Assembly: GCA_965248695.1 (NCBI GenBank)
Contig: CBDFKD010000002.1
Location: 2,944,001 to 3,008,000, forward strand
DNA length: 64,000 nucleotides
Direction of reading: 5' to 3'
From: Acidobacteriota bacterium
Lineage (GTDB): Bacteria > Acidobacteriota > UBA890 > WLXD01
This document shows positions 1 to 64,000 of this stretch, piece by piece. The position numbers were made by a program, and so were the translations under genes. A model generated the notes under the pieces. It saw only the letters and a list, made by a program, of their open reading frames with translations. It was not told the DNA's origin and did no database searches. Positions within the stretch are counted from its first letter, which is position 1. Every line of letters begins with the position of its first letter.

Positions 1-463
1 GCATTGACGCGATGACAGATTGTTCGGTGTACGGAGCTATGGTGGCGAACAGCGACACCGCCCAGAGGGGACGTAGCGAGCGTTCGAGTATCCAGAGCCA
101 TATATCGACCCGCGCCGAGACGTGCGTGTAGATGTCTTTGGGCAACAAGAAATTCAACAGGCCGGTCTTTCTCTCTCGACCTTCGGCGTTCTTCGAGCCA
201 TGACCGCGGCGAACGAAGAAAATCAGGCTGGCGACAAATACGATGAACAGGATCCTTCGCCAGTGGAGATCGCCGGGCACATTGGTTGACGTGATCTGCC
301 ACACGACGCTCGCGGCGCGCTGCGTGATATCGGTGAACGGGCCGAGGATCTGCCCGGCGCCTTCCGCCGCGCCAGTCTCGACGTCGACTTGCGGCGCGAA
401 TGCTCCCGAAGCGAACCAGAGCAGCAAACCCGCTATGAATAGCAAACCGACAGTACGGCGCAT
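1..463 (-). CDS. Membrane protein, probably the N-terminal part of a sterol desaturase/fatty acid hydroxylase family protein (runs off the window edge)
   Basis: Not in the ORF track. Manual translation from ATG 463 (GAGGT upstream): MRRTVGLLFIAGLLLWFASGAFA...ILFIVFVASLIFFV...FLLPKDIYTHVSARVDIWLWIL..., open to position 1. The FLxPKxIYxHxSARxD segment recalls the N-terminus of bacterial sterol desaturase-family proteins. His boxes would lie outside the window. Confidence 0.55.
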   Translation of the reverse strand, partial: MRRTVGLLFIAGLLLWFASGAFAPQVDVETGAAEGAGQILGPFTDITQRAASVVWQITSTNVPGDLHWRRILFIVFVASLIFFVRRGHGSKNAEGRERKTGLLNFLLPKDIYTHVSARVDIWLWILERSLRPLWAVSLFATIAPYTEQSVIASM

Positions 464-678
464 CACTACCTCTGAGGTTGGAATCGCATCGGGTCGAACG
501 CTAGCACGTAGCTCTGGCAGCAAGGAAGGGACCGCTCGCGGAAACGCCTCTAGCAGGCCGTGGTGGAAGTGTGGCGGGCCTGCGTTGGATCTCGCACCCT
601 CCAACGATAGGCTTCATGCGCTTCCCAACAGCCCGCCGCAAGTGCCGTGGATCCCGTGCAGCGATCGAGGAGAAGTTG

Positions 679-2007
679 ATGAGAGGAGCCCCATCGTCGC
701 GCCATAGAGCCCGCTTCGTCATCGGTTCTGTCCTGCTGTCGCTGTGTCTCGGGGCCCAATGGACCGCCGACAGGCGCGGCAGCGACAACATCGAGGTCGT
801 CGCTCACGTACCGCTGGGCGGCGACTCGGTGGCCGACATCGAGATCGAGCAGGACCTCGATCGTCCTTATGCGTACGTCAGCCGCGATGCCTTCAACGGT
901 AACGAGCGCGGCATGGACATCATCGACCTGCGCGATCCGGCAAAGGCGTCGGTGCTGTACCGCTGGCGAATCGAGGACCAGGATCTGCACATCGGCGGCG
1001 GCCTCGACGTCAAGTTGTTCGAATGGAACAACCGCCACTACGTGGTGCAGTCGTTCCAGTTCCGACAGGGGGGGCCGAACGCCGATCTCGGCGCCATCGT
1101 CTTCGACGTGACCGATCTACCGGACGTGTCGACGGTGCGCGAAGTCGGCCGCATTCGCGTCCCCGACACGCCGGGCGGCTTCCACAACATCTTCATCTAC
1201 AAGCACACCAACGGGCGAGTGCTTCTGTTCACCACCGCCAGCGCACCGCACTCGCTGGTCTTCGACCTCGGGTACATCATCGACGGTGTCGGAGGCGAGG
1301 GTGGACGGGATGCGCTGGTCGCCAGGGTTCCGGTAGGGATGCCCGGGGAGAGCATCCTGCGGGGGTACCACGACATGTACGTCGGCTACCACCCGGACAC
1401 CTCCCAGGATCGTTTCTACGGCGGCGGCACCGGCGGCTACTACGTGTACAACGTCACCGACCTGGAGAATCCGACGCTGGAGGTCTCGCTGACAGGCATC
1501 GACGGTGTGCAGTTCGGCCACACGTTCACACCTTCACCGGACGGTCGCTACGTCATCGCCGAGACCGAGTATCAGTACGCACCCCTGCGCATCTTCGATC
1601 TCCAGCCGGCACTCGACGGGGAAGCTCAGAACATTCGCGAACCGATCTCCGCCTGGACCGCCGACTGGCGTCACCTGGTGCACAACCACGAGGTCCGCTG
1701 GCCGTACGTCTTCGTTTCCGGCTACGTCGACGGTCTGCAGGTGTTCACGCTGTCCGACCCGCACGACCCACAGACGATCGCCTGGTACGACACCTACCTG
1801 CCGAAGGTAGGCAGCGACAACTCCCGCATCGTCTGGGGCGCGTTCGGCGTCGACGTGCGCAATGCCGACGGGTTGATCGTCGTTTCCGATGCCTATTCCG
1901 GTTTCTGGGCCTTCCGCATGGAGGGTTTCAGCGGCTGGAACGGCAACGATTGGGGGGTGCCGGACATCTCCAGCGTGCAGAAATGGGACACGGGACCAGC
2001 CCAATGA
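679..2007 (+). CDS. Secreted LVIVD-repeat (choice-of-anchor B-like) beta-propeller protein, paralog 1
   Basis: Signal peptide (VLLSLCLGA-Q). Repeated YAYV/GMDIIDL/LRIFDL/GLQVF units and His motifs GFHN, YHD, GHT, VHN. Start placed at ATG 679 after GAGGAG. Confidence 0.75.
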   Translation: MRGAPSSRHRARFVIGSVLLSLCLGAQWTADRRGSDNIEVVAHVPLGGDSVADIEIEQDLDRPYAYVSRDAFNGNERGMDIIDLRDPAKASVLYRWRIEDQDLHIGGGLDVKLFEWNNRHYVVQSFQFRQGGPNADLGAIVFDVTDLPDVSTVREVGRIRVPDTPGGFHNIFIYKHTNGRVLLFTTASAPHSLVFDLGYIIDGVGGEGGRDALVARVPVGMPGESILRGYHDMYVGYHPDTSQDRFYGGGTGGYYVYNVTDLENPTLEVSLTGIDGVQFGHTFTPSPDGRYVIAETEYQYAPLRIFDLQPALDGEAQNIREPISAWTADWRHLVHNHEVRWPYVFVSGYVDGLQVFTLSDPHDPQTIAWYDTYLPKVGSDNSRIVWGAFGVDVRNADGLIVVSDAYSGFWAFRMEGFSGWNGNDWGVPDISSVQKWDTGPAQ

Positions 2008-2025
2008 GGTGCTCGCTACTTCGCG

Positions 2026-2646
2026 CTACTTGCCGCGCCGGCGGCGAACGCGCATGCCGTCCAGGACGGTTCGGGTCGTCTGCTGAATAAGCGCCTCGAT
2101 GTCGTCGCCAGGCTGGGTCTGTCCTTCGAGCACCAGAGACGCCAGCCCGTGCACCGCGCTCCAGGCGACGTAGGCCTGCGCTCGGGGATCCTGACGTTTG
2201 ATCGCGCCGCTGCGCTGGTGCGCCCGGATCACGCCCACCAGTTCTTCGAAAAGACCGCTTGCGGCCTCCTGTAGCTCGGGGACGTCCTCGCGAATGAGCG
2301 CCTCCTTGCCGTACATGAGGCGGTAGTGCGCCGGATTCTCCAGGGCGAAGCGGACGTACTCCTCACCCATCCGCCGGAACTGTTCGACGCTGGATCGCGG
2401 TGCGCCCGCCTGGATGCTCTGCACGCGCTCCTTGAGGCGTGTGAACCCGGCCGCGGCAACCGCGACCAGAAGCGCATTCTTGTCCGCGAAGTGACGGTAT
2501 GCGGCGGCCCGAGACACGCCCAGGCGAGCGCCGATCGCGCGCATCGTCACACTGGCCGCACCGCCTTCGGTAATCATGGCCGCCGCTTCCGCAAGCAGCG
2601 CCGCTCGAAGGTCGCCATGGTGGTACGCGCCGGTCCGGTCGGTCAT
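2026..2646 (-). CDS. TetR/AcrR family transcriptional regulator (WHG-type C-terminus)
   Basis: YHHGDLR N-terminus, HTH (MRAIGARLGVSRAAAYRHF), WSAVHGLASL. Confidence 0.92.
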   Translation of the reverse strand: MTDRTGAYHHGDLRAALLAEAAAMITEGGAASVTMRAIGARLGVSRAAAYRHFADKNALLVAVAAAGFTRLKERVQSIQAGAPRSSVEQFRRMGEEYVRFALENPAHYRLMYGKEALIREDVPELQEAASGLFEELVGVIRAHQRSGAIKRQDPRAQAYVAWSAVHGLASLVLEGQTQPGDDIEALIQQTTRTVLDGMRVRRRRGK

Positions 2647-2707
2647 GCGTCGGTCCCGACAATGCCAACGGCATCCACATCTGAGCCATTTTGATCGCTG
2701 TGTTGAT

Positions 2708-4561
2708 TCACGTTGCCGGTCTCTGATCAGCTTTCACGATTGACTGCATGTACAGCGTCTCCTGCAGAGCAAGGAGATACCTCGCAACCTCGGGATCGGG
2801 CGAATCTACGACAATCCTGATAACCCCTGTCTCAGTCTTGGACATCCTGAACCAGATGAAGTGCTGCCGGCCGCTAGTATCAGTCAACAAGACCTTAAAA
2901 CCGCCGGTGTTCGTCTTTCTGCTGTTCCTACCGCGCAGGAGCTCCGTTTCCTCGTAGTTAAGGAACTCGTGCGTCGCGAATTCCAGTCCGCCGAGGCCCT
3001 TGAGGCTGAAATGATCCCCAGCGCGTTGCTTGGCGGCAATGAAGAACTCTTCGAAAGCCTGCTTGATGACACCTTGAGAAGCCTCGCCGGTGCCGGCCTT
3101 CAAGTCGCTCTGAATCGTGCTGAACGCCGGAGAAGCTGCCAAAATGCTCGGCAGCAGCGGGGACCCGGATCCAATCTGGAGCTCGAACCGTCGCCGCAGT
3201 TCGCCGGCGAGTGCCGAGTTCGCCAACATCAGGATCGCTAGCAGCCCTGTCAGGGTGCCATCCCGGACCTGGCTGCCAAAGAAGACCGCACCACCGTTAG
3301 AACCCTCAACGCCGATGGGCGCGAAGAAACCCTGACGGTTCAATTCGGACATGCGACGCACGACGTTGACTTCACCGGTTTCAACCCCGACGGTCTGGGC
3401 TCCGAATATCGAAGCTACAGCGTCCACGCGGCCGCTGGTTGCCCCGTGCGCTACTACCGCCAATTGGCTACCACCCACCTCGGGATATCGATCAGGATGC
3501 GACATTACCCAGGCGAGCATCCCGGCAACGTTGAGCTTCGCGACGTCCTGAGGATGCAGCGCACCTACGTTGCCGGCCACGTTCGTGGCGACGAGGTTGC
3601 CGCGGTCTCCATCTGCATCGAGAACAACCCCGAAGTCGGCGCCGGACGCGTCGACCGTCCGGATAGCATCCGCCAGTCCATCGGCAACCGGTTCGATCCG
3701 ATGGACGAATCTCCCCGGCCTGGTGTTGATGGCGACAACCTCGATGAAGTCGTCGAGGATCGCGGGCACGATCTCTGAGGCACCGCCGCCATTCGTGTCG
3801 ACTACGATCCTGCGTTCCATTTTCCGATTGGTGGCGCGAATCTCCCGGACGTCTTGCTCGGACAGTCTGAAAATGTTCCGTGTCTCTTGCCGGTAGCCCT
3901 CCAGCTCGGATCGGACGGGTGCGGTGGGGCCGCGGTACGCGTTGGCCCGCTCGGCCAGCTGCAACCGGCCTGCGCCAATCTGGCGAAGCCGTTGTCTGGC
4001 TGCTCCAATCACCGTCCCCATCTTTGAGCCGTTCAGGACGCCGCCCCGGTCATTCGTGCTGTTGCACTCCGGCTCGTGCTTGCCGGTCAGGTACTTGATG
4101 CCGTTGTCTGATACCGGATTGTGCGACCCGGTGACCATCGCCCCACCATCCGCTCCCAGGGTCCGTACGGCCGATTGCAACGCCGGTGTGGTCGTTACGC
4201 CGAGATCGATCAGTTCCGTCTCGATCGCCGCATCATCTCCCGCGAGCTTGAAGCCGATTTGTTGGAGATGCAGCAGAGCGGGACTTGTCGGGCGGGGATC
4301 CCGACCGAGAACGAACCTGAATCGGTTCTGTTTCCGACCCGTTCGCCGCCAGCGCTCGATGACATTCTCCACGTAGCTGTAGGCGTAGGCCAGGGCGACG
4401 ACCTTTGCCTCGTCGGAAATTTGCGCACACTCTCCGAAGTGTCCACGCACTCCTGAATAGGAGGCCACGAACTGCAGGGGTGGCTCATCCGCACACGTAA
4501 CGGTCGCGCGATCGAGGGTCGCCGTATCAATGAGCATGTCGGCAGAGCGCGATTGGCTCAC
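2708..4561 (-). CDS. Alpha-D-phosphohexomutase (phosphoglucosamine/phosphomannomutase-like)
   Basis: GRDPRPTS, catalytic TGSHNP, metal loop DADGDR, sugar loop GVEGSNGG, C-terminal RMSKTE. Confidence 0.85.
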   Translation of the reverse strand: MSQSRSADMLIDTATLDRATVTCADEPPLQFVASYSGVRGHFGECAQISDEAKVVALAYAYSYVENVIERWRRTGRKQNRFRFVLGRDPRPTSPALLHLQQIGFKLAGDDAAIETELIDLGVTTTPALQSAVRTLGADGGAMVTGSHNPVSDNGIKYLTGKHEPECNSTNDRGGVLNGSKMGTVIGAARQRLRQIGAGRLQLAERANAYRGPTAPVRSELEGYRQETRNIFRLSEQDVREIRATNRKMERRIVVDTNGGGASEIVPAILDDFIEVVAINTRPGRFVHRIEPVADGLADAIRTVDASGADFGVVLDADGDRGNLVATNVAGNVGALHPQDVAKLNVAGMLAWVMSHPDRYPEVGGSQLAVVAHGATSGRVDAVASIFGAQTVGVETGEVNVVRRMSELNRQGFFAPIGVEGSNGGAVFFGSQVRDGTLTGLLAILMLANSALAGELRRRFELQIGSGSPLLPSILAASPAFSTIQSDLKAGTGEASQGVIKQAFEEFFIAAKQRAGDHFSLKGLGGLEFATHEFLNYEETELLRGRNSRKTNTGGFKVLLTDTSGRQHFIWFRMSKTETGVIRIVVDSPDPEVARYLLALQETLYMQSIVKADQRPAT

Positions 4562-4582
4562 AGACCCGCCTTCACACTGCCG

Positions 4583-5371
4583 CTAGGCTTCCTGCTTTTG
4601 CCAATCGGGCCTGCCATCGTAAACCCACCGGTAGTAGTCCGTGTTGCGCAGCTTCGACGCGGCCGTCTCGTCCAGAATGAGCCGGGTGTGCGGGTGAAGC
4701 TGCAGGATCGATGCCGGCACCGAGGCTGTGATCGGACCCTCGACGGCTCCCGCAACGGCCTCTGCTTTCGACTCACCGAAGGCCAGTAGGAGGCACTGCC
4801 GAGCCTCCATTATGGTGCCGATACCCATCGTAACGACGTGCGTGGGCACTTCTGCGGAGTCGCCGAAGAAGCGACTATTGTCCTCGATCGTCTGCCGGGT
4901 GAGCGTCTTGATGCGCGTCCTGGACGCTAGCGACGAGGAGGGCTCGTTGAATCCGATGTGGCCGTCCCGGCCGATTCCGAGTATCTGCAGGTCAATCCCT
5001 CCGGCTTCGTGGATGCGCTTCTCATACTCCTCGCAGGCTCGGGGCAGGTCAGCCGTAAGCCCGTCCGGAACATGGGTCGATGCCTTCGCCAGATTCACGC
5101 GACTGAACAGAGAGTCCTGCATGACGCTGCGGTATGACGCCGGATGTTCGGACTGCAGGCCGACGTATTCGTCCAGATTGAAAGTGGATACCTGAGCCAG
5201 GTCGAGGCCCTCCTCGTTGTGCATCCGTACGAGCTCTCCGTACAGAAGCATCGGCGTCGCTCCTGTAGCCAGACCCAGCACTGCATGCGGTTTCTGGCGA
5301 ATGAGGCGCGCCACGATGTGTCCGGCCAGGCGGCTGGATGTTTCGGGATCGGGTTGAATGATGACTTCCAT
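4583..5371 (-). CDS. nagB: Glucosamine-6-phosphate deaminase
   Basis: LGLATGATP, TFNLDEYVGL, ILGIGRDGHIGFNEP, TMGIGTI, PASILQLH. Confidence 0.95.
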   Translation of the reverse strand: MEVIIQPDPETSSRLAGHIVARLIRQKPHAVLGLATGATPMLLYGELVRMHNEEGLDLAQVSTFNLDEYVGLQSEHPASYRSVMQDSLFSRVNLAKASTHVPDGLTADLPRACEEYEKRIHEAGGIDLQILGIGRDGHIGFNEPSSSLASRTRIKTLTRQTIEDNSRFFGDSAEVPTHVVTMGIGTIMEARQCLLLAFGESKAEAVAGAVEGPITASVPASILQLHPHTRLILDETAASKLRNTDYYRWVYDGRPDWQKQEA

Positions 5372-5377
5372 AATCGA

Positions 5378-6286
5378 TCAGCTTCCCGAGGCCTGTTCCA
5401 AGCGCTGGCGGACGTCTCTACTGAATCGATCCAGGTGACCCTCAACGAATTCCAGGAGCCCGAGTGAATCGTCACGCACTAGCGGGGTCAGGTCCATTGC
5501 GAACGACACCTGTCGACAATGATCGGTTTGGTGCGACTCCAGGTAGGTAGCATTGGCTAGGCGCCTACCAATGCTGGCCAGGTCATAGCGCTTGCCGCCA
5601 GCGATCTGCGAATCGAATACCGCCAGCAAGGCCACGGCGAGGCTCTCGTGTGCGCTGACGTCGAAGACCACCTTGTCGTCGCCCACCAGCCACTCCAGTC
5701 CTCGCCAGACCTCGCAGCCATAGACGGCCTCGGGTCGGTTCGAGAGTGGTAGGGTACGCACCGCTTCGATCAGCCCCGAAAGAACATGGATATGGGTTGT
5801 ATGTTCGTCCGCAGGATTGTGGGTGTAAACGACCCGCGGATTCATTTGCGCCAGCAGCCAAGCCAGATCCTCGACCAGGCCGGAGTTGTTGGGCACCTCG
5901 ATCGCCTTGCTCGCGTAATCAAGCTGGACCTGCACACCGTAGCGACCCACGAGCGCTGCCGCCTCCTGCTCGCGCTGCCGAACGATCCTCATCCCCTCGT
6001 TGCTGAGGGCGCAGTAGGGACCTGATCGAGCACAACCGGCGCCGTCCGTACACGTGATTCCGCCAAACCAGAGGGCTGGCGCGTGGAGACACTCGGCGAT
6101 TCCGTGATAGGCCATGATCTCCAGATCGTCCGGATGGGCGCCGACTCCCAGATGGGTGACTCGCTGCAAAGCCGATTCTCGATCGATCCCATCAGGGATC
6201 AGAATCGACGCGCCAGGCTGACTGAGTGCCACTCGATCTCCCTTCCTCGCACCGATCGTGGACGGGTGACGAGGACGTGCCTCCAA
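5378..6286 (-). CDS. PIG-L/LmbE family Zn-dependent de-N-acetylase
   Basis: GAHPDDLE motif, R-x-x-E, THNPADEHTTH. Ends 6 nt before nagB. Start uncertain. Confidence 0.85.
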   Translation of the reverse strand: MEARPRHPSTIGARKGDRVALSQPGASILIPDGIDRESALQRVTHLGVGAHPDDLEIMAYHGIAECLHAPALWFGGITCTDGAGCARSGPYCALSNEGMRIVRQREQEAAALVGRYGVQVQLDYASKAIEVPNNSGLVEDLAWLLAQMNPRVVYTHNPADEHTTHIHVLSGLIEAVRTLPLSNRPEAVYGCEVWRGLEWLVGDDKVVFDVSAHESLAVALLAVFDSQIAGGKRYDLASIGRRLANATYLESHQTDHCRQVSFAMDLTPLVRDDSLGLLEFVEGHLDRFSRDVRQRLEQASGS

Positions 6287-6460
6287 CTGTTCGAGCCAAC
6301 TTCGTAACCCATAGTATCGGTGCTTAAAAGAGGTCGTTAGGGCCCCGGACAGCCCAGCGGTGGCAGTGGAGTACGGCTTGCGACTCGGCTAGGCTGGAGC
6401 TCCGCTTCGGCCGGTTGTCGAGTCTCCTGACTACCAACCTCGGACCCCCGCGGAGAACGC

Positions 6461-9400
6461 ATGAGGCTCATCAAAGTTCTGCTGACCGTGACCCTCGTCG
6501 GCGCGTTGTCGCCGAACCTGGCGCCGACAACAGCGGACGCTCAGCATCAGTGGCTCGGCACAGCCGAGTTCCCCAACTCCGGCGCAGCCTCCGCGGGCGT
6601 CCATCCGGCCTCCGGCGACGAGCATCAAACACACGAGCCACGGCTGTTCCAGGCGCTGCAATTCCGCCATGTAGGCCCGTTTCGAGGCGGGCGATCGACC
6701 GCCGTCGCCGGGGTCCCTGACGAGATCTTCACGTACTACATGGGGTCGACGGGCGGCGGCGTGTGGAAGACGACCGACGCCGGCCAGTCGTGGAGGAGCG
6801 TGTCGGATGGCTACTTCGCGGCCGGCTCCATCGGAGCGATCGCCGTAGCCGACTCGGACTCGAGCGTCGTCTACGTGGGCACCGGCTCTGCCTGCCCGCG
6901 AGGCAATATTTCGCCCGGCATCGGCATGTACAAATCCACCGACGCGGGCACCTCCTGGTCGCATATCGGCCTGCGCGACGCCGGTCAGATCGGCAAGCTC
7001 GCGGTCCACCCCGACAATCCGGACCTGGTCTACGTGGCCGCCCTGGGTCACATCTTCGGTCCCAACGAACAGCGCGGCGTGTTCCGTTCCAACGACGGCG
7101 GCGGCAGCTGGGAAAAGGTCCTGTTCCTGAACGACGAGACGGGCGCCGTCGACATCAAGATGGACGCCAACGACCCGAACGTGCTGTACGCGGCGTTCTG
7201 GCGGGCGGAGCGCAAGCCCTGGACGCTGATCTCAGGCGGGCCCGAGGGCGGCGTCTACAAGACCACCGATGGCGGTGACACGTGGGCGAAGCTCACCGAG
7301 GGCCTGCCGGTGGGTCTGACCGGCAAGATCGGTGTCGCCGTCTCCCCCACCGACTCTGACCGCGTGTGGGCCATCATCGAGGGGGAGCGCTCTGATTCCG
7401 GGTACGAGCGCGATGAGACCGGGCTGTATCGATCCGACGACGCCGGCGCCACATGGTCGTTGATCAACAATCATCCCGATCTGCACCAGCGACCCTGGTA
7501 CTACCACCATCTGGTGGCCGATCCCCAGGACGCCGACACCCTCTACCACGTCGGCGACAGCTTCTGGAAATCGACCGACGCCGGCGAGACCTTCACGACC
7601 ATCGCCCCTACCCACAGCGACAACCACGATCTGTGGGTCAATCCTAATGACCCACAACTGATGATCGAGGCTAACGACGGTGGCGCCTCGGTGAGCGTCA
7701 ACGGCGGCGAGACGTGGTCGTCTCTGCTCAACCAGCCGACCGCCGAGCTCTACCGGCTGGCGGTCGCCGAGCAGTTTCTGTACCGGCTGTACGCCGGCCA
7801 GCAGGACTATTCCACCATCTCGGTGCCGAGTCAGGTTCCGTACGCCAGCGGCATCACGCTGCAGCACTGGCGCGTTGTCGGCGGCGGTGAGATGGGCCCG
7901 GTGGCCGTCGATCCACGCAACGCCGATGTCGTGTACGCCGGCGGCAACATCAGCCGCGTGGACCGCAGCATCGACCGCATACGGCCCATCATGCCGTACC
8001 CGCAGTACTGGTCCGGCGTACCTCCAGCGAAGCTCCGCTACCGCTTCCATTCCCACGCACCGATCATCCTGTCGCCTCACGACCCGGACGTCGTGTATAC
8101 GGCGTCGCAGTTCGTGCACCGTTCCGGCGATGGCGGTCAGAGCTGGGAGGTCGTGAGCCCCGATCTGAGCCGCGGCGATCCCCTCAACGAGACCGCCTCC
8201 GGTGCTCCGCTGACGCATGACATAACCAGCGTGGAGTACTACGGCACGGTGTCGGATCTGCGCGAATCGGCTGTGACACCGGGATTGCTGTGGGCCGGCA
8301 CCAATGACGGGTTGTTGCACCTGTCGCGGGACGACGGCCTCAGCTGGACCGACATCACGCCGCCGCAGATGCCCAAAGGTGGCAACGTCACCACCATCGA
8401 CCCGTCGGCGCACGATCCCGGTCGCGCTGTCGTGGCGGTGCATCGCTACCTGCTGGACGATTTTCGACCGTACATCTTCCGCACCGACGACTACGGCGCT
8501 ACCTGGGCCACGATTTCGGACGGAAACGGCATCCCAGACGATCACTTCGTGCGCGTAGCGCGCGAGGATCCGCACCGACGCGGGCTCCTGTATGCGGGCA
8601 CCGAGTTCGGGTTGTTCGTATCGTTCGACGACGGCGGCCGCTGGCAGTCTCTGCAGCTAAACCTGCCGGTCACTCCGGTATCCGACCTGCGCGTGCACCG
8701 ACTCGACCTCGTCGTGTCGACACAGGGCCGTGGGTTCTGGATTCTCGACGACGTCACCCCGCTGCACCAGCTCAGTGGCGCCGTGGCGGCAGCCGACGCG
8801 CACCTGTTCAAGCCACGCGACATCCACCGGATCGAGGGCGGCCGCGGGCAGAATTCGTGGAGCAGCTACGTCACTCGCGATCGTCTTCTGGGCGCTCAGA
8901 TCGAGACCCATCGTGTGGGCGAGAACCCGCCTCCCGGGCTGCTGATCTTCTACACATTGCAACAGGCGGCGCCGGGCGAGGTGCGGCTAGAGATCCTCGA
9001 TAGCGCCGGCGGGCCAGTGCGGTCGTTCTCCAGCAGCGTCGCGGCCGATGGGGTGACCGCCGAGCCCGGGATGAACGTCTTCGTGTGGGACCTGGCCTAT
9101 CCGGGTGCCGACATCATCGTCCCGAGTCGCCTGGACGGCACCACGGCGGGGCCGCGCGCCGTACCCGGGCGCTATCAAGTACGACTGACCGTGGGCGCAC
9201 GAAGCTCGACCCAGGAGTTCCGGGTGCTGATCGACCCGCGCTCGCCATCCAGCCACCAAGACCTGCAGGAGCAATTCGACTTCCTGATCGCGGCACGCGA
9301 CAAGGTCACCGAGACACACGAGGCGGTGCGCACGATTCACGAGCTGCGCCGAAGAGTCGACGAGATCGACGCTCGGATAGCGGCGGCCGGCGAGTCGGCG

Positions 9401-9754
9401 GCAAATACCCCAGCCGCGGCGGATCAGCCGCAGGCTGCGCTTCGCAACCAGCTGGCAGAGGCCTCGGCGTCGATCGCGGCCGAGCTCGACGCGCTCGAGG
9501 ACGAGCTGCGTCAGAAGCGCGCCAAGGCCTATCAGGACACCGCCAACTTCGAGCCCTTGATCGACGACCAGTTCGCCTGGCTCGCCAGCCACGTCAGATC
9601 GGCAGATACCCGACCCACCGACGCGGCTGTCGATCGTTTCCGCGATCTGGAAGCGCTGCTGGCCAGGAGCCTCGATCGACTCAACGAGATCCTGCAGTCC
9701 GACATGCCGCTCTTCGAAGAGCTACTGAACAGCTGGGAGAGTCGTCGCAACTAG
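6461..9754 (+). CDS. Secreted VPS10/BNR (Asp-box) repeat glycosyl-hydrolase-like protein
   Basis: Signal peptide, FRHVGPFRGGR, many S/TxDxGxS/TW Asp-boxes, C-terminal Ig-like region and coiled coil. Confidence 0.88.
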   Translation: MRLIKVLLTVTLVGALSPNLAPTTADAQHQWLGTAEFPNSGAASAGVHPASGDEHQTHEPRLFQALQFRHVGPFRGGRSTAVAGVPDEIFTYYMGSTGGGVWKTTDAGQSWRSVSDGYFAAGSIGAIAVADSDSSVVYVGTGSACPRGNISPGIGMYKSTDAGTSWSHIGLRDAGQIGKLAVHPDNPDLVYVAALGHIFGPNEQRGVFRSNDGGGSWEKVLFLNDETGAVDIKMDANDPNVLYAAFWRAERKPWTLISGGPEGGVYKTTDGGDTWAKLTEGLPVGLTGKIGVAVSPTDSDRVWAIIEGERSDSGYERDETGLYRSDDAGATWSLINNHPDLHQRPWYYHHLVADPQDADTLYHVGDSFWKSTDAGETFTTIAPTHSDNHDLWVNPNDPQLMIEANDGGASVSVNGGETWSSLLNQPTAELYRLAVAEQFLYRLYAGQQDYSTISVPSQVPYASGITLQHWRVVGGGEMGPVAVDPRNADVVYAGGNISRVDRSIDRIRPIMPYPQYWSGVPPAKLRYRFHSHAPIILSPHDPDVVYTASQFVHRSGDGGQSWEVVSPDLSRGDPLNETASGAPLTHDITSVEYYGTVSDLRESAVTPGLLWAGTNDGLLHLSRDDGLSWTDITPPQMPKGGNVTTIDPSAHDPGRAVVAVHRYLLDDFRPYIFRTDDYGATWATISDGNGIPDDHFVRVAREDPHRRGLLYAGTEFGLFVSFDDGGRWQSLQLNLPVTPVSDLRVHRLDLVVSTQGRGFWILDDVTPLHQLSGAVAAADAHLFKPRDIHRIEGGRGQNSWSSYVTRDRLLGAQIETHRVGENPPPGLLIFYTLQQAAPGEVRLEILDSAGGPVRSFSSSVAADGVTAEPGMNVFVWDLAYPGADIIVPSRLDGTTAGPRAVPGRYQVRLTVGARSSTQEFRVLIDPRSPSSHQDLQEQFDFLIAARDKVTETHEAVRTIHELRRRVDEIDARIAAAGESAANTPAAADQPQAALRNQLAEASASIAAELDALEDELRQKRAKAYQDTANFEPLIDDQFAWLASHVRSADTRPTDAAVDRFRDLEALLARSLDRLNEILQSDMPLFEELLNSWESRRN

Positions 9755-9814
9755 CGTCGCACCGTCGCCGCCGGTGCGACCAGGCAGCCTCTGTAGCCGC
9801 GCCGTTTCTGTGAG

Positions 9815-10233
9815 TCAGGCCTCGTCGATACGTTGCAGATACGGTCCTTCGCGCGGCTCGTCCTCGACCGGCAGGCCGGCGCCGAGCGCTCAGCGATGCA
9901 ACCAGGAGAGACCGACACGGCCGACGTAGCCGTCGGTGAGTTGGTAGGCACCGTCGGCCAGAGCCTCCTTCAACGTGACGAACGCGTAGCCACGATTCTC
10001 GAGTATGTCGAGTAGCGCCCATCGCGCATATGCTGTCGCTGTGGCTTGAGGCAGACCGCTCCAGGCCCTCCAACAGCCGTCGCGTCGCCCGTTCGACGGG
10101 GGCGGCAACGCAGGTTCGACCGGGCACCTTGAACCCGGGCAAGTCGTCGAAGGTCAGGGCGACCGCGCGCGGCGTCACAGGTGCCTCCACCGGCGCGCGG
10201 GAGACCACAACGGAGCTCGGCCCGGACCCGCAA
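9815..10233 (-). pseudogene. Polysaccharide deacetylase remnant (internal deletion, frame change, Trp-to-stop)
   Basis: N-terminal VALTFDDLP in one frame. C-terminal LENRGYAFVTLKEALADGAY..DGYVG..GLSWLHR*ALGAG in another frame, only about 130 nt away. The catalytic core is missing. 5' boundary approximate. Confidence 0.7.
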
Positions 10234-10278
10234 GGAGCGCGGCGATCCCCAAAGCAGCGCGGCGGGCGCGCAGTTCGA

Positions 10279-11589
10279 TTATCGAGTCCAAACCTGGGCG
10301 CTGGAGGTGTCGGGCATGCCCCAATCGGCTCCGTTCCAGCCATCGAAGCCGTCCATTCGGAAGGCCCAGAAGCCAGTGGTGAAATCACTGATGACGATGA
10401 GGCCGTCCTCGTTGCGAACGTCGACGCCCCAAGCACCGTTGAACATCGCGCCGGTGCCGCCGCCGGGGTTCGGCGGTCCGAGATACGTGTCGTAATAGGC
10501 GACCGTCACCGGGTTCGCCGGATCCATCATGCTGAACACCTGAAGCCCGTCGAGGAGGCCCGAGACGAACACATAGGGCCAGCGCACCTCGTGGTTGTGC
10601 ACCAGGTTGCGCCAGTCGGCCGTCCACGCCCCGATCGGGGTGCGGATGTTCTGCACCTCGCCATCGAGAGCCGGTTGCAGGTCGAAGATGCGCAGGGGCG
10701 CGTAGCGGTACTCCGTCTCGGCGATCGCGTAGCGACCATCCGGTGTGGGCGTGAACGTGTGTCCGTACTCGACTCCCTGGATGCCCGTCAGCGAGAACAG
10801 CATCTCCGGGGCTTCGAGGTTCGTCACGTCGTAGACGTAGTACCCGTCGGTACCGCCGCCGTAGAAGCGATCCGTCTGCGTGTCCGGGTGCCAGCCAACG
10901 TAGAAATCGTGATACGCACGGTAGCCGCGGGCGCTGTCCGCTCCGGATCCGGCCGGCACATTGGTCACCCGGGCGGCGTCCATACGCCCGTTGATCACGT
11001 GCACCAGGTCGTAGACGTTGGCGCCTGGTCCGCTCAACGTCGTGAACAGCAGCGGACGACCGTTGCTGTGGGCGTATACGAAGATGTTGTGGAAGCCACC
11101 AACGAGATCGGGCTCGCGGATGCGGGCGACCTCCACCATCGTCTCGGGCAGGCCGGTGACGTCGAAGATGATCGCCCCGAGGTCGGGGTTCGGCCCTCCC
11201 TGCGCGAACTGCACGGAGAGCACCACGTAGTAGCGCTCCTCCCACATGAAGTACTTGATGTCCTTGCCGCCGGCACCTGCGTGCAGGTCCTGCTCCTCGA
11301 TGCGCCATTCGTGAATGCGCTTCGGGGCGGCCAGATCGGACAGATCGATCACATCCATGCCCTTCTCGCCGAAGTCGCCAAAGACCTCGCGCGCGACGTA
11401 GACATAGGGGCGCGATAGCTCCTGCTCGATCTCGATGTCGGCAACGCTGAGCGCCGGGCCGAGCGGCAGATGCGCCACCACTTCGATGTTGTCGCTGCCG
11501 GGCTTGTCGGGAGTCCACTGTCGGGCGCCGGCCGAGGTCACGGCGACCAGGGAGATGATCGTGGAGAGGATCGCGAATCGATGAGACAT
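10279..11589 (-). CDS. Secreted LVIVD-repeat protein, paralog 2
   Basis: Collinear with 679-2007 (GSDNIEVVAH, ADIEIEQ, GGFHNIF, DRFYGGGT, AWTADWR, VHNHEVRWP). ATG 11589 follows GGAGG. Confidence 0.78.
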   Translation of the reverse strand: MSHRFAILSTIISLVAVTSAGARQWTPDKPGSDNIEVVAHLPLGPALSVADIEIEQELSRPYVYVAREVFGDFGEKGMDVIDLSDLAAPKRIHEWRIEEQDLHAGAGGKDIKYFMWEERYYVVLSVQFAQGGPNPDLGAIIFDVTGLPETMVEVARIREPDLVGGFHNIFVYAHSNGRPLLFTTLSGPGANVYDLVHVINGRMDAARVTNVPAGSGADSARGYRAYHDFYVGWHPDTQTDRFYGGGTDGYYVYDVTNLEAPEMLFSLTGIQGVEYGHTFTPTPDGRYAIAETEYRYAPLRIFDLQPALDGEVQNIRTPIGAWTADWRNLVHNHEVRWPYVFVSGLLDGLQVFSMMDPANPVTVAYYDTYLGPPNPGGGTGAMFNGAWGVDVRNEDGLIVISDFTTGFWAFRMDGFDGWNGADWGMPDTSSAQVWTR

Positions 11590-11841
11590 GCTGCACCTCC
11601 GCTGCAAATGGTACGCGGCAAGACGATACTCTCTCGATGCCGAGAAACTCCAACGGCAGACCATGGACCGATCACGACGGGTCATGTGACAACTGTCCGC
11701 GGTTTCACTCTCCAACCCGTGAGGGCCGAGTCATGAGCCGTACCTCGCCCCAGATTCTGGTGTTCGTCGCGGCGCTCTCGGGCCGGCCTGGCCCAACCAG
11801 CCTCCCCGACGCCGATCGGCGTTCGGCCCGGGCAGTCCGCC

Positions 11842-13635
11842 ATGCCAGCGGCAAAGTACGAGGTTCGACTGCAGCGCAGCACCATGGTTCCGATGCGCGA
11901 CGGAGTCGGGCTCTCGACCGATCTGTATTTCCCCGAAGGCGCCGGAGCGTCGCTGCCGAGCGTCCTCATCCGCACCCCGTATGACAAGAACGCGTATCGC
12001 CAGCGACAGCAATCGGTGGCGCAGCTGTTCGCCAGCCGCGGACACGTGGTTGTGGTGCAGGACAAGCGTGGGCGCTACGAGTCGGAGGGCAGATTCCTGG
12101 TCTACGGTGGCGACGCCGAGGACGGCTACGACACGGTGGACTGGGTAGCGGCTCAATCCTGGTCGAACGGTCGGGTGGGAACCTACGGCTGCTCGTCGCC
12201 AGGCGACTATCAGATGTTCCAGTCGACGCTGAGGAACCCGCACCACGCCGCCATGATTCCGCAAGCGACGGGGGGCGCCGTAGGCTCGGCGGGCGGGCGC
12301 TACCGCTACTTCGGGCTCATCAACGGCGGGGCGATCGAGCTTGCCCTAGGGTTCGGATGGTTCCGCGGCAGCGGCAACAAGATCTACTACGGACCGCCGC
12401 CCCATGTGGACCGCGGCGAGTGGTTCGCGTCCGGGCTCGGGGAGCTCTTCGACACCGCCCCGACGCTGCCGGAGATCGATCATGCGGAGATCTGGCCCAC
12501 CTTGCCCCTCGTGGAGATGATGGCCAAGGGCCGCACGCCTCCGACCGACTGGGTACGCGTCGTGTCGACGCCGCTCACCGACCCCTGGTGGGACCAGTTC
12601 CACTACCTCTCCGACGAGGACCGCTTCGACGTGCCGGCGCTGTTCATCAACTCCTGGTACGACTACGGCGTCGCCGAGACGCTTTACGAGTTCAACCTAC
12701 TGCGGCGCAACGCCGAAAGCGCTCGCGCTCGGGACAACCAGTTCGTCATCATCTCGCCGACCACCCACTGCGGATCGGAACGGACCACGGAGCACACGAG
12801 CGTCGGTGACCGCGACCTCGGCGATCCTCGCAAGGACTTCTGGAAAATCTACGTCGACTGGTTTGACCACTGGCTCAACGGCGACGGCAGCGATTTCACC
12901 GACATGCCCAAGGTTCAGTACTACCTGATGGGTATGAACGAGTGGCGCAGCGCGGAACAGTGGCCACTTCCGGAGACCCGCTTCACGCGCTACTACCTGC
13001 GCAGCGACGGCCAGGCCAACAGCCGCTTCGGTAGCGGAACGCTGACGACCGCCCCTCCCGGCGACGAGCCACCCGACCAGTTCACCTACGATCCGGCGAC
13101 CCCGGTGCCGTCACGAGGTGGCAACTTCTGCTGCTCGGGCACCGCGGAGGCCCAGGGGGACTCGTTCGACCAGCGGGTGATAGAGATGCGCAACGATGTG
13201 CTGGTATACACCACCCCGCCGCTGGAGCAGGGCGTCGAGGTAACCGGTCCGATCGAGGCGACGCTGTACGTGACTTCGTCGGCGCGCGACACCGATTTCG
13301 TCGCCAAGCTGGTCGACGTGTATCCGGACGGCACCGCCTACAACGTGCAGGAGGGAATCCTGCGAGCGCGCTATCGCGAGGGCTTCGGGCAGCAGGTGTG
13401 GATGAGCCCCGGGGAAGTCTACGAGGTCAGGGTCGACCTGCACGCTACCAGCAACTACTTCGGGCCCGGACACCGAATCCGCCTGGAGGTGTCGAGCTCC
13501 AGCTTCCCGCGTTTCGATCGCAACCTGAACACCGGCGGTGACAACTACAGCGAGACTGAGTGGGTGGTGGCAGACAACGCCATCCATCATTCAGGGGACC
13601 GTGCCTCCTACGTCGTGCTGCCCATCATCCGGTAG
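11842..13635 (+). CDS. CocE/NonD family serine hydrolase (signal peptide apparently frameshifted, see findings)
   Basis: VPMRDGV, IRTPY, QDKRGRYESEG, nucleophile GCSSPG, SWYD, C-terminal SSSFPRFDRNLNTG. Confidence 0.9.
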   Translation: MPAAKYEVRLQRSTMVPMRDGVGLSTDLYFPEGAGASLPSVLIRTPYDKNAYRQRQQSVAQLFASRGHVVVVQDKRGRYESEGRFLVYGGDAEDGYDTVDWVAAQSWSNGRVGTYGCSSPGDYQMFQSTLRNPHHAAMIPQATGGAVGSAGGRYRYFGLINGGAIELALGFGWFRGSGNKIYYGPPPHVDRGEWFASGLGELFDTAPTLPEIDHAEIWPTLPLVEMMAKGRTPPTDWVRVVSTPLTDPWWDQFHYLSDEDRFDVPALFINSWYDYGVAETLYEFNLLRRNAESARARDNQFVIISPTTHCGSERTTEHTSVGDRDLGDPRKDFWKIYVDWFDHWLNGDGSDFTDMPKVQYYLMGMNEWRSAEQWPLPETRFTRYYLRSDGQANSRFGSGTLTTAPPGDEPPDQFTYDPATPVPSRGGNFCCSGTAEAQGDSFDQRVIEMRNDVLVYTTPPLEQGVEVTGPIEATLYVTSSARDTDFVAKLVDVYPDGTAYNVQEGILRARYREGFGQQVWMSPGEVYEVRVDLHATSNYFGPGHRIRLEVSSSSFPRFDRNLNTGGDNYSETEWVVADNAIHHSGDRASYVVLPIIR

Positions 13636-13709
13636 CCTCGGATCTCGCGAAAACCCGGGCCACGACGCACCTGACCCGCATCGGGTTCGCCAGCGGACGG
13701 AGGACAGCC

Positions 13710-14882
13710 ATGATGCCTTTCGAGCATCACGAGTACCTGGGACGGATCAACGCCACGAAGCGACGCATGGAGGCGGCGGAGATCGAGGTGCTGCTGGTGA
13801 CCGACCCGTCCAACCTCTACTACCTCACCGGCTACAACGGCTGGTCGTTCTACGTCCATCAGATGCTGGCGCTGGCGCTGGAGGCCGAGGAACCTCTGTG
13901 GATCGGCCGCCAGATGGACATCGCCTGTGCCCGGCACTCCGCGTTCCTGAGCCCGGACAGCCTGGTGGGCTATCCCGAGGACTACGTCCAGTCGCCGGCA
14001 CGGCACGAGATGGACTTCATCGCCGGCGTGCTTGCGGAGAGAGGCTGGGGCAGGCGCCGCCTCGGCGTCGAGATGGACAGCTACTACTTCACCGCGCGCG
14101 CCTACCAGCAGCTCGAGCTCGGTCTACCCGACGCCACCTTCGTCGACGCCAACCTGCTGGTGAACTGGGGGCGGCTGATCAAGTCGCCGGCCGAGATCGA
14201 GCAACTCCGGGTCGCCGGCGCGATCGCCGATCGAGCCATGCGAGCGGTCATCGAGCGGATCGAACCGGGTGTCAGGGAGTGTGATGCGGCGGCAACCTTC
14301 TACGCCACACAGGTTGGTGGTGCGGAGCACAGCGGCGATCTTCCCAGCCACGTGCTCTACATGCCAACCGGCGAGAGAGCTTCGGCGCCCCACCTGAGCT
14401 GGACGGACAATTGCTTCAAGGTCGGTGAGTCAACCAACATCGAGCTCGCCGGCTGTCGTCACCGTTACCACACCGGGCTCGCCCGAACCGTGTTCCTCGG
14501 CGCGCCACCGTCACGGCTCACCGAGCTCGCTTCGGTCGTGGCCGAGGGACTGGAGGCGGCGCTCGACACGATGCGCCCGGGCGCCACGTGCGAGCAGGTA
14601 GAGGCGGCCTGGCGCGCGGTGATCACCAGGGCCGGGTACGAGAAGGCGTCGCGCATCGGCTACTCGATCGGTATCGGCTACCCGCCCGACTGGGGCGAGC
14701 ACACTGCCAGCCTGCGGCCGGGCGACGCCACCGTGCTGGAGCCCGACATGACCTTCCACGTGATCCTCGGCATGTGGATGGAAGACTGGGGCTACGAGCT
14801 CAGCGAGACCGTCCGGGTTTCGGAGGATGGCGCACCCGAGAGCTTCTCGCGGTTGCCGCGGGAGTTGTTCGTCAAGACCTGA
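13710..14882 (+). CDS. doeA: M24 family peptidase, ectoine hydrolase (DoeA/EutD)-like
   Basis: DPSNLYYLTGYNGWSFYVHQ, YPEDYVQ, APHLSW, RIGYSIGIGYPPDWGEHTASLR are typical of DoeA/EutD. ATG 13710 follows GGAGG. Confidence 0.8.
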   Translation: MMPFEHHEYLGRINATKRRMEAAEIEVLLVTDPSNLYYLTGYNGWSFYVHQMLALALEAEEPLWIGRQMDIACARHSAFLSPDSLVGYPEDYVQSPARHEMDFIAGVLAERGWGRRRLGVEMDSYYFTARAYQQLELGLPDATFVDANLLVNWGRLIKSPAEIEQLRVAGAIADRAMRAVIERIEPGVRECDAAATFYATQVGGAEHSGDLPSHVLYMPTGERASAPHLSWTDNCFKVGESTNIELAGCRHRYHTGLARTVFLGAPPSRLTELASVVAEGLEAALDTMRPGATCEQVEAAWRAVITRAGYEKASRIGYSIGIGYPPDWGEHTASLRPGDATVLEPDMTFHVILGMWMEDWGYELSETVRVSEDGAPESFSRLPRELFVKT

Positions 14883-14885
14883 GCG

Positions 14886-16619
14886 TCACTGGCGCCCGTA
14901 TGCGAGCCGTCCGTCGATAAAGGTCATGTCGACGTCGATTTCACTGATCGCTCCGGGCGGCACGCTCGTCGGATCGTCTGACAGGACGACAAAATCGGCC
15001 AGCTTGCCGATCTCGATCGATCCCTTCACCTCCTCGTCGAAGGTCGAGTATGCACCCCCGAGGGTCCAAACGCGGATGGCGTCCTCGACGCTGACTTGCT
15101 GTGCCGCGCCGTACACCTTTCCCTCAGCGCTGGCACGCGTGACCATGCTCTGGATTCTGAGCATCGGATCGGCGGCGCTGACGCCGTAGTCGGAGTTCCC
15201 GGCAACGGGAATACCGAGCTCCAACGCCGATCGATTGGCGTGCATCATGTTCCACCGTGCCGCACCATACGCCTCCATCTTGTCGCCGTGCTCGTAGACG
15301 TACGAGTGCAGAGCCAGCACGATGTCCAGCTCCTTGATCCGGCTGAGAATGGCGGAGTTCACGATGCTCGCGTGCTCGATGCGGTGTCGATGATTCTCGC
15401 GCGGACGATGCTCCAAGGCTCGTTCGAGCGCATCGAGAACCATGTCGATCTCGCGGTCGCCGTTGGAGTGCACCGCGGCCTGGAATCCGGCCTCGTGAAT
15501 CTCGAGAATCATGGCGTCAAGCTCTTCTTGGGATCTGCCGGGCGGGATGCCGTAGTAGTCGCGCTCCCCGGTTGCCGGATTGGCCATCTCGTAGGGCTCG
15601 TACAGCCAGCAGGTCCGCCCCGAGAGCGAGTTGCCATGGAAGCTCTTGATGGCTCCGATTCGGAGGTGATCGTCGCCGAAGCCGGTGCGCAGGCCGAGCG
15701 CTCGCAGCGCCGGCAGGTGGCGGAAATCGAACATGATGCTCACCCTGACGGGTTGCCCTTGATCGGCCGCGTCCTGGTAGGCCTTGAACGCCGCAGGATC
15801 GCTCCCGGCATCGACAACGCTAGTGATCCCCTTGCTCAAGAACGCCTCCAAAGTCCGCAGAAGTCCCTCGGTTCGCTCGGCGCTCGTGGCCCCCGGTAGC
15901 GGCGGACCGTGCTCGAGGATGGGGTCGATAGCGTTTTCCCAAACGACGCCGGTCGGCCGACCTGTGTCATCGCGCTCGAACCCTCCGCCAGGCGGGTCTG
16001 ATGTCGAGCTATCGACCCCGGCCATCTCGAGAGCGAGAGAATTGACCGCCGAAACATGGCCGCTGGAATGCGTCACGAAGACCGGATGCGTTGTAGTGGC
16101 CTGATCCAGGTCCGCACGACTCGGATGCCTTCCCAGCTTGGTGTCTTGATATCGGGTGCCGATCACCCACTGCCCGACCGGGGTGATGGCCGCCTTCTTC
16201 CTCAACGCGACGATTGCTTCCTGCATCGTCTGCACGTTCTGGGGACTCAGGTCTACCTTGCCAAGTCGTGACGTCACCGGATACGTGGGTTCCGGGTGCA
16301 TGTGGGCGTCGATGAAACCGGGCGCGATCGTCTTGCCGCCCGCATCCAAGACTTCTGTGTCCGGGCCGACCAGCGAGCCTACCTCCGCCGAGCTCGCAAC
16401 CGCCACGAGCTTGCCGTCGCGAACCGCCAGAGCCTCGGCCCTCGGGAGCCTGTGGTCGACGGTAATGATGTTCGCCGAGACCACCACCAGGTCGGCAGCC
16501 AACCGTTCTTGCGTCGCCACGGGCGAAGAGGCCGACATCCAGATACCGAGCGTCGCAGCGATGGCAAGGGCCCGATGAATGAGCCCGGCGCTGGACCGGG
16601 CGGACTTCGTGAGGCTCAT
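14886..16619 (-). CDS. Secreted amidohydrolase 3 (YtcJ-like)
   Basis: PGFIDAHMH, SGH, VHSNGDREID, HRIEHAS, GNSD, GSIEIGKLADFVVL; signal peptide. Confidence 0.9.
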   Translation of the reverse strand: MSLTKSARSSAGLIHRALAIAATLGIWMSASSPVATQERLAADLVVVSANIITVDHRLPRAEALAVRDGKLVAVASSAEVGSLVGPDTEVLDAGGKTIAPGFIDAHMHPEPTYPVTSRLGKVDLSPQNVQTMQEAIVALRKKAAITPVGQWVIGTRYQDTKLGRHPSRADLDQATTTHPVFVTHSSGHVSAVNSLALEMAGVDSSTSDPPGGGFERDDTGRPTGVVWENAIDPILEHGPPLPGATSAERTEGLLRTLEAFLSKGITSVVDAGSDPAAFKAYQDAADQGQPVRVSIMFDFRHLPALRALGLRTGFGDDHLRIGAIKSFHGNSLSGRTCWLYEPYEMANPATGERDYYGIPPGRSQEELDAMILEIHEAGFQAAVHSNGDREIDMVLDALERALEHRPRENHRHRIEHASIVNSAILSRIKELDIVLALHSYVYEHGDKMEAYGAARWNMMHANRSALELGIPVAGNSDYGVSAADPMLRIQSMVTRASAEGKVYGAAQQVSVEDAIRVWTLGGAYSTFDEEVKGSIEIGKLADFVVLSDDPTSVPPGAISEIDVDMTFIDGRLAYGRQ

Positions 16620-16870
16620 GGGATTCCTGTCCTAGATCGCATGGGTGGTCGTTGGATTCTGTCATCAATAGCCAGGGTCTTCGCCGGGTACGCCGGGAGT
16701 AGCCGCTGGATATGTACGCCCCGTCTCGGGGCGGCGCCTCGAAACTGCTCGCACGGTTCGCTACCATTCGCGAAATCAGGAGCGCGTCCGTGCTCCCGGG
16801 CGTAAGCGACCGCCATATCGGAAGATGGACGACGCCCCCCGGTAGTCGGCCATGAGTCAAGGGAGAGCCT

Positions 16871-17281
16871 GTGCTTGAAAACGTGAACTTCCTCGCAGTT
16901 GGTCTCGCCACGGTGCTCTCGTTCGTCTTCGGAGCACTCTGGTACTCGCCGTTGCTGCTCGCGAAGCCCTGGATGCCTGCGCACGGCTACACGGCAGAGC
17001 AGGTCAAAGAGATGCAACCCAGTATGGGTCCTACCTACGCCATCCCGTTCATCTGCTGGGGGCTGATGGCGACGACGCTGGCCATGATCGCACCGCATTT
17101 CGGTGAGGGTTTCGGCGGAACGTTCCATATCGGCCTGATGCTGTGGCTCGGGTTCTCGGCGACCGTCGGGCTCACCAACAATCGCTTCTCCGGCAAGCCA
17201 CTCAACGCGTGGCTCATCGACGCCGGCTACCAACTGGGCTCGGTAGCGATCATGGCCGCCGTGCTGGGCCTCTGGACCTGA
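16871..17281 (+). CDS. DUF1761 family membrane protein
   Basis: NFLAV...GALWYSPLLLAKPW...LIDAGYQL, four hydrophobic segments. Confidence 0.8.
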   Translation: MLENVNFLAVGLATVLSFVFGALWYSPLLLAKPWMPAHGYTAEQVKEMQPSMGPTYAIPFICWGLMATTLAMIAPHFGEGFGGTFHIGLMLWLGFSATVGLTNNRFSGKPLNAWLIDAGYQLGSVAIMAAVLGLWT

Positions 17282-17339
17282 TCGGGCAGTTCACCGTACC
17301 GATGGCTGCAACGGAGACCACGCCGGAGTCTGGGGGCAC

Positions 17340-19322
17340 CTACGGCGAGGGCAAGCCCAAGGCGATCCACTCGGCCGGGTAGTCGCGACCACCCACCGCC
17401 ACGACGACGTACTGCTTGCCGTCGTGCATGTAGGTCATCGGTGCGCTGGTAGTGCCGGCTGGCAACTCGGTCTCCCAGACCGTCTCGCCGGTGCTCTTGT
17501 CCAGGGCGCGGAACATGGTTCCCCAGTGGCCGCGGGCGACTCCGGGCATGGCGTCACTTCCCTCACCGATGAACAGCAGCGTCTTGGTCACCATCGGGGC
17601 GGCGCGGTTGGCGATGCCGAGCGGCGGCAGGTCGAGATCGCGCAGCATCGGGTGATTGCGTGGACCATCACCAACCGGGACCATCCAGACGTGCTCCCCA
17701 AGGTTCATGTCGATAGCGGTGAGCCGTCCGTAGGGCGGTTTGGTGAGCGGCAGACCGAAGGGAGAGGCCAGCCCCTGATGTTCCTGACGCCAGCCGCGGC
17801 CGGCGCCGGGCGGCGGCGACTTGATCACGTAGTCCATCGTCGCGTCGCCGGTAGCTGCGACCATGTCGTTGATGTACGGCAGCGTGTGCGACGCGGCGTA
17901 GAAGATCCCGGTCTCCGGATCGAACGCCGGCGTGTGCCAGTTCGCCGCGCCCCAGGTTCCCGGCACCACGAGCGTGCCTCGCGTCGACTCGCCGGTCAGC
18001 GACGGCGGCGTGAAAATCGGACCGGTGACGTACTGATTCATGATCCTGAGCGCCTCGGCCCGGAGCTCGGGGGTGAAGTCAGCCAGGTCGTCCTCGGTCA
18101 GACCCTGGCGATCGAACGGTGGAGGCTTGGTCGGGAAGGGCTGCGTCGGCGACGTCTGCTCACCGGGGACCGTCGACTGCGGCACGGGGCGCTCTTCGAT
18201 GGGCCACACCGGCTCGCCCGTTGCTCGATCAAAGACGTAAACGAACCCGGTCTTGTTGGGCTGCATGACCGCCTTGATCCGCTTGCCATCAACAGTAATG
18301 TCGCCCAGGACGGGGGCGCCGATGTTGTCGTAGTCCCACAGGTCGTGGTGCACCATCTGGAAGTGCCAGACGCGCTTCCCGGTCTTGGTATCGATGGCCA
18401 CGAGGCTGTCGGCGTACAGGTTGTCCCCTGGTCGATGGCCACCGTAGAGGCTGTTGCTGGGAGCGGTCAGCGGCACGTACACGTAGCCGAGCTCCTCGTC
18501 AGCGCTGAGCCCACACCAGGCTCCCATCGCACCCCCGTACCACCACGAGTCGCCCCAGGTGTCCTCGCCGAACTCACCCGGCCGCGGCCGTACGTGGAAG
18601 GTCCACAGGTGCTCGCCGGTGCGCACGTCGTAACCCCGGATGTCCTCCGGTGCGGCCTCCTTCTTGTTGCCGAAATCACCGCCGCCACCACCGTTGCCGG
18701 CGACGACCACGACGTCGCCAACGACGACCGGGCCATCGGCGGACCAGATGTTTCCGGACCAAGGCAGCTCGCGGTTGAGGTTGACGCGCCCGCCTTCGCC
18801 GAAATCCGGGTAGTACGCGCCGGTCCTGGCGTTCAGGGCGTAGAGGTGCTGGCCCCGCGCGACGAACACCCGCTGGTCGGTGCCGCTCTCCCAGTAGTCC
18901 ATGCCACGGGAGCTGGAGCCGCGCATGCCCTCCGGCGTGCTGTCGAACGGCTCTTGGCCCCAGACCGTCTTGCCGGTTCCGGCGTCGAAGGCCTCCACCA
19001 GCCCGACGCCGTTGGGGGCATAGAGCACACCGCCGATCATGATCGGTGTCGAACGAAGGTTGTCGCTGATGCTGAGGTCAGGGAACGCCTGTCGCAGCTG
19101 GGCATCTACCTTGGGCCGACGCCAGAGGATCTCCAGGTCGCCGACGTTCTCCGAGTTGATCTGATCCAGCGGCGAGTAGCGGGTGAACCCCTTGTCGCCG
19201 CCGTAGTAGTGCCACTCACCCGCCGCCGTCGGCGCGCCGCTCTGAGCGCCCACCGCCAAATTGCCAGCCATGACCAAACCCGCGCACAGACCCACCCTGA
19301 TCGATCCGTGGACGAACCGCAT
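17340..19322 (-). CDS. Secreted PQQ-dependent dehydrogenase (glucose/quinate family, soluble type)
   Basis: GEWHYYGGD..RYSPLDQIN, WHFQMVHHDLWDYD, WPIEERPVP, PTQPFP, KPPYGRLTAID, APMTY. ATG 19322 follows GGAGG. Confidence 0.9.
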   Translation of the reverse strand: MRFVHGSIRVGLCAGLVMAGNLAVGAQSGAPTAAGEWHYYGGDKGFTRYSPLDQINSENVGDLEILWRRPKVDAQLRQAFPDLSISDNLRSTPIMIGGVLYAPNGVGLVEAFDAGTGKTVWGQEPFDSTPEGMRGSSSRGMDYWESGTDQRVFVARGQHLYALNARTGAYYPDFGEGGRVNLNRELPWSGNIWSADGPVVVGDVVVVAGNGGGGGDFGNKKEAAPEDIRGYDVRTGEHLWTFHVRPRPGEFGEDTWGDSWWYGGAMGAWCGLSADEELGYVYVPLTAPSNSLYGGHRPGDNLYADSLVAIDTKTGKRVWHFQMVHHDLWDYDNIGAPVLGDITVDGKRIKAVMQPNKTGFVYVFDRATGEPVWPIEERPVPQSTVPGEQTSPTQPFPTKPPPFDRQGLTEDDLADFTPELRAEALRIMNQYVTGPIFTPPSLTGESTRGTLVVPGTWGAANWHTPAFDPETGIFYAASHTLPYINDMVAATGDATMDYVIKSPPPGAGRGWRQEHQGLASPFGLPLTKPPYGRLTAIDMNLGEHVWMVPVGDGPRNHPMLRDLDLPPLGIANRAAPMVTKTLLFIGEGSDAMPGVARGHWGTMFRALDKSTGETVWETELPAGTTSAPMTYMHDGKQYVVVAVGGRDYPAEWIALGLPSP

Positions 19323-19552
19323 GGCAAGACCTCCCGTTGATGATCGACTCAACACGCACCAGATCCCGCGAGCTTCCAGGCTGCGGCGCCGACAGTCAAC
19401 CTAGTCGGGCGTCCTCACCACACGTTCACCACGGCCTGCTAGCGAGCCGCACGGGAGCTCGGCGTCGTCAGATCGCCGATCCGGACCGGCGCCCGGGCGG
19501 GTGCTCTGCCGCGCATCGTTGCCCGCGGGCGAGAAACGCCGCCACAGTGACC

Positions 19553-19670
19553 TCAGTGGTCCCAGCCGCCCAGCAACTCGCCGTCGGCGCTGTACTTCAC
19601 CACTCGATGACTGTTGTTGATGATTACGTACACTTCGCCACCCGGGCCGACAGCGATCACACCGTTGGAC
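19553..19670 (-). pseudogene. Single NHL-repeat fragment
   Basis: GVIAVGPGGEVYVIINNSHRVVKYSADGELLGGW is one NHL-like repeat, with no surrounding protein. Confidence 0.5.
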
Positions 19671-19835
19671 GCCTGGCGACCGGCGGTGGCTCTCTCTGTC
19701 GACGCGCTGGAGTCTTCATCAGCCAAGGCCGCAGCGGTGCCGCTGCGAAGGCGTGCGTGCTCTCCTATCTGCTTACACGACATTCCACGCTCTACCCCGT
19801 CACCGGTGCCTGCGCCGACTGGGGTGATTGCGTAG

Positions 19836-20564
19836 TTACTGGACGGGATCTTCACCAAGCAGACGCGCCAGCGTGGGCTCCATTGCCTCGGCCCAGATCT
19901 GATAGCCGCGCTCCTCGGGGTGCAGCGCGTCTGGCATCACGCTCTCGGGCAGGACGCCGTCGTCCTCCAGAAAGCTCTCACCTATGTCCAGATAGTGGAT
20001 CCACTCGCCATCGTCGAGCTCGGCGATGAGCGTATTGGCTTCGTCGTTGACTCCACGCTGCCAGGCGGTAACCGTCTTGCCGCGGGGGAACACGGCCAAC
20101 AGCAGGATCTTCGTTTCCGGCAGTAGACCTCGCAGTGTGTTGCAGATTGCGCCGACGCCCGCCGCGATCTCGTCCGGTGTGTAATTGCGCGAGTTGTTTG
20201 TGCCGATCATCAGCACCGCCACCTCAGGGCTGATCTGATCGAGCTGCCCATGGATCACCCGCCACAGAACGTGCTGCGTGCGGTCGCCGCTGAAGCCGAG
20301 ATTCACCGCCTTCCGATGGCCGAAGTACCGGTCCCAGGTCTCCTTACCCGAGCTCTCCCAGCCGTGGGTGATGGAATCACCGATGAAGAGCAGATCGACA
20401 TCTCCTGCGCGCACCTGACGCACGTTGTCGAAGAACCTCGCCATCCACCAAGCTCGGTCGGCGCGAGGCACCGGCACGGTGGCGGAATCCTGAGCGCCAA
20501 CGATCCCCGCGACCGCCATCTGCGCGCACACCAGCAGGAGAAGAAGCTTCACAGAAGTTCTCAT
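19836..20564 (-). CDS. SGNH/GDSL esterase (PAF-acetylhydrolase Ib-like), secreted
   Basis: FIGDSIT, NLGFSGDRT, MIGTNN, DALHP; signal peptide. Confidence 0.92.
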   Translation of the reverse strand: MRTSVKLLLLLVCAQMAVAGIVGAQDSATVPVPRADRAWWMARFFDNVRQVRAGDVDLLFIGDSITHGWESSGKETWDRYFGHRKAVNLGFSGDRTQHVLWRVIHGQLDQISPEVAVLMIGTNNSRNYTPDEIAAGVGAICNTLRGLLPETKILLLAVFPRGKTVTAWQRGVNDEANTLIAELDDGEWIHYLDIGESFLEDDGVLPESVMPDALHPEERGYQIWAEAMEPTLARLLGEDPVQ

Positions 20565-20634
20565 CGCGTACCTATGCACTCTCGTCGTAGGGGACAGCGG
20601 AAACAGATCGAGCGGTGTGCGAGCGTGCGGTCGA

Positions 20635-21012
20635 CTATTCGCGATCCTTCAAGAGCTTGTCGAGCCCGGCAAAGGGGTTCTGGGTGACCGTCGCACGCGT
20701 GCTCTCGCCGAGCTTGCCGCCGGAGGATTCCGCCACCGCATGTCGCGAGTGCTCGTTGTCGTGGCACCAGTAACAGAGCAGCTCCCAGTTGCTTCCGTCG
20801 GGCGGGTTGTTGGTGTGATCGTGGTCCTTGTGGTGCACCGTCAGCTCGCTGAGGTTCTTGCTGTTGAAATCGCGCCCGCAGCTACCGCAGACCCACGGCA
20901 GCAGCTTCAGCGCCCGGCCCCGATAGCTCACATCCCGCTCGGCCCGCGCACGACGACCCTCGGCGACGATCTGCTCGGAACGACTTCGGTCTGGCGGTTT
21001 CGGCGCTGACAT
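20635..21012 (-). CDS. yajD: YajD-like HNH nuclease family protein
   Basis: YRGRALKLLPWVCGSCGR, VHHKDHDHTNNPPDGSNWELLCYWCHDNEH, NPFAGL. Confidence 0.82.
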   Translation of the reverse strand: MSAPKPPDRSRSEQIVAEGRRARAERDVSYRGRALKLLPWVCGSCGRDFNSKNLSELTVHHKDHDHTNNPPDGSNWELLCYWCHDNEHSRHAVAESSGGKLGESTRATVTQNPFAGLDKLLKDRE

Positions 21013-21238
21013 CGACAATGGCCCTGCTATCGAGGTAGGGGATCATAAGCTTGGCACGGGATTGTGCCGACGTGTTGAATCTCGACAGCGCCTTCGACAG
21101 CACCGCGGGACCCGACGCTCCCGCGAGTCGAACCGTCGCCTTCGCCAGCTGCCTACCCTGCGCGACCCGGTCTGGCCGATCCACAGCCAACCTGGCACCA
21201 TCCCGCCATCCGCGAACGACTCCTGACAGAGGCACCTC

Positions 21239-22129
21239 ATGGGCGACAAGCGACTCACGGCCAACGATTTTCCGAAGGAAGTTCTCTCCCTGTTCGATCG
21301 TTATGTCCACGGCATCATCGATCGCCGCGCCTTCCTCGAGGGAGCCGGGAAATTCGCCTTCGGCAGCATGACGGCGCTGGCGATGCTGCGCAGCCTGAGC
21401 CCGCGCTACGCCCAGGCGCAACAGGTGGCCCCCGACGACGAGCGCATACGCACCAGCTACCTGGAGTACGCATCGCCCAACGGCGCCGGCAACATGCGCG
21501 GCTACTTGGCCCGCCCGGCCGGCGACGGCAAGAAACCGGCGGTACTGGTGATACACGAAAATCGCGGACTGAACCCATACGTCGAGGACGTCGTGCGACG
21601 CCTCGCCGTCGCCGACTTCATCGCCTTCGGTCCGGACGCCCTGTTTCCCCTCGGCGGATATCCCGGGAACGACGACGAGGGCCGAGTCTTGCAGCGGCAG
21701 CGTGATCGCGACGAGATGATGGAAGACTTCGTCGCCGCGGCGGAATTGCTCGCCGACGACGAGGGCTCGACGGGCCGCGTCGGCGCTGTCGGTTTTTGCT
21801 TCGGCGGAGGCGTCGTCAACTATCTGGCAACCCGGCTGCCGGGGCTCGGGGCCGGAGTGCCGTTCTACGGATCCCAGCCACCTGCCGAGGAAGTGGCAAA
21901 GATCCAGGCCCCGCTCATGATTCAGCTAGCCGGCTTGGACGAGCGCGTCAACGCCGGATGGCCGGCCTACAAGGAAGGTCTCGACGAGCATGGCAAGACG
22001 TACACGATGCACATGTACGACAACGCCAACCACGGCTTCCACAACGACACCACGCCCCGTTTCGATGCAGCCGCGGCGAAGCTGGCGGAGGATCGTACGG
22101 TTGCTTTCTTCAACCAACATCTGCGATAG
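21239..22129 (+). CDS. Dienelactone hydrolase family protein (YghX-like)
   Basis: [15 protein letters not shown] leader, [16 protein letters not shown] nucleophile, [10 protein letters not shown]. Confidence 0.9.
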
Positions 22130-22138
22130 GTCGCGACC

Positions 22139-23044
22139 GTGAGGGTGCTTGGAGCGGCGGTGCTCGGAGTGGTGGTGCTCGCTGGCACTGGCCTGGCTCC
22201 TGTCTCCTCCGACGACGGCAGCATCGTGTTCAGCTCCGAGCGTGACGGTAACGCTGAGATCTACCGGATGAATCAGGACGGCTCCGGGCTCACGCGGCTG
22301 ACTCACGACCCGGCCGAGGACTCCCTTCCCTACTGTTCGCCCGATGGCTCCCGCATCGTCTTCTCTTCGGACCGCGAGCGGACGCGGCAGCTCTATCTCG
22401 TCGATCTCGACGGCAGCAACCTGATCCGCCTGACGCACAACGACATCAACAACAACTCGCCCTCCTGGTCGCCCGACGGCAGCAGGATCGCCTACAGCTC
22501 AGGGGGCAACGCATCGCCGTCGAACCTCTTCACCATCCGACCCGATGGTTCGGAGGAGCGTCAGATAACGGATCGATCCGGGTACAACTTCCTGTCCCCG
22601 ACCTGGTCTCCCGACGGCCTCAAGCTCGCGGCCGAAGGCGGACAGCTGGGCGAGACCATCGCCACCGAGTGGGGCGAGGCCGGACGAATGCAGATCTGGA
22701 CGTTCAACGCCGACGGCTCGGACCCGGCCCAGGTAACGCAACTGGACGCGTACAACGGCTACCCGGCATGGTCACCGACCGGATCGAGCATCGTCTTCGA
22801 TTCGACCTTGGAAGGCTGGGCCGACATCCTGTCGGTGAACCTGGCTGATCAGAGCGTCACCAATCTCACCCAGGATCCGCGCTCCAGCGAGTTCGCCGCC
22901 TGGTCACCGGACGGCTCGAGGATCGCATTTGTCGCCGACCGGGATGGCAACAACGAAATCTACGTGATGGATGCGAATGGTCAGAACCAGACCCGGATCA
23001 CACACCACGGCGCGCATGACTCCGGACCGGCCTGGTGCCGCTAG
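22139..23044 (+). CDS. TolB-like PD40-repeat secreted protein
   Basis: Repeated PxWSPDGxxIxF and DGNxEIYxM units; signal peptide. Confidence 0.88.
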   Translation: MRVLGAAVLGVVVLAGTGLAPVSSDDGSIVFSSERDGNAEIYRMNQDGSGLTRLTHDPAEDSLPYCSPDGSRIVFSSDRERTRQLYLVDLDGSNLIRLTHNDINNNSPSWSPDGSRIAYSSGGNASPSNLFTIRPDGSEERQITDRSGYNFLSPTWSPDGLKLAAEGGQLGETIATEWGEAGRMQIWTFNADGSDPAQVTQLDAYNGYPAWSPTGSSIVFDSTLEGWADILSVNLADQSVTNLTQDPRSSEFAAWSPDGSRIAFVADRDGNNEIYVMDANGQNQTRITHHGAHDSGPAWCR

Positions 23045-23424
23045 CCCTGGAGGAAACGCTGCCTGAGGCTACCGATGCTCGAGAGGCCACCGTCTTCATC
23101 ACGGAACTGCCAGAAGGCCCAACCGTTGCTCGATAGCCGATGAGATTCGGTGCCCAGTAGCTCCGAACAGGTGCTGCGAGCGTGGCTCGCTGCCGAGGAC
23201 AAGGTGCAAAAGCACCGGCCCATACAGGTCACGGTGCCGTCGAGCTCGATCTGAGCGCTCAACCGCCGGTCGAGGTACACTCTCTCGAGCTTCATCGGCG
23301 GATCGATGAATCCTGCTGCGATCAGCCCGCTCACGGAGACGCCCAGTTGCTTCGACACCGTTACCGTCCTGGAAAGTCCGCGTCGATCGGTGGCATTGCC
23401 GAGCCTTCTCGGACGCGCAGACAC
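23041..23424 (-). CDS. Stand-alone RAMA (modified-DNA reader) domain protein
   Basis: LIAAGFI-x-P...A-x-I-x-x-DG-x-V...F-x-TLSSAA...NGWAFW...SIGSLR pattern; start uncertain. Confidence 0.65.
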   Translation of the reverse strand: MSARPRRLGNATDRRGLSRTVTVSKQLGVSVSGLIAAGFIDPPMKLERVYLDRRLSAQIELDGTVTCMGRCFCTLSSAASHARSTCSELLGTESHRLSSNGWAFWQFRDEDGGLSSIGSLRQRFLQG

Positions 23425-23495
23425 AGGTCAGTTGAGCTGCAGCACGCCGTTTGAACGGCCAGTATACGACGCCGCGTCGGCGCTGCCGGCAGCTT

Positions 23496-24794
23496 TTAGC
23501 TTCGGCGACGCGGCCGCGCCGAAGCGCGCGGGCGGCGGCGGCTCCGATGCTGCCGCGGACGCGTCCCGTCATTGGATCGCGAGGGCACGTGTCCGCCGCG
23601 TCCCGGTGCCCGCCGAGTCGAGCGGCGCCGGTCGCTCGGTTCCGAGGAATCAGGCTCGAAGCCTTCCACGATCCGCCGCGGAATCGAGTCGCCCAGCTTA
23701 CGCTCGGTAGCGCGCAGCCATGCGCCGTCATCTCGCGTCACGAAGGTCAACGCCCTTCCCTCGCGTTCGGCACGCCCGGTGCGGCCAATACGGTGGGTGT
23801 AGGCATCGGGTGTACTCGGCACGTCGAAATTGATGACGTGCGACACGCCGATCACGTCGATCCCTCGGGCCGCGATATCGGTGGCGACCAGAACGTCGAA
23901 TCGGCGCTTGCGGAATCCCTGCATGGCACGGTCCCGCTGTGATTGCGACATGTTGCCTTGCAGGCCGACAGCGCGGTGACCGGCGCGGTCGAGCTGCTGC
24001 GCCAGGCGGCGTGCCCGATGCTTGGTGCGTGTGAAAACGATGGCCGACTTGCAGGCGTCTTCCGCCAGGATCCGCTCGAGCAGATCGCGCTTGCGATCCT
24101 CGCGTACCGACACCATGGCGTGATCAATGGTCTCCGCGGGACCAGAATGCGCCAGCTCCACAACTTGCGGATTCCGCAGCAGACCATCGGCAAGCGACCG
24201 GATCTCGGCCGGCATGGTGGCGGAAAACAGCAGGTTCTGGCGCTTCGCTGGCAGTGTCTTCAGGATGCGTCGGAGGTCCGGCAGGAAGCCCATGTCGAAC
24301 ATATGGTCCGCCTCGTCGAGGACGACGCTCTCTACCTTGTCGAGGTGAAGCTCCCCGCGCCCCATCAGATCCAGGATGCGACCCGGACAGCCGACGACGA
24401 TCTCCGGATGCCGGCGTAGGGCCTGGATCTGGCGATGGGCGGACACGCCGCCAAAGACCGTCACCGCTCGCAGCTGGGTGAAGCGCGCCAAGGTGCGCAT
24501 CTCCTCATGAATCTGTGTCGCAAGCTCGCGCGTCGGCGCCAGCACGAGCACGCGCGGGCCACGACGGCGCTCGCGGGCGAGTCGGTGCAGCAGGGGTAGC
24601 GCGAAAGCGGCCGTCTTGCCGGTGCCCGTCTGCGCCAGGCCAAGCACGTCACGACCCGCAAGGGCGGCGGGAATCGTCTGGAGTTGGATGGCGCGAGGCT
24701 GGGTGAAGCCAGCAGCGACGACGCCACGAAGAATGGAGGAATCGAGGCCGAACCGGTCAAAGCCGGTAGGCGAGTTTGTAGCGCTTGCAGTCAT
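23496..24794 (-). CDS. DEAD-box RNA helicase (RhlE-like)
   Basis: Q motif, AQTGTGKT, PTRELA, DEAD, SAT, ARGID, HRIGRTGR, Arg-rich tail. Confidence 0.95.
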   Translation of the reverse strand: MTASATNSPTGFDRFGLDSSILRGVVAAGFTQPRAIQLQTIPAALAGRDVLGLAQTGTGKTAAFALPLLHRLARERRRGPRVLVLAPTRELATQIHEEMRTLARFTQLRAVTVFGGVSAHRQIQALRRHPEIVVGCPGRILDLMGRGELHLDKVESVVLDEADHMFDMGFLPDLRRILKTLPAKRQNLLFSATMPAEIRSLADGLLRNPQVVELAHSGPAETIDHAMVSVREDRKRDLLERILAEDACKSAIVFTRTKHRARRLAQQLDRAGHRAVGLQGNMSQSQRDRAMQGFRKRRFDVLVATDIAARGIDVIGVSHVINFDVPSTPDAYTHRIGRTGRAEREGRALTFVTRDDGAWLRATERKLGDSIPRRIVEGFEPDSSEPSDRRRSTRRAPGRGGHVPSRSNDGTRPRQHRSRRRPRASARPRRRS

Positions 24795-25150
24795 GAAAAG
24801 AGTTGAGTCTCCACCGTGTCGGCGCGCACTGTTGGCACACCGCGGTCGTTGCGGTTCTGCCCGCACAACAGACCGAGGCAGATCGAGTGATTGGCGGCGT
24901 GACCTCGGGAAGTGGCCGGTGAGGTCCTGTTGTCGCCGCGATTGGGTCGTAGACCCGCGTCACACACTTGGTCGGCGTGACGCCGCCCAGCCCGCCACTC
25001 CGGGCTCCGGGCCGGCTACCGAGTCGCTGACGCCGTTGGCGAGCAGCACATCTCGATGGCCGTCAACTGAAATCCTAGCACTAACACATCGAGCGGGTGC
25101 GACACGAATCGACTGCCCGGCCCATTTTTTTGCGCGTGTCGCGGCCGTTG

Positions 25151-27157
25151 CTAGCGCACGAGCGTGCCGAGCAACCGATTGATCGCCGTTATTGTCCCCT
25201 CGGGACCGGCGAGCTCCGCACATTCGTCACAGGCCCAGACCTTGGCCATACGAATCGAGATCAGGCCGTGCGGATACATGATTACCTGGTTGGAGCCGGC
25301 GCCGAACGCCCCCGGGAGATAGACCACCGCGGCGCCGGCGAGATCGACGTGCGGAGTGAGGTGGAAGCTCATCTTGTAGAGTTCCTCACCCGCCGCGCGC
25401 GGAACGGGCGCGCCAGCCTCGAAAGCCGCCTGAACGGAGAGGTCTGCTGCTTTGGTGATGGCCCCCGCGGTGGTGAAGATCCCGGCCATCACCTCCCGGT
25501 GCAGGAGCTGCACACCTTCGTGCTCGCCGAGGTTCTGATACAGCGTGAAGATCTTGGCAACATCATCGAGGGTTACGTAGACGCCGGCATGAAACCAAGG
25601 CAGCCCTCTCGCACCATCGGCCTCGCGTGTCCTGACGATGGGCGCGTGATGAACGCCGATCGGTGCGAGCACATCTTGCTGCAGCATCTCCCAGATGTCC
25701 GCTTCCGGCCCCCTGACCGACTTGAGGAAACCGTCCGCAGCAGCGCCGAGAAGATGATAATCGCGGTCGCGGTAGCGCATGATGATGCCGGGACCCCAGG
25801 GATAGGGTGAGCCATCCTGGGTGATCCGGGCGATCTTGTCGGCGTTCGAGAACGCGCCGTTGTACCAATCGTTGTAGGTGTCCTCAGTGTAGCCGTCGCC
25901 GGTGTTGTTGGGGTTGGTCGAGGGGCTGCCCTGCCCACCCATGCCGGTGGCCATGTTAGCGGCGTCGATGAAGCGAACGTCGTCGTATTCCGGATCGAGC
26001 CCCGGGACATAATCGCCGATCTTCAGGTTGAGCACATAGGGGCCGTAGACTTGCGCCAGCCGTCCGAGCGCCAGCGGCGCGGTAATCGACTTGGTCACCG
26101 ATCGGGGCCCGAAGCGCATCTCTTCCGGGTACGGGTAGTCGCCGAAGCGTGTCCGTGACCCTTGGTGATAGATCACGCCGTCGCGCACCAGAGCCTTGGC
26201 GACCACGTAGTCGTCCGGCAGCGGACCACCGAAGCGGTCGAGCGTTCCTTCGGGCAGCCCTTCTTGGACGACAGAGACCAGGAGCTCGTTCCACGCTCGC
26301 AGCGGCAGCCGGTCGGCCAGCTCCCGGTCGACTCGGGCTCGCTCCGTTTCGAGATCGATGACCGCTCCCGACTCGAACGACGCCGGCGCAACGCCCCAGG
26401 CGACAAAGTGCACCGGGATGTTCCATGGCGCCGTCTGCTGGACGAACTGGAACCTCACGTCGGTGACCTCGTCCCCCCGGTACAGCAGGCTCGCCAGGCC
26501 CTGATGGGCATGGTTTTCCATGTCGTGCACCAGCATCAGAGCAAAGGCGGCGCGCGCCCAGTCACCGTCACCCGGCTGCCGCCACACACGACCGTACTGG
26601 GGAATCAACTTCCAGTAGCTGCTGGCGTCGCCACGACTTCGATCTCCAAGCATCTCGCCGATCTGAACCGCGGCGAGAACATCGCCGGTGGTAAACAGGT
26701 CGAGGCTGATCGCGGGAAACAGACGCTTGTCATACCCGCCCCGGCAGGATCCGCCCACCTCGACCTCCGAGCCGTCGCAGATCGGCTGGGGGATCTGGGG
26801 CTCGAACAGCATCGTCGCCTGTTCGAGAGTCAGCCGCCCGGTCAGGGCCGGAGCCGGCATGGCGTCGGCAGGCGGATAGAATGCGGCGTTACCGGCAGGC
26901 GCCTCCAGCTGACTACTCGAGAGCATCGTTTCGAGCGGTAGCGGCGAGCCCGTCAAGACCGGCGACGTCTCCTCGGTCGGATCTTCGAGCGGCGCATCGG
27001 CAGCGCGCCCACCCCGGGGTTCCGCCGCGCCACAGGCAATCAGCGACGCGGCCACCAGCAACGCGAGGATGGCAGGCGAAGCGCCAAAGGCGGCGGCCCC
27101 GACGATGTCGCTCCGGCACGACGGGTCGAGCAGGCGCTGCGCGATGCGGGTCAGCAT
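25151..27157 (-). CDS. Serine hydrolase (class C beta-lactamase-like fold) with N-terminal extension, probable lipoprotein
   Basis: SxxK motif RSVTKS, LKIGDYVP, NMATG, PG-x-x-x-RY, lipobox-like LIAC; start uncertain. Confidence 0.65.
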   Translation of the reverse strand: MLTRIAQRLLDPSCRSDIVGAAAFGASPAILALLVAASLIACGAAEPRGGRAADAPLEDPTEETSPVLTGSPLPLETMLSSSQLEAPAGNAAFYPPADAMPAPALTGRLTLEQATMLFEPQIPQPICDGSEVEVGGSCRGGYDKRLFPAISLDLFTTGDVLAAVQIGEMLGDRSRGDASSYWKLIPQYGRVWRQPGDGDWARAAFALMLVHDMENHAHQGLASLLYRGDEVTDVRFQFVQQTAPWNIPVHFVAWGVAPASFESGAVIDLETERARVDRELADRLPLRAWNELLVSVVQEGLPEGTLDRFGGPLPDDYVVAKALVRDGVIYHQGSRTRFGDYPYPEEMRFGPRSVTKSITAPLALGRLAQVYGPYVLNLKIGDYVPGLDPEYDDVRFIDAANMATGMGGQGSPSTNPNNTGDGYTEDTYNDWYNGAFSNADKIARITQDGSPYPWGPGIIMRYRDRDYHLLGAAADGFLKSVRGPEADIWEMLQQDVLAPIGVHHAPIVRTREADGARGLPWFHAGVYVTLDDVAKIFTLYQNLGEHEGVQLLHREVMAGIFTTAGAITKAADLSVQAAFEAGAPVPRAAGEELYKMSFHLTPHVDLAGAAVVYLPGAFGAGSNQVIMYPHGLISIRMAKVWACDECAELAGPEGTITAINRLLGTLVR

Positions 27158-27341
27158 ATATAGAAGTTGCGACACGGTTCCTCGTGGTCTTGCGACGTCC
27201 GCAGTCTAGCGGACCGCCGGCACCGGGGCGGCTATGGCGATTCCGTCAGTTTCCAACCGAGGTCTATCTACTCCTTGCGGCTTCAGAGGTAAGCTGTTGC
27301 TGTCCAGGCCCAAGCGTTTTTCGAGGCGGAGACCACCGATC

Positions 27342-29777
27342 ATGAGAAGAGCGATGCTGTCGACGCTCGTCCTGATCACAGCCATTGCTCTGCATGCGCC
27401 GACCGCCAGCCCGGCGGCGACCGCCCCCGTACCACCGCCCCAGGACGCCGCGCCCAGCGCAATCATCGACGCCTACTGCGGCTACTGTCATAACCAAGAC
27501 CTGCGCACGGGCGGCCTCGCTCTCGACGAGCTCGATCTCGACGACCTCGGAGCGAATGCCGAGCTCTGGGAGAAGGTGTGGCACAAGCTCCGAACGGGGC
27601 AGATGCCTCCGCCAGAGGTACCGCGACCCGACGACCACACTTTGACCGTGATGGTGGCCTGGCTCGAGTCCGGCCTCGATGAAGCTGCGGCCGTGGACCC
27701 CAACCCCGGCCGGGTCGGCGTCCATCGAATGAACCGCACCGAGTACGGCAACGCCATCCGCGACCTGCTGGGCGTGGAGATCGATGCCAGGACGCTCCTG
27801 CTTGGCGACGAGGCCGATGAGGGCTTCGACAACGTCGCCGAGAGCCTGACGATCTCACCGGCGCATCTGGAGCGTTATCTGTCGGCGGCTCGCAAGATCA
27901 GCCGGCTTGCGGTGGGCGACCCGTCCTTGGGCGCCGTTCCGAGCTCCACGTTGCACCAGATCCCCGTCTTCCTGAATCAGGACGGTCGCGTGAGCGAGGA
28001 TCAGCCGTTCGGATCCCGCGGCGGCGTGGTGGTGCGGCACCACTTCGAGCTGGATGGTGAATACGTCATCAAGGTGTTGCTCAGACGCCAGGTCTACTCC
28101 TACATCGTCGGCCTCGGCGCGGCGCAGCCGCTCGACGTACGCGTCGACGGGAAGCGCGTGGCGCGCTTCTCCGTCGGCGGCGAGGGCGACGAGAAAGGAA
28201 TGGCGGGCCCGTTGACCTGGGCCGGCGAGATCAGGGGAGAACCGGGGTGGGAAGCGTACATGCACTCCGCCGACGCTTCCCTCGAAGCCCGTGTGCCGGT
28301 GCGGGCAGGGGCGCGAAGCGTGTCGGTATCGTTCGTACAGCAACCCCGGGAGCTCGAAGATCTCAGCCAACCCCGACAGCTCGGCTTCGGGTTCATGTCG
28401 GACCAGCTGTACGACGGGTTTGCGGCCATCGACACCGTCGCAATCACGGGTCCCTACTTACCCGAGGGACCTGGCGATACGCGCAGCCGCAGCAAGGTGT
28501 TCGTGTGTCACCCGGCGGACGGGGCCGACGAGGACGACTGCGCCCGTACGATCCTCTCGAAGCTGGCTCGCCGCGCGTATCGTCGGCCGGCTACCGAAGC
28601 CGAGATCCAGACGTTGCTGGATTTCTTCGAGACCGGTAGTGAGATCGGAGGATTCGAAGCCGGGATCCAGGCTGCGATCGAGCGCATGCTGGTGAGCGTC
28701 AACTTCCTGTTGCGAATCGACACCCCTCCTGCAGACGCGGCACCGGGGGGCGCCTATCGGCTCAGCGACGTCGACTTGGCCTCGCGCCTGTCGTTCTTCC
28801 TGTGGAGCAGCATCCCCGACGAGGAGCTTCTCGATCTGGCGATTCGCGGCCAGCTGAGCCAGCCGACCGTTCTCGAACAACAGGTACGCCGCATGCTCGC
28901 CGACCGGCGGTCCAAGACGCTGGTGAACAACTTCGCCGGCCAGTGGCTCGGCTTTCAGAAGGCTGCCGTCTGGCAGCCCGACTCCGAGCGCTACTTCGAC
29001 TTCGACGAGAACCTGCGCCATGCGCTGCTGAAGGAAACCGAGCTCTTCGTCAACAGCCAGCTGCGTGAGGATCGCAGCGTGCTCGATCTGCTGACCGCCG
29101 ACTACACGTTCGTGAACGAGCGTCTGGCGCGCCACTACGAGATTCCGGGCATCGTCGGCGAACGGTTCCGTCGCGTCACCGTCGACGATGGCGTACGTGG
29201 AGGCCTGCTGGGCCAGGGCAGCATCCTGATGACCACGTCCTACCCGGACCGAACAGCGCCAGTCGTCCGCGGACTTTGGATGCTCGAGAACATCCTCGGC
29301 ATGGCCCCTCCGCCGCCGCCGGAGACCGTGCCCGACTTGGAGGAAACAGCAAGTGACGGCCGCATCCTGTCGATGCGGGAACAGATGGAGCGCCATCGCA
29401 AGGACCCCGCCTGCGCCGGCTGCCACATCCGTATGGACCCGCTGGGGTTCGCACTCGAGAACTTCGATGCCATCGGTCGATGGCGCACGACGAGCAACGA
29501 CCTACCGATCGACGCGTCGTCCGTGTTCGCCGACGGCACACCGATCGAGGGGGTGGCAGGGATACGTCGGCTCCTTCAAGCCCACCGTCAGGACTTCGTA
29601 CGGACGTTCACCGCCAAGCTGCTGACCTATGCACTCGGCCGTGGGGTGGAGTACTACGACCATCCGGCGATCCGCAGGATCCTGCGGCAAGCCGAGGCTA
29701 CAGAGTACCGTTGGTCATCAATGATCCTCGGCGTCGTTGACAGCGAGCCGTTCCAGATGGGAAGAAGAGCGTCATGA
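27342..29777 (+). CDS. DUF1592/PSD-domain cytochrome c-like protein
   Basis: CGYCH and CAGCH haem-type motifs, RMNRTEYGNAIRDLLG, LASRLSFFLWSSIPDEEL, VNERLARHY, DPLGFALENFDAIGRWR. Confidence 0.92.
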   Translation: MRRAMLSTLVLITAIALHAPTASPAATAPVPPPQDAAPSAIIDAYCGYCHNQDLRTGGLALDELDLDDLGANAELWEKVWHKLRTGQMPPPEVPRPDDHTLTVMVAWLESGLDEAAAVDPNPGRVGVHRMNRTEYGNAIRDLLGVEIDARTLLLGDEADEGFDNVAESLTISPAHLERYLSAARKISRLAVGDPSLGAVPSSTLHQIPVFLNQDGRVSEDQPFGSRGGVVVRHHFELDGEYVIKVLLRRQVYSYIVGLGAAQPLDVRVDGKRVARFSVGGEGDEKGMAGPLTWAGEIRGEPGWEAYMHSADASLEARVPVRAGARSVSVSFVQQPRELEDLSQPRQLGFGFMSDQLYDGFAAIDTVAITGPYLPEGPGDTRSRSKVFVCHPADGADEDDCARTILSKLARRAYRRPATEAEIQTLLDFFETGSEIGGFEAGIQAAIERMLVSVNFLLRIDTPPADAAPGGAYRLSDVDLASRLSFFLWSSIPDEELLDLAIRGQLSQPTVLEQQVRRMLADRRSKTLVNNFAGQWLGFQKAAVWQPDSERYFDFDENLRHALLKETELFVNSQLREDRSVLDLLTADYTFVNERLARHYEIPGIVGERFRRVTVDDGVRGGLLGQGSILMTTSYPDRTAPVVRGLWMLENILGMAPPPPPETVPDLEETASDGRILSMREQMERHRKDPACAGCHIRMDPLGFALENFDAIGRWRTTSNDLPIDASSVFADGTPIEGVAGIRRLLQAHRQDFVRTFTAKLLTYALGRGVEYYDHPAIRRILRQAEATEYRWSSMILGVVDSEPFQMGRRAS

Positions 29778-31111
29778 TCCTCGCCAAGAAGGCAATTCCT
29801 CGACGCACGCTGCTGCGCGGGCTCGGCGCCACGGTGGCGCTGCCCTTGCTCGACGCCATGGTCCCGGCTGCGACCGCGCTGGCGCAGACGGCCGCCGGGC
29901 CGATCCGACGCTTCGGGGCGGTCTACGTGCCGAACGGCGTGATCCCGGATCGCTGGTTCCCCTCGACCACCGGTTCGGCGTTCGATTTCTCGTACGCCCT
30001 GAAGCCGCTCGAGCCATATCGCCAACAGCTCAAGATCCTCGGCGGGCTCGACAGCGATCCGGTGCGGCCGCCCGGTGCACCGGGGGCCGTGCACGCCCGC
30101 GCTAGCACCAAGTTCCTGACCAACGTCCACCCCAGCCGCGCGCTCAAGGCCGGCATCTCGATGGATCAGCTTGCCGCCCGTGAGCTCGGACGCACGACGC
30201 AGTTGCCGTCGCTCGAGCTCGCCCTGGACGCCGTTGACGCTGCCGCAACCTGCGACGATGGGAGCTGCATCTACACAGGCACGATCTCGTGGGCCGGGCC
30301 GACGTCCCCGCTGCCCATGGAGACGGATCCGGCGGCGGTCTTCGAGCGACTGTTCGGTGAGGACACCACCGACCCGGCGGCACGCCGCGCCAGCGCGCTG
30401 CGCAAGACCAGCATCCTCGACTCGGTGCTCGGCGAGATCTCCTTGCTCCGCAACCGGGTCGGCCCGAGCGATCAGGCGCGGCTGAGCGGCTATCTCGACA
30501 GCGTCCGGGCGGTGGAACAGCGCATCCAGCGAGCCGTGCAGCAGAACGTCGAGCTGCCGGCGTTCGACCGGCCGGCCGGCGTCCCCGGGGACTATGCCGA
30601 GCACGCGAAGTTAATGTTCGACCTGCAGGTGCTGGCGTATCAGGCCGACATCACCCGCGTCTGCACCTTCATGATGGGTCGGGAATTCAACGGCCGAACC
30701 TATCCCGAGATCGGTGTACCGGATGCGCACCACCCGATCTCGCACCATCGCAACGACCCCGACAAGATGGACAAGTGTGCGCAGATCAACCGCTACCACA
30801 CGAGTCTTTTCACCCATCTGATGGACCGGCTCGCCGAGACACCCGACGGCGACGGATCGCTGCTGGATCAGGTGGTTATCAAGTTCGGCGCCGGCATGAA
30901 CGACGGCAACAGTCATGCGGTCAAGGACCTGCCGATCGTGATCGCCGGCGGCGGCGCGGGTCGTCTCGAGGGCGGGCACTGCCTCCGCTACCCGGAGGGA
31001 ACTCCGCTCGCCAACCTGCACGTTGCGCTCCTCGACAAGCTCGGCGTATCGGTCGAGAGCTTCGGCAACAGCACGGAGCGCCTCGAGCTCGGGTACCTGG
31101 ACGGGGTCTAG
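29774..31111 (+). CDS. DUF1552 (HXXSHH) protein with Tat-like leader
   Basis: RRTLLRGLGATVALPLLDAM, YVPNG, HHPISHH, GSLLD, TPLANL; ATGA overlap with upstream gene. Confidence 0.92.
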   Translation: MILAKKAIPRRTLLRGLGATVALPLLDAMVPAATALAQTAAGPIRRFGAVYVPNGVIPDRWFPSTTGSAFDFSYALKPLEPYRQQLKILGGLDSDPVRPPGAPGAVHARASTKFLTNVHPSRALKAGISMDQLAARELGRTTQLPSLELALDAVDAAATCDDGSCIYTGTISWAGPTSPLPMETDPAAVFERLFGEDTTDPAARRASALRKTSILDSVLGEISLLRNRVGPSDQARLSGYLDSVRAVEQRIQRAVQQNVELPAFDRPAGVPGDYAEHAKLMFDLQVLAYQADITRVCTFMMGREFNGRTYPEIGVPDAHHPISHHRNDPDKMDKCAQINRYHTSLFTHLMDRLAETPDGDGSLLDQVVIKFGAGMNDGNSHAVKDLPIVIAGGGAGRLEGGHCLRYPEGTPLANLHVALLDKLGVSVESFGNSTERLELGYLDGV

Positions 31112-31167
31112 TGGCCTGTACCGGGTCAGACCAACACCGCCCAGAGCGAAAACGGCTACTTCGACAC

Positions 31168-32667
31168 ATGTTTCTTGACCGCCGAACGATCACGGTCGGA
31201 GCCACCGCAGCGTTGATCGCGGGTGCCAGCGTTGCCGTTGGCGGCCAGGCTCAGCTCGTCGAAGCGGTCAAGGAGAACGACACGGTGGCGGTAGAGGCCC
31301 TGCTGCGGCAAGGCGTCGACGTCAACGTACCCCAGGGCGACGGCGCGACAGCGCTGCACTGGGCCGCCTACTACGGCGACCTGGAGCTGGTCGATCGGCT
31401 GATCGCCGACGGCGCCGACGTCAACGCGGCCAACGACCTGCGCGTCACTCCGCTTGCCCTGGCGAGCGCCAATGCGCATGCCGCCGCTGTGCAGAGCTTG
31501 CTCGCGGCGGGGGCCGATCCGAACATCAGCGGCGAGACCGGAGTCACCCCGTTGATGGAGGCCGCCCGTATCGGCAGCATGGAGGCCGTACGAGCCCTGC
31601 TCGAGTTCGAGGCCGACGTCAACGCCCACACGACCGACCGGCAACAGACCGCCCTTATGTGGGCGGCCGCACGTCGGCACCCGGAAGTCGTGGGGGCACT
31701 GCTGGAACACGACGCCGACGTCGGCGCTCGCACGCGGGTCCGCCGCGAGGTGGTGATGCTGTCGCTGAGACGCGGGGATCGCGTCGCCAGAACAGCGGTG
31801 AAGGACGCCACGGAGATCGAGCGCGGTGGAATCACTGCGTTGTTGTTTGCGGCCCAGTCCGGCGACGTTGACTCGGCACGAAAGCTGTTGGAGGCCGGCG
31901 CCGACATCAACGACACGGGAGCCGACCAGAACTCGGTTCTGGTGATGGCAGCACTCTCCGGTCACACCGCAGTTGCCAAGATGCTGCTAGAACAGGGCGC
32001 AGACCCGCAGAGCGCCGCCGGCGGCTACACGGCACTGCACGCCGCGGTGCTCCGTGGTGACCTGCAGACGGTCGAGGCGCTAGTCGCCCACGGCGCGAAT
32101 GTCGACGTGTTGCTCACCCGGGGCAGCCCGATCCAGCGCTACGGGTCGCACTGGGCTTTGTCGAGCGCCTGGGCCGGCGCCACACCGCTGCTCCTGGCGA
32201 CCCACTACCTGGAAACGAAGATCATGCGTTCGCTTATCGGCCACGGAGCGTCGATCACGCATGCTCTCCCGAACGGTGCCACGCCCCTGCTGGTGGCGGC
32301 TGGGACCTCCGTCGAGCGGCGTATCAACCGGCCGTTGGACCACTCTGACACTCCCAGGGTGATCGGGGATATTTTCTTCGAGCGCTCCCCGGAGGCCTCG
32401 TTCGAGGCGGTGCGGTTCCTGCTCGACGCCGGGGCCGACGTGAGCCAGACGAATCCCGCGGGCGACACCGCCATGCATGCCGCTGCCGCCAACGGTTTCT
32501 CCACCGTAGTCCGGCTGCTCGCCGAGCGCGGCGCCGAGCTGAACGCCAAGAACGACAACGGCCAGACCCCGCTGACGATGACGGCCGGCAGAGGGGCGCT
32601 CGGAAGCAAGGCCGACCATCGCGCCCAGGCCGCCGAGTTGCTCCGGGAGCTCGGCGCTACCGAGTGA
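31168..32667 (+). CDS. Secreted ankyrin-repeat protein
   Basis: Multiple GxTALHxAA/TPL ankyrin repeats; third gene of the DUF1592-DUF1552-ankyrin triad. Confidence 0.9.
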   Translation: MFLDRRTITVGATAALIAGASVAVGGQAQLVEAVKENDTVAVEALLRQGVDVNVPQGDGATALHWAAYYGDLELVDRLIADGADVNAANDLRVTPLALASANAHAAAVQSLLAAGADPNISGETGVTPLMEAARIGSMEAVRALLEFEADVNAHTTDRQQTALMWAAARRHPEVVGALLEHDADVGARTRVRREVVMLSLRRGDRVARTAVKDATEIERGGITALLFAAQSGDVDSARKLLEAGADINDTGADQNSVLVMAALSGHTAVAKMLLEQGADPQSAAGGYTALHAAVLRGDLQTVEALVAHGANVDVLLTRGSPIQRYGSHWALSSAWAGATPLLLATHYLETKIMRSLIGHGASITHALPNGATPLLVAAGTSVERRINRPLDHSDTPRVIGDIFFERSPEASFEAVRFLLDAGADVSQTNPAGDTAMHAAAANGFSTVVRLLAERGAELNAKNDNGQTPLTMTAGRGALGSKADHRAQAAELLRELGATE

Positions 32668-32691
32668 GGCGCGGGCGCTAGCCTGTCGACA

Positions 32692-33135
32692 TTACGTCTC
32701 TTCGGCGAGCTTCTTCAGCCGATCCATCGCCGCCCGCGCATTGCGCTTCGCCATGATCGTGATCACCGGCGACAGCAGGCGGAGCATGAGCCCGACAGCC
32801 CGCCACCGAGCCGAGTAGGTGAGCTCGACACTGTTCTGGCGTGGCGTGATCGAGTAGGTGACCACCATCGGGGATGCGCCGAGGCTGCCGCCCGTCAACT
32901 GGATTCGCAGGCAGTTGCCTGGCTGGAAGGCGAGGATCTCGCTGTTGTAGTCGACTACACGGGAACCCTCGCGAATCTGGACGGCTGACCGGGTGCCTAC
33001 CGCCGGTGGTCCCGACGTCATCGGCTCGACATTGACGATGTCCGGGCTCCAGCTCATCACGTGCTGGTCGTCGGCGAGCAGCGGCCACAGCTCCTCGGCA
33101 GTGGTCTCGATGTCGACGCGATGATCGAAGTTCAT
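32692..33135 (-). CDS. SRPBCC/polyketide cyclase family protein
   Basis: VDIE..AEELW.LL.D...W, GPPAVGTR, C-terminal helix MDRLKKLAE. Confidence 0.8.
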   Translation of the reverse strand: MNFDHRVDIETTAEELWPLLADDQHVMSWSPDIVNVEPMTSGPPAVGTRSAVQIREGSRVVDYNSEILAFQPGNCLRIQLTGGSLGASPMVVTYSITPRQNSVELTYSARWRAVGLMLRLLSPVITIMAKRNARAAMDRLKKLAEET

Positions 33136-33268
33136 CGGCTCTCGTCCTCAGCTCACGATCACGCTTGCTCATGCAGGCTCCATGACCAACCGCGGGAACC
33201 ATGGCATAGGAGAGGCGCGGGGTGCTACCTTGCCGCCCGTTCCCTTGGCAAACACGCGGGAGGCGACA

Positions 33269-34099
33269 ATGAGCACGGCGCGAGAGCAGTCCCCTTCGGC
33301 GACATGGCAACGGGCAATCCGGGTCGTGAGCCTGGCGCTCGCCGTGAGCGCCTGCGGCGGTGAGTCGACAGAGGCACCTCGAGGGGCGGACCTGACCAAA
33401 CCCATCGAGGCTGATCCCATTGCTTACGATCCGACGATCCTCGACGATCCGGCGCGCACCGACGACGACCGCTACCGCGACGTCGGCATGCGGCCGCTGG
33501 AAATCTATGCGTTCTTCGGCATCGAGCCGGGGATGGTGGTCGGCGATCTGGGCACGGCGCTGATGTACAACGCGCACATCCTCGACCACGTTGTTGGCCC
33601 GCAGGGCAGGGTCCACGCCATCGTGGACTGGGGCCCGACGCTGGCCGACTGGCGATCGGAACGCACGATGCCGGCCTATGAGCAGCGCACAGCCGCCGGT
33701 GCGCTTGGCAACGTCGAGCTCGCCAACACGCTCGAAGACCTGTCTGCCGACAGCCTCGATGCACTGCTCATCATCCGCCATTACCACGACTTCGGCGACC
33801 GCGCGGCACGAATCGCGCAGCTACCGCGGTTTCTGAGGGTGCTGAAGCCGGGCGGCATTCTCGGGGTCATGGATGCCCACACGGACGCGCCCGAGGAGCG
33901 CGACGAGTCCGTACACCGGATGAACGAGGCGCTGGCCCGCGACGAGATCGCCGGCGGCGGGTTCGAACACGTCGCGTCCTCCGATCTACTCCACAACAGC
34001 GACGACACCTTCGACTTCGACGGCCGCGAAGATGATGCCCCGATCCATCGCTACTTCATCCATCGATGGACGATGAAGTTCCGCAAACCGTCAGGCTAG
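33269..34099 (+). CDS. Class I SAM-dependent methyltransferase-like lipoprotein (COG4798-like)
   Basis: Lipobox VSAC, RD..RP.E...FFGIEPGMVVGD, RHYHD, LKPGGILGVMDAH, KFRKP. Confidence 0.78.
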   Translation: MSTAREQSPSATWQRAIRVVSLALAVSACGGESTEAPRGADLTKPIEADPIAYDPTILDDPARTDDDRYRDVGMRPLEIYAFFGIEPGMVVGDLGTALMYNAHILDHVVGPQGRVHAIVDWGPTLADWRSERTMPAYEQRTAAGALGNVELANTLEDLSADSLDALLIIRHYHDFGDRAARIAQLPRFLRVLKPGGILGVMDAHTDAPEERDESVHRMNEALARDEIAGGGFEHVASSDLLHNSDDTFDFDGREDDAPIHRYFIHRWTMKFRKPSG

Positions 34100-34246
34100 A
34101 CATCGATCACGGCCGCATTCTTCGCGTCTTGCGCCATCCGTAACGACGGTCACAGCTCGCCAGCTCCGGCTCATGCTAACGTCAGTCGTTCTCTCTGGTT
34201 CCCGCGCCGGCGCCGGAGCGCAATTCCTCGGCAAATCGGAGTCCTC

Positions 34247-34838
34247 ATGCGCGCCACATCGACCGTTGCACTCGCCCTCTCCACGCTCCTGCTAGCCGCC
34301 CCGGGCCGGGGCACAACAGCAGCGCACCGAGTACGACCCTCTACCGATAACCGCGATGCAGACGACGAACGTCGCAACCCCGATGGCGTTGCCGATCGGA
34401 GACCTGCCGACCATCGACATCTGGTGGTTTCCGCCCGTCTTCACCATCAAGGGCGAGCAGGTCGACTTCGTCGAGATCATGCAGGGGGTGCCGAAGAAGA
34501 AGATCGCAATCGGGTGCTCGGGCGGCTACGTGAACATCGACAACCTGGGCACGGTTCCGCCGGCGAACAACATGCCCGCGAGCGCGAGCGTGAAGATGAC
34601 GCGCATGACCACCGGGGGCAAGGAGAAGAACTTCGGCTCAGTGAAGGCGAACACAGTGCCGTTTCCGGTAGCCATCTGGCTGGCGTTCAAGAGCCGCACG
34701 ATCCCCAAGGACACCGCTTCGATCCATTTCGAGATCAAGTTCAGCGGCACCGGGACGAGCCTCCCGCGCCTGGCGATGAACGTCAACTGCGGCGTGACGA
34801 GCATCGACGCAGTGTCGCGACTGACGATGGAGCCGTAG
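34247..34838 (+). CDS. Hypothetical secreted beta-rich protein, apparently frameshifted near 34303
   Basis: Signal-peptide-like MRATSTVALALSTLLLAAP from ATG 34247 (GGAG upstream) continues in the +1 frame as AGAQQQRTEY...MQTTNV (track ORF 34356-34838, host-like codon usage). Confidence 0.5.
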
Positions 34839-34861
34839 CGGCGCGAGCGCTAGACCCGGGC

Positions 34862-35134
34862 CTATTCCGACGTGCCGGGACCACCCTTGCGGGTCGCCAA
34901 CTCCGCCAGGACGTTCTCGAGGTCGGGGAAGCCGGCGCCGAACAGCGGACGCGTGATCGCGTTGCCACCGCGCGAGGCGATGACGTTGTCGTCCGCCAGC
35001 ACATCGAACTGGCCCGTCTTGCCGGGTTCGACGGCCGCGTCGAGACCCAGCCGCTGCTTGATGAGGGCGACGAGACTCGCCGCCTTGCTCTCGGAGCGCC
35101 GTCAGGTGGCGCAGGAACGGATTTCGATCTTCAT
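34862..35134 (-). CDS. Rdx (SelW/SelT/SelH-like) selenoprotein, CxxU, 90 aa
   Basis: Manual translation MKIEIRSCAT-U(TGA 35104-35102)-RRSESKAASLVALIKQRLGLDAAVEPGKTGQFDVLAD...GAGFPDLENVLAEL...TAG. Rdx hallmarks CxxU, GxFDV and FP are present. GAGGT RBS; SECIS-like hairpin follows. Confidence 0.85.
35066..35084 (-). promoter_or_regulatory. Putative bacterial SECIS for the Rdx gene
   Basis: GGCGGCGA-GUC-UCGUCGCC: 8-bp stem with one G-U pair, loop starts with G, 25 nt between UGA and loop. Confidence 0.6.
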
Positions 35135-35136
35135 GG

Positions 35137-35982
35137 TCACCTCAGGATGCGTTGATCGCTAAGATCCTTGCCACCCACCGCGGTGGATATCCGAGCGCCG
35201 CGGAACTCGTTGATCTCGAGATCGGCGAACGCGTTGACGATGTTGTACTGCGTCGGCATGTCCTCCCAGCGCGCCCGGTGGAACTGCAACGTCCCGTCGC
35301 CGAGCCAGGCCTGCTCGGGCACTTCGTCCGAGTTACCCGCCGGCGACAGAACCGCGTACTGCACGTCGGCGATCCCCCACTCGCCCGTCTTCGGGATGTA
35401 CTTGTAGTGCAGCGTCCCTCGCAGCTCGCCGTCCGACGGGTCGGGTGGATCGGCGCTGTCGGTCGGGACCGGCAGCTCCTGCAGGTCCTTGACACTCATG
35501 TCGAGGAACTTGAAGCCCATCCAGCTGGCGGTGACGTGAGTTTCGCCCTCGAACACCCGTGGCTCCGGTAGGTCGGCGTAGATCTTCGAGAAGCCGAGCT
35601 CATCGCGTCCGGTAAGGATGGGATCGGTGAGGTTCTCCCAGAGCACGAGCAGCAGGCTGCCGCTGGCGTGATCCTGGCGTCCATCGAACCGGGCCGGAAA
35701 ACTGACTCCGAGGATGTTGTATCCGCGTCCCGCCAGCCACGGAATCTCGGTGATATAGGTGGCGGCCACGGTCACCACCGGCTCGCCGTCGAGCGAGAAG
35801 CCTTGGGGGAGCATCGTCGCCAGCTGGGCGGCGTTGGTCAGACAGCTCACCGCGACTGTCTTCTTGCGCGGTGCGTCGATGTTGTCGAACGTCTCGCCGT
35901 TCGGCCCCCGCCGCGGACCTGTTCGGGGTCCGAAGTGCGTCGGCATGCGGTACATCGCGTCGGGCTCGAACGTGTAGCTCAT
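35137..35982 (-). CDS. Acetoacetate decarboxylase-like (ADC superfamily) protein
   Basis: YRMPTHFGP, WLAGRGYN, LWENLTDPILTGRDELGFSKIYA (Schiff-base Lys position). Confidence 0.82.
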   Translation of the reverse strand: MSYTFEPDAMYRMPTHFGPRTGPRRGPNGETFDNIDAPRKKTVAVSCLTNAAQLATMLPQGFSLDGEPVVTVAATYITEIPWLAGRGYNILGVSFPARFDGRQDHASGSLLLVLWENLTDPILTGRDELGFSKIYADLPEPRVFEGETHVTASWMGFKFLDMSVKDLQELPVPTDSADPPDPSDGELRGTLHYKYIPKTGEWGIADVQYAVLSPAGNSDEVPEQAWLGDGTLQFHRARWEDMPTQYNIVNAFADLEINEFRGARISTAVGGKDLSDQRILR

Positions 35983-36225
35983 GGAAGCAGCGACCTCGAT
36001 TTTGGGGCCGGCCTCACGCTTGCCCGTAGGCTCCAGGCAGTGAAGACGAGCAGCGACACGACGACTAGCGGCCTGTTCCTTCTGGCCATGAGATCACTCC
36101 CTCGTTGGCCGCGGGCTCGGCTCGCAAGCACTTTCAGCGGCACGCTCGACAGCGACCCGTGATCTGTAACCTGTCCGAGGTGTCCGCTAAGATCAACCCC
36201 CCGCAACTTCGACGAGGAGACTCCC

Positions 36226-38376
36226 GTGGACCCTGCCGCGCCACCGCCGCGCAATGCCCGCCGGTGGCCGCTGATCGTGGCGCTGACGTCATGCGGGTGG
36301 GTTGCCACTTCACCGGATCCGGTGCGCGCTTCGCTCGCGATCATCCAGGCGCGCGTTGTCGACGACGCCGCGTTGGCCGATGAGCGGCAGGGCAGCGACT
36401 GGCTGGCGTTCGGCCGCACGTACAGCGAGCAGCGCTTCAGTCCCCTGACCCAGATCAACGCCTCCAACGTCAGCGACCTGGCGGTTGACTGGTATCTCGA
36501 TCTGCCGAACGACCGGGGTCTGGTGTCCACCCCCCTGGTGGTCGACGGAGTGCTGTACTTCAACGGCAGCCTGAACATCGTGAGAGCCGTCGACGCTGCC
36601 ACCGGTGCCCTCCTGTGGGAGTACGACCCGAAGGTCGCGGAACGCGCTTCGAGTCGCCGCGCCCGCATCGGCTGGGACCACAACCGCGGCATCGGCTTCT
36701 GGAAGGGCAAGGTCTACCTCGCCACCTGGGACGGCGTTCTCGTCGCGCTCGACGCCGCCACCGGCCGCGAGCTATGGAGCACGCCGACCGTCGACCCGGA
36801 AGACCACTACTTCATCACCGGCGCCCCGAAGATCTTCAAGGGCAAGGTGCTGGTGGGCAACGGCGGCACCGAGCTCGGCGCTTCCCGCGGCTACGTCACC
36901 GCCTACGACGCCGAGACCGGCGAGCAGGCCTGGCGCTTTTGGATCGTCCCCGGCAACCCCGCCGACGGGTTCGAGAACGAGGCCATGCGGATGGCCGCCG
37001 AGACCTGGACCGGCGAGTGGTGGAAGTACGGCGGCGGTGGCAACGCCTGGCACGGCTTCACCTACGACCACGAGCTCAACGCGCTCTACATCGGTACCGG
37101 CAACGGCTCGCCCTGGAACCAGAAGATCCGCAGCCCGGGGGGCGGCGACAACCTGTTCCTGTCATCCATCGTCGCCCTCGACCCCGACAGCGGCGAATAC
37201 CTCTGGCACTACCAGACGAACCCCGGCGAGACCTGGGATTACAACTCCAACATGGACATCGTCCTGGCCGATCTGACGATCGACGGGCGCGACGTGAAGG
37301 CGATCCTACACGCCCCCAAGAATGGCTTCTTTTATGTGATCGATCGCGCCGCCGGGAAGCTGATCTCCGCCGAGCCGTTCACCGAGGTCACCTGGGCGAC
37401 GGGGATCGACCTCGACACCGGACGACCGATCGAGGTCCCCGGCGCGCGCTTCGAGGAGCGGCCGGCGCGCATCGCGCCGACCGCGAACGGAGCGCACAGC
37501 TGGCACGCCATGTCGTACAACCCGATGACCGGGCTGGCCTACCTTCCCGTCATCCACCAGGCGAACACGTACAGCGACGAGGGCATCGACCTGGACAACT
37601 GGCGCTCTCCACAACGACAGGAGTTCAGCACCGGGGTCTCGACCCTGGGCAGCGGACCGTCCCGCGCGGACGGCGTCCGCGGCTCGCTACAGGCCTGGGA
37701 CCCCGTACGTCAGCAGCTCGCCTGGGAGATTCCGCTGCACGGCTACTGGAACCCGGGAACCATGACGACAGCGGGGAGCCTCGTCTTTCAGGGGCGCGTC
37801 GACGGCGGCTTCGCAGCCTACGACGCGGTCAGCGGCGACGAGCTGTGGACATTCGACCTGGGTCTTGGCATTTCCGCGCCGCCGATTACGTACGCGATCG
37901 ACGGCCGCCAGTATGTCGCGCTGCTCATCGGCTGGGGCGGATCACTGGCCGCGTTCGGTGGCGAGTTCGGAGCGTCGCACGGATGGGCATACGGTGCCCA
38001 AACGCGACGCCTGGTAGTGTTCTCCCTCGACGGTGAGGCGGACCTTCCGGCGCAGCCACCGCGCGAGATCCCGGAGCCGATCAGCTCCGCCGATTTCAAG
38101 GTAGACGCCTCGCTAGCGCAGCAGGGCGCCAGCATCTATCGGATGTGCGTCTACTGTCACGGCGGAGGCGCTCTCTCCTCGGGCATGGCGCCCGACCTGA
38201 GGGCCTCGCGCATCGTGCTTTCGGACATCGCGTTCGCCACCGTCGTCCGCGACGGCTCGCGGCTGCCGCGCGGGATGCCGGTTTACCTCGAGTTCTCCGA
38301 TGCCGAGCTCTTGGCGCTGCAGCACTACATCCGACGGCAGGCCGAGCAGGCATTCGCCAGCGACGGATCGAGATAG
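36226..38376 (+). CDS. PQQ-dependent quinohemoprotein dehydrogenase (type II ADH-like), paralog 1
   Basis: GRTYSEQRFSPLTQIN, TGAP, GNGG, RGYVTAYDA, GDNLFLSSIVAL, WDYN, C-terminal CVYCH and PDLR. Confidence 0.92.
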   Translation: MDPAAPPPRNARRWPLIVALTSCGWVATSPDPVRASLAIIQARVVDDAALADERQGSDWLAFGRTYSEQRFSPLTQINASNVSDLAVDWYLDLPNDRGLVSTPLVVDGVLYFNGSLNIVRAVDAATGALLWEYDPKVAERASSRRARIGWDHNRGIGFWKGKVYLATWDGVLVALDAATGRELWSTPTVDPEDHYFITGAPKIFKGKVLVGNGGTELGASRGYVTAYDAETGEQAWRFWIVPGNPADGFENEAMRMAAETWTGEWWKYGGGGNAWHGFTYDHELNALYIGTGNGSPWNQKIRSPGGGDNLFLSSIVALDPDSGEYLWHYQTNPGETWDYNSNMDIVLADLTIDGRDVKAILHAPKNGFFYVIDRAAGKLISAEPFTEVTWATGIDLDTGRPIEVPGARFEERPARIAPTANGAHSWHAMSYNPMTGLAYLPVIHQANTYSDEGIDLDNWRSPQRQEFSTGVSTLGSGPSRADGVRGSLQAWDPVRQQLAWEIPLHGYWNPGTMTTAGSLVFQGRVDGGFAAYDAVSGDELWTFDLGLGISAPPITYAIDGRQYVALLIGWGGSLAAFGGEFGASHGWAYGAQTRRLVVFSLDGEADLPAQPPREIPEPISSADFKVDASLAQQGASIYRMCVYCHGGGALSSGMAPDLRASRIVLSDIAFATVVRDGSRLPRGMPVYLEFSDAELLALQHYIRRQAEQAFASDGSR

Positions 38377-40106
38377 TGGTCCGGGCCCTGCTACTCGGCA
38401 GCTTGGCTTTGTTCGCCGTCTTTTCTGCTGGGTGCGCCGACGGTAGCGATGAGAGCTTCGACATTGTCATCGAAAACGGAATGGTGGTGGATGGAACCGG
38501 GAATCCCCGGTTTCGCGCCGACATCGGGATCCGTGGCGGCTCCATCGTCGCGGTTGGGGATCTCGGCTCCGTAACCGCCGAAAAGACCATCGACGCCGAG
38601 GGTCTCGTGGTTTCTCCCGGGTTCATCGATATACATGCTCACCCGGAGCGAGGGTTCGAGGAGCCGGGTTCAAGCGCCAATCTCAACTATCTGCTCCAGG
38701 GTGTGACCACGGTCGTCACCGGAAACGATGGTGGGGGTACCTTCCGGGTTGCCGAGACCAAGACGAACTGGGAATCACTCGGCATCGGAACCAACGCCGC
38801 CCATCTGGTCGGATTCGGAGCCCTCCGCGAGGAAGTCATGGGAGTGGAGACGCGGGCGCCCACGTCGGATGAGCTGGCGCGAATGCAGGCGCTCGCACGA
38901 CAGGCGATGCAGGAGGGCGCCTGGGGAATGAGCTCGGGCCTGGAGTACGTGCCCGGCCGCTATGCCAGTACCGAAGAGCTCATCGCGGTGGCCGGAGTCG
39001 TCGGCGAGCTCGGTGGGGTCTACTCGAGCCATCAGCGCAACGAGTTCGACGGTGTGCTGGAGGCCACCCAAGAGACCATCAGAATCGCCGACGAAGCGGG
39101 GGTGCGCGGCAACTCGACTCATCTGAAGATTGCGCGAAAGAACAACTGGGGCGTGATGTCCGAGGTCATCGAGCTTATCAACGAGGCGCGGGCTCGAGGC
39201 GTGGACGTCGGCGCCGACCTGTACCCGTATCACTTCGCATCGGGAGGGCCGATTCTCCCGATCGCGAGAAACGGTGGCTGGGCTCCGTTTCATCTCCCGA
39301 GCGACATGGAGCCGTTTGTCGAGCTGAGACAGGCCCTCAGCGACCGGAGCCTGCCGGACTCCGAGAGACAGGAGCTGAGGGATCGTTACGTCGATGAGCT
39401 GGCGATGGCGCTGTCCGATGTCTCGAAGCGGGAACAGATCAGGGAATCGGTCTTGATCGGCACCCCGGAAAGTCCGAGTTCAGTGGCTCTGGCGGGCTGG
39501 GATAGCTATCTGGTCGTCGTGGCCGACAAGAACGCGGATCTGGTCGGACGGATCCTCTCGGACATTGCCGCGGAGCAAACCCGCGATCCCTTCGACGTCG
39601 CCGCGGATCTCGTCATCGATGAGCCTGACCTGTACGTTGCATGTGGGGTCATGTCGGAAGACGACATGCGCCTCGCAATGCAGCAGGATTGGCTGATGTT
39701 CTCCAGTGACGGAGGCGCGTTGCCCATCGTGCGGGAGTCTGACGCGCCGCGCATCAGTCATCCTCGCTCTTTCGGCAGTCAGGCCAGAGTACTCGGCAGG
39801 TACGTGAGGGAACAGGAGGTCTTGACGCTCGAGAACGCCATCAGAAAGATGAGCTCCCTTCCCGCCGAGTTCCTCCAAATGAAGGATCGAGGCCTGCTCA
39901 TGAGCGGATACCGCGCGGATATCGCCGTGTTCGATCCGGACACCATCAGAGAAAACGCCACTCATGCAAACGCTCGCCAGTACAGCAGCGGGATGCACTC
40001 CGTCCTAGTGAATGGGCAGCTCGCGATCGACAACGGCGAGTTCACCGGTGGACTCTACGGAAGGGTGCTGACGCCCCGTTTGGAGCGCATGTCGCAGGCG
40101 CCTTAG
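38376..40106 (+). CDS. N-acyl-D-amino-acid deacylase family amidohydrolase, lipoprotein
   Basis: VVDGTGNP, PGFIDIHAH, QGVTTVVTGNDG, SGLEYVPG, SHQRNE, SSDGG, HPRSFG; lipobox SAGC; GTG overlaps the upstream TAG. Confidence 0.88.
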   Translation: MVRALLLGSLALFAVFSAGCADGSDESFDIVIENGMVVDGTGNPRFRADIGIRGGSIVAVGDLGSVTAEKTIDAEGLVVSPGFIDIHAHPERGFEEPGSSANLNYLLQGVTTVVTGNDGGGTFRVAETKTNWESLGIGTNAAHLVGFGALREEVMGVETRAPTSDELARMQALARQAMQEGAWGMSSGLEYVPGRYASTEELIAVAGVVGELGGVYSSHQRNEFDGVLEATQETIRIADEAGVRGNSTHLKIARKNNWGVMSEVIELINEARARGVDVGADLYPYHFASGGPILPIARNGGWAPFHLPSDMEPFVELRQALSDRSLPDSERQELRDRYVDELAMALSDVSKREQIRESVLIGTPESPSSVALAGWDSYLVVVADKNADLVGRILSDIAAEQTRDPFDVAADLVIDEPDLYVACGVMSEDDMRLAMQQDWLMFSSDGGALPIVRESDAPRISHPRSFGSQARVLGRYVREQEVLTLENAIRKMSSLPAEFLQMKDRGLLMSGYRADIAVFDPDTIRENATHANARQYSSGMHSVLVNGQLAIDNGEFTGGLYGRVLTPRLERMSQAP

Positions 40107-40222
40107 GCGATCGTCCGCCGATCGCTTGAACCGCGCGCCTCCGTTGCCCGCGCCAGTGCGCATCGCTAGAGTCGTGCCAGCTCGCATCTCGCACGACAAC
40201 ACGAAAAACGGAGGCTCGTCCA

Positions 40223-42346
40223 TTGAACGGTCGTTGGTCACTGACTCGGGGACTCGGCTGCTCGCTGCTGCTCGCGACCATGGTGCTGTCGCCTGAAGCG
40301 GCGTGGACCATCGGCGCCTCGCAAACGCCCACCGTGGTGGACGACGCGGCGATGGCCAACGAAACGCAGGGCGACAACTGGCTGGCGTTCGGCCGCACCT
40401 ACAGCGAGCAGCGTTTCAGCCCGCTCACCCAGATCAACTCGCTCAACGTCGCCGACCTGTCGGTCGACTGGTACCTGGATCTGCCGACCGACCGCGGGCT
40501 GACCTCCACCCCGCTCGTCGTCGACGGCATTCTGTACTTCATCGGCAGCATGAACGTCGTGCGCGCGGTCGACGGTGCTACCGGCAGGATGCTCTGGGAG
40601 TACGACCCCGACATCGTCGGCAACGCCGCCCACCGCATGCGGTCCGGGTGGGATCACAACCGCGGAATCGCCTTCTGGAAAGGCAAGGTCTACGTCGCTA
40701 CCTGGGACGGTCGACTCAACGCCGTCGACGCCGCCACCGGCGAGGAGCTGTGGAGCGTGATGACGGTCGATCCGTCCGCGCACTACTACATCACGGGGGC
40801 GCCGAAGGTCTTCAAGGGCAAGGTACTGATCGGCAACGGCGGTGCCGATCGCGGCGCCTCGCGCGGCTACGTCACCGCCTACGACGCCGAGACCGGCGAG
40901 CAGGCCTGGCGCTTCTGGATCGTCCCCGGCAACCCAGCCGACGGCTTCGAGAACGACGCCATGCGGATGGCCGCCGAGACCTGGACCGGAGAGTGGTGGA
41001 AGCTCGGGGGCGGCGGCAATTCCTGGCACGGCTTCACCTACGACGCCGAGCTCGATGCGCTGTACATCGGCACCGGTAACGGCGCGCCCTGGAACCAGAA
41101 GCTCCGCAGTCCCGGCGGCGGCGACAACTTGTTCCTGTGCTCGATCGTCGCCCTCGATCCCGACACCGGCGAGTACCTCTGGCATTACCAGACCACGCCG
41201 GGTGAGACCTGGGACTACAACTCCAACATGGACATCGTGCTCGCCGACCTCGAGATCGACGGACGCGAGGTCAAGGCGCTTCTCCACGCCCCCAAGAACG
41301 GCTTCTTTTACGTCATCGATCGGGAAACCGGAAAGCTACTCTCGGCGGAGCCGTACGCCGAAGTGAGCTGGGCCACGGAGATCGATCTGCAGACCGGGCG
41401 CCCGGTCGAGGTTCCCGGCGCCCGCTACGGGGACCGGCCGGCCCGGATCACCCCCTCGTACGCCGGCGCCCACAACTGGCAAGCGATGTCCTACAACCCG
41501 CTCACGGGGTTGACGTACATCCCCGCCATCCACCTGACGATGATGTTCAGCGACGAGGGCATCGATCTCGAGAGCTGGCAGCCCGGCCCGCGTCAGGGCG
41601 CCGGGGTGCGGGCGACCAGCGTCGGATCGCCGCGGTCGGACGGAGCCTCCGGTTCGTTGCTCGCATGGGATCCCGTACGCCAGCAGCTTGCCTGGGAGGT
41701 TCCGCTGACCGGCCTATGGAACGCCGGCACGATGACGAGTGCCGGCAACTTGGTGTTCCAGGGTCGCACCGACGGAGCCTTCGCCGCCCACAGCGCCCAG
41801 ACCGGCGAGACGCTGTGGACCTTCGACATGGGCTCCGGGATCTCGGCGCCCCCGATCACCTACATGATCGACGGGCGCCAGTACGTGGCCCTCCTGGTCG
41901 GCTGGGGTGGCGTGTGGACAGGGATCGGCGGAGCCGAGGCGGCGGCGCCCGGATGGGCGTACGGCGTTCATCCGCGGCGTCTTGTGGCGTTCTCGCTCGA
42001 CGGCGACACTGAGCTGCCGCCCTCGCCGCCACCCATGGTTCCGGTGCCGCTGCATGCCCCCGACTTCGTCGTCGATGAAGCCCTGGCTCAGCAAGGCGCC
42101 AGGGAGTTCGGCGTCGGCTGCGGCGGCTGCCACGGTGGGCTGGTCGCGGGAGGTCAGGCGCCCGACCTGAGGGCGTCGCTCGTGGTGCTGTCAGACGTTG
42201 CGTTCGCGACGGTCGTCCGCGACGGCTCCCGCCTGGCTCGCGGGATGCCGGCCTATCCCGAGCTCACCGAACAGCAGCTCCTGGCGATGCGTCACTTCAT
42301 CCGCGCTGTGGCGGAGCGCGACGCGACAGAATCAAGCGCCCGATAG
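40223..42346 (+). CDS. PQQ-dependent quinohemoprotein dehydrogenase, paralog 2
   Basis: Collinear with 36226-38376; CGGCH haem motif. Confidence 0.92.
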   Translation: MNGRWSLTRGLGCSLLLATMVLSPEAAWTIGASQTPTVVDDAAMANETQGDNWLAFGRTYSEQRFSPLTQINSLNVADLSVDWYLDLPTDRGLTSTPLVVDGILYFIGSMNVVRAVDGATGRMLWEYDPDIVGNAAHRMRSGWDHNRGIAFWKGKVYVATWDGRLNAVDAATGEELWSVMTVDPSAHYYITGAPKVFKGKVLIGNGGADRGASRGYVTAYDAETGEQAWRFWIVPGNPADGFENDAMRMAAETWTGEWWKLGGGGNSWHGFTYDAELDALYIGTGNGAPWNQKLRSPGGGDNLFLCSIVALDPDTGEYLWHYQTTPGETWDYNSNMDIVLADLEIDGREVKALLHAPKNGFFYVIDRETGKLLSAEPYAEVSWATEIDLQTGRPVEVPGARYGDRPARITPSYAGAHNWQAMSYNPLTGLTYIPAIHLTMMFSDEGIDLESWQPGPRQGAGVRATSVGSPRSDGASGSLLAWDPVRQQLAWEVPLTGLWNAGTMTSAGNLVFQGRTDGAFAAHSAQTGETLWTFDMGSGISAPPITYMIDGRQYVALLVGWGGVWTGIGGAEAAAPGWAYGVHPRRLVAFSLDGDTELPPSPPPMVPVPLHAPDFVVDEALAQQGAREFGVGCGGCHGGLVAGGQAPDLRASLVVLSDVAFATVVRDGSRLARGMPAYPELTEQQLLAMRHFIRAVAERDATESSAR

Positions 42347-42410
42347 CCGTCTCGTCCCGGGGAACGATCCGCTTCGGGACGAGGTGGACCAGATGCGGGT
42401 CGACGCTTGA
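42345..42410 (+). pseudogene. Possible C-terminal remnant of a VapB antitoxin
   Basis: ...DEVDQMRVDA-TGA overlaps the vapC TTG start and resembles DLDxMRxD VapB tails. Only about 60 nt separate it from the upstream gene. Confidence 0.45.
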
Positions 42411-42805
42411 TCCTGCCGGACTCCTCGGTGTGGATCGACTACTTCAACGGCATCGACTGCCCCGAGACCGACCGCCTGCACGAGCTGTTGGCCGCGGAGC
42501 TCGTGGTGGTCGGGGACCTGATCCTGCTGGAGATCCTGCAGGGCTTCCGCACCGATGGCGGCTGCCGGACTGCCCGGGGTTGGCTCGTTCAGATACCGTT
42601 CGCAGAGCTCGGCGGACGCCAGGTGGCGCTGGCCGCGGCCGGCAACTACCGCCGCCTGCGCCGCAAGGGCGTCACGGTGCACAAGACCATCGACGTCGTC
42701 ATCGCGACGTACTGCATCCTGAACCGGCACCCGCTCCTGTACACGGACCGTGACTTCGATCCCATGGTCGACCACCTGGGTCTGACATCGGCGCTGGCAC
42801 AGTGA
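42407..42805 (+). CDS. vapC: VapC-like PIN-domain ribonuclease toxin
   Basis: DSSVWIDYF, EILQG, LRRKGVTVHKTIDVVIA, LLYTDRDF. Confidence 0.9.
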   Translation: MILPDSSVWIDYFNGIDCPETDRLHELLAAELVVVGDLILLEILQGFRTDGGCRTARGWLVQIPFAELGGRQVALAAAGNYRRLRRKGVTVHKTIDVVIATYCILNRHPLLYTDRDFDPMVDHLGLTSALAQ

Positions 42806-42853
42806 AACCACGCGCGGTACTGGGCCTGATGGCGATGATGTGCGTAGCGGCCG

Positions 42854-44317
42854 CTAGCGGCCCGACTCTGCGATCCGATAGAGACGGGACGCCGTGCGGA
42901 GAAACAGGCTGCCACGCACCATTGCCGGCGTCGCCATGATCATCTCGTCGAGGCTGTTGACCCCGAGCACCTCGAACTCGGCGCCGGCGCTGATCACGTA
43001 GGTATCGCCATCCTCGCTGGCTGCGAAGATGCGGTCGTTGTAGGCCCAGGGCGAGGCGGTGTAGGCGGTGGCTGCCGAGATCCGCCGCTTGTCGTAGACC
43101 TCGGCACCGGTACGCGCATCGTGGGCCGTCATGAAGCCACGATCGTAGAGAGTGTAGTACTGGTCGCCGTACACCAGCGGCGACGGGTTGTAGGGCGCTC
43201 CCTGCCCCAGCGACCAGGCGACGTGGTCGTTAGAGTTCTCTCCTGCCTGCACCGAGATATCGCCCGCAGCGCCCGGCCGGATCGCGTAGACCGGGCGATG
43301 CTCGTCGCCAACGTAGCCGGACGCGAGGTACAGCAGCCCGAACTCGGTGAACGGGGTTGGAATCGTTATGGAGGACATTCCGGCAAGCTCCCACAGGAGC
43401 TCGCCTTCGAGGTCATAGGAGCGCACCCGGTCGGTGCCCGAAGTGACCACCTCGGTACGCCGCTCGTTCGCCCATATGAACGGCGTCGCCCAGTTGGTCC
43501 CCTCGTCGCGCAGCACGGTCCAGAAGTCCTCGCCGGTGACGGCATCCACTGCGCTCATGAACGACTGATCGTCGTTGTCGTTGACGATGTAAAGGCGTCC
43601 CTCATGCAGCGCCGGAGAAGCCGCCGTGCCCCAGCCGAAGCGCGTCTCGACCATCGGCCAGCGCCGCTCCCACAGCATCTCACCGTCAAGGTCGAGTGCG
43701 AACAGGCCGACGTTGCCGAAGTAGACGTAGATCCGCTTGCCGTCGGTGACCGGGGTCTCGGAGGAATAGCTGTTCTTGAGGTGGCGAGGCATATCGGGAA
43801 CGCCCGCGTGCAACTCCGTTTCCCAGCGCAGCTCACCGGTATCGACATCGTAGGCAAATGCGACCCAGCGGTGAGGGTCCGTCGGGATCGGCCGTTCGCC
43901 GCCGAAATAAAGTCCGGGAGTCGGCTCCTCCCCGGGTACGGTGCTGACCACCGACGTCACCACGACCAGGTCGCCCGTGACGATCGGCGAGCTCCAGCCC
44001 ATCCCCGGAACACTGGACGTCCAGACGACGTTGTCCGTTGCGCTCCAGCTGATCGGCAGCACCGGGTCGGCTGCGATGCCACGCGCGCCAGGCCCGCGAA
44101 ACTGGCGCCATTCCTGAGCCTCGGATACCAGATCTCTCGACGCCTGCGCCGTTGTAGCGGACGCCTCCTGCTGGACTCCGTCGGGGTTTTGCGCCAGAGT
44201 CGCCAGCGGCAGTGCCACGGCGGAGAGGACAACAACCTGCCCTGCCCGCCGGAGGAGAGGAGCCGTGGATCGTGGAAAACGGGCACTCGGGGCGAAGCTG
44301 TCAGGCATTGCAGCCAT
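42854..44317 (-). CDS. PQQ-like/BamB-type beta-propeller secreted protein
   Basis: WRQFRGP, GWSSPI, SETPVTDG, WGTAASP, WATP, YTASP, ATPA...LFLRT; start uncertain. Confidence 0.85.
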   Translation of the reverse strand: MAAMPDSFAPSARFPRSTAPLLRRAGQVVVLSAVALPLATLAQNPDGVQQEASATTAQASRDLVSEAQEWRQFRGPGARGIAADPVLPISWSATDNVVWTSSVPGMGWSSPIVTGDLVVVTSVVSTVPGEEPTPGLYFGGERPIPTDPHRWVAFAYDVDTGELRWETELHAGVPDMPRHLKNSYSSETPVTDGKRIYVYFGNVGLFALDLDGEMLWERRWPMVETRFGWGTAASPALHEGRLYIVNDNDDQSFMSAVDAVTGEDFWTVLRDEGTNWATPFIWANERRTEVVTSGTDRVRSYDLEGELLWELAGMSSITIPTPFTEFGLLYLASGYVGDEHRPVYAIRPGAAGDISVQAGENSNDHVAWSLGQGAPYNPSPLVYGDQYYTLYDRGFMTAHDARTGAEVYDKRRISAATAYTASPWAYNDRIFAASEDGDTYVISAGAEFEVLGVNSLDEMIMATPAMVRGSLFLRTASRLYRIAESGR

Positions 44318-44504
44318 CCTTTCCCTTCTGTCGTGCACCAACTCCGAGAACGCTCCGATGGAGCATCCTATCGGAGAGTGGCAATCTCACGGGGGTGGTC
44401 CCGGAGCCCAACGGTACTCGACACCGACCCAGATCGACAAAGACGTTCAAACCGGCGCCGTCCCGCGGGCGGCGCCCCGAGGAGAGGAAAATGGTCGCGA
44501 CTAG
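44265..44504 (+). pseudogene. N-terminal remnant of a PQQ glucose-dehydrogenase-like gene
   Basis: GEWQSHGGGPGAQRYSTPTQIDKDV (about 44373-44447) parallels GEWHYYGGDKGFTRYSPLDQINSENV of the 17340-19322 protein, then similarity stops. Confidence 0.5.
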
Positions 44505-45348
44505 AGCTCTTCGTTCCACCGTGGGGTTGATGCTGTTCTGCCTGTTTGCTGCCGCAAGCGCACACGGGCAAGCCCCATCGGGGCGGATCTACAACACGGT
44601 GAAGCAGAAGCTCATGGACGGGCAGCCGGTCGTCGGCGGCACGGTGACGTCACCGGACCCCAACATCTACTGCGCCATGGCCAACTCCGGGTTCGACTTT
44701 CTCTGGATCGAGATGCAACACAGCCCGCTGGGCTACCAGGACGTCGCGCGCATGATCTGGGCCTGCCGGGGTGCGCCGGCGATTCCGTTCATTCGCGTTC
44801 CGGACGCGCACGAGGGCGACATCCAGAAGGCAGTCGACATCGGAGCGCTCGGGATCGTCGTACCGATGGTCGCCACGGCCGAGAAGATGGAGCGGGCGGT
44901 GCGCTTCGCCAAGTTCCCGCCACTGGGCGAGCGCAGCCAGGGAGGCGGCCAGTACGGGGCGCTCTGGGGCGACGACTACCGAGCGACCGCAAACGACAAC
45001 ATCATGGTGGTCGCCATGATCGAACAGCTTACCGGCGTCGCCGCGGTCGAGGAGATCGCCGCCGTCCCCGGGGTCGACGCGGTCTTCGCCGCGGCCACGG
45101 ATCTCGGGAGCTTCTCGGGTAAGCGTCAGGGCGATCCGGAGTTCGAGGCACTGGTGGTGACGATCCGCGATGCAACCTTGGGCGCTGGCCTGGCGCTCGG
45201 CGGCCCGCTAGGGTGGGCGAACCGCGAGGGCTTCAACTTTTTCCAGGCTGCCGACGACACCTACCTTGTTCGCCTGGGAGCGCAAACGGCGTTGGAGAAC
45301 GCCGGCGACGGAATCGCCAGAATCGAAGGCACGGAGCAGCAGCGGTAA
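44491..45348 (+). CDS. HpcH/HpaI aldolase family protein with signal peptide
   Basis: GFDFLWIEMQH, FIRVP, DIGALGIVVPMV, KFPPLGERS, AMIE, EEIAAVPGVD, DL; leader LMLFCLFAAASAHG-Q; ATG follows GGAGAGG. Confidence 0.88.
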   Translation: MVATRALRSTVGLMLFCLFAAASAHGQAPSGRIYNTVKQKLMDGQPVVGGTVTSPDPNIYCAMANSGFDFLWIEMQHSPLGYQDVARMIWACRGAPAIPFIRVPDAHEGDIQKAVDIGALGIVVPMVATAEKMERAVRFAKFPPLGERSQGGGQYGALWGDDYRATANDNIMVVAMIEQLTGVAAVEEIAAVPGVDAVFAAATDLGSFSGKRQGDPEFEALVVTIRDATLGAGLALGGPLGWANREGFNFFQAADDTYLVRLGAQTALENAGDGIARIEGTEQQR

Positions 45349-45417
45349 ACCGCTCGGCTGGACGGTGCTCGGACCGCAGGCCCGAACCGACGCTCGCCAT
45401 GAGGGCGGGGGCCGTAG

Positions 45418-45831
45418 TCAGGACAACGCCACATGCGGACGCACACTATCGACCGTCGTCCGCGCGGCCGTCCTCGCGCGCTCGGCGTCGGCACGATCGT
45501 AGAAGCCCGTCGGTGTCAGGTCTTCGGCACCGTAGAAGGCGATCTCACGGTCACGGCGCAGGTCCTTGGAGATCGCGGTGAGCTCGTCGAGCCGATCCCG
45601 GACCGGCTGTGGCAATCGATCCTGCTCGGCGATCAGCACGCCGGAAACGTCGTGGATCCGTGGCGGCACCACGCCGTGGGCCCGCAGCAAGCCCTTCAAA
45701 GCGAGCTCGACGATCTCCTGCGACTCGCGCACCACGTCCGCCCAGCTGCCTGCTTCGAACAGGACGTCGAGGGCGCGCAGCCGCACATCGGCGCGCCAGA
45801 CGTGGTCCTGTGCCAGGTTCCGGTCATGCAT
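45418..45831 (-). CDS. HEPN domain protein
   Basis: SQEIVELALKGLL, PRIHDV, LRRDREIAFYG; 3 nt downstream of the MNT gene. Confidence 0.85.
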   Translation of the reverse strand: MHDRNLAQDHVWRADVRLRALDVLFEAGSWADVVRESQEIVELALKGLLRAHGVVPPRIHDVSGVLIAEQDRLPQPVRDRLDELTAISKDLRRDREIAFYGAEDLTPTGFYDRADAERARTAARTTVDSVRPHVALS

Positions 45832-45834
45832 CCA

Positions 45835-46380
45835 TCAGGCCGCCTCCATCCAATAGGGATGGCCGTCGATGAGGCGACGGATGATACGGCCTGCGGCGAT
45901 GTCGGCGCGCACACGTGCCAGGCGCCGCGACACGGCGACCTCGCGCTCGAACAAGACCAGCCCGTCAATCGCCGCCTCTGCCCAGATGCCGGCGACGACA
46001 TTGTCGGCGGGAGGCAGGCTGACGAAATGCGGCTCCACTGGCCGACCGTCCCAGGAAACGGGTTCAGCGTCCCAGCGACGATACAGCTCTCGGGTCACCT
46101 GCGCTCCTTCATCGACCACGACGAGCAAATCCACGTCTGAGTCGGCGTGCATCTGGGCGCGGGCCCACGAACCGAAGCCGATCACGCCGGCCAGAGCCTC
46201 GCCGGCGACGCTCGCGGCGCGCGTGACGGCTGCCAGCGCACCGGCATCTGCCATCGACCCGGAGGGCGAGGCGAGCTTGCGTGCGCAGTACTCGTTCAAC
46301 GACAGCCCGGCACCGTCGGCCGCCCGTCGAAGCGCTGTGTGGAGCGCGGGTTCGATGCGCAGGAGGAATCGACCCGACAT
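45835..46380 (-). CDS. HicB-like RHH domain fused to a minimal nucleotidyltransferase (MNT)
   Basis: SGRFLLRIEPALH...A...GLSLNEYC (RHH), followed by FGSWAR....DSDVDLLVV (Pol-beta NTase motif). Confidence 0.85.
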   Translation of the reverse strand: MSGRFLLRIEPALHTALRRAADGAGLSLNEYCARKLASPSGSMADAGALAAVTRAASVAGEALAGVIGFGSWARAQMHADSDVDLLVVVDEGAQVTRELYRRWDAEPVSWDGRPVEPHFVSLPPADNVVAGIWAEAAIDGLVLFEREVAVSRRLARVRADIAAGRIIRRLIDGHPYWMEAA

Positions 46381-46382
46381 GG

Positions 46383-46436
46383 TGATATCATTCATCAACA
46401 GTTAATGATATCAGTTCGACATCTATACTGATATCA
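46383..46436. promoter_or_regulatory. Three TGATATCA palindromes at 23-bp period, probable operator of the RHH-MNT/HEPN operon
   Basis: TGATATCA at 46383, 46406 and 46429 in an AT-rich patch directly upstream of the ATG. Confidence 0.75.
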
Positions 46437-46465
46437 CAACTGGAATCCGCCGGCGTGCCGTACGG

Positions 46466-47536
46466 CTACTCCCCGCCGCTTCTTTCCTCGTAGCGGGCGC
46501 CGCGCAGCACGTTCTCCAGCGAGTAGTTGCCCTCGTGGCAGGCGTACTCGTACAGCGGTTGATCGAAACGCTCGAACGGAATCTCGCCGCCCCAGACGCT
46601 GGTGTACATCGTCGGGTCGTCGATGGTGAACTCGTAGTGGATCGTGTTCTCGCCCACGCGCGTGAATCGCTCGGTCACCTTCCGCTGCGCAGACGGCGGC
46701 ACACCGCGGAATGCATGGTCTGGTTTCAGGTTGGTGGTTTCGACCACCAACGTGTCGCCCTCCCATCGACCCCACGAGTCACCGAACCAGGGGCGCATGC
46801 CCGGCGGCTGTGACGAAGGGTCGCCGAGCCGGATGATCCGCACGTCGTGCACCATCTCCGTCATGATCAGGACGTGGTCGGCGTTCTGTACGATGGTGTA
46901 GTTGTTGTTGTACCAGTAGTTGGGAACCATCGGCGGGCCGGCGTTGGAGCCGAACGACACCAGGCAACGCTGTGCCAGCGGTAACAGCTCCGGATGGTCC
47001 TGCGGACCGAACTGGTCGCGGAACTCCCGCAGCGCCTCGACACGCTCCTCGCCCTCGGCCGTCAGATCAGGCACCAGGCCGTCCGGAGGATCGGTGACCA
47101 AGGAGCTCCGGGACTCGCCATTGACGACAGCTACCCGCTCGCCAGGCTCCCGATAGACCTCGTTGTAGCACCCCGTGGCGGTGTCGATACAGACCGGATA
47201 CTCGCCACCGGACGGCGGCGGAGCACGATCCGGATCGCTCGGCGCGCTGCCCGCTACGACCTCGGCCGCCTGACCCGCCTCGATGGCAGCAACCTGTTCG
47301 ACAGTCAGAACGGCCCCCTGTCCCTCCGGGCGCTGAACTGGCGTGAGCGTGGCGTTGGTCCAGTTGCCCTGCAGATCAGGGTGCCCGTGCGGCGTGCGCG
47401 GCACCTCCCAAACGGCGCCGGAGGAGGCGCTCTGCGCCACCGCTGGAACGAGTGAGGTCGAGACGAGCCCTGCTACCGCGACGACGACGATTGCACAAAG
47501 GCGAAGCTGCATCCAAGGCCGCGAGATCGCGTTCAT
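46466..47536 (-). CDS. Conserved hypothetical secreted protein (RTPxGxPDLQGxW / EYACHEGN family)
   Basis: Signal peptide; RTPHGHPDLQGNW, GDSWGRWEGDTLVVETTN, ERFTR, YEYACHEGN. Confidence 0.8.
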   Translation of the reverse strand: MNAISRPWMQLRLCAIVVVAVAGLVSTSLVPAVAQSASSGAVWEVPRTPHGHPDLQGNWTNATLTPVQRPEGQGAVLTVEQVAAIEAGQAAEVVAGSAPSDPDRAPPPSGGEYPVCIDTATGCYNEVYREPGERVAVVNGESRSSLVTDPPDGLVPDLTAEGEERVEALREFRDQFGPQDHPELLPLAQRCLVSFGSNAGPPMVPNYWYNNNYTIVQNADHVLIMTEMVHDVRIIRLGDPSSQPPGMRPWFGDSWGRWEGDTLVVETTNLKPDHAFRGVPPSAQRKVTERFTRVGENTIHYEFTIDDPTMYTSVWGGEIPFERFDQPLYEYACHEGNYSLENVLRGARYEERSGGE

Positions 47537-47853
47537 GTTGGCTCCTGTGCGCCGGTGGCCGTTTTACAGTACATAGACTCTTTCACAAGCACCACGGGCT
47601 CGAAACCGATGGCACTATCGACCCCCGCGTGTTCTGAAGATCTGGGGGTCGTGCTCATTGTCCTCACCAGCGGCTATGGGATCAGCTATTGCGGCGGCCG
47701 GCCAACGCGGCATCCCCGCCGATGGTTACACCTCGGAGGGCCGGAAGAAGGAGTCGGCGCCCGCCTCGGCTTCTTCCCGGAAACGACGCGCATGGGGTCG
47801 ATCAGCGGTGCCGTAGAGTCCCTCGTTCGCGGCATCGGTATCATCGTGGAGAG

Positions 47854-49470
47854 CTAGACCGTAAGGCCGTCGGCCGCGTCCTCAGTACCGGACCCGGGGC
47901 CGGCCTTCCGGTCATCGGGAGCAGTAAGCGCCTTCTCGTCGGACCGCAGCGATCTGGTCAGCGAAACAGCCATCGCTACCCCGGCGAACAGGATCGGGAA
48001 CGACGCCAGCAGCGAGGCCAACCGGATGATCTGCAGTCCGCCGACGAACAGCATGAACAGCGGCAACGCGCCCAGTATCAGCGCCCAGAACAGCCGATGC
48101 GAACGACCCGGGTTGTCGTCGGCGTGGAGCTCTCGAGTCACCGTCGCGGCGATCGTGTAGGAGGCCGAGTCGTAGCTCGTGGCGGCAGACACGACGCTCA
48201 CCACCAGCAGGATCCCCAGCGCCACGACGCTCACCGGCAGCGTCGCGATGATCTTGGCCGTCGCCACGCTCATGCCGGCGTCGGCGAGAACGTTGCTCAC
48301 CGGCAGAAGGTTCTCGAGCTCCAGGTACAGCGCGTAGTTTCCGAGGACGAAGAAGGATACCCAGCAGCCGCCACTGCCCAGACAGGTCATCCCCACAATC
48401 ACCTGACGAAGCGTGCGCCCACGAGAGATCCGGGTCACGAAAGTACCTACCACCGGGGCGAAGGCGATCCACCAAGCCCAATAGAAGACTGTCCAGGACT
48501 CGACGAAGCCGGTGTTCTGGATCGGGTCGGTCCAGGTCAGCATGCGAACGAAATTCGTTGTCATCATGCCGAGTGTCTCGGTGGTCAGCTCGAGAATGAA
48601 CAGCGTCGGCCCGACCACGACGATGTAGGCGAGGAGCAGCCCGAAAAGCACCACGTTGAGATCACTCAGACGCTTGATGCCGGCCTCCAGGCCGAGATAC
48701 ACGCTAACGCCGAACAGCACGACGCAAACGCCGATCGCGAGTGCCTCCAACGCGAACGACGTGCCAATACCGAGCAGCTCGGCGGTGCTCGCCGCGACCA
48801 ACGGCGCGATGAACCCGAGCGAGGTGCCGGCACCACCGAGAATTCCGAGTACGGCGGTGAGGTTCACCAGACGGCCGAAAAAGCTTCGATGCCCGTTCGC
48901 ACCAAGCAATCCGTGGCAGGCGGTACTGGCGCACAGGTGGGGCACCCGGTTGACGTAGAACGGGTAGGCGATCGCCACGGTCGGCAAGGCGTAGATACAC
49001 CACGCGACGATCCCCCAATGGAACGGACCATAGGCCGTCGCCCAGCTGATCGCCTCGGCCGACTGCGGCTCGGCCCCGAACGGTGGATTGTTGTAGTAGG
49101 CGACCCACTCCACCGCCCCCCACGACACCAGCGCCGCTCCGGTGCCGGCACAGAACAACATGCCGCCCCAAGAGAACGTCGAGAAATCGGGCTCCTGCTC
49201 CTCGGCGCCGAGGCGCACCGAGCCGAAGCGTCCGAACGCGATCCACGCCAGGAAGACGATGACCCCGACAGCGAACCACTGGTAGAGAAAACCGAAGTGG
49301 CTCGTCAGTCGGTCGTACAGGTCGGAAACGAAGTCACCTGCGCGCTCGGGCGCAAGCCCCAGAGGGACACAGATGGTGCCGACGACGACTAGCACGACGG
49401 AGAGCATCAGCCAGTCGATCTGCGGCGCCAACGCGCCCCGATCGACCGTCTCCCCGGCCGGCTGATTCAA
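47854..49470 (-). CDS. BCCT family (betaine/carnitine/choline) transporter
   Basis: PDFSTFSWGGMLFCAG, FHWG..AW.IY, GIKRLS, WTVFYWAWWIAFAP..G.F.TRISRGRT; TTG start overlaps the upstream TGA. Confidence 0.92.
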   Translation of the reverse strand: MNQPAGETVDRGALAPQIDWLMLSVVLVVVGTICVPLGLAPERAGDFVSDLYDRLTSHFGFLYQWFAVGVIVFLAWIAFGRFGSVRLGAEEQEPDFSTFSWGGMLFCAGTGAALVSWGAVEWVAYYNNPPFGAEPQSAEAISWATAYGPFHWGIVAWCIYALPTVAIAYPFYVNRVPHLCASTACHGLLGANGHRSFFGRLVNLTAVLGILGGAGTSLGFIAPLVAASTAELLGIGTSFALEALAIGVCVVLFGVSVYLGLEAGIKRLSDLNVVLFGLLLAYIVVVGPTLFILELTTETLGMMTTNFVRMLTWTDPIQNTGFVESWTVFYWAWWIAFAPVVGTFVTRISRGRTLRQVIVGMTCLGSGGCWVSFFVLGNYALYLELENLLPVSNVLADAGMSVATAKIIATLPVSVVALGILLVVSVVSAATSYDSASYTIAATVTRELHADDNPGRSHRLFWALILGALPLFMLFVGGLQIIRLASLLASFPILFAGVAMAVSLTRSLRSDEKALTAPDDRKAGPGSGTEDAADGLTV

Positions 49471-50381
49471 GCGAACGCGGCCTTCAACGCCTGGATGTGG
49501 GGCACGCCGAGGCCGCAGCATCCGCCGATGATCTGGGCACCAGCGTCTACCCAGACACGAGTCTCGCGCACCAGATCCTCCGGATCGATGATGTCCACGA
49601 ACTGCCAGTTGGGCATCGTGAAGTACCCCGACTCCGGGTAGGCCCCGATCGGACCCGACCAGTGCTCCTTCACCGTGGCGAGTCCCGGTCCGGTGTCGGC
49701 GATGGCGCTATGCATGACGTTGACCACCCCGATGCCCGATCCAGCCAGCTCGCTTACCAGCTGCCCGACGTCCACCTCCGATCTGTCGAAGCCGACGACG
49801 TTGCCGGTGTCGGCATCGACCATACAGCTCACACCGAGCCACACCGGCAGGCCGGTGGCCACCGCCGCCTCGACCTGCATCGGCGAGTACTCCGGGTGGT
49901 AGCACATCTCCAGCGCGATCAGCTCCGCACCCGCCCCGGCGAGCACGTCGGCCTGGCGGCGAAAGCCGTCAGCGAGTTGCTCGGGCCCGGGAGCGGAGTC
50001 CGGATTTACCCAGGGGCACATCGATCCGGCGATCGCCAAGGGCCCCTGCGCTGCCTGCTCGCGCGCCTGCAGCGCCACCTCGACCCCGCGGACGTTGATG
50101 CTCTCCATCTGGTCGCCGAGCCCCGCGAGGTTCAGCGCTTCCTGGCCAGAGGCGAAGGTGTTGGTAATGATCACCTCTGCCCCGGCCTCGATGTAGTCGA
50201 CGTGGGCGTCACGCACCATCTCGGGGTGCGTCTGCAGCGCCACGCCACTCCAGTTCTTGTCGTTCATCGGCACGCCGCGAGCCTCGAGCTCGGTGCCCAT
50301 GGCGCCGTCGATCAGCACCAGGCCGCCGCCAGCGATCTTGTCGTGTAGCCAATCCGGTCCGCATCGTCCGGGAGGTGCCAT
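49467..50381 (-). CDS. Homocysteine S-methyltransferase family protein
   Basis: IDGAMGTEL, H.DYIEAGAEVIITNTF, IAGS, GAYP, IIGGCCGLG..HI. Confidence 0.88.
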   Translation of the reverse strand: MAPPGRCGPDWLHDKIAGGGLVLIDGAMGTELEARGVPMNDKNWSGVALQTHPEMVRDAHVDYIEAGAEVIITNTFASGQEALNLAGLGDQMESINVRGVEVALQAREQAAQGPLAIAGSMCPWVNPDSAPGPEQLADGFRRQADVLAGAGAELIALEMCYHPEYSPMQVEAAVATGLPVWLGVSCMVDADTGNVVGFDRSEVDVGQLVSELAGSGIGVVNVMHSAIADTGPGLATVKEHWSGPIGAYPESGYFTMPNWQFVDIIDPEDLVRETRVWVDAGAQIIGGCCGLGVPHIQALKAAFA

Positions 50382-50535
50382 GCCGATGATCTCCTTCGTT
50401 TGCTTTTCGCCAGCGAGAACGGCGGGGCCAGCGTGCGGAACGGGCTTCAGCGCATGGGTCAGATCCGACACGGGCGCCGCTGGTGCGCACGGAGTCTACA
50501 CCCGCGCGCGAGCATAGGGACCAGGCACGGCCTTC

Positions 50536-51762
50536 ATGCCAACCGGCTACCCTAGATCCGTGAAGGAGATTGGAGCCTGTATCTCGATTGCGCTACTGGT
50601 GGCGACCGCGCCCGGCGCCCCGGACGGCGACGGACCGGTCCGTAGCGCGCCGATCATCACGCCGATGGCGGCCGCCATCGACATCCCGACCTGCGGCAAT
50701 CGGCGGCAGCTGTACTCGGTGGCGCCCGTCGACCCCGCCGATCTGAGCCACATCATCCCGTTGGGCAACCTCAATCCGCCGGGGCACACTTTCCCCACGG
50801 CCCACTTCTACCAGCACATCAGGCGCGTGGTGCCAGGCGACCGTTCGACACCCTCAGTGGAGGTGCCGGTCGTGGCGCCAGGCCAGGTCTGGATTACCCG
50901 CATCTCCTACACCGAGAACCTGGATCAGGGAACGAAGGACTACTCGTTGCGGTTCTCGCCGTGCGTCGAGCACGAGGCCTATTTCATCCACCTGACGACG
51001 CTGGCTCGCAAGCTCGACCGGCAGCTGGTGGAGCCGCTGAGTTGCAACGAGTACACCACCGGGGGCGAGCAGTGGCGACAATGCACCAAGGAGGTGCACA
51101 CAGAGCTTGCCGCCGGCGACGCGATCGGGACTGCCGGCGGGGCGCTCGACCGCAACGCCCTCGACCTCGGCGCCTCCGATTCCAGAGCCACGCCATCCGT
51201 CTACGCGAATCCGCAGCGCTGGGAGCATCGGCCCCAGCAGCTGATCTTGGTGTGCGCGCTGGACTATTTCGCCCCTGCGGTGCGACGGCGGCTGCGCTCA
51301 CTTCTCGGCGACGCCGAGACCCGTCGCAAGGAGCCGCCGCGCTGCGGTGAGGTGGCCCAGGACGCCCCCGGCACTCTGCAGGGGATCTGGTTTGTCGCCG
51401 GAACTCGCGAGCTGATCTCCGAGGACCGTCACCTTGCCCTGGCTCACGACAACATCGATCCGGCCAAGGGTGTGTTCTCGGTCGGCACGTCGATGCGCAA
51501 GAGTGGCCTCGCTTCCGCCACCTATTTCTTCGAGCCGGCGACGGCCGGGAGACGAAACCGCGACTTCGGGCAGGTCCGCAAGCGCAACAAGGTCTACTGC
51601 TACGAGGTGAGCCGCCGCTTCGCCGCGGAGACAGACCCGCTGACGGTCATCCTCGCCATGTTGACCGGCCCGTCGACGTTGCGGCTGCAGCGCAGCGAGC
51701 TCAGCGCCTGCGGCGGTCCCCCGTGGCAGATGGGTAACGACTACACCGAGTTCGAGCGCTAG
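50536..51762 (+). CDS. Hypothetical secreted Cys-rich protein with a possible degenerate M23-like domain
   Basis: Hydrophobic leader; PVVAPG, YFIHLT, LAAGDAIGTAG, ALDLG. Confidence 0.6.
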   Translation: MPTGYPRSVKEIGACISIALLVATAPGAPDGDGPVRSAPIITPMAAAIDIPTCGNRRQLYSVAPVDPADLSHIIPLGNLNPPGHTFPTAHFYQHIRRVVPGDRSTPSVEVPVVAPGQVWITRISYTENLDQGTKDYSLRFSPCVEHEAYFIHLTTLARKLDRQLVEPLSCNEYTTGGEQWRQCTKEVHTELAAGDAIGTAGGALDRNALDLGASDSRATPSVYANPQRWEHRPQQLILVCALDYFAPAVRRRLRSLLGDAETRRKEPPRCGEVAQDAPGTLQGIWFVAGTRELISEDRHLALAHDNIDPAKGVFSVGTSMRKSGLASATYFFEPATAGRRNRDFGQVRKRNKVYCYEVSRRFAAETDPLTVILAMLTGPSTLRLQRSELSACGGPPWQMGNDYTEFER

Positions 51763-51840
51763 CAGCGGGAGACGCCCGGCGAGATGCGGACGCTACCGGG
51801 CGGTCCTTTTCGCCCGGATCGACTATAAGATGTCGGCAGC

Positions 51841-53067
51841 ATGAAGAGCACCTGGCGACGAAGTACCACGATAGCCCTTGGCGCCCTCGCAGGGCTGGCT
51901 GCCTGCTCCAATCAGGAGACCGGGGTGCCGGAGCAGACGAACCCGTCGCCGCAGACCCCCGCGGTGCAGGCGGCGCACGACGCAGTCAGCAACCCCGACG
52001 ATACGTACGTCGACGAGCTCGGGATGGAGTTCGGGATACCCATCAACCATCCTGCCATCGTCCACCCGGGCTCCGACGACTTTCCCAGCGGTCCGGCGGT
52101 GGGCGAGCGACTCCCCGACTTCACGCTGCCGAACCAGCACGGGGAAATGATCGATTTCCAGCAACACCACGCGGGCCAGAAGGCGGTTGTTGTCTTCTAT
52201 CGATCCGCCGTCTGGTGACCCTACTGCATGACGCAGCTGGTCGAGCTGCAGAAGAAGATCGGCGAGTTCGAAGCTGCTGGCATCCGCGTGTACGGCGTCA
52301 GCTACGACCCGCAGTCGGAGCTCGAGGCCTTCTCGGACCGCTACGGGATCACCTATGACCTGCTTTCGGACGTCGATTCGGCGGTTATCCGGCGGTTCGG
52401 GATTCTCAACACACTCGTCGACCCGGACGACCCTCGCGCCAGCGACCTGTATGGGATTCCGTTTCCGGGCACCTATGTAGCCGACGCATCCGGCGTCGTC
52501 ACCGAGAAGTTCTTCAACCGCCACTACGCGACCCGCGACTCGGCTGGGACGATCCTCGACAAGGCGCTCGGCGAGGTCCTGCTTCACGAGGAGGCACCGC
52601 AAACTGATCAGCAAGATGAGCGCGTCCGCATCACCGCCTTCCTCTCGGATACGGATCTGAAACTCGAGGTCACCAACACGCTCTACGTCCGTCTCGAGCT
52701 GGCGGCGAACCACCACGTCTACGCCGAGCCCCTTCCCCAGGGTTTCTACCCGACCACGGTCGACGTGCAACCGGCCCGTGGCCTCAGGGTCGGCGACGCG
52801 ATCTACCCGCCAACCAGACCGAGAGAGTTCGAGATCCTCGGCGTGACGCTCAACGTCTACGAGGATGCCGCCGAGATCGCTGTTCCAATCACCGCGACGA
52901 CACTGCTGTGGGACGATTCGGAAACCCTCGAGGCCGATAGCACCCTGCCGCTCGAGCTGGATATCGTGGTCGACTACCAGGTCTGCAGTGAGACCATCTG
53001 CTACCGGCCGGAGACGGCGCGACTGCAGATCGAGGTACCGATCGCGGCATTGGAAGAGCCGCAGTGA
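51841..53067 (+). CDS. Selenoprotein: lipoprotein AhpC/TSA-type redoxin (UxxC) fused to a DsbD-N-like domain, 408 aa
   Basis: Track ORFs 51841-52218 and 52228-53067 are in the same frame, joined by TGG TGA CCC TAC TGC = W-U-P-Y-C. The redoxin fold (VGERLPDFTLPNQHG...VVVFYRS...VYGVSYD...LLSD...PGTYV) spans the TGA. Lipobox LAAC; C-terminal YQVCSETICY. Confidence 0.88.
52233..52249 (+). promoter_or_regulatory. Putative bacterial SECIS
   Basis: GCAGCU-GGUCG-AGCUGC: perfect 6-bp stem, loop starts with G, 20 nt between UGA and loop. Confidence 0.65.
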
Positions 53068-53352
53068 TCCGCGGGTCGTAGGCACTGCCCCATCGCCGGA
53101 AAACGTCGCCACGGCCATCACGAATTGACCGGGCGGTCGGCTTCCGCGCGGCGACCGAGCCGACACCGCACCGTCAAGAATCCGAGCTGCGCTGAGTCCG
53201 CATCCCCGGACTGGTATGGTGCCTCCTTCTGCCGCCCTGTGAGCCCGCTATGAGCTCCAGGCTGCAGAACGAGAGGAGCTAATGGGCAACGAAAGAGCGC
53301 GTCACGAAGGGGATCGACACCTGCTCGCGAGCGGCCAGCATCGAGAACCGTC

Positions 53353-55530
53353 GTGAGTGGGCGCGGCCCTCGGATCGTCATGGCGTGCGGTCTTCTGGCG
53401 ACCTTCGCGACCGGCACTGCGGCAGTGCCGGCCTTGCAGAACCCTCAACAGGTGTTCGACCGCGCGGTCGAGGACTTCCGCGCCGGACGGCTACACGATG
53501 CCGCGACGGCGTTCGACCGCCTGGTCGAGCTCGCCCCGGGCTCCGCTGCGCATCTGTGGCAGCGCGGCATCGCTCTCTACTACGTCGGTCGCTACCAGGA
53601 CTGCCGTGAGCAGTTCGAAGCACACCGCACAGTCAATCCGAACGACGTCGAGAACGCTGCCTGGCACTTCCTGTGCGTTGCCCGCGCCGAGTCTCCGGCG
53701 GCGGCGGGCGCCGCGCTGTTGCCGGTGGGGCCGGACGCGCGCGCACCGATGGCGGAGATCTATCGCATGTTCCGCGGCGAGCTGGCGGCCGATGAGCTAT
53801 TGACCGCGGCCGGCGCCGGGGTATCGGCGCAGTTCTACGCCCACCTCTACCTTGGCCTCTATCACGAGGCTTGGGGACGCGACGAGGCCGCGCTACGACA
53901 CATCCAAACCGCCGCCGACAATCGATACGCCGACGTAGGTGGGTACATGCACATGGTGGCACGGGTGCACTTGGGCGCTCAGCGAACTGACTACGGCGAC
54001 CTCCTGGATCTCTTCGAGGGTTGGCGAGCGTTCGAGAGACCGACCTTCACCGACGGCGTGCCGGACTACTCCCGCGCTGCGATGGCAACACAGGCAGACG
54101 CGCTGCCGGCCTACCGCGCCCGGCTCGAGGCGATCGAGATCGACTCATGGCCGATCGCCCAGCAGATCGACTGGCACCTGGTGCGCGCCGAGATGAACGG
54201 GCTCGACTTCGATCATCGCGTACGGCGACCGTGGGCCAACAATCCTGCCTTCTACGTGATGCTGTTCCCGGCCGAGTCGGACGTGCCTGCCCACGAGGGC
54301 CCGGTCATCCACGGCTGGATCGATACCTGGACGTACGACTACCCGCTATCGCCCGCCGACGCCGCCGCGCTGACCGAGCGCGTGGCGGCGATCCCGCCGC
54401 TGCTGGAGCAGGCGCGCGGCAATCTGGTGGGCGATGGACACGATCTGTGGCGCATGAGCGTGGGCTCGATACGTGGCCAGAGTGCCAACCTCGCCAGCTT
54501 CGGGGAACGAGTAGCCGGCACGAGCGCCGCACTCGACCGCGCGGTCCAGGAGGCCATCGTCGCCAGCGATCGCTTCGCTGGGTGGCTCGAGCTTCAGTTA
54601 CCTTCCAAGACCGGGGTGTCGGGCGTCGGAAAAGACAACTACAGCTGGTATCTGCAGAACGTCCACCTTGTTCCCTACACCTGGGAGCAGCAGCTCACGC
54701 TGATGCGCCGCGAGCTCTGGCGCGCCCATGCGTCGCTTCGGCTCGAAGAGAACCGCAACCGCCACCTGCCGCGGCTGAGCCGCTACCAGTCTGCCGTCGA
54801 GTACGACGAGGCGCTCAACACCGCGGTCACCGAGTACATGGAGTTTCTCGCGGAAGAAGAGATCCTGACGATCCGTGACTACATGGACGAGGCGCTGCGC
54901 GAGCGGATTGGTCGTTTTGCGCCCCCCTCGCGCGCCGACGGACTGCGCGGCTTTTTCGCCGAGGTCGACTACCGAGACGGCGAGGTCATGCGCACCCACG
55001 GGTATCACTGGTTCGACCTCGCCCGCATGCGACTCGAGCCGCACGAGAGCCCGATTCGGCGCGTTCCTGCCCTGTTCAACATCTATGACGCGCGCTCCGA
55101 GGGCATGGCCACCGGCATCGAGGAGATGATGATGCACGCCGGCGCCTTCGACGATAAGCCGCGCGCCCGTGAGCTGATCTGGATCTTGCTGGCACAACGC
55201 GCTGCACGCGCTATCGGCGGTCTCATGCAGCACGGTCGGGAATGGTCGCTACAGGAGGCCGCCGAGTTCGCCTCCGAGTGGGTGCCGCGCGGCTGGCTAC
55301 CGTCCGACGGGGCGACGATCCAGTTCGAGGAGCACTTCTACCTTACGCAGCCCGGCTACGGCACGAGCTATGTCATGGGCAAGATCGAGATCGAGCAGCT
55401 TCTTGCCGAGCGCGCCATCCAGCTTGGCGACGAGTTCAGCCTCAAGCGATTCATGGACGAGTTTTCCGCCGTCGGAGTGATCCCGGTATCCATGGTTCGC
55501 TGGGAGCTCACCGGTCGCAGCGAAGAGTAG
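53353..55530 (+). CDS. TPR (NlpI-like) domain fused to a DUF885-like domain, secreted
   Basis: N-terminal LWQRGIALYY...NPNDVENAAWHFLC...FYAHLYLGLY...YMHMVARVH. C-terminal RSEGMAT..EE, Y..QPGYGTSYVMGK..IE.L, LGDEFSLK.F.DEF. Confidence 0.7.
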   Translation: MSGRGPRIVMACGLLATFATGTAAVPALQNPQQVFDRAVEDFRAGRLHDAATAFDRLVELAPGSAAHLWQRGIALYYVGRYQDCREQFEAHRTVNPNDVENAAWHFLCVARAESPAAAGAALLPVGPDARAPMAEIYRMFRGELAADELLTAAGAGVSAQFYAHLYLGLYHEAWGRDEAALRHIQTAADNRYADVGGYMHMVARVHLGAQRTDYGDLLDLFEGWRAFERPTFTDGVPDYSRAAMATQADALPAYRARLEAIEIDSWPIAQQIDWHLVRAEMNGLDFDHRVRRPWANNPAFYVMLFPAESDVPAHEGPVIHGWIDTWTYDYPLSPADAAALTERVAAIPPLLEQARGNLVGDGHDLWRMSVGSIRGQSANLASFGERVAGTSAALDRAVQEAIVASDRFAGWLELQLPSKTGVSGVGKDNYSWYLQNVHLVPYTWEQQLTLMRRELWRAHASLRLEENRNRHLPRLSRYQSAVEYDEALNTAVTEYMEFLAEEEILTIRDYMDEALRERIGRFAPPSRADGLRGFFAEVDYRDGEVMRTHGYHWFDLARMRLEPHESPIRRVPALFNIYDARSEGMATGIEEMMMHAGAFDDKPRARELIWILLAQRAARAIGGLMQHGREWSLQEAAEFASEWVPRGWLPSDGATIQFEEHFYLTQPGYGTSYVMGKIEIEQLLAERAIQLGDEFSLKRFMDEFSAVGVIPVSMVRWELTGRSEE

Positions 55531-55543
55531 GACGAGGGCTGAG

Positions 55544-57160
55544 ATGCTCGATGTCGGCGACGCGTACCCTCCCTTCGAGCTACAGCGTGCCGATGGGGAG
55601 GCGTGGAGCTCCACCCCGGAAACCGTGGCCGGCCCGGTGCTGCTCGCGATCCTGGAGACCGACTGTCCGACGTGTCGGCTGATCGTCCCTTACCTATCGC
55701 GCCTCGACGAAGCGCTGTCTCCGACCCCCGGGCGAGTAGTGGCGGTGTCGCAGGACTCTTCGGCCGACACCGACGCAATGCTCAGCAGTCTCCGCTTCAG
55801 CCCGCCGGCGCTGATCGATGACCAGCTCGACGTCTCTCGAACTTTCGACCCCCCGAGCGTGCCGGCGCTGTTCGTTCTGGGAACCGATGGACGCCTCGAA
55901 TTCGCTTCCATTGGCTTCGATAAGGGCGACCTGAACCAGATCGCCGCCCGCATGATGGAGGCCTACGGGCTGGCAGTCCGGTGCATCGCCGAACCCGACG
56001 ATGGGGCACCGGAGAGCAAGCCCGGCTGTGCATCGCGGCACGTGGAGCCCCCCGACGATGCCGCGATGCCACGCGCGGCGCCGATCGACCTGCACCCGCA
56101 GGAGGGAACACGGGCGACCAGGCTGACACTCGACGAGGATATCGACCTCTACGAGTACTGCATGGACGCCGGGTTCTCGCCGTGCCTGCCGGTGGTCCCT
56201 CCCACTGCGGCGCGCGTCGATCGCACCCTCGCGGCGACCCCCTTGCCCGCCGACCGGGTGATCGGCCTGGTACCTCCGTGCTACGGCGAGGCTACCGTCG
56301 AGAAGATCGCCGCCAACGCCGTGATGGCCGGCTGCAAGCCCGAGTACATGGAACTGCTGGTGCCGCTGATACGAGCCGCTTGCGACGAGCGCTTCAACCT
56401 CCATGGCGTGCAGGCCACTACCCACTCCGCCACACCGTTGGCGATCGTCAGTGGCCCGGCCGTCGATCGCCTCGGACTGACCTGCGGCGCCGGGCTGTTC
56501 GGAAACACGGCGCGCGCCAACAGCACCATCGGTAGGGCGTTCCAGCTCGTGATCACGAATCTCGGCGGCGCGCTACCGGGCGAGATCGACATGTCGACGT
56601 TGGGGAATCCCGGCAAGTTCTCCTATTGCATCGCCGAGAACCGTGCGGCGAGCCCCTGGGAGCCGCTGCATGTCGAGGACGGATTCGGTGCTAACGACAG
56701 CACGGTCACGCTGTTCGGGGCGGCCGGCATCCAGGAGGTCAGCGACCATACCGCTCGTTCCGGCGCGCAGCTCTTGCGAACGATCGCCGCGACGCTCGCC
56801 GTGGTCTGGAGCTGGCGTGTCTGTGGGCGCGTCGACGCGTTGCTGGTGATGTCGCCGGAGCATGCGGCGACAATGGCGGCGGATGGATTCACCAAGACCG
56901 ACATACGCGATTTCCTGTTCGACAACACCGGTGTGCCGTTGCGGGCGTTCGATCACGACGGCACCGAGGGGTCTCAACTTCGCGACAGGTACGATGAGAT
57001 CCGCATCGATGGGGAGCCGCACTATCGCAAGTTCAGCGACCCGAGCCAGATTCGCATTGTCGTCGCCGGCGGCACAGCAGGTAAATTCTCCGCGGTGATC
57101 GGCGGTTGGCCATCCGGTCCCGGCGGTACCCAGATCGTCACCTACCCGGTCGCGTGGTGA
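55544..57160 (+). CDS. CxxC redoxin domain fused to the uncharacterised PVVPPT domain (partner of the UGSC selenoprotein)
   Basis: N-terminal thioredoxin fold DCPTC, SQD, SVPALF, KPGC. C-terminal LPVVPPT..RV, ATVEKIAANAVMAGCKPEY, QATT, RANSTIGRA, TLGNPGK, AEN..SPWEPLH, IVVAGG. Confidence 0.8.
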   Translation: MLDVGDAYPPFELQRADGEAWSSTPETVAGPVLLAILETDCPTCRLIVPYLSRLDEALSPTPGRVVAVSQDSSADTDAMLSSLRFSPPALIDDQLDVSRTFDPPSVPALFVLGTDGRLEFASIGFDKGDLNQIAARMMEAYGLAVRCIAEPDDGAPESKPGCASRHVEPPDDAAMPRAAPIDLHPQEGTRATRLTLDEDIDLYEYCMDAGFSPCLPVVPPTAARVDRTLAATPLPADRVIGLVPPCYGEATVEKIAANAVMAGCKPEYMELLVPLIRAACDERFNLHGVQATTHSATPLAIVSGPAVDRLGLTCGAGLFGNTARANSTIGRAFQLVITNLGGALPGEIDMSTLGNPGKFSYCIAENRAASPWEPLHVEDGFGANDSTVTLFGAAGIQEVSDHTARSGAQLLRTIAATLAVVWSWRVCGRVDALLVMSPEHAATMAADGFTKTDIRDFLFDNTGVPLRAFDHDGTEGSQLRDRYDEIRIDGEPHYRKFSDPSQIRIVVAGGTAGKFSAVIGGWPSGPGGTQIVTYPVAW

Positions 57161-57194
57161 AAGCAACCGCCGGCCACTTCACAGGAGCCCGGTC

Positions 57195-57734
57195 ATGCCA
57201 GAGATCTTGGTAAACCCGCTCGACGAAGCCGCCCAGGCACCACAGCCGGCGGCCCCTCGGCTCGACGAGCTCGAAGGCAAGACGATCGGACTGCTCGACA
57301 TCAGCAAACCCGGCGGCAGCGTGCTGCTGGACAGGTTGGAGGAGCTGTTGCGCGAGCACCATGGGGTAACAAGCTTCGTGCGGGAGGTGAAGCCGACGTA
57401 CACGAAGCCCGCCCCCGACAGTGTGCTGCAGCGGCTCGGTCTCGCCGACGGCGTCATCGAGGCGCTGGCCGACTGAGGATCGTGCACAACGTGCAGTTTG
57501 CACGACTCCGTCAGCCTCGAGAATCGCGGCATTCCCACCGTTCCGATCGCCACCGACGAGTTCCGCACTGCCGCACGAATCCAGGCGAACCGACTCGGGC
57601 GTCCGGATCTCGATGCAGTCTACGTTTCGCATCCCATCCAGGATCAGACCGAGGCCGAGATCCAGGCGCGGGCGGAAGCAGCCATCGGACAGATCGTCGA
57701 CCGACTCACCACCGCCGCCGGCAACGAGACCTGA
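57195..57734 (+). CDS. UGSC-motif selenoprotein, 179 aa
   Basis: Track ORFs 57195-57476 and 57498-57734 are in the same frame: GAC TGA GGA TCG TGC ACA ACG TGC = D-U-G-S-C-T-T-C, then HD...LENRGIPTV...HP. N-terminal APRLDELEGKTIGLLDISK. Confidence 0.9.
57490..57504 (+). promoter_or_regulatory. Putative bacterial SECIS
   Basis: CGUGCA-GUU-UGCACG: perfect 6-bp stem, loop starts with G, 19 nt between UGA and loop. Confidence 0.62.
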
Positions 57735-58712
57735 TCACAGTCCGAGCAGACGACCGGCGTTGCCCCCCAGGATCGCGGCACGCTCGGCGTCCGAGATCTG
57801 TAGCGCGTCGATCGACGTTCGCATCTTCTCCAAACTGCCGATCATGTGCGGGTAGTCGCTGCCGGCAACGAGCTGGCCGGCTCCCGCGAAGTCGATCGTC
57901 AGCTGCAGGCAGGCCGGATCGAAGTTGACCGTGTCGTAGTAGAAGTCCTTCAGAACTTCACTCGGCCGCCGGCTCAGATGCTCGCGACAGCGACGGAAGG
58001 CCTCGTAGCCGCGGTCGAGTCGCTCGGCGAGGAACGGAATCGCGCCGCCGTTGTGGCACAGCACCCAGCGAATCCCCGGAAACTGTTCCGGCACGCCGGC
58101 GAAGACCAGGTGAGCCGCCGCCAGCGTCGTGTCGAAGAGGAATCCGACCAGCGGCATGAGCATGAACTCCTCCATCGCCTCCACCCCGAGCGGATACGTC
58201 GGGTGGATGTAGATGATCGCTCCGGCGCTGCTGGCACGCTCATAAAGGGGCCAGAACCGCTCGTCGGCCAGAGCAACGCCACCGGCGTTGCTGTACAGCA
58301 TCACGCCAGGAAAGCCGTGCTCGTCGAGTACCCGGTCGAGCTCCAGCGCCGCGGCGGCCGGGTTGTTGAGCGGCAGGTGCCCGAGTGCAGTGAATCGATC
58401 CGGATGGGCGGCCACGGCGGCGGCCAGCCCGTCGTTCACCACCATCGCCAGGTCGGCGGCACGCTGCGGCGACTCGATGCTGGTACCCGGAGCGGTGAAG
58501 CTGATGACCTGGCGGTCCACACCGCTCTCGTCGATCACGCCACAACGAAAATCGATGTCGCGATGACCCGGAACCAGGACGTTGTAGTCGCCGGGCGAGT
58601 GCAAGACCGGGTTGCCGTGGTCGTCGCTGCTGACGCGGAACGCACTGGGTCCCGCCGTGACCGCAGCGACGTAGTCCGGAGGAAAGTAGTGGTTGTGGAA
58701 ATCGATGATCAT
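57735..58712 (-). CDS. Amidohydrolase_2 family (ACMSD-like decarboxylase/hydratase)
   Basis: IDFHNH, VND, IYIHP, CHNGGAIPF...R, FYYDT, GSDYPH, ILGGNA. Confidence 0.9.
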   Translation of the reverse strand: MIIDFHNHYFPPDYVAAVTAGPSAFRVSSDDHGNPVLHSPGDYNVLVPGHRDIDFRCGVIDESGVDRQVISFTAPGTSIESPQRAADLAMVVNDGLAAAVAAHPDRFTALGHLPLNNPAAAALELDRVLDEHGFPGVMLYSNAGGVALADERFWPLYERASSAGAIIYIHPTYPLGVEAMEEFMLMPLVGFLFDTTLAAAHLVFAGVPEQFPGIRWVLCHNGGAIPFLAERLDRGYEAFRRCREHLSRRPSEVLKDFYYDTVNFDPACLQLTIDFAGAGQLVAGSDYPHMIGSLEKMRTSIDALQISDAERAAILGGNAGRLLGL

Positions 58713-60082
58713 GCGGAGCTCACTGACGGGGACCTGGCAGTCCACCACATGTACACCGGCAGGCCGGCACCGACCATCCCAAGGCCTGAGAGGCTCCCAG
58801 CGGGATCACTGATGATGTGGTTGACGACAACGGCGAACGCGGCGAGGGCGAACAGGAATGGCGTCACGGGATAGCCGACGATGCGGTATTCGGGCGTCCG
58901 CTTGGCCGACCTTCGCAGCTTGATCAATCCCAGCGCCAGAACGCCAAAGAACACCCATTCGGTGTAGATAACGCGCGTGAACAGCGCTCGATAGGTTCCG
59001 CTGAGCACCAGCACCGATGCCCAGAACGCCTGCAACACTACCGCGCGATGCGGCGTCCGATAGCGTGGGTGCACCTCCCCCACCCAGGCGAACAGCAGGC
59101 CGTCGCGCGCCATCGCGTAGTAGACCCTGGGTCCGGACAGAACGATTCCGGCGAGGGCACCGAAGGTCGAAAACAACACCAGTGCGATCATCGCCGTGCT
59201 GCCACCGGTGCCCAGCACCGTGTCGGCGGCGTCAGCCGCGATGCGCTGAGAATGGATCACCGTATCGATGGGCAGGAGGTAGAAGTACACCCCGTTGAGT
59301 GCGATGTAGCACGCCGTAACGATCGTCACGCCCCAGATGAGGGCCCGTGGGATGGTGCGGTGCGGCTCGATCGTCTCCTCGGCGTTGTAGCTCACCATAT
59401 GCCAGCCGCCGAAGGCGAACAGAGCTGCCGACACCGCGAGCACGAAGTCCGACAGGCCGCCGCCGCCGAGGAACGCGAACCCGGGTAGAGCCACCAGGCC
59501 CGATCCATCAGCGACTGCAACGTCAGACACAGCCTCCTCCGAGGCCGGCTGCCCGAGCGCCAGGCCGAGGACGACGATGAGCACGATTGCGGCCACCTTC
59601 ACCACGGTGAACGCCGCCTGGAGGTTGCTACCGTGCTCCACACCGCGGTAGTTGACCGCCGACAGCAGCAGAATCGTCGCCACAGCCACCAGTCGCGTCG
59701 ACGTGTCACCGAGCGGGACCAGGAAGGCAGCGTAGGATGCGAACACCATCGCCACCGCAGCGATGATTCCCGAGTGCATCACCCAGAACATTGCCCAACC
59801 CCACAGGAAGCCGAGCCAGCCGCCGAATTGCGCGCGTAGATATACATAGACGCCACCGCTGGCCGGCATCGAAGAGGCCAACTCGGCGACCACCAGCGCC
59901 CCGAGCATGGTCAACACGCCGGCCGTCAGCCACACCAGCGCGGCGCCGGTCATCGAGGGTACCCGTCCGGTGACCTCGGACGGCTGAACGAAGATGGAGG
60001 CGCCGATGATCGTGCCGACAACCATCGCCGTCGCGTGACGCGGGCCGATGGCGCGACGCAGCTCTGTCCCGCCGGGGGTCAA
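58709..60082 (-). CDS. APC family amino acid permease
   Basis: GTIIGASIF, AELASSMP.SGG.YVY, FAFGGW, EE...P.RTIPRA, PRVYYAMARDG, TP..A; ATGA overlap with the amidohydrolase; start approximate. Confidence 0.9.
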   Translation of the reverse strand: MTPGGTELRRAIGPRHATAMVVGTIIGASIFVQPSEVTGRVPSMTGAALVWLTAGVLTMLGALVVAELASSMPASGGVYVYLRAQFGGWLGFLWGWAMFWVMHSGIIAAVAMVFASYAAFLVPLGDTSTRLVAVATILLLSAVNYRGVEHGSNLQAAFTVVKVAAIVLIVVLGLALGQPASEEAVSDVAVADGSGLVALPGFAFLGGGGLSDFVLAVSAALFAFGGWHMVSYNAEETIEPHRTIPRALIWGVTIVTACYIALNGVYFYLLPIDTVIHSQRIAADAADTVLGTGGSTAMIALVLFSTFGALAGIVLSGPRVYYAMARDGLLFAWVGEVHPRYRTPHRAVVLQAFWASVLVLSGTYRALFTRVIYTEWVFFGVLALGLIKLRRSAKRTPEYRIVGYPVTPFLFALAAFAVVVNHIISDPAGSLSGLGMVGAGLPVYMWWTARSPSVSSA

Positions 60083-60291
60083 GCGTGCTCTCGCAGCGTG
60101 CTCATATCCGCACTCTGTCAGGAAGTGCGCTCGGCTGAAAGCCGCAGGGGGCGAGCACAACCTACCTTGGAGGAAGTACTGTCCGTTCGAGTCGGTTAGT
60201 TTGACCGGATCTCGAACGAGATCGCCGGACCAGCCATCGACGCTGCCTGACGGAACCACGCTTACAACAATTCTCTGGAGCAACGCGCCTC

Positions 60292-61254
60292 ATGAAGATC
60301 ATCAGCGCAGATGAAGTACATGCCGCGCTCAGCTATCCCGAATTGGTCGACGCACTCCAAGACGCCTTCGGCAAGGACTTCAACCAGCCGCCGCGCCAGG
60401 TCTTCCTGCTCGATGACGCGGACGACAACTTCGACGCCTTTGCGCTGCTACCCGCCTGGAACGACACGATTATCGCCGTCAAGGCGTTCACCTACTTCCC
60501 CAGCAATTCGCCACCGCACGATCTTCTCTACTCCAAGATCATGATCTTCGACCGGCCGCACGGCGTGCCCTTGGCGTTGGTGGACGGCACCACGTGCACG
60601 TTCTGGCGCACCGGCGGAGTCTCGGGCCTGGCCACGCGTCTGCTGAGTCGTGAGGAATCTTCCACCATGTTGCTACTGGGAACCGGCAACCTGTCTACCT
60701 ACACGATCCGAGCCAACGCTTCGGTACGTCCCCTCGACAAGATCATGGTCTGGGGGAACCCCGAGGGCCTACCGCTGATGGCCGATGCCGAAGCTGTTGT
60801 CGCGCAGATGTCGGAGGAGCTGCCCGGCATCGAGTTCTCGGTGATCACCGACCTCGAAAGCGCCTGCGGCGAAGCCGACATCATCGTCTGCGCTACCGCG
60901 TCTCCCGACATCTTGATCCGCGGCGCCTGGGTCAAGGAAGGGACGCACGTCGACTTGATCGGCAACCACCACGCCGACAAGCGCGAATGCGACACCGAGT
61001 TGATCACCAACGGCCGCGTCTACGCCGACAGCTACGTCAACGCCTTCAAGGAGGCCGGTGAGATCTTGGTGCCCATCGAAGAGGGCGTGTTCACGAAGGA
61101 AGACGTAGTCGCCGAGCTTTCCGAGATGTGTTCGGGCAAGGCGACCCTGCGTACCGACGACCAAGAAATCACCGTGTTCAAGGCCATCGGCCAGGCAGTA
61201 ACCGACCTGGTGGCCGCGAGCACGGCGTACTCGGCATCGGAACGCGACGCCTAG
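60292..61254 (+). CDS. Ornithine cyclodeaminase/mu-crystallin family (imine reductase-like)
   Basis: LLPAW, VKAFTYFPSN, TFWRT, LGTG, ADIIVCAT, GTHVDLIG, EAGE, ITVFKAIG...DL. Confidence 0.9.
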   Translation: MKIISADEVHAALSYPELVDALQDAFGKDFNQPPRQVFLLDDADDNFDAFALLPAWNDTIIAVKAFTYFPSNSPPHDLLYSKIMIFDRPHGVPLALVDGTTCTFWRTGGVSGLATRLLSREESSTMLLLGTGNLSTYTIRANASVRPLDKIMVWGNPEGLPLMADAEAVVAQMSEELPGIEFSVITDLESACGEADIIVCATASPDILIRGAWVKEGTHVDLIGNHHADKRECDTELITNGRVYADSYVNAFKEAGEILVPIEEGVFTKEDVVAELSEMCSGKATLRTDDQEITVFKAIGQAVTDLVAASTAYSASERDA

Positions 61255-61261
61255 CCGGGGC

Positions 61262-61750
61262 TCATTCGCCGCTGTAGGCGACGTAGATCTTGCGCACGCC
61301 ATCCGGCACGCCGAAGGTACCGGTCCAGCCCTTGGGAAGCACGACGCCATCACCGGGAACATGGGTGCTGGCGTTGCCGTCGGTGTCTGTGAGGACGATC
61401 TTGCCCTGCAGCACGTACATCATCTCGTCGACCGCGTACGGGTCGGGCACGTCGAGCACTCCTGGGGTGGCCTCCCAGACGCCGATCGTGAGCTTGCCGT
61501 CGGCGCTCTGGTAGAAAGTGTGCCCGCGAGCATCGAAGTCACTGCGGTCCGGGTAGTAAGGGCTGTACTCGCCTAGCCCTTTGCCCGCGAGCTTGGCGCC
61601 ATCGAACTCGACCGCCGACATCGCAGCCGCTGCCGCCTCGGCGTAAGGGGCCACCGGGCCCAACTGGCCGATGATCGCGCCTGCCGACACCAGCGCCACG
61701 CTCCAGGCAACCAATCCAAGAGCTCGAGTCTTGCTGTTGTTGCGACGCAT
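61262..61750 (-). CDS. Secreted cupin (DUF861/EutQ-like)
   Basis: GVWEATPG, DEMMYVLQG, PGD.VVLPKGWTG, RKIYV; signal peptide. Confidence 0.82.
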   Translation of the reverse strand: MRRNNSKTRALGLVAWSVALVSAGAIIGQLGPVAPYAEAAAAAMSAVEFDGAKLAGKGLGEYSPYYPDRSDFDARGHTFYQSADGKLTIGVWEATPGVLDVPDPYAVDEMMYVLQGKIVLTDTDGNASTHVPGDGVVLPKGWTGTFGVPDGVRKIYVAYSGE

Positions 61751-61867
61751 CCCTTACGCCCTCCTGTCGAGAGTGGTCGGACCCGTGCGAGGCACGTGCC
61801 GGACGAGCATATTCAGCTTGCGTCGGGAACCTATCACGTGATCGATACCGGATAGCCGCGGCGGAGC

Positions 61868-61975
61868 CTGGAAGCGTCCGCGCTCCGCCCGGAAAGACCG
61901 TCGGCACGTCACGTGCCGGAAACGGCCGCTGGAAGCGTCCGCGCTCCGCCCGGAAAGACCGTCGGCACCTCACGT
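61868..61975. repeat. Direct repeat, 2 x 47 bp (1 mismatch), 61-bp period
   Basis: CTGGAAGCGTCCGCGCTCCGCCCGGAAAGACCGTCGGCAC(G/C)TCACGT at 61868-61914 and 61929-61975. Confidence 0.9.
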
Positions 61976-61986
61976 TGGAGCGTTCG

Positions 61987-62658
61987 ATGTCAAGACGTTG
62001 GCGAACCAAGCTGATCGGCGCGATAGGGGCCCAGCGCCGGCAGGTTATCGGGCTGGTGCTGATCATTGCGGTGGTTTCGATGGCGGCGTGCGACGCGAGC
62101 GGCAATGTCGCGGGAGGGACTACGCCTGCCACACAGATCCTGTGCGACGCGTTCTTCTTCTTCGCGACCAAAGGGGTGGATGGTGACGGCTGTGACCGCT
62201 TTAACGGGAGGAACACGCACTTGGCCTACGCGGGAATTGTGCGCGCCCGGGCTGGCCAGGCCGCCGTTTTCGCTCACCTTCAGACCCAACATCATGTTGC
62301 GGAGGGGCGTGTAGCGGCACCAAAGGTCCCTGCAATGACTCTCGACATCCCCCTGCGAGTCTTGGCCGAGCCCGGAGTAAGCAGCGCCACTATTACCGTC
62401 GGCGTGAATCTCTTCGACAAGAAATTAGAGCCGCCGAAGAAGCAGTTTAAGTCCATCACAGTGGAGCTACGCGTCAAGGGCAAGATCGTCGGCAAGGGCT
62501 CGGGTAACTTCGACAAGACGCAGGGAAGCGCAAGCGTCGAGTTCGAGGGACTGAAACTCGCCGCCAAGGACGTTGCCGAAGCGACCGTCAAGCTCACCGG
62601 TGGCCAGGTTGTGGACACGACGATTCTGGCGATCGGAGCGGCCGCCGGTGAGGAGTAG
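61987..62658 (+). CDS. Hypothetical lipoprotein, Lys-rich beta-sandwich-like C-terminus
   Basis: Lipobox-like MAAC; GGAG RBS; C-terminus similar to the next gene. Confidence 0.6.
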   Translation: MSRRWRTKLIGAIGAQRRQVIGLVLIIAVVSMAACDASGNVAGGTTPATQILCDAFFFFATKGVDGDGCDRFNGRNTHLAYAGIVRARAGQAAVFAHLQTQHHVAEGRVAAPKVPAMTLDIPLRVLAEPGVSSATITVGVNLFDKKLEPPKKQFKSITVELRVKGKIVGKGSGNFDKTQGSASVEFEGLKLAAKDVAEATVKLTGGQVVDTTILAIGAAAGEE

Positions 62659-62713
62659 CCCCGCCTCGCGTCGGCCCTCATATTCCACCACCCAGCAAGC
62701 CTCGAGAAAGGAC

Positions 62714-63268
62714 ATGGCACACGATCGCACCCAACTCACGCACGACCGGATCCGACGCGCGGACCTTCGCAGGTTCCGAATGGTCGCCCTCTCCACCGTG
62801 CTCCTGCTGGCCATCGTCGCAACCCTGGGGACGTCCTCTCAGCCGCGAGCGGCAAAAGGTGCGAGCCACGTGGGCAGCACCGCCCTTGACCTAATCGCCG
62901 CCGTTGGGCAAGTGAAGGCCGGAGGAATCGGGAAACAGACGCTCCGGGTCCCACTCGAAATGATCAGCGGCGGGTCCGCCACCTCCACTGCCATTGATGT
63001 AGCCGTTGGAGTGCTGATCCTCGACGAGGAGGGCCAGATAGCCAAGAAGCTGTTCAAATCGATGTCGGTCGAGCTGCGTCGCAACGGGTCCACGGTGGCG
63101 AAACGCAGCGCGAAGCTCACCAAGAAAAACGGCGGCGCCACAATCCAGTTCGACGGTCTGGAAGCGGCATCCGCGGACGAGATCGACGCCGTGGTCACGT
63201 TCAAGGGCGGTGCGGTCAGCGACGCCTTCGTGGTTGTGAATGCAGCCACCAGGTTGGCCACCAGCTAG
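62714..63268 (+). CDS. Hypothetical secreted protein, paralog of the upstream gene
   Basis: KKLFKSMSVELR..G..V.K.S.....G.A...F.GL....D...A.V...GG aligns with the upstream protein; AGGA RBS. Confidence 0.62.
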   Translation: MAHDRTQLTHDRIRRADLRRFRMVALSTVLLLAIVATLGTSSQPRAAKGASHVGSTALDLIAAVGQVKAGGIGKQTLRVPLEMISGGSATSTAIDVAVGVLILDEEGQIAKKLFKSMSVELRRNGSTVAKRSAKLTKKNGGATIQFDGLEAASADEIDAVVTFKGGAVSDAFVVVNAATRLATS

Positions 63269-63382
63269 CGGACGCCTGGCAGACGGCGATGTGAGCCTGG
63301 ACATGGTGACCCCACCGCACCAGGTCGTCGGAAGATCCGACCCCGCACCGAGGTCGCCGCCCAGTGAGACACGGCCGATCAC

Positions 63383-63841
63383 ATACAGATAGTAGCTGCC
63401 GCCGACCCTGATGACGGTAGGGTCGGCAAGGCGCACCACCTCATCGAGGCTACCAAGAGTGTCGCGCACAGTGCTCAACAGATTCAATCCGGCAATCCGG
63501 GCCGCGGCGTAGCCGTCTTCCACGGTCAAGTCGGCGCCGACCTTGCCGGATCTGGGCGATCCATCGGGATACCGCGGCGTATGACCGGCGGTGAACAGGA
63601 TGTTTCCGGTGCGCACCGCCGTTACGTACACCGCCACGGGTCGCGGCGCGGCCGGCAGCTCGATGCCGAGCTCGCGCAGCCGCTGCTCCGGAGTTGACGC
63701 CTGCAGCACTGGGACTCGCGCCGCGGGGGCCGCACCTGCGGCGGTAGTGCCACCGCTGGCCATCGCCACGAGCGTGCCTCCAGCCGCACCGGCGAAGCAC
63801 CGAGTGTGAAGAAAGCTCCGGCGGGTTTCGCTCGTCGACAT
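63383..63841 (-). pseudogene. Truncated RidA/YjgF-family gene with Tat-like leader, joined to a GH43-like fragment
   Basis: TRRSFL leader; PEQRLRELGIELP...YV...RTGNILFTAGH...GKVGADLT.E.GY.AAR...LGSLDEVVRL. At about 63428 it switches to ADPTVIRVGGSYYLY. The RidA C-terminal half is absent. Confidence 0.6.
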
Positions 63842-64000
63842 GTGTGGATATCTCCGTTTCCTGGCGGGCCTGGGACCGTTGATGGCCGCGAGTCGTTCGA
63901 GAAAACGGCCCTCGCAGGCCGACCTTGGTGCCTTCATTGATCGCATGCTAGCAATGGCCCCCTGCATCGGCTACGTTCGGCGACCTTCGTCCTTGACGCG

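Follow-up and report, generated by a model that had tools for sequence, protein, structure and literature searches.

Conserved pairing of a PVVPPT-domain protein with the UGSC selenoprotein suggests a two-part selenoenzyme beside a separate selenocysteine redoxin

The conserved unit within a four-gene neighborhood of an Acidobacteriota genome consists of its last two genes, G3 and G4, which encode a redoxin fused to a "PVVPPT" domain (UPD) and a selenoprotein of the UGSC family. On our best reading, their products would act as a thioredoxin-fed, selenocysteine (Sec)-dependent reductase lying beside an unrelated, exported Sec-redoxin; we assign a probability of roughly 0.6 to G3 and G4 forming a cytoplasmic two-part selenoenzyme, with G1 and G2 being separate, probably exported proteins encoded merely upstream. 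An initial annotation of the window (the whole 64-kb stretch of DNA analyzed here) had described four co-oriented genes, and the same open reading frames (ORFs) were recovered, all on the + strand and separated by gaps of 285, 13, and 34 nt. G1 (51841–53067) codes for a predicted lipoprotein that combines an AhpC/TSA redoxin (residues 87–222) carrying a W-U-P-Y-C site with a DsbD_N-like domain (residues 278–394), G2 (53353–55530) for TPR repeats and DUF885 with a hydrophobic N-terminus, G3 (55544–57160) for the redoxin, a KPGC linker, and UPD, and G4 (57195–57734) for a UGSC-family selenoprotein of 179 aa with the motif U94-G-S-C97-T-T-C100.

In-frame TGA codons had been reported in thiol motifs of G1 and G4, and both fall at active-site Cys positions, with profile matches spanning them. 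The codon of G1 (52216–52218, + strand) corresponds to U126 of WUPYC, and the AhpC-TSA match runs through it uninterrupted (E = 2e-30). Homologs keep Cys or Sec in this column, with Cys in all four aligned near-full-length sequences (P0322, P0418, P0420, and P0428) and TGA in L011, L057, and L074. Three aligned partial G1 homologs (P0316, P0324, and P0430) start at the Met right after the TGA, as does the window's own ORF. The codon of G4 (57474–57476, + strand) corresponds to U94 of DUGSCTTC; here, the uninterrupted match is to the UGSC model PF24696 (residues 5–172, E = 3.4e-49, 167.7 bits vs. a cut-off of 25), and the score against NF041046 likewise exceeds its cut-off (149.7 bits vs. 125). 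Among 70 UGSC hits, a set that includes the window and was limited to matches extending over >100 positions of a local profile, the Sec column is TGC in one, TCG in one, and TGA in all others, i.e., in 67 of 69 when the window is left aside. At least one host is in culture, Robertmurraya sp. 2P01SA (L076), and its UGSC gene has TGA.

Read as plain stops, the two codons would mark pseudogenes or split genes, or TGA would be recoded to another amino acid genome-wide. Public databases do hold genes cut at TGA, 33 of 39 UGSC hits having 99–127 aa and 116 of the 120 listed G1 homologs spanning just 55–68% of the query. Nevertheless, we give this reading a next to negligible probability: an active-site Cys column holds TGA in 68 of 70 genes from many phyla, conservation continues on both sides of the codon, and a hairpin 3' of it is conserved. 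Within the window, TGA likewise works as a normal stop, terminating G1, G3, and G4; because these genes end in it, TGA serves as a stop elsewhere in this genome, which also speaks against this reading. Comparative evidence supports both TGAs as Sec codons. A tRNA search of the 64-kb window returned none, no Rfam model matched the window, the SECIS-like hairpins included, and SelA, SelB, and SelD domains were absent from the 36 window ORFs scanned.

The SECIS-like hairpins initially noticed in G1 and G4 also withstood comparison, as a short hairpin with compensatory changes is kept after each TGA. In G4, the hairpin CGUGCA-GUU-UGCACG (57490–57504, + strand) lies 13 nt 3' of the UGA and comprises a 6-bp stem and a GUN loop, a register kept across 67 distinct sequences with the six core pairs paired in 94–100% of them. 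At pair 21–27, 43 sequences have CG and 22 have GC, and the covariation score (0.216 vs. 0.108 shuffled) was reached by none of 500 shuffles. The G1 hairpin GCAGCU-GGUCG-AGCUGC (52233–52249, + strand) lies 14 nt 3' of its UGA; L011 and L074 share its register (three of four genes overall), and two pairs are altered on both strands of the stem in L074. Neither the 54-nt nor the 60-nt stretch has this hairpin as its minimum-free-energy fold, and the 60-nt fold has a z of only −1.4. As expected of a bacterial selenoprotein gene, a SECIS hairpin whose apical loop contains G/U lies a short distance 3' of the UGA. Together, these comparisons show G4 to be a UGSC-family protein whose UGA, judging from sequence conservation, is decoded as Sec with the aid of the conserved downstream hairpin.

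G4 shares the U-G-S-C motif and the Sec position with its family (PF24696, NF041046) and displays no difference from it. Across 48 family sequences, U94 and G95 never vary and the conservation of S96 and C97 is at least 90%; among 70 members, roughly one in three has Trp in place of the last Cys of UxxCxxC. The "UGSC-containing protein" goes back to Zhang and Gladyshev (2008); the accessible part of that paper already contains a "UGSC/Unknown_1" fusion and places UGSC among the most numerous selenoproteins of the Global Ocean Sampling, with 255 Sec vs. 21 Cys forms (PMC2398784). A 2026 review, in its accessible part, lists the function of the UGSC protein as uncharacterised (PMC13188914). The G4/G3 copy in the window is an ordinary member of a known family, known since 2008.

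The proposal that the PVVPPT domain works with UGSC gained considerably from gene-neighborhood comparison. A UGSC gene is present in 67 of 80 UPD loci from many phyla, in 65 of the 80 on the same strand at a distance of ≤300 nt; the gap in these 65 has a median of 48 nt, with UGSC downstream of UPD in 41 and upstream in 24. Both domains are fused in 40 of the best 150 UPD representatives, 36 times in the order UGSC-UPD and four times as UPD-UGSC. Fusions of the first type begin just past the Sec codon in 24 of 36 cases and those of the second stop just before it in all four, the pattern to be expected from ORF calls truncated at TGA. UPD loci with no UGSC nearby amount to 13 of 80 and retain the conserved UPD residues, so UPD may act independently of UGSC or together with one encoded far away. 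Within the sequences sampled, the survey shows that UPD almost always travels with UGSC, as neighbor or fusion, and it supports the two as a putative functional pair.

The CxxC and PGC redox centers attributed to G3 are likewise borne out. Its N-terminal thioredoxin-fold redoxin (residues 4–127; 55544–55924, + strand) harbors CPTC (C41/C44), found in 104 of 120 close homologs, and is followed by the conserved KPGC motif of the linker (residues 158–161; 56015–56026, + strand), PGC being kept in 99 of 105 close full-length homologs and 9 of 10 distant redoxin-UPD representatives. Where close homologs bear a source name, it reads TlpA-family disulfide reductase or peroxiredoxin. UPD itself (residues 190–538; 56111–57160, + strand) displays LPVVPPT, C264, N326, R331, C362, E365, W372, and H440. 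N326, R331, E365, and W372 are invariant in 87 of 87 sequences, C362 is found in 75 of 87, and D213 in 86 of 87, with Pro instead in the window's subfamily; in an alignment assembled without motif selection, 54 of 56 sequences have C264. No Pfam or NCBIfam model matched UPD. Its structure is predicted confidently (pLDDT 92.8), and Foldseek returned no convincing relative, the best being class I fumarate hydratase (E = 5.5e-4, TM 0.24, rmsd 17.5).

A thiol relay feeding the PVVPPT/UGSC pair, as initially suggested, finds support in the partners of UPD. A redoxin is fused to it in 18 of 80 loci and in 11 of the best 150 representatives, and further fusions comprise Pyr_redox_2 (thioredoxin-reductase-like) in P0279 and FeThRed_B (ferredoxin-thioredoxin-reductase-like) in P0178; standalone Pyr_redox_2 genes adjoin the UPD/UGSC pair in L014 and L054.

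The claimed four-gene unit, in contrast, is not supported by the comparison of neighborhoods. G2 (TPR-DUF885) accompanies the UPD/UGSC pair in none of 80 loci, the full G1 architecture occurs in one, and a G1-type Sec-redoxin in three, so that conserved co-occurrence holds for the UPD of G3 and UGSC and not for G1 or G2. Of the single relay that was thought possibly to include an extracytoplasmic redoxin, the G3/G4 part is supported, whereas membership of G1 and G2 is not. That all four genes nevertheless form one pathway, in which the exported Sec-redoxin/DsbD_N protein G1 and the TPR-DUF885 protein G2 join the G3/G4 relay, appears improbable to us. Such a pathway would fit the shared orientation and the short distances between G2, G3, and G4, with no terminator-like site in the gaps between the genes, and the 13-nt gap suggests co-transcription of G2 and G3 in this genome. 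It would also fit the arrangement in L011 (Acidobacteriota), where 1.7 kb separate a Sec-redoxin+DsbD_N gene from a redoxin-UPD/UGSC pair downstream of it, WUPFC Sec-redoxins ~2 kb or less from the pair in L057 and L074, and, as a mere hint of synteny, the occurrence of a G1 homolog (P0319) and a G3 homolog (P0008) both with a longest contig of 10,711 bp. However, what lies in between in L011 is an ECF sigma/anti-sigma pair and not a DUF885 gene. Moreover, export signals read by eye are found on G1, with the lipobox LAAC, and on G2, whereas G3 and G4 have neither a lipoprotein signal nor a hydrophobic N-terminus; a single relay would need to cross the membrane, and a membrane electron carrier of the DsbD/CcdA type was absent from the 36 window ORFs scanned. 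No locus among the 80 comes from Gemmatimonadota, to which several of the closest G3 homologs are attributed, so a lineage-specific link to G1 or G2 may have escaped the comparison.

G1 is best explained, from its sequence, as an extracytoplasmic thiol-disulfide oxidoreductase in which a WUxxC site is fused to a DsbD-alpha-like electron-input domain. G1 and G3 both match the Pfam AhpC/TSA fold, and the NCBIfam equivalog cut-offs for peroxiredoxin/ResA were not reached (65.5 vs. 140). Peroxiredoxins carry their peroxidatic Cys in a PxxxT/SxxC context; inspected by eye, the active sites W-U-P-Y-C of G1 and D-C-P-T-C of G3 are of the thioredoxin type. "Prx-like 1" UxxC selenoproteins and TlpA/ResA oxidoreductases resemble G1 and the G3 N-terminus in the AhpC/TSA fold and in the WUxxC (G1) or CxxC (G3) at the thioredoxin-type position, G1 also having Cys-form homologs, but they differ in that G1 adds the DsbD_N-like domain and G3 adds UPD. 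The former domain exceeds the cut-off of the DsbD alpha domain model (PF11412, 47.5 bits vs. 25) and contains a Cys pair, C382/C387, that is invariant in eight of eight aligned sequences; unlike in DsbD, it is fused to a redoxin instead of the DsbD membrane domain, and the Cys spacing is Cx4C. G2 is probably exported as well. Two stretches of G2 match DUF885 (PF05960, 94 bits vs. a cut-off of 32.4), residues 569–717 most strongly, and its best PDB match is 3o0y, a "lipoprotein" (E = 1e-7).

In the favored two-part selenoenzyme, electrons from the cellular thioredoxin system would enter at the CPTC redoxin domain of G3, the conserved Cys of the PGC linker may shuttle, and the G3 redoxin would reduce a U94–C97 selenenylsulfide in G4. 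The predicted UGSC structure is confident (pLDDT 93.5) and Rossmann-like, and Sec would sit at a helix N-terminus of this alpha/beta fold. The selenolate may then attack a substrate in a UPD pocket lined by the conserved residues C264, C362, N326, R331, E365, W372, and H440, or alternatively an oxidized UPD cysteine. The logic would be that of protein B of glycine/proline reductase, where a UxxCxxC Sec subunit operates with a substrate-binding subunit.

GrdB/GrdF (with GrdE) and PrdB (with PrdA) indeed combine a UxxCxxC Sec subunit with a separate substrate-binding subunit and thiol re-reduction, and the UGSCTTC of G4 conforms to the UxxCxxC that is given for GrdB in the accessible part of the 2026 review (PMC13188914). 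The Sec region of G4 matches GrdF (NF040794) weakly (E = 0.0026, 16.5 bits, far under the cut-off of 800), and G4 has 179 aa vs. 435 positions of that model. PF07355 did not match G4 and, even with E allowed to rise to 10, did not match three further UGSC proteins, and UPD matched none of the Gly_reductase, GrdE, and PrdA models. A GrdE/PrdA pyruvoyl partner, GrdA, GrdC, and PrdC were absent from the scanned window ORFs and from operon-like neighbors.

UPD and UGSC might instead serve as a carrier of sulfur, selenium, or metal or as a sensor, or UGSC might be a redoxin that keeps C264/C362 reduced, an option we consider rather unlikely. Two conserved UPD cysteines would suit such roles, as would a weak alignment (E = 0.087) between the UGSC motif and putidaredoxin's Cys-rich cluster-binding loop. 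In addition, operon-like neighbors yielded no substrate clue: thiolase, TctC, Amidohydro_2, SDR, CoA-transferase, and others each occur in ≤12 of 80 loci, and a substrate-related gene is not conserved in the loci examined. However, just UxxC is universal in the family, and the frequent Trp at the third Cys argues against a cluster site, as does a predicted fold that is Rossmann-like and not ferredoxin-like. Thioredoxin-reductase-like and FTR-like fusions suit repeated turnover better than carriage, and the invariant Arg, Glu, Asn, and His of UPD resemble a small-molecule site.

We tentatively, and with less than even odds, extend the reductase reading to the whole family: UPD and UGSC could be the halves of a widespread, unnamed Sec-dependent reductase that joins a new substrate-binding fold to a miniature GrdB-like Sec module and draws on interchangeable thioredoxin-type feeders. 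The hosts of UPD/UGSC are, as we assume, largely aerobic soil and water lineages. If this holds true, Grd/Prd-style selenium chemistry would extend to aerobic soil and ocean bacteria, and a highly abundant orphan selenoprotein family of aquatic metagenomes would obtain its first enzymatic context. Compared with the accessible part of the 2008 account, new elements are the frequency of UPD pairing, both fusion orders, the alternative reductant fusions, the conserved UPD residues, and the SECIS consensus. UGSC is nearly always accompanied by one defined partner domain, itself alternatively fused to thioredoxin-type reductant modules. What had been an orphan selenoprotein would thereby become half of a two-protein enzyme that is open to testing, with its electron path predicted and candidate catalytic residues named.

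Under the standard code the region breaks into six ORF pieces, and when TGA is read through it resolves into four co-oriented genes on the + strand: G1 (51841-53067, TGA at 52216-52218), encoding a predicted Sec-redoxin/DsbD_N lipoprotein; G2 (53353-55530), a TPR-DUF885 protein; G3 (55544-57160), a redoxin joined to a C-terminal “PVVPPT” domain (UPD); and G4 (57195-57734, TGA at 57474-57476), a UGSC selenoprotein. The intergenic gaps of 285, 13, and 34 nt agree with the initial annotation, whose observation is confirmed. Shine-Dalgarno-like motifs (GAGG and AGGAG) precede G3 and G4, and no terminator-like sites were seen in the gaps between the four genes. G+C content is ~65% across the whole window, and the closest homologues with a source name among the matches listed belong to Longimicrobiales and Gemmatimonadota. 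Searches of the window against Rfam at gathering threshold and for tRNAs gave no match, and no SelA, SelB, or SelD domain was found among the 36 window ORFs scanned. G1, G3, and G4 end in ordinary TGA stops, so TGA is recoded locally and not throughout the genome.

The reading of both in-frame TGAs as selenocysteine (Sec) codons is upheld by family matches that cross them and by TGA/Cys columns in homologues. In G4, residues 5-172 align without a break to Pfam PF24696 (UGSC), straight across the Sec residue U94 (E 3.4e-49), and the score against NCBIfam NF041046, “UGSC family (seleno)protein”, exceeds that model's cut-off. A local UGSC profile was run on six-frame translations of 80 listed related loci from other genomes. 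Among 70 hits spanning >100 profile positions, window included, the Sec column is TGA in 68, TGC in one (a Sphingomonas MAG, L055), and TCG (Ser) in one (a divergent paralogue in L054). Of 39 UGSC relatives among public proteins, 33 are fragmentary (99-127 aa), as expected when a gene caller stops at the Sec-position TGA. P0126 and P0127, both full-length UGSC entries in the database, show Arg and Gly in place of Sec, which may be real CGA/GGA codons or translation under another code. The AhpC/TSA match of G1 (residues 87-222) likewise crosses its TGA, and Cys occupies the position of its Sec residue U126 (W-C-x-x-C) in all four near-full-length homologues. Query coverage is only 55-68% for 116 of 120 listed G1 homologues, and the three partial ones that were aligned start at the Met directly after the TGA, like the window's own ORF. 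Sec-redoxins of the same type in three related loci (L011, L057, and L074) carry TGA at the same place. Screening the window for other in-frame-TGA genes turned up G1 and, at 45835, a gene junction, and nothing more; the screen is non-exhaustive, since its filter missed G4. Neighbouring HEPN and nucleotidyltransferase (HicB-like N-terminus) genes at 45418-46398 (-) are arranged like a HEPN/MNT toxin-antitoxin pair. Because the TGA stop of the upstream gene shares its reading frame with the gene that follows, a naive scan can take it for a read-through site.

Both recoded genes carry SECIS-like hairpins. In 68 UGSC genes the 45 nt starting at the UGA align gap-free, with nucleotides 17-22 pairing with 26-31 around a GUN loop; the G4 hairpin, located 13 nt downstream of the UGA, is CGUGCA-GUU-UGCACG (57490-57504, +). 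Each of the six core pairs can form in 94-100% of 67 distinct sequences, and pair 21-27 is C-G in 43 and G-C in 22. Two motif types occur, UGSCT[T/S]C and UGSCTSW. The stem's covariation score is 0.216 vs 0.108 in shuffles (reached by 0/500 shuffles), and is lower in all slid registers. The C-G to G-C switch at pair 21-27 goes together with replacement of a Cys codon by a Trp codon (UGC to UGG) and with a silent change in a Val codon that keeps the stem paired (alignment columns 21 and 27); the switch may therefore reflect few evolutionary events. The MFE structure of the window's G4 is a longer alternative fold with the same 3' arm (z -2.96); judged from the alignment, the conserved fold is the short hairpin and not this longer alternative. 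The G1 hairpin, GCAGCU-GGUCG-AGCUGC (52233-52249, +), shares its register with L011 and L074, and in L074 two pairs are changed on both sides. A different structure is the MFE fold here, and z for the fold of the 60-nt stretch is only -1.4.

G3 combines an N-terminal thioredoxin-fold domain bearing CPTC with the 349-residue UPD (residues 190-538), which no Pfam or NCBIfam model matched. The UPD family is large, with at least 7,440 significant matches in a 90%-clustered set; in a 50%-clustered library 4,838 representatives match with E no higher than 1e-3, and 1,141 of these with E no higher than 1e-30. Its predicted model is confident (pLDDT 92.8, pTM 0.92). Foldseek matches in the PDB to class I fumarate hydratase, the best (E 5.5e-4, TM 0.24, rmsd 17.5), and to Toblerone-fold amide hydrolases (TM about 0.2) were not treated as homology, and PDB sequence searches with UPD and UGSC gave nothing significant. 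In the ESM Atlas the clusters nearest UPD are its own unnamed family, and one cluster at score 0.89 carries PF24696 on 16% of its members. In an alignment that was not motif-selected, C264 is conserved in 54/56 sequences, C362 in 52/56, and R331 and E365 in 56/56. UPD copies from the listed loci retain N326, R331, E365, and W372 in 87/87 and C362 in 75/87; conservation of C264 and D213 in this set is biased by the search patterns that found the loci. FSP[F/C]-LPVVPPT is the sequence in the window's subfamily, against TDG-LPVVPPT in the others. The KPGC linker cysteine (G3 residue 161), already pointed out in the initial annotation, recurs in 99 of 105 close homologues and, among distant redoxin-UPD proteins, in 9 of 10; this conservation fits a putative shuttle role. 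The predicted UGSC model is a five-stranded alpha/beta sandwich (pLDDT 93.5) with Sec at the start of helix 95-110, directly after strand 86-92. Invariant or nearly invariant UGSC residues include K38, D93, U94, G95, S96, C97, T98, S101, H103, D104, H146, and P147; in the ESM Atlas a Cys-form UGSC retrieved no usable match once its own family was excluded.

The gene-neighbourhood comparison showed that UPD and UGSC co-occur. A UPD-alignment scan with one genome per species recovered at least 80 loci at 39-56% identity. The 80 listed come from Acidobacteriota, Methylomirabilota, Binatia, Poribacteria, Chloroflexota, Beta-/Gammaproteobacteria, Actinomycetes, and one Bacillaceae isolate, with none above 56% identity and none from Gemmatimonadota. 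Of these loci, 67 contain a UGSC gene; in 65 it shares the strand of a UPD less than 300 nt away (median gap 48 nt), downstream in 41 and upstream in 24; in 15 of the 65 the frame between the two holds no TAA or TAG. The two are also fused in both orders. Local profiles on the best 150 UPD representatives gave 78 UPD alone, 36 UGSC-UPD, 4 UPD-UGSC, 11 redoxin-UPD, and 21 with other extensions, and Pfam confirmed the architectures for the 30 of these to which it was applied. UGSC-UPD proteins hold the whole UGSC in 12/36 cases and start directly after the Sec position in 24/36, and all four UPD-UGSC proteins stop directly before it. Pfam further identified UPD fusions to Pyr_redox_2 (P0279) and to the ferredoxin-thioredoxin reductase catalytic chain (P0178). 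The fusions in either order, the close linkage, and the interchangeable thiol-reductant modules jointly point to UPD and UGSC as one putative enzyme that draws on thioredoxin-type chemistry.

Tandem arrays of two or three UPD or UGSC-UPD copies occur in several genomes (L054 at 5256-13644, L036, L033, and L072, the last with three consecutive UPD genes and UGSC 3.9 kb off). Pair-bearing MAG contigs with unexpected labels, Candidatus Nitrosocosmicus sp. (L059) and Enterobacteriaceae (L021), could reflect binning contamination or gene transfer. The cultured Bacillaceae isolate Robertmurraya sp. 2P01SA (L076 7392-8993, NZ_CP154845.1) bears a UGSC (with TGA) and UPD pair adjoining enoyl-CoA hydratase, MmgE/PrpD, DctM, and DUF6282 genes, and is a possible experimental host.

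In the listed loci G1 and G2 do not share this linkage. G1 starts with a lipoprotein-type N-terminus (…LAGLAAC, by eye), followed by a redoxin domain that carries W-U-P-Y-C and a DsbD_N-like domain whose Cys pair is invariant. Among solved structures G1 is closest to BCP-type peroxiredoxins, but its active site is thioredoxin-like. G2 has TPR and DUF885 domains behind a hydrophobic N-terminus; neither type of N-terminus is present in G3 or G4. The initial annotation proposed a four-gene thiol/selenol relay, with G1 as a less certain member, feeding a PVVPPT and UGSC enzyme. This interpretation is partly supported: the proposed pairing of PVVPPT and UGSC is backed, whereas the four-gene relay is unsupported as a conserved unit, since among the 80 listed loci G2 was found in none, a G1-type Sec-redoxin occurs in three, and the full G1 architecture occurs in one (L011), there with an ECF sigma/anti-sigma pair between it and UPD/UGSC. 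Because Gemmatimonadota are absent from those loci, a four-gene relay is possible in that phylum. The conserved core is, on comparative sequence evidence, G3 with G4. G1 is preceded, at a distance of 78 nt, by a 408-aa ORF (50536-51762, +) that begins with a hydrophobic N-terminus, matches no Pfam model, and has no relative in the 80 listed loci.

Operon-like neighbours of the listed loci gave no substrate clue. They are varied (thiolase, 3-hydroxyacyl-CoA dehydrogenase, enoyl-CoA hydratase, TctC, SDR, family III CoA-transferase, Amidohydro_2, DUF6282, LarA-like, and TauD), and no real neighbour family occurs in more than 12/80 loci; the two largest non-UPD clusters were dropped as antisense ORF artefacts of a crude gene caller. 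In the window an Amidohydro_2 gene (57735-58748, -) converges on G4 with abutting stop codons and zero spacer, and relatives adjoin UPD/UGSC on the same strand in L025 and L033. In three Bryobacterales loci (L001-L003, about 9640-10770) a conserved ~360-aa ORF without Pfam match directly follows UGSC. Elsewhere in the window, a BCCT betaine/choline-type transporter gene overlaps a homocysteine S-methyltransferase gene (47854-50471, -), an arrangement suggestive of coupled import and use of a methyl donor; three PQQ-dependent dehydrogenase genes (17340-19355, 36226-38376, and 40223-42346) include two with a C-terminal cytochrome c domain, and planctomycete-type PSD/PSCyt and DUF1552 genes lie at 27234-31111.

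Protein B of glycine or proline reductase, which likewise joins a UxxCxxC Sec subunit to a substrate-binding subunit, would be the nearest mechanistic analogue of UPD-UGSC. Membership of the protein B family was rejected, as the G4 profile score is only 16.5 vs 800 bits, neither G4 nor three other UGSC proteins gave a PF07355 match, and GrdE/PrdA-type partners are absent from the window ORFs scanned and the operon-like neighbours. G1 to G4 are ordinary members of known, uncharacterised families. The available text of an earlier report describes UGSC as computationally defined and a major ocean selenoprotein family, and notes a UGSC/Unknown_1 fusion (PMC2398784); the available portions of reviews from 2022 and 2026 still give it no assigned function (PMC9312934, PMC13188914). 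Full-text literature searches for “UGSC” returned no functional study, nor did searches via selenoprotein neighbourhoods. This analysis contributes the near-obligate UPD-UGSC pairing and a predicted electron path, and thereby opens the long-standing question of UGSC function to testing.

Follow-up and report, generated by a model that had tools for sequence, protein, structure and literature searches.

The window analysed here, a 64,000-nucleotide stretch of DNA from an Acidobacteriota bacterium, carries a gene with an in-frame TGA codon in front of a G-S-C sequence, and the question raised by this locus is what chemistry a selenocysteine (Sec) in such a protein would serve. The family to which the protein belongs is not new: the accessible text of PMC2398784 (2008) already describes it, including its Sec, as 'UGSC-containing protein' and guesses a thioredoxin-like fold, and Fig. 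S1A of that paper shows a domain called 'Unknown_1' fused to UGSC, with a conserved Cys. In the accessible parts of later sources UGSC is merely listed or counted (PMC1976440, PMC9312934, PMC5029168, PMC7539508, PMC9402790), the updated ocean survey PMC9402790 assigning it 8.2% of 4324 selenoprotein genes, and as available to us the 2026 listing in PMC13188914 still gives it as uncharacterised. A first-pass annotation of the window proposed that the protein is a stand-alone catalytic domain of the GrdB/PrdB type, the Sec subunits of glycine/betaine and proline reductase, that it may break a C-N or C-S bond in concert with the upstream protein, and that neighbouring genes hint at amine or betaine substrates. 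No statement tying UGSC to GrdB/PrdB was found in the literature searched, with subscription journals, InterPro/Pfam entry text, bioRxiv and other supplements outside the search. What was known before thus comprises the family with its Sec and the fusion to Unknown_1; what is new is the homology to the Grd/Prd proteins, together with a defined partner and electron relay and the refutation of the local substrate hint.

A selenoprotein gene of the UGSC family

The gene and its associated features are listed in Table 1. The TGA is the only internal in-frame TGA of the ORF, and with this codon read as Sec the protein has the form ALAD-U-GSCTTCSLHDSVSLENRGIPTV...ANRLG...SHP, as the first-pass annotation described it. 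Pfam model PF24696 covers residues 5-172 of the read-through protein (E 3e-49; 167.7 bits against a cut-off of 25, model positions 2-171 of 172), and NF041046 matches over its entire length (149.7 bits against a cut-off of 125, model positions 1-147 of 147). Since both matches span the read-through, the two halves of the ORF belong to one protein, and at the level of sequence the gene is confirmed as a genuine selenoprotein gene of the UGSC family (NF041046/PF24696). PF24696 is the sole Pfam model matching at E <= 0.01; no thioredoxin-like Pfam model matches. Promoter and terminator scans gave results at chance level, and a tRNA search of the 64-kb window found none. On the minus strand, an amidohydrolase gene (57735-58748) runs convergently up to the stop codon of UGSC.

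Table 1. Positions of the UGSC gene, its partner and their sequence features in the window.
Feature	Position	Strand	Remarks
Partner gene, 538 aa	55544..57160	+	ends 34 nt before UGSC start; thioredoxin-like domain, Cys linker and 'Unknown_1'
TlpA/AhpC-TSA-like domain, C41-P-T-C44	55553..55924	+	proposed electron entry point
Linker motif KPGC162AS	56018..56035	+	proposed shuttle cysteine
'Unknown_1' domain, ~350 aa	56111..57157	+	no Pfam/NCBIfam family; proposed substrate-binding subunit
Ribosome-binding site AGGAG	57183..57187	+	7 nt 5' of UGSC ATG; from sequence
UGSC-family selenoprotein gene	57195..57734	+	ATG 57195, stop TGA 57734; 179 aa with in-frame TGA as Sec
U94-G-S-C97-T-T-C100 motif	57474..57494	+	TGA 57474-57476; C97 codon 57483-57485; C100 codon 57492-57494
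SECIS upper stem-loop	57490..57504	+	stem +14..+19 with +23..+28 after UGA; loop GUU 57496-57498, 19 nt from UGA

Decoding of the UGA codon

The hairpin in Table 1 was assessed in 61 TGA-bearing UGSC genes (the window copy, 58 from GTDB and two from plasmids) and seven Cys-coded ones, assembled by a pattern search that overlooked a few TGA-bearing genes. All 61 keep the five stem pairs from +14:+28 to +18:+24 as well as a G at loop position +20, the +18:+24 pair being C-G in 40 and G-C in 21. Pairing is found in 93% of the alignment cells, and the 25 double changes seen were reached by none of 500 shuffles, in a control that ignores relatedness and tests a structure derived from the same sequences. 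The U+7 codon is AGT in 59/61 and GGT in 2/61, against a background of 38 AGT among 413 Ser codons of the in-frame flanks; in the seven Cys-coded genes it is never AGT, and +18 pairs with +24 in three of them. Comparison with synonymous resampling gave a mean z of -1.43 for 49 TGA genes and +0.10 for the seven Cys genes. The window hairpin also fits the bacterial SECIS consensus given in the accessible part of PMC13188914 (GUU loop, 19 nt from the UGA, 6-bp stem); the energy of its 21-nt piece, -7.4 against the -7.5 of the model, is borderline, and that of 57 nt is -23.3. Comparative support is therefore strong for a UGA that would be decoded as Sec through a SECIS element. Because the stem restricts U+6 to Cys or Trp (59 of the 61 genes), the third Cys common to GrdB and the window protein is partly a by-product of the hairpin. 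An earlier hairpin from single-sequence folding, which paired back to the UGA, was discarded for the covarying one.

Conservation within the family

Residues were counted in 124 homologs of at least 150 aa, taken from the 150 listed of 1336 matches in a representative search (E <= 0.001). The TGA column holds Cys in 118 of the 124, a set biased against Sec forms, and so it is not the non-Cys column that the first-pass annotation had named as evidence against its proposal. The flanking positions are similarly well kept (G95 in 122, C97 in 116 and D93 in 113). Position U+5, Thr99 in the window copy, is S in 80, A in 25 and T in 12. At position 100 (U+6) Trp is commonest (56), ahead of Cys (20), Ala (12) and Ser (9), so that the Cys completing UxxCxxC, present here as UGSCTTC, is not a family-wide feature. 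In the tree of 56 chosen rows described below, the window protein falls with Acidobacteriota (100/97), and at least five interchanges between Sec and Cys forms are seen. Divergent motifs occur in fused UGSC-partner proteins from plasmids: those of Sporomusa and Vibrio (L007 7275-8999 and L008 7386-9071; locus numbers are ours) read ALGDMGTS or ALADMGTS, without Cys, and that of Neorhizobium (L009, ~6400-7950) reads GHCSTC.

Homology to the B subunits of glycine and proline reductases

The GrdB of Acetoanaerobium noterae contains LTST-U350-GTCTRCGATMVKEIERAGIPVV...GANRI...PHP, in agreement with the motif given by the first-pass annotation. When 102 UGSC members were scanned singly against NCBIfam, the GrdB model TIGR01917 was matched by 51 (best E 2.9e-10), GrdF by 29, TIGR01918 by 28, GrdH by 17 and PrdB by 15 (best E 1.7e-4), with unrelated families matched by at most three members each. 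The matches to the GrdB model, mapped in detail for 26 members picked partly for having them, are C-terminal, at positions ~304-426 of 431. A tblastn search with homolog P0164 gave a weak unannotated match (E 3) that is GrdB by translation and sits in a complete operon trxB-trxA-grdE-grdA-grdB-grdC-grdD. This complete glycine reductase operon is present in the almost unannotated 2.6-Mb record NZ_CP154629.1 (L095), which is labelled as a plasmid.

Profile comparison with hhalign against eight retrieved B subunits (GrdB/GrdF/GrdH/PrdB) aligned UGSC residues 36-152 over 110 columns with a probability of 96% (E 4e-9), U94 falling on U350; the four PrdB sequences alone gave 84% (E 8e-6). In the controls the reversed profile reached 6.5% and column-shuffled profiles at most 0.8% (30 trials), and masking of the Cys motif left 80% (E 1.4e-5). 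The first 35 UGSC residues are unaligned in this local alignment, the N-terminal part of GrdB (200 aa) gave 0.3%, and seven other Grd/Prd subunit profiles stayed below 10%. In a search of 1367 ORFs with a UGSC HMM, nine B-type ORFs ranked above all other non-UGSC ORFs, six at E < 0.001 and the last three without significance (E 0.25-0.58). The profile similarity on which the first-pass annotation had staked its proposal is thus present, and UGSC is almost certainly homologous to the Sec domain of GrdB/PrdB, as judged from these alignments.

The same sequence comparisons place UGSC in a family of its own, the window protein being a member of neither GrdB nor PrdB. Its scores are far below the curated cut-offs (GrdB 13.5 against 602 bits; GrdF 16.5 against 800 bits), the PrdB model TIGR04483 gives no match to it at E <= 1, and in a tree of 56 chosen rows, midpoint-rooted without outgroup, nine B rows split from 47 UGSC rows (100/100). 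All eight retrieved Grd/Prd B subunits have Arg at U+5, the position of Thr99.

UGSC resembles PrdB (TIGR04483) and stand-alone PrdB-like selenoproteins in being a small single-domain Sec subunit with U-G-[ST]-C followed by E-x-x-G-[IV]-P-T, a larger partner and no acetyl-phosphate branch. It is smaller (~180 against 240 aa), has D at U-1 and carries D104 instead of the U+5 Arg of PrdB; furthermore, its partner has no similarity to the pyruvoyl protein PrdA, no PrdH/PrdC is encoded nearby, and the putative electron donor domain is of the thioredoxin type. With GrdB, GrdF and GrdH, UGSC shares the C-terminal Sec domain and, in the window copy, UxxCxxC, and both systems are associated with trxA/trxB. 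Unlike these proteins of ~435 aa, UGSC shows no match to their N-terminal domain and has no GrdE/A/C/D near it. Most plausibly the window protein would work like PrdB, although it is no member of either family. A further parallel, likened by description only, is the fluoroacetate operon of Synergistota; according to the accessible part of PMC10838667, it combines a gene for a radical SAM enzyme with two others that are related to the GrdB complex, Grd-B-type proteins there being proposed to act on C-X bonds outside amino acids. One of the retrieved loci (L024) has a stand-alone PrdB-like selenoprotein gene (9702-10550, minus strand, APA-U-PICHQ) two genes from its UGSC gene; the product scores 132 bits with TIGR04483 against a cut-off of 300, and the locus has no PrdA.

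The predicted model of the UGSC protein (pLDDT 94.7) has an alpha/beta/alpha architecture of five alternating strand-helix units, with the UxxC between strand 3 and the next helix. Fold searches returned tied, generic flavodoxin/Rossmann/receiver-like matches, the best with Z 11.0 and rmsd 4.3 over 137 aligned residues, and among the PDB matches listed there was neither a thioredoxin fold nor a GrdB/PrdB chain; our searches turned up no solved structure of Grd/Prd B subunits. PDB sequence searches with the protein and both profiles found nothing significant for UGSC or Unknown_1, the putidaredoxin and FtsZ rows being weak. In the ESM Atlas, a Cys homolog of UGSC had no usable named match besides PF24696.

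The partner protein

Unknown_1 is widespread, with at least 7438 relatives. The UGSC plasmid records have the partner within ~0.5 kb in 14 of 14 cases, and in the opposite direction 23 of 24 partner records have a UGSC-type match adjacent or fused, none being annotated in Haladaptatus. A GTDB locus scan was queried with the partner, which biases the sample to relatives of the window; among the best 80 of at least 589 matches, UGSC lies within 250 nt in 64 and within 1.1 kb in two, four loci are cut by contig ends and ten have no UGSC in the retrieved flanks. All 17 listed UGSC matches of at least 300 aa are fusions. The upstream protein thus is a partner as the first-pass annotation suggested, and adjacency and fusion imply that UGSC may pair physically with Unknown_1. 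Of the earlier label, the homology of the Sec domain stands, but 'stand-alone' is misleading for a protein nearly always beside or fused to its partner.

Of 101 fused homologs of the partner, 99 retain CPTC and 96 retain the linker motif K/R-x-G-C-x-S. In Unknown_1, C264 occurs in 87 of 88 rows, and T293, N326, R331, N339, E365 and H440 are invariant in all 88. Among the same best 80 of at least 589 GTDB loci, the CPTC domain is fused to the partner in 35, a TrxB-like gene is near the pair in two (and in 7 of 14 plasmid loci), and neither appears in the retrieved flanks of 43. An Arthrobacter plasmid (L004) has the order trxB-trxA-partner-UGSC. Thiol recycling is thus the steady association of the module, whereas other neighbours vary. 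We consider a partner with a thiol relay probable.

The partner was ruled out as a homolog of GrdE/PrdA, with probabilities below 1% against the profiles of GrdE/PrdA, GrdA, GrdC, GrdD, PrdC, PrdD and PrdE. Its predicted model (pLDDT 94.1) has no clear match among PDB folds (best Z 5.0-5.1, rmsd 2.9-4.1, ~90 aligned), which need not mean a new fold. The best Foldseek rows belong to class I fumarate hydratases (E 3e-3, TM-score ~0.26), and ESM Atlas clusters of the partner are unnamed or automatically named only.

Two or three partner paralogs are found in L002, L012, L013, L071, L076 and L093, in some cases flanking one UGSC gene and in other loci alongside several UGSC genes, which suggests heteromeric or substrate-diversified versions. 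The Poribacteria loci L039, L042, L059 and L060 have a shorter partner (~315 aa) and no UGSC in the retrieved flanks.

Genomic context and possible substrates

All neighbours to which the first-pass annotation pointed are present, but the genes for the BCCT transporter (47854-49521), the methyltransferase (49467-50471) and the APC permease (58709-60283) lie on the minus strand, opposite to UGSC. Relatives of these three occur in none of the 94 related loci and of the OCD-like gene in one, and the amine or betaine hint is thereby refuted; betaine specifically is a highly improbable substrate. GrdE, GrdA, GrdC, GrdD, PrdA, PrdH and PrdC were each found in 0 of the 94 loci, and the window ORFs scanned gave no such Pfam match; genes in the loci were called crudely, with Pfam run on 246 flanking ORFs and a few others of the 1007 called.

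No substrate-specific neighbour conserved across the loci was found. Among 15 plasmid loci viewed, one of which (L009) is unannotated, six have CoA-transferases and eight have TRAP/TTT transporter genes, a loose pointer to organic-acid catabolism. In the best 80 of at least 589 GTDB loci, TctC genes are near the pair in ten and CoA-transferase III in eight, and both were treated as weak. Betaproteobacteria carry many TctC genes, and the TctC linkage is weak since nearly all TctC loci belong to this group. DUF6282 genes adjoin the pair or lie within a few genes of it in L001, L013, L043, L071, L093 and L103; occurring in loci of haloarchaea, Chloroflexota and Acidobacteriota, DUF6282 is a possible substrate clue. 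Phosphosulfolactate synthase-like genes are found near the pair in L004 and L001, the former having the order ABC transporter, CocE/NonD hydrolase, phosphosulfolactate synthase-like gene, trxB, trxA, partner, UGSC. Aconitase X is encoded within three genes of the fused UGSC-partner gene on two plasmids (L007 and L008).

Other features of the window

A second candidate selenoprotein gene (51841-53067) lies on the UGSC strand two genes upstream of the partner; an in-frame TGA (52216-52218) joins two ORFs to a peroxiredoxin/TlpA-like protein of 408 aa with W-U126-P-Y-C and a C-terminal DsbD_N-like domain, and a homolog is near the pair in L024. The gene for a TPR + DUF885 protein (53353-55530, plus strand) ends 13 nt before the partner gene, with which it is probably co-transcribed; its relatives occur in 0 of 94 loci. 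Elsewhere, a HicB/nucleotidyltransferase gene and a HEPN gene (45418-46398, minus strand) resemble an MNT-HEPN toxin-antitoxin pair, four genes encode PQQ-type beta-propellers (17340-19355, 36226-38376, 40223-42346 and 42854-44341), and a DUF1592/DUF1552 pair is located at 27234-31111.

Proposed mechanism and alternatives

We propose, at about even odds, that UGSC and Unknown_1 form a two-subunit, thioredoxin-recycled reductase with a Sec nucleophile of the Grd/Prd type. UGSC, with its UGA read via the SECIS, would be the selenolate-bearing subunit, and Unknown_1 would stand in for GrdE/PrdA, assisting in substrate binding and polarisation. Sec94, the counterpart of U350 of GrdB, sits where the helix after strand 3 begins; by homology, it would attack a small-molecule substrate and expel a heteroatom group, the carbon under attack probably belonging to a small organic acid. 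In keeping with the scheme put forward for proline reductase, Cys97 would then resolve this adduct, forming a selenenyl-sulfide and releasing the reduced product without an acetyl-phosphate branch. Electrons may return through the fused CPTC domain, linker Cys162 and Cys264 of the partner, or through free Trx/TrxB in other lineages; in such a scheme this relay would replace PrdC or GrdA and Unknown_1 would replace PrdA.

The model for these steps is proline reductase, in which, as far as the accessible text of PMC11229817 goes, the Sec of PrdB attacks the alpha-carbon of the PrdA-bound substrate and the U151C variant is inactive; cleavage of the Se-C bond by a thiolate then yields the selenenyl-sulfide, in a mechanism that the review PMC10298544, in its accessible part, terms hypothetical. 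Attack of Sec94 on carbon with C-X cleavage, including the C-N or C-S cleavage of the first-pass annotation, is argued by analogy and has slightly less than an even chance. The missing U+5 Arg counts against it, as do the common Cys forms given the inactivity of PrdB U151C. The carbonyl activation of the Grd/Prd systems moreover has no visible counterpart, as the partner lacks similarity to GrdE/PrdA and none of their genes was found in the 94 loci. Further points against the proposed reductase are the 43 GTDB loci showing neither a fused CPTC domain nor TrxB in the retrieved flanks, the ten partner loci showing no UGSC there, the 35 unaligned N-terminal residues and the lack of a conserved substrate-specific neighbour.

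For these reasons (no U+5 Arg, no carbonyl-cofactor subunit, common Cys forms) the main rival keeps the same two-subunit thiol relay and lets Sec attack a heteroatom (S=O, N-O, O-O or a low-molecular-weight disulfide), in a chemistry like that of methionine-sulfoxide reductases or peroxidases, with the Grd/Prd fold serving as a plain UxxC redox centre. UxxC alone is conserved family-wide, and the module is tied to TlpA/Trx/TrxB and found in Paracoccus, Variovorax, Arthrobacter and haloarchaea, which are largely aerobic. However, the many invariant polar residues of a dedicated 350-aa partner point to specific small-molecule chemistry, all relatives detected are C-X-cleaving subunits, and the plasmid loci are often set among catabolic and transport genes, so that we regard heteroatom attack as rather unlikely, though a serious competitor. 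Much less probable is a metal or Fe-S centre bound at the interface by U94/C97 of UGSC and C264 of the partner for a hydratase- or lyase-type reaction, the thioredoxin parts keeping the ligands reduced. The fumarate hydratase rows, aconitase X near the fused gene on two plasmids and the three conserved Cys/Sec positions over the pair agree with such a centre, but the fumarate hydratase match is a weak one that ties with unrelated folds (Z 4.5, rmsd 5.1 over 184 residues), the fused CPTC and linker Cys better suit a catalytic redox cycle, and the accessible parts of PMC11229817 and PMC10298544 do not present the Grd/Prd B proteins as cluster proteins.

A role as sulfur or selenium carrier, in which residue 94 holds a persulfide or perselenide used or made by the partner, would fit the Paracoccus ferrooxidans pair near genes for cysteine desulfurase, TusA, DsrE, selA and selB, the selA/selB genes directly upstream in L088, and the phosphosulfolactate synthase-like genes on two plasmids. 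Such contexts are sporadic, sel genes are expected neighbours because selenoprotein genes often cluster with them, and the conservation of Cys97 as resolving residue speaks for redox cycling; we give this role an even smaller chance than the metal centre. Least probable of all is a reductase for betaine, sarcosine or proline that would receive its substrate through the nearby BCCT or APC transporter. BCCT genes do flank genuine grdF and grdH, and the window adds to its BCCT and methyltransferase genes a pyrroline-2-carboxylate reductase-like gene, but apart from the strand and locus counts given above, no GrdE/I/G, GrdA, GrdC or GrdD homolog was found in the 94 loci.

Implications

The placement of UGSC with GrdB/PrdB lets the guess of a thioredoxin-like protein give way to testable chemistry, since the reading of a Sec-nucleophile reductase names a nucleophile, a resolving Cys, a partner and an electron donor. 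Natural Cys-coded UGSC pairs ease expression, and a soluble relative of 180 aa offers a handle on the Grd/Prd B subunits. Tentatively, and with appreciably less than an even chance, UGSC and Unknown_1 may constitute a widespread third branch of Grd/Prd-type selenium chemistry far outside the Stickland fermenters, one that would reductively cleave C-N, C-S or C-halogen bonds without a pyruvoyl subunit through a relay from CPTC via the linker Cys and Cys264 to Sec, with a partner fold that is possibly undescribed. If true, this would give a catabolic function to one of the most abundant marine selenoproteins.
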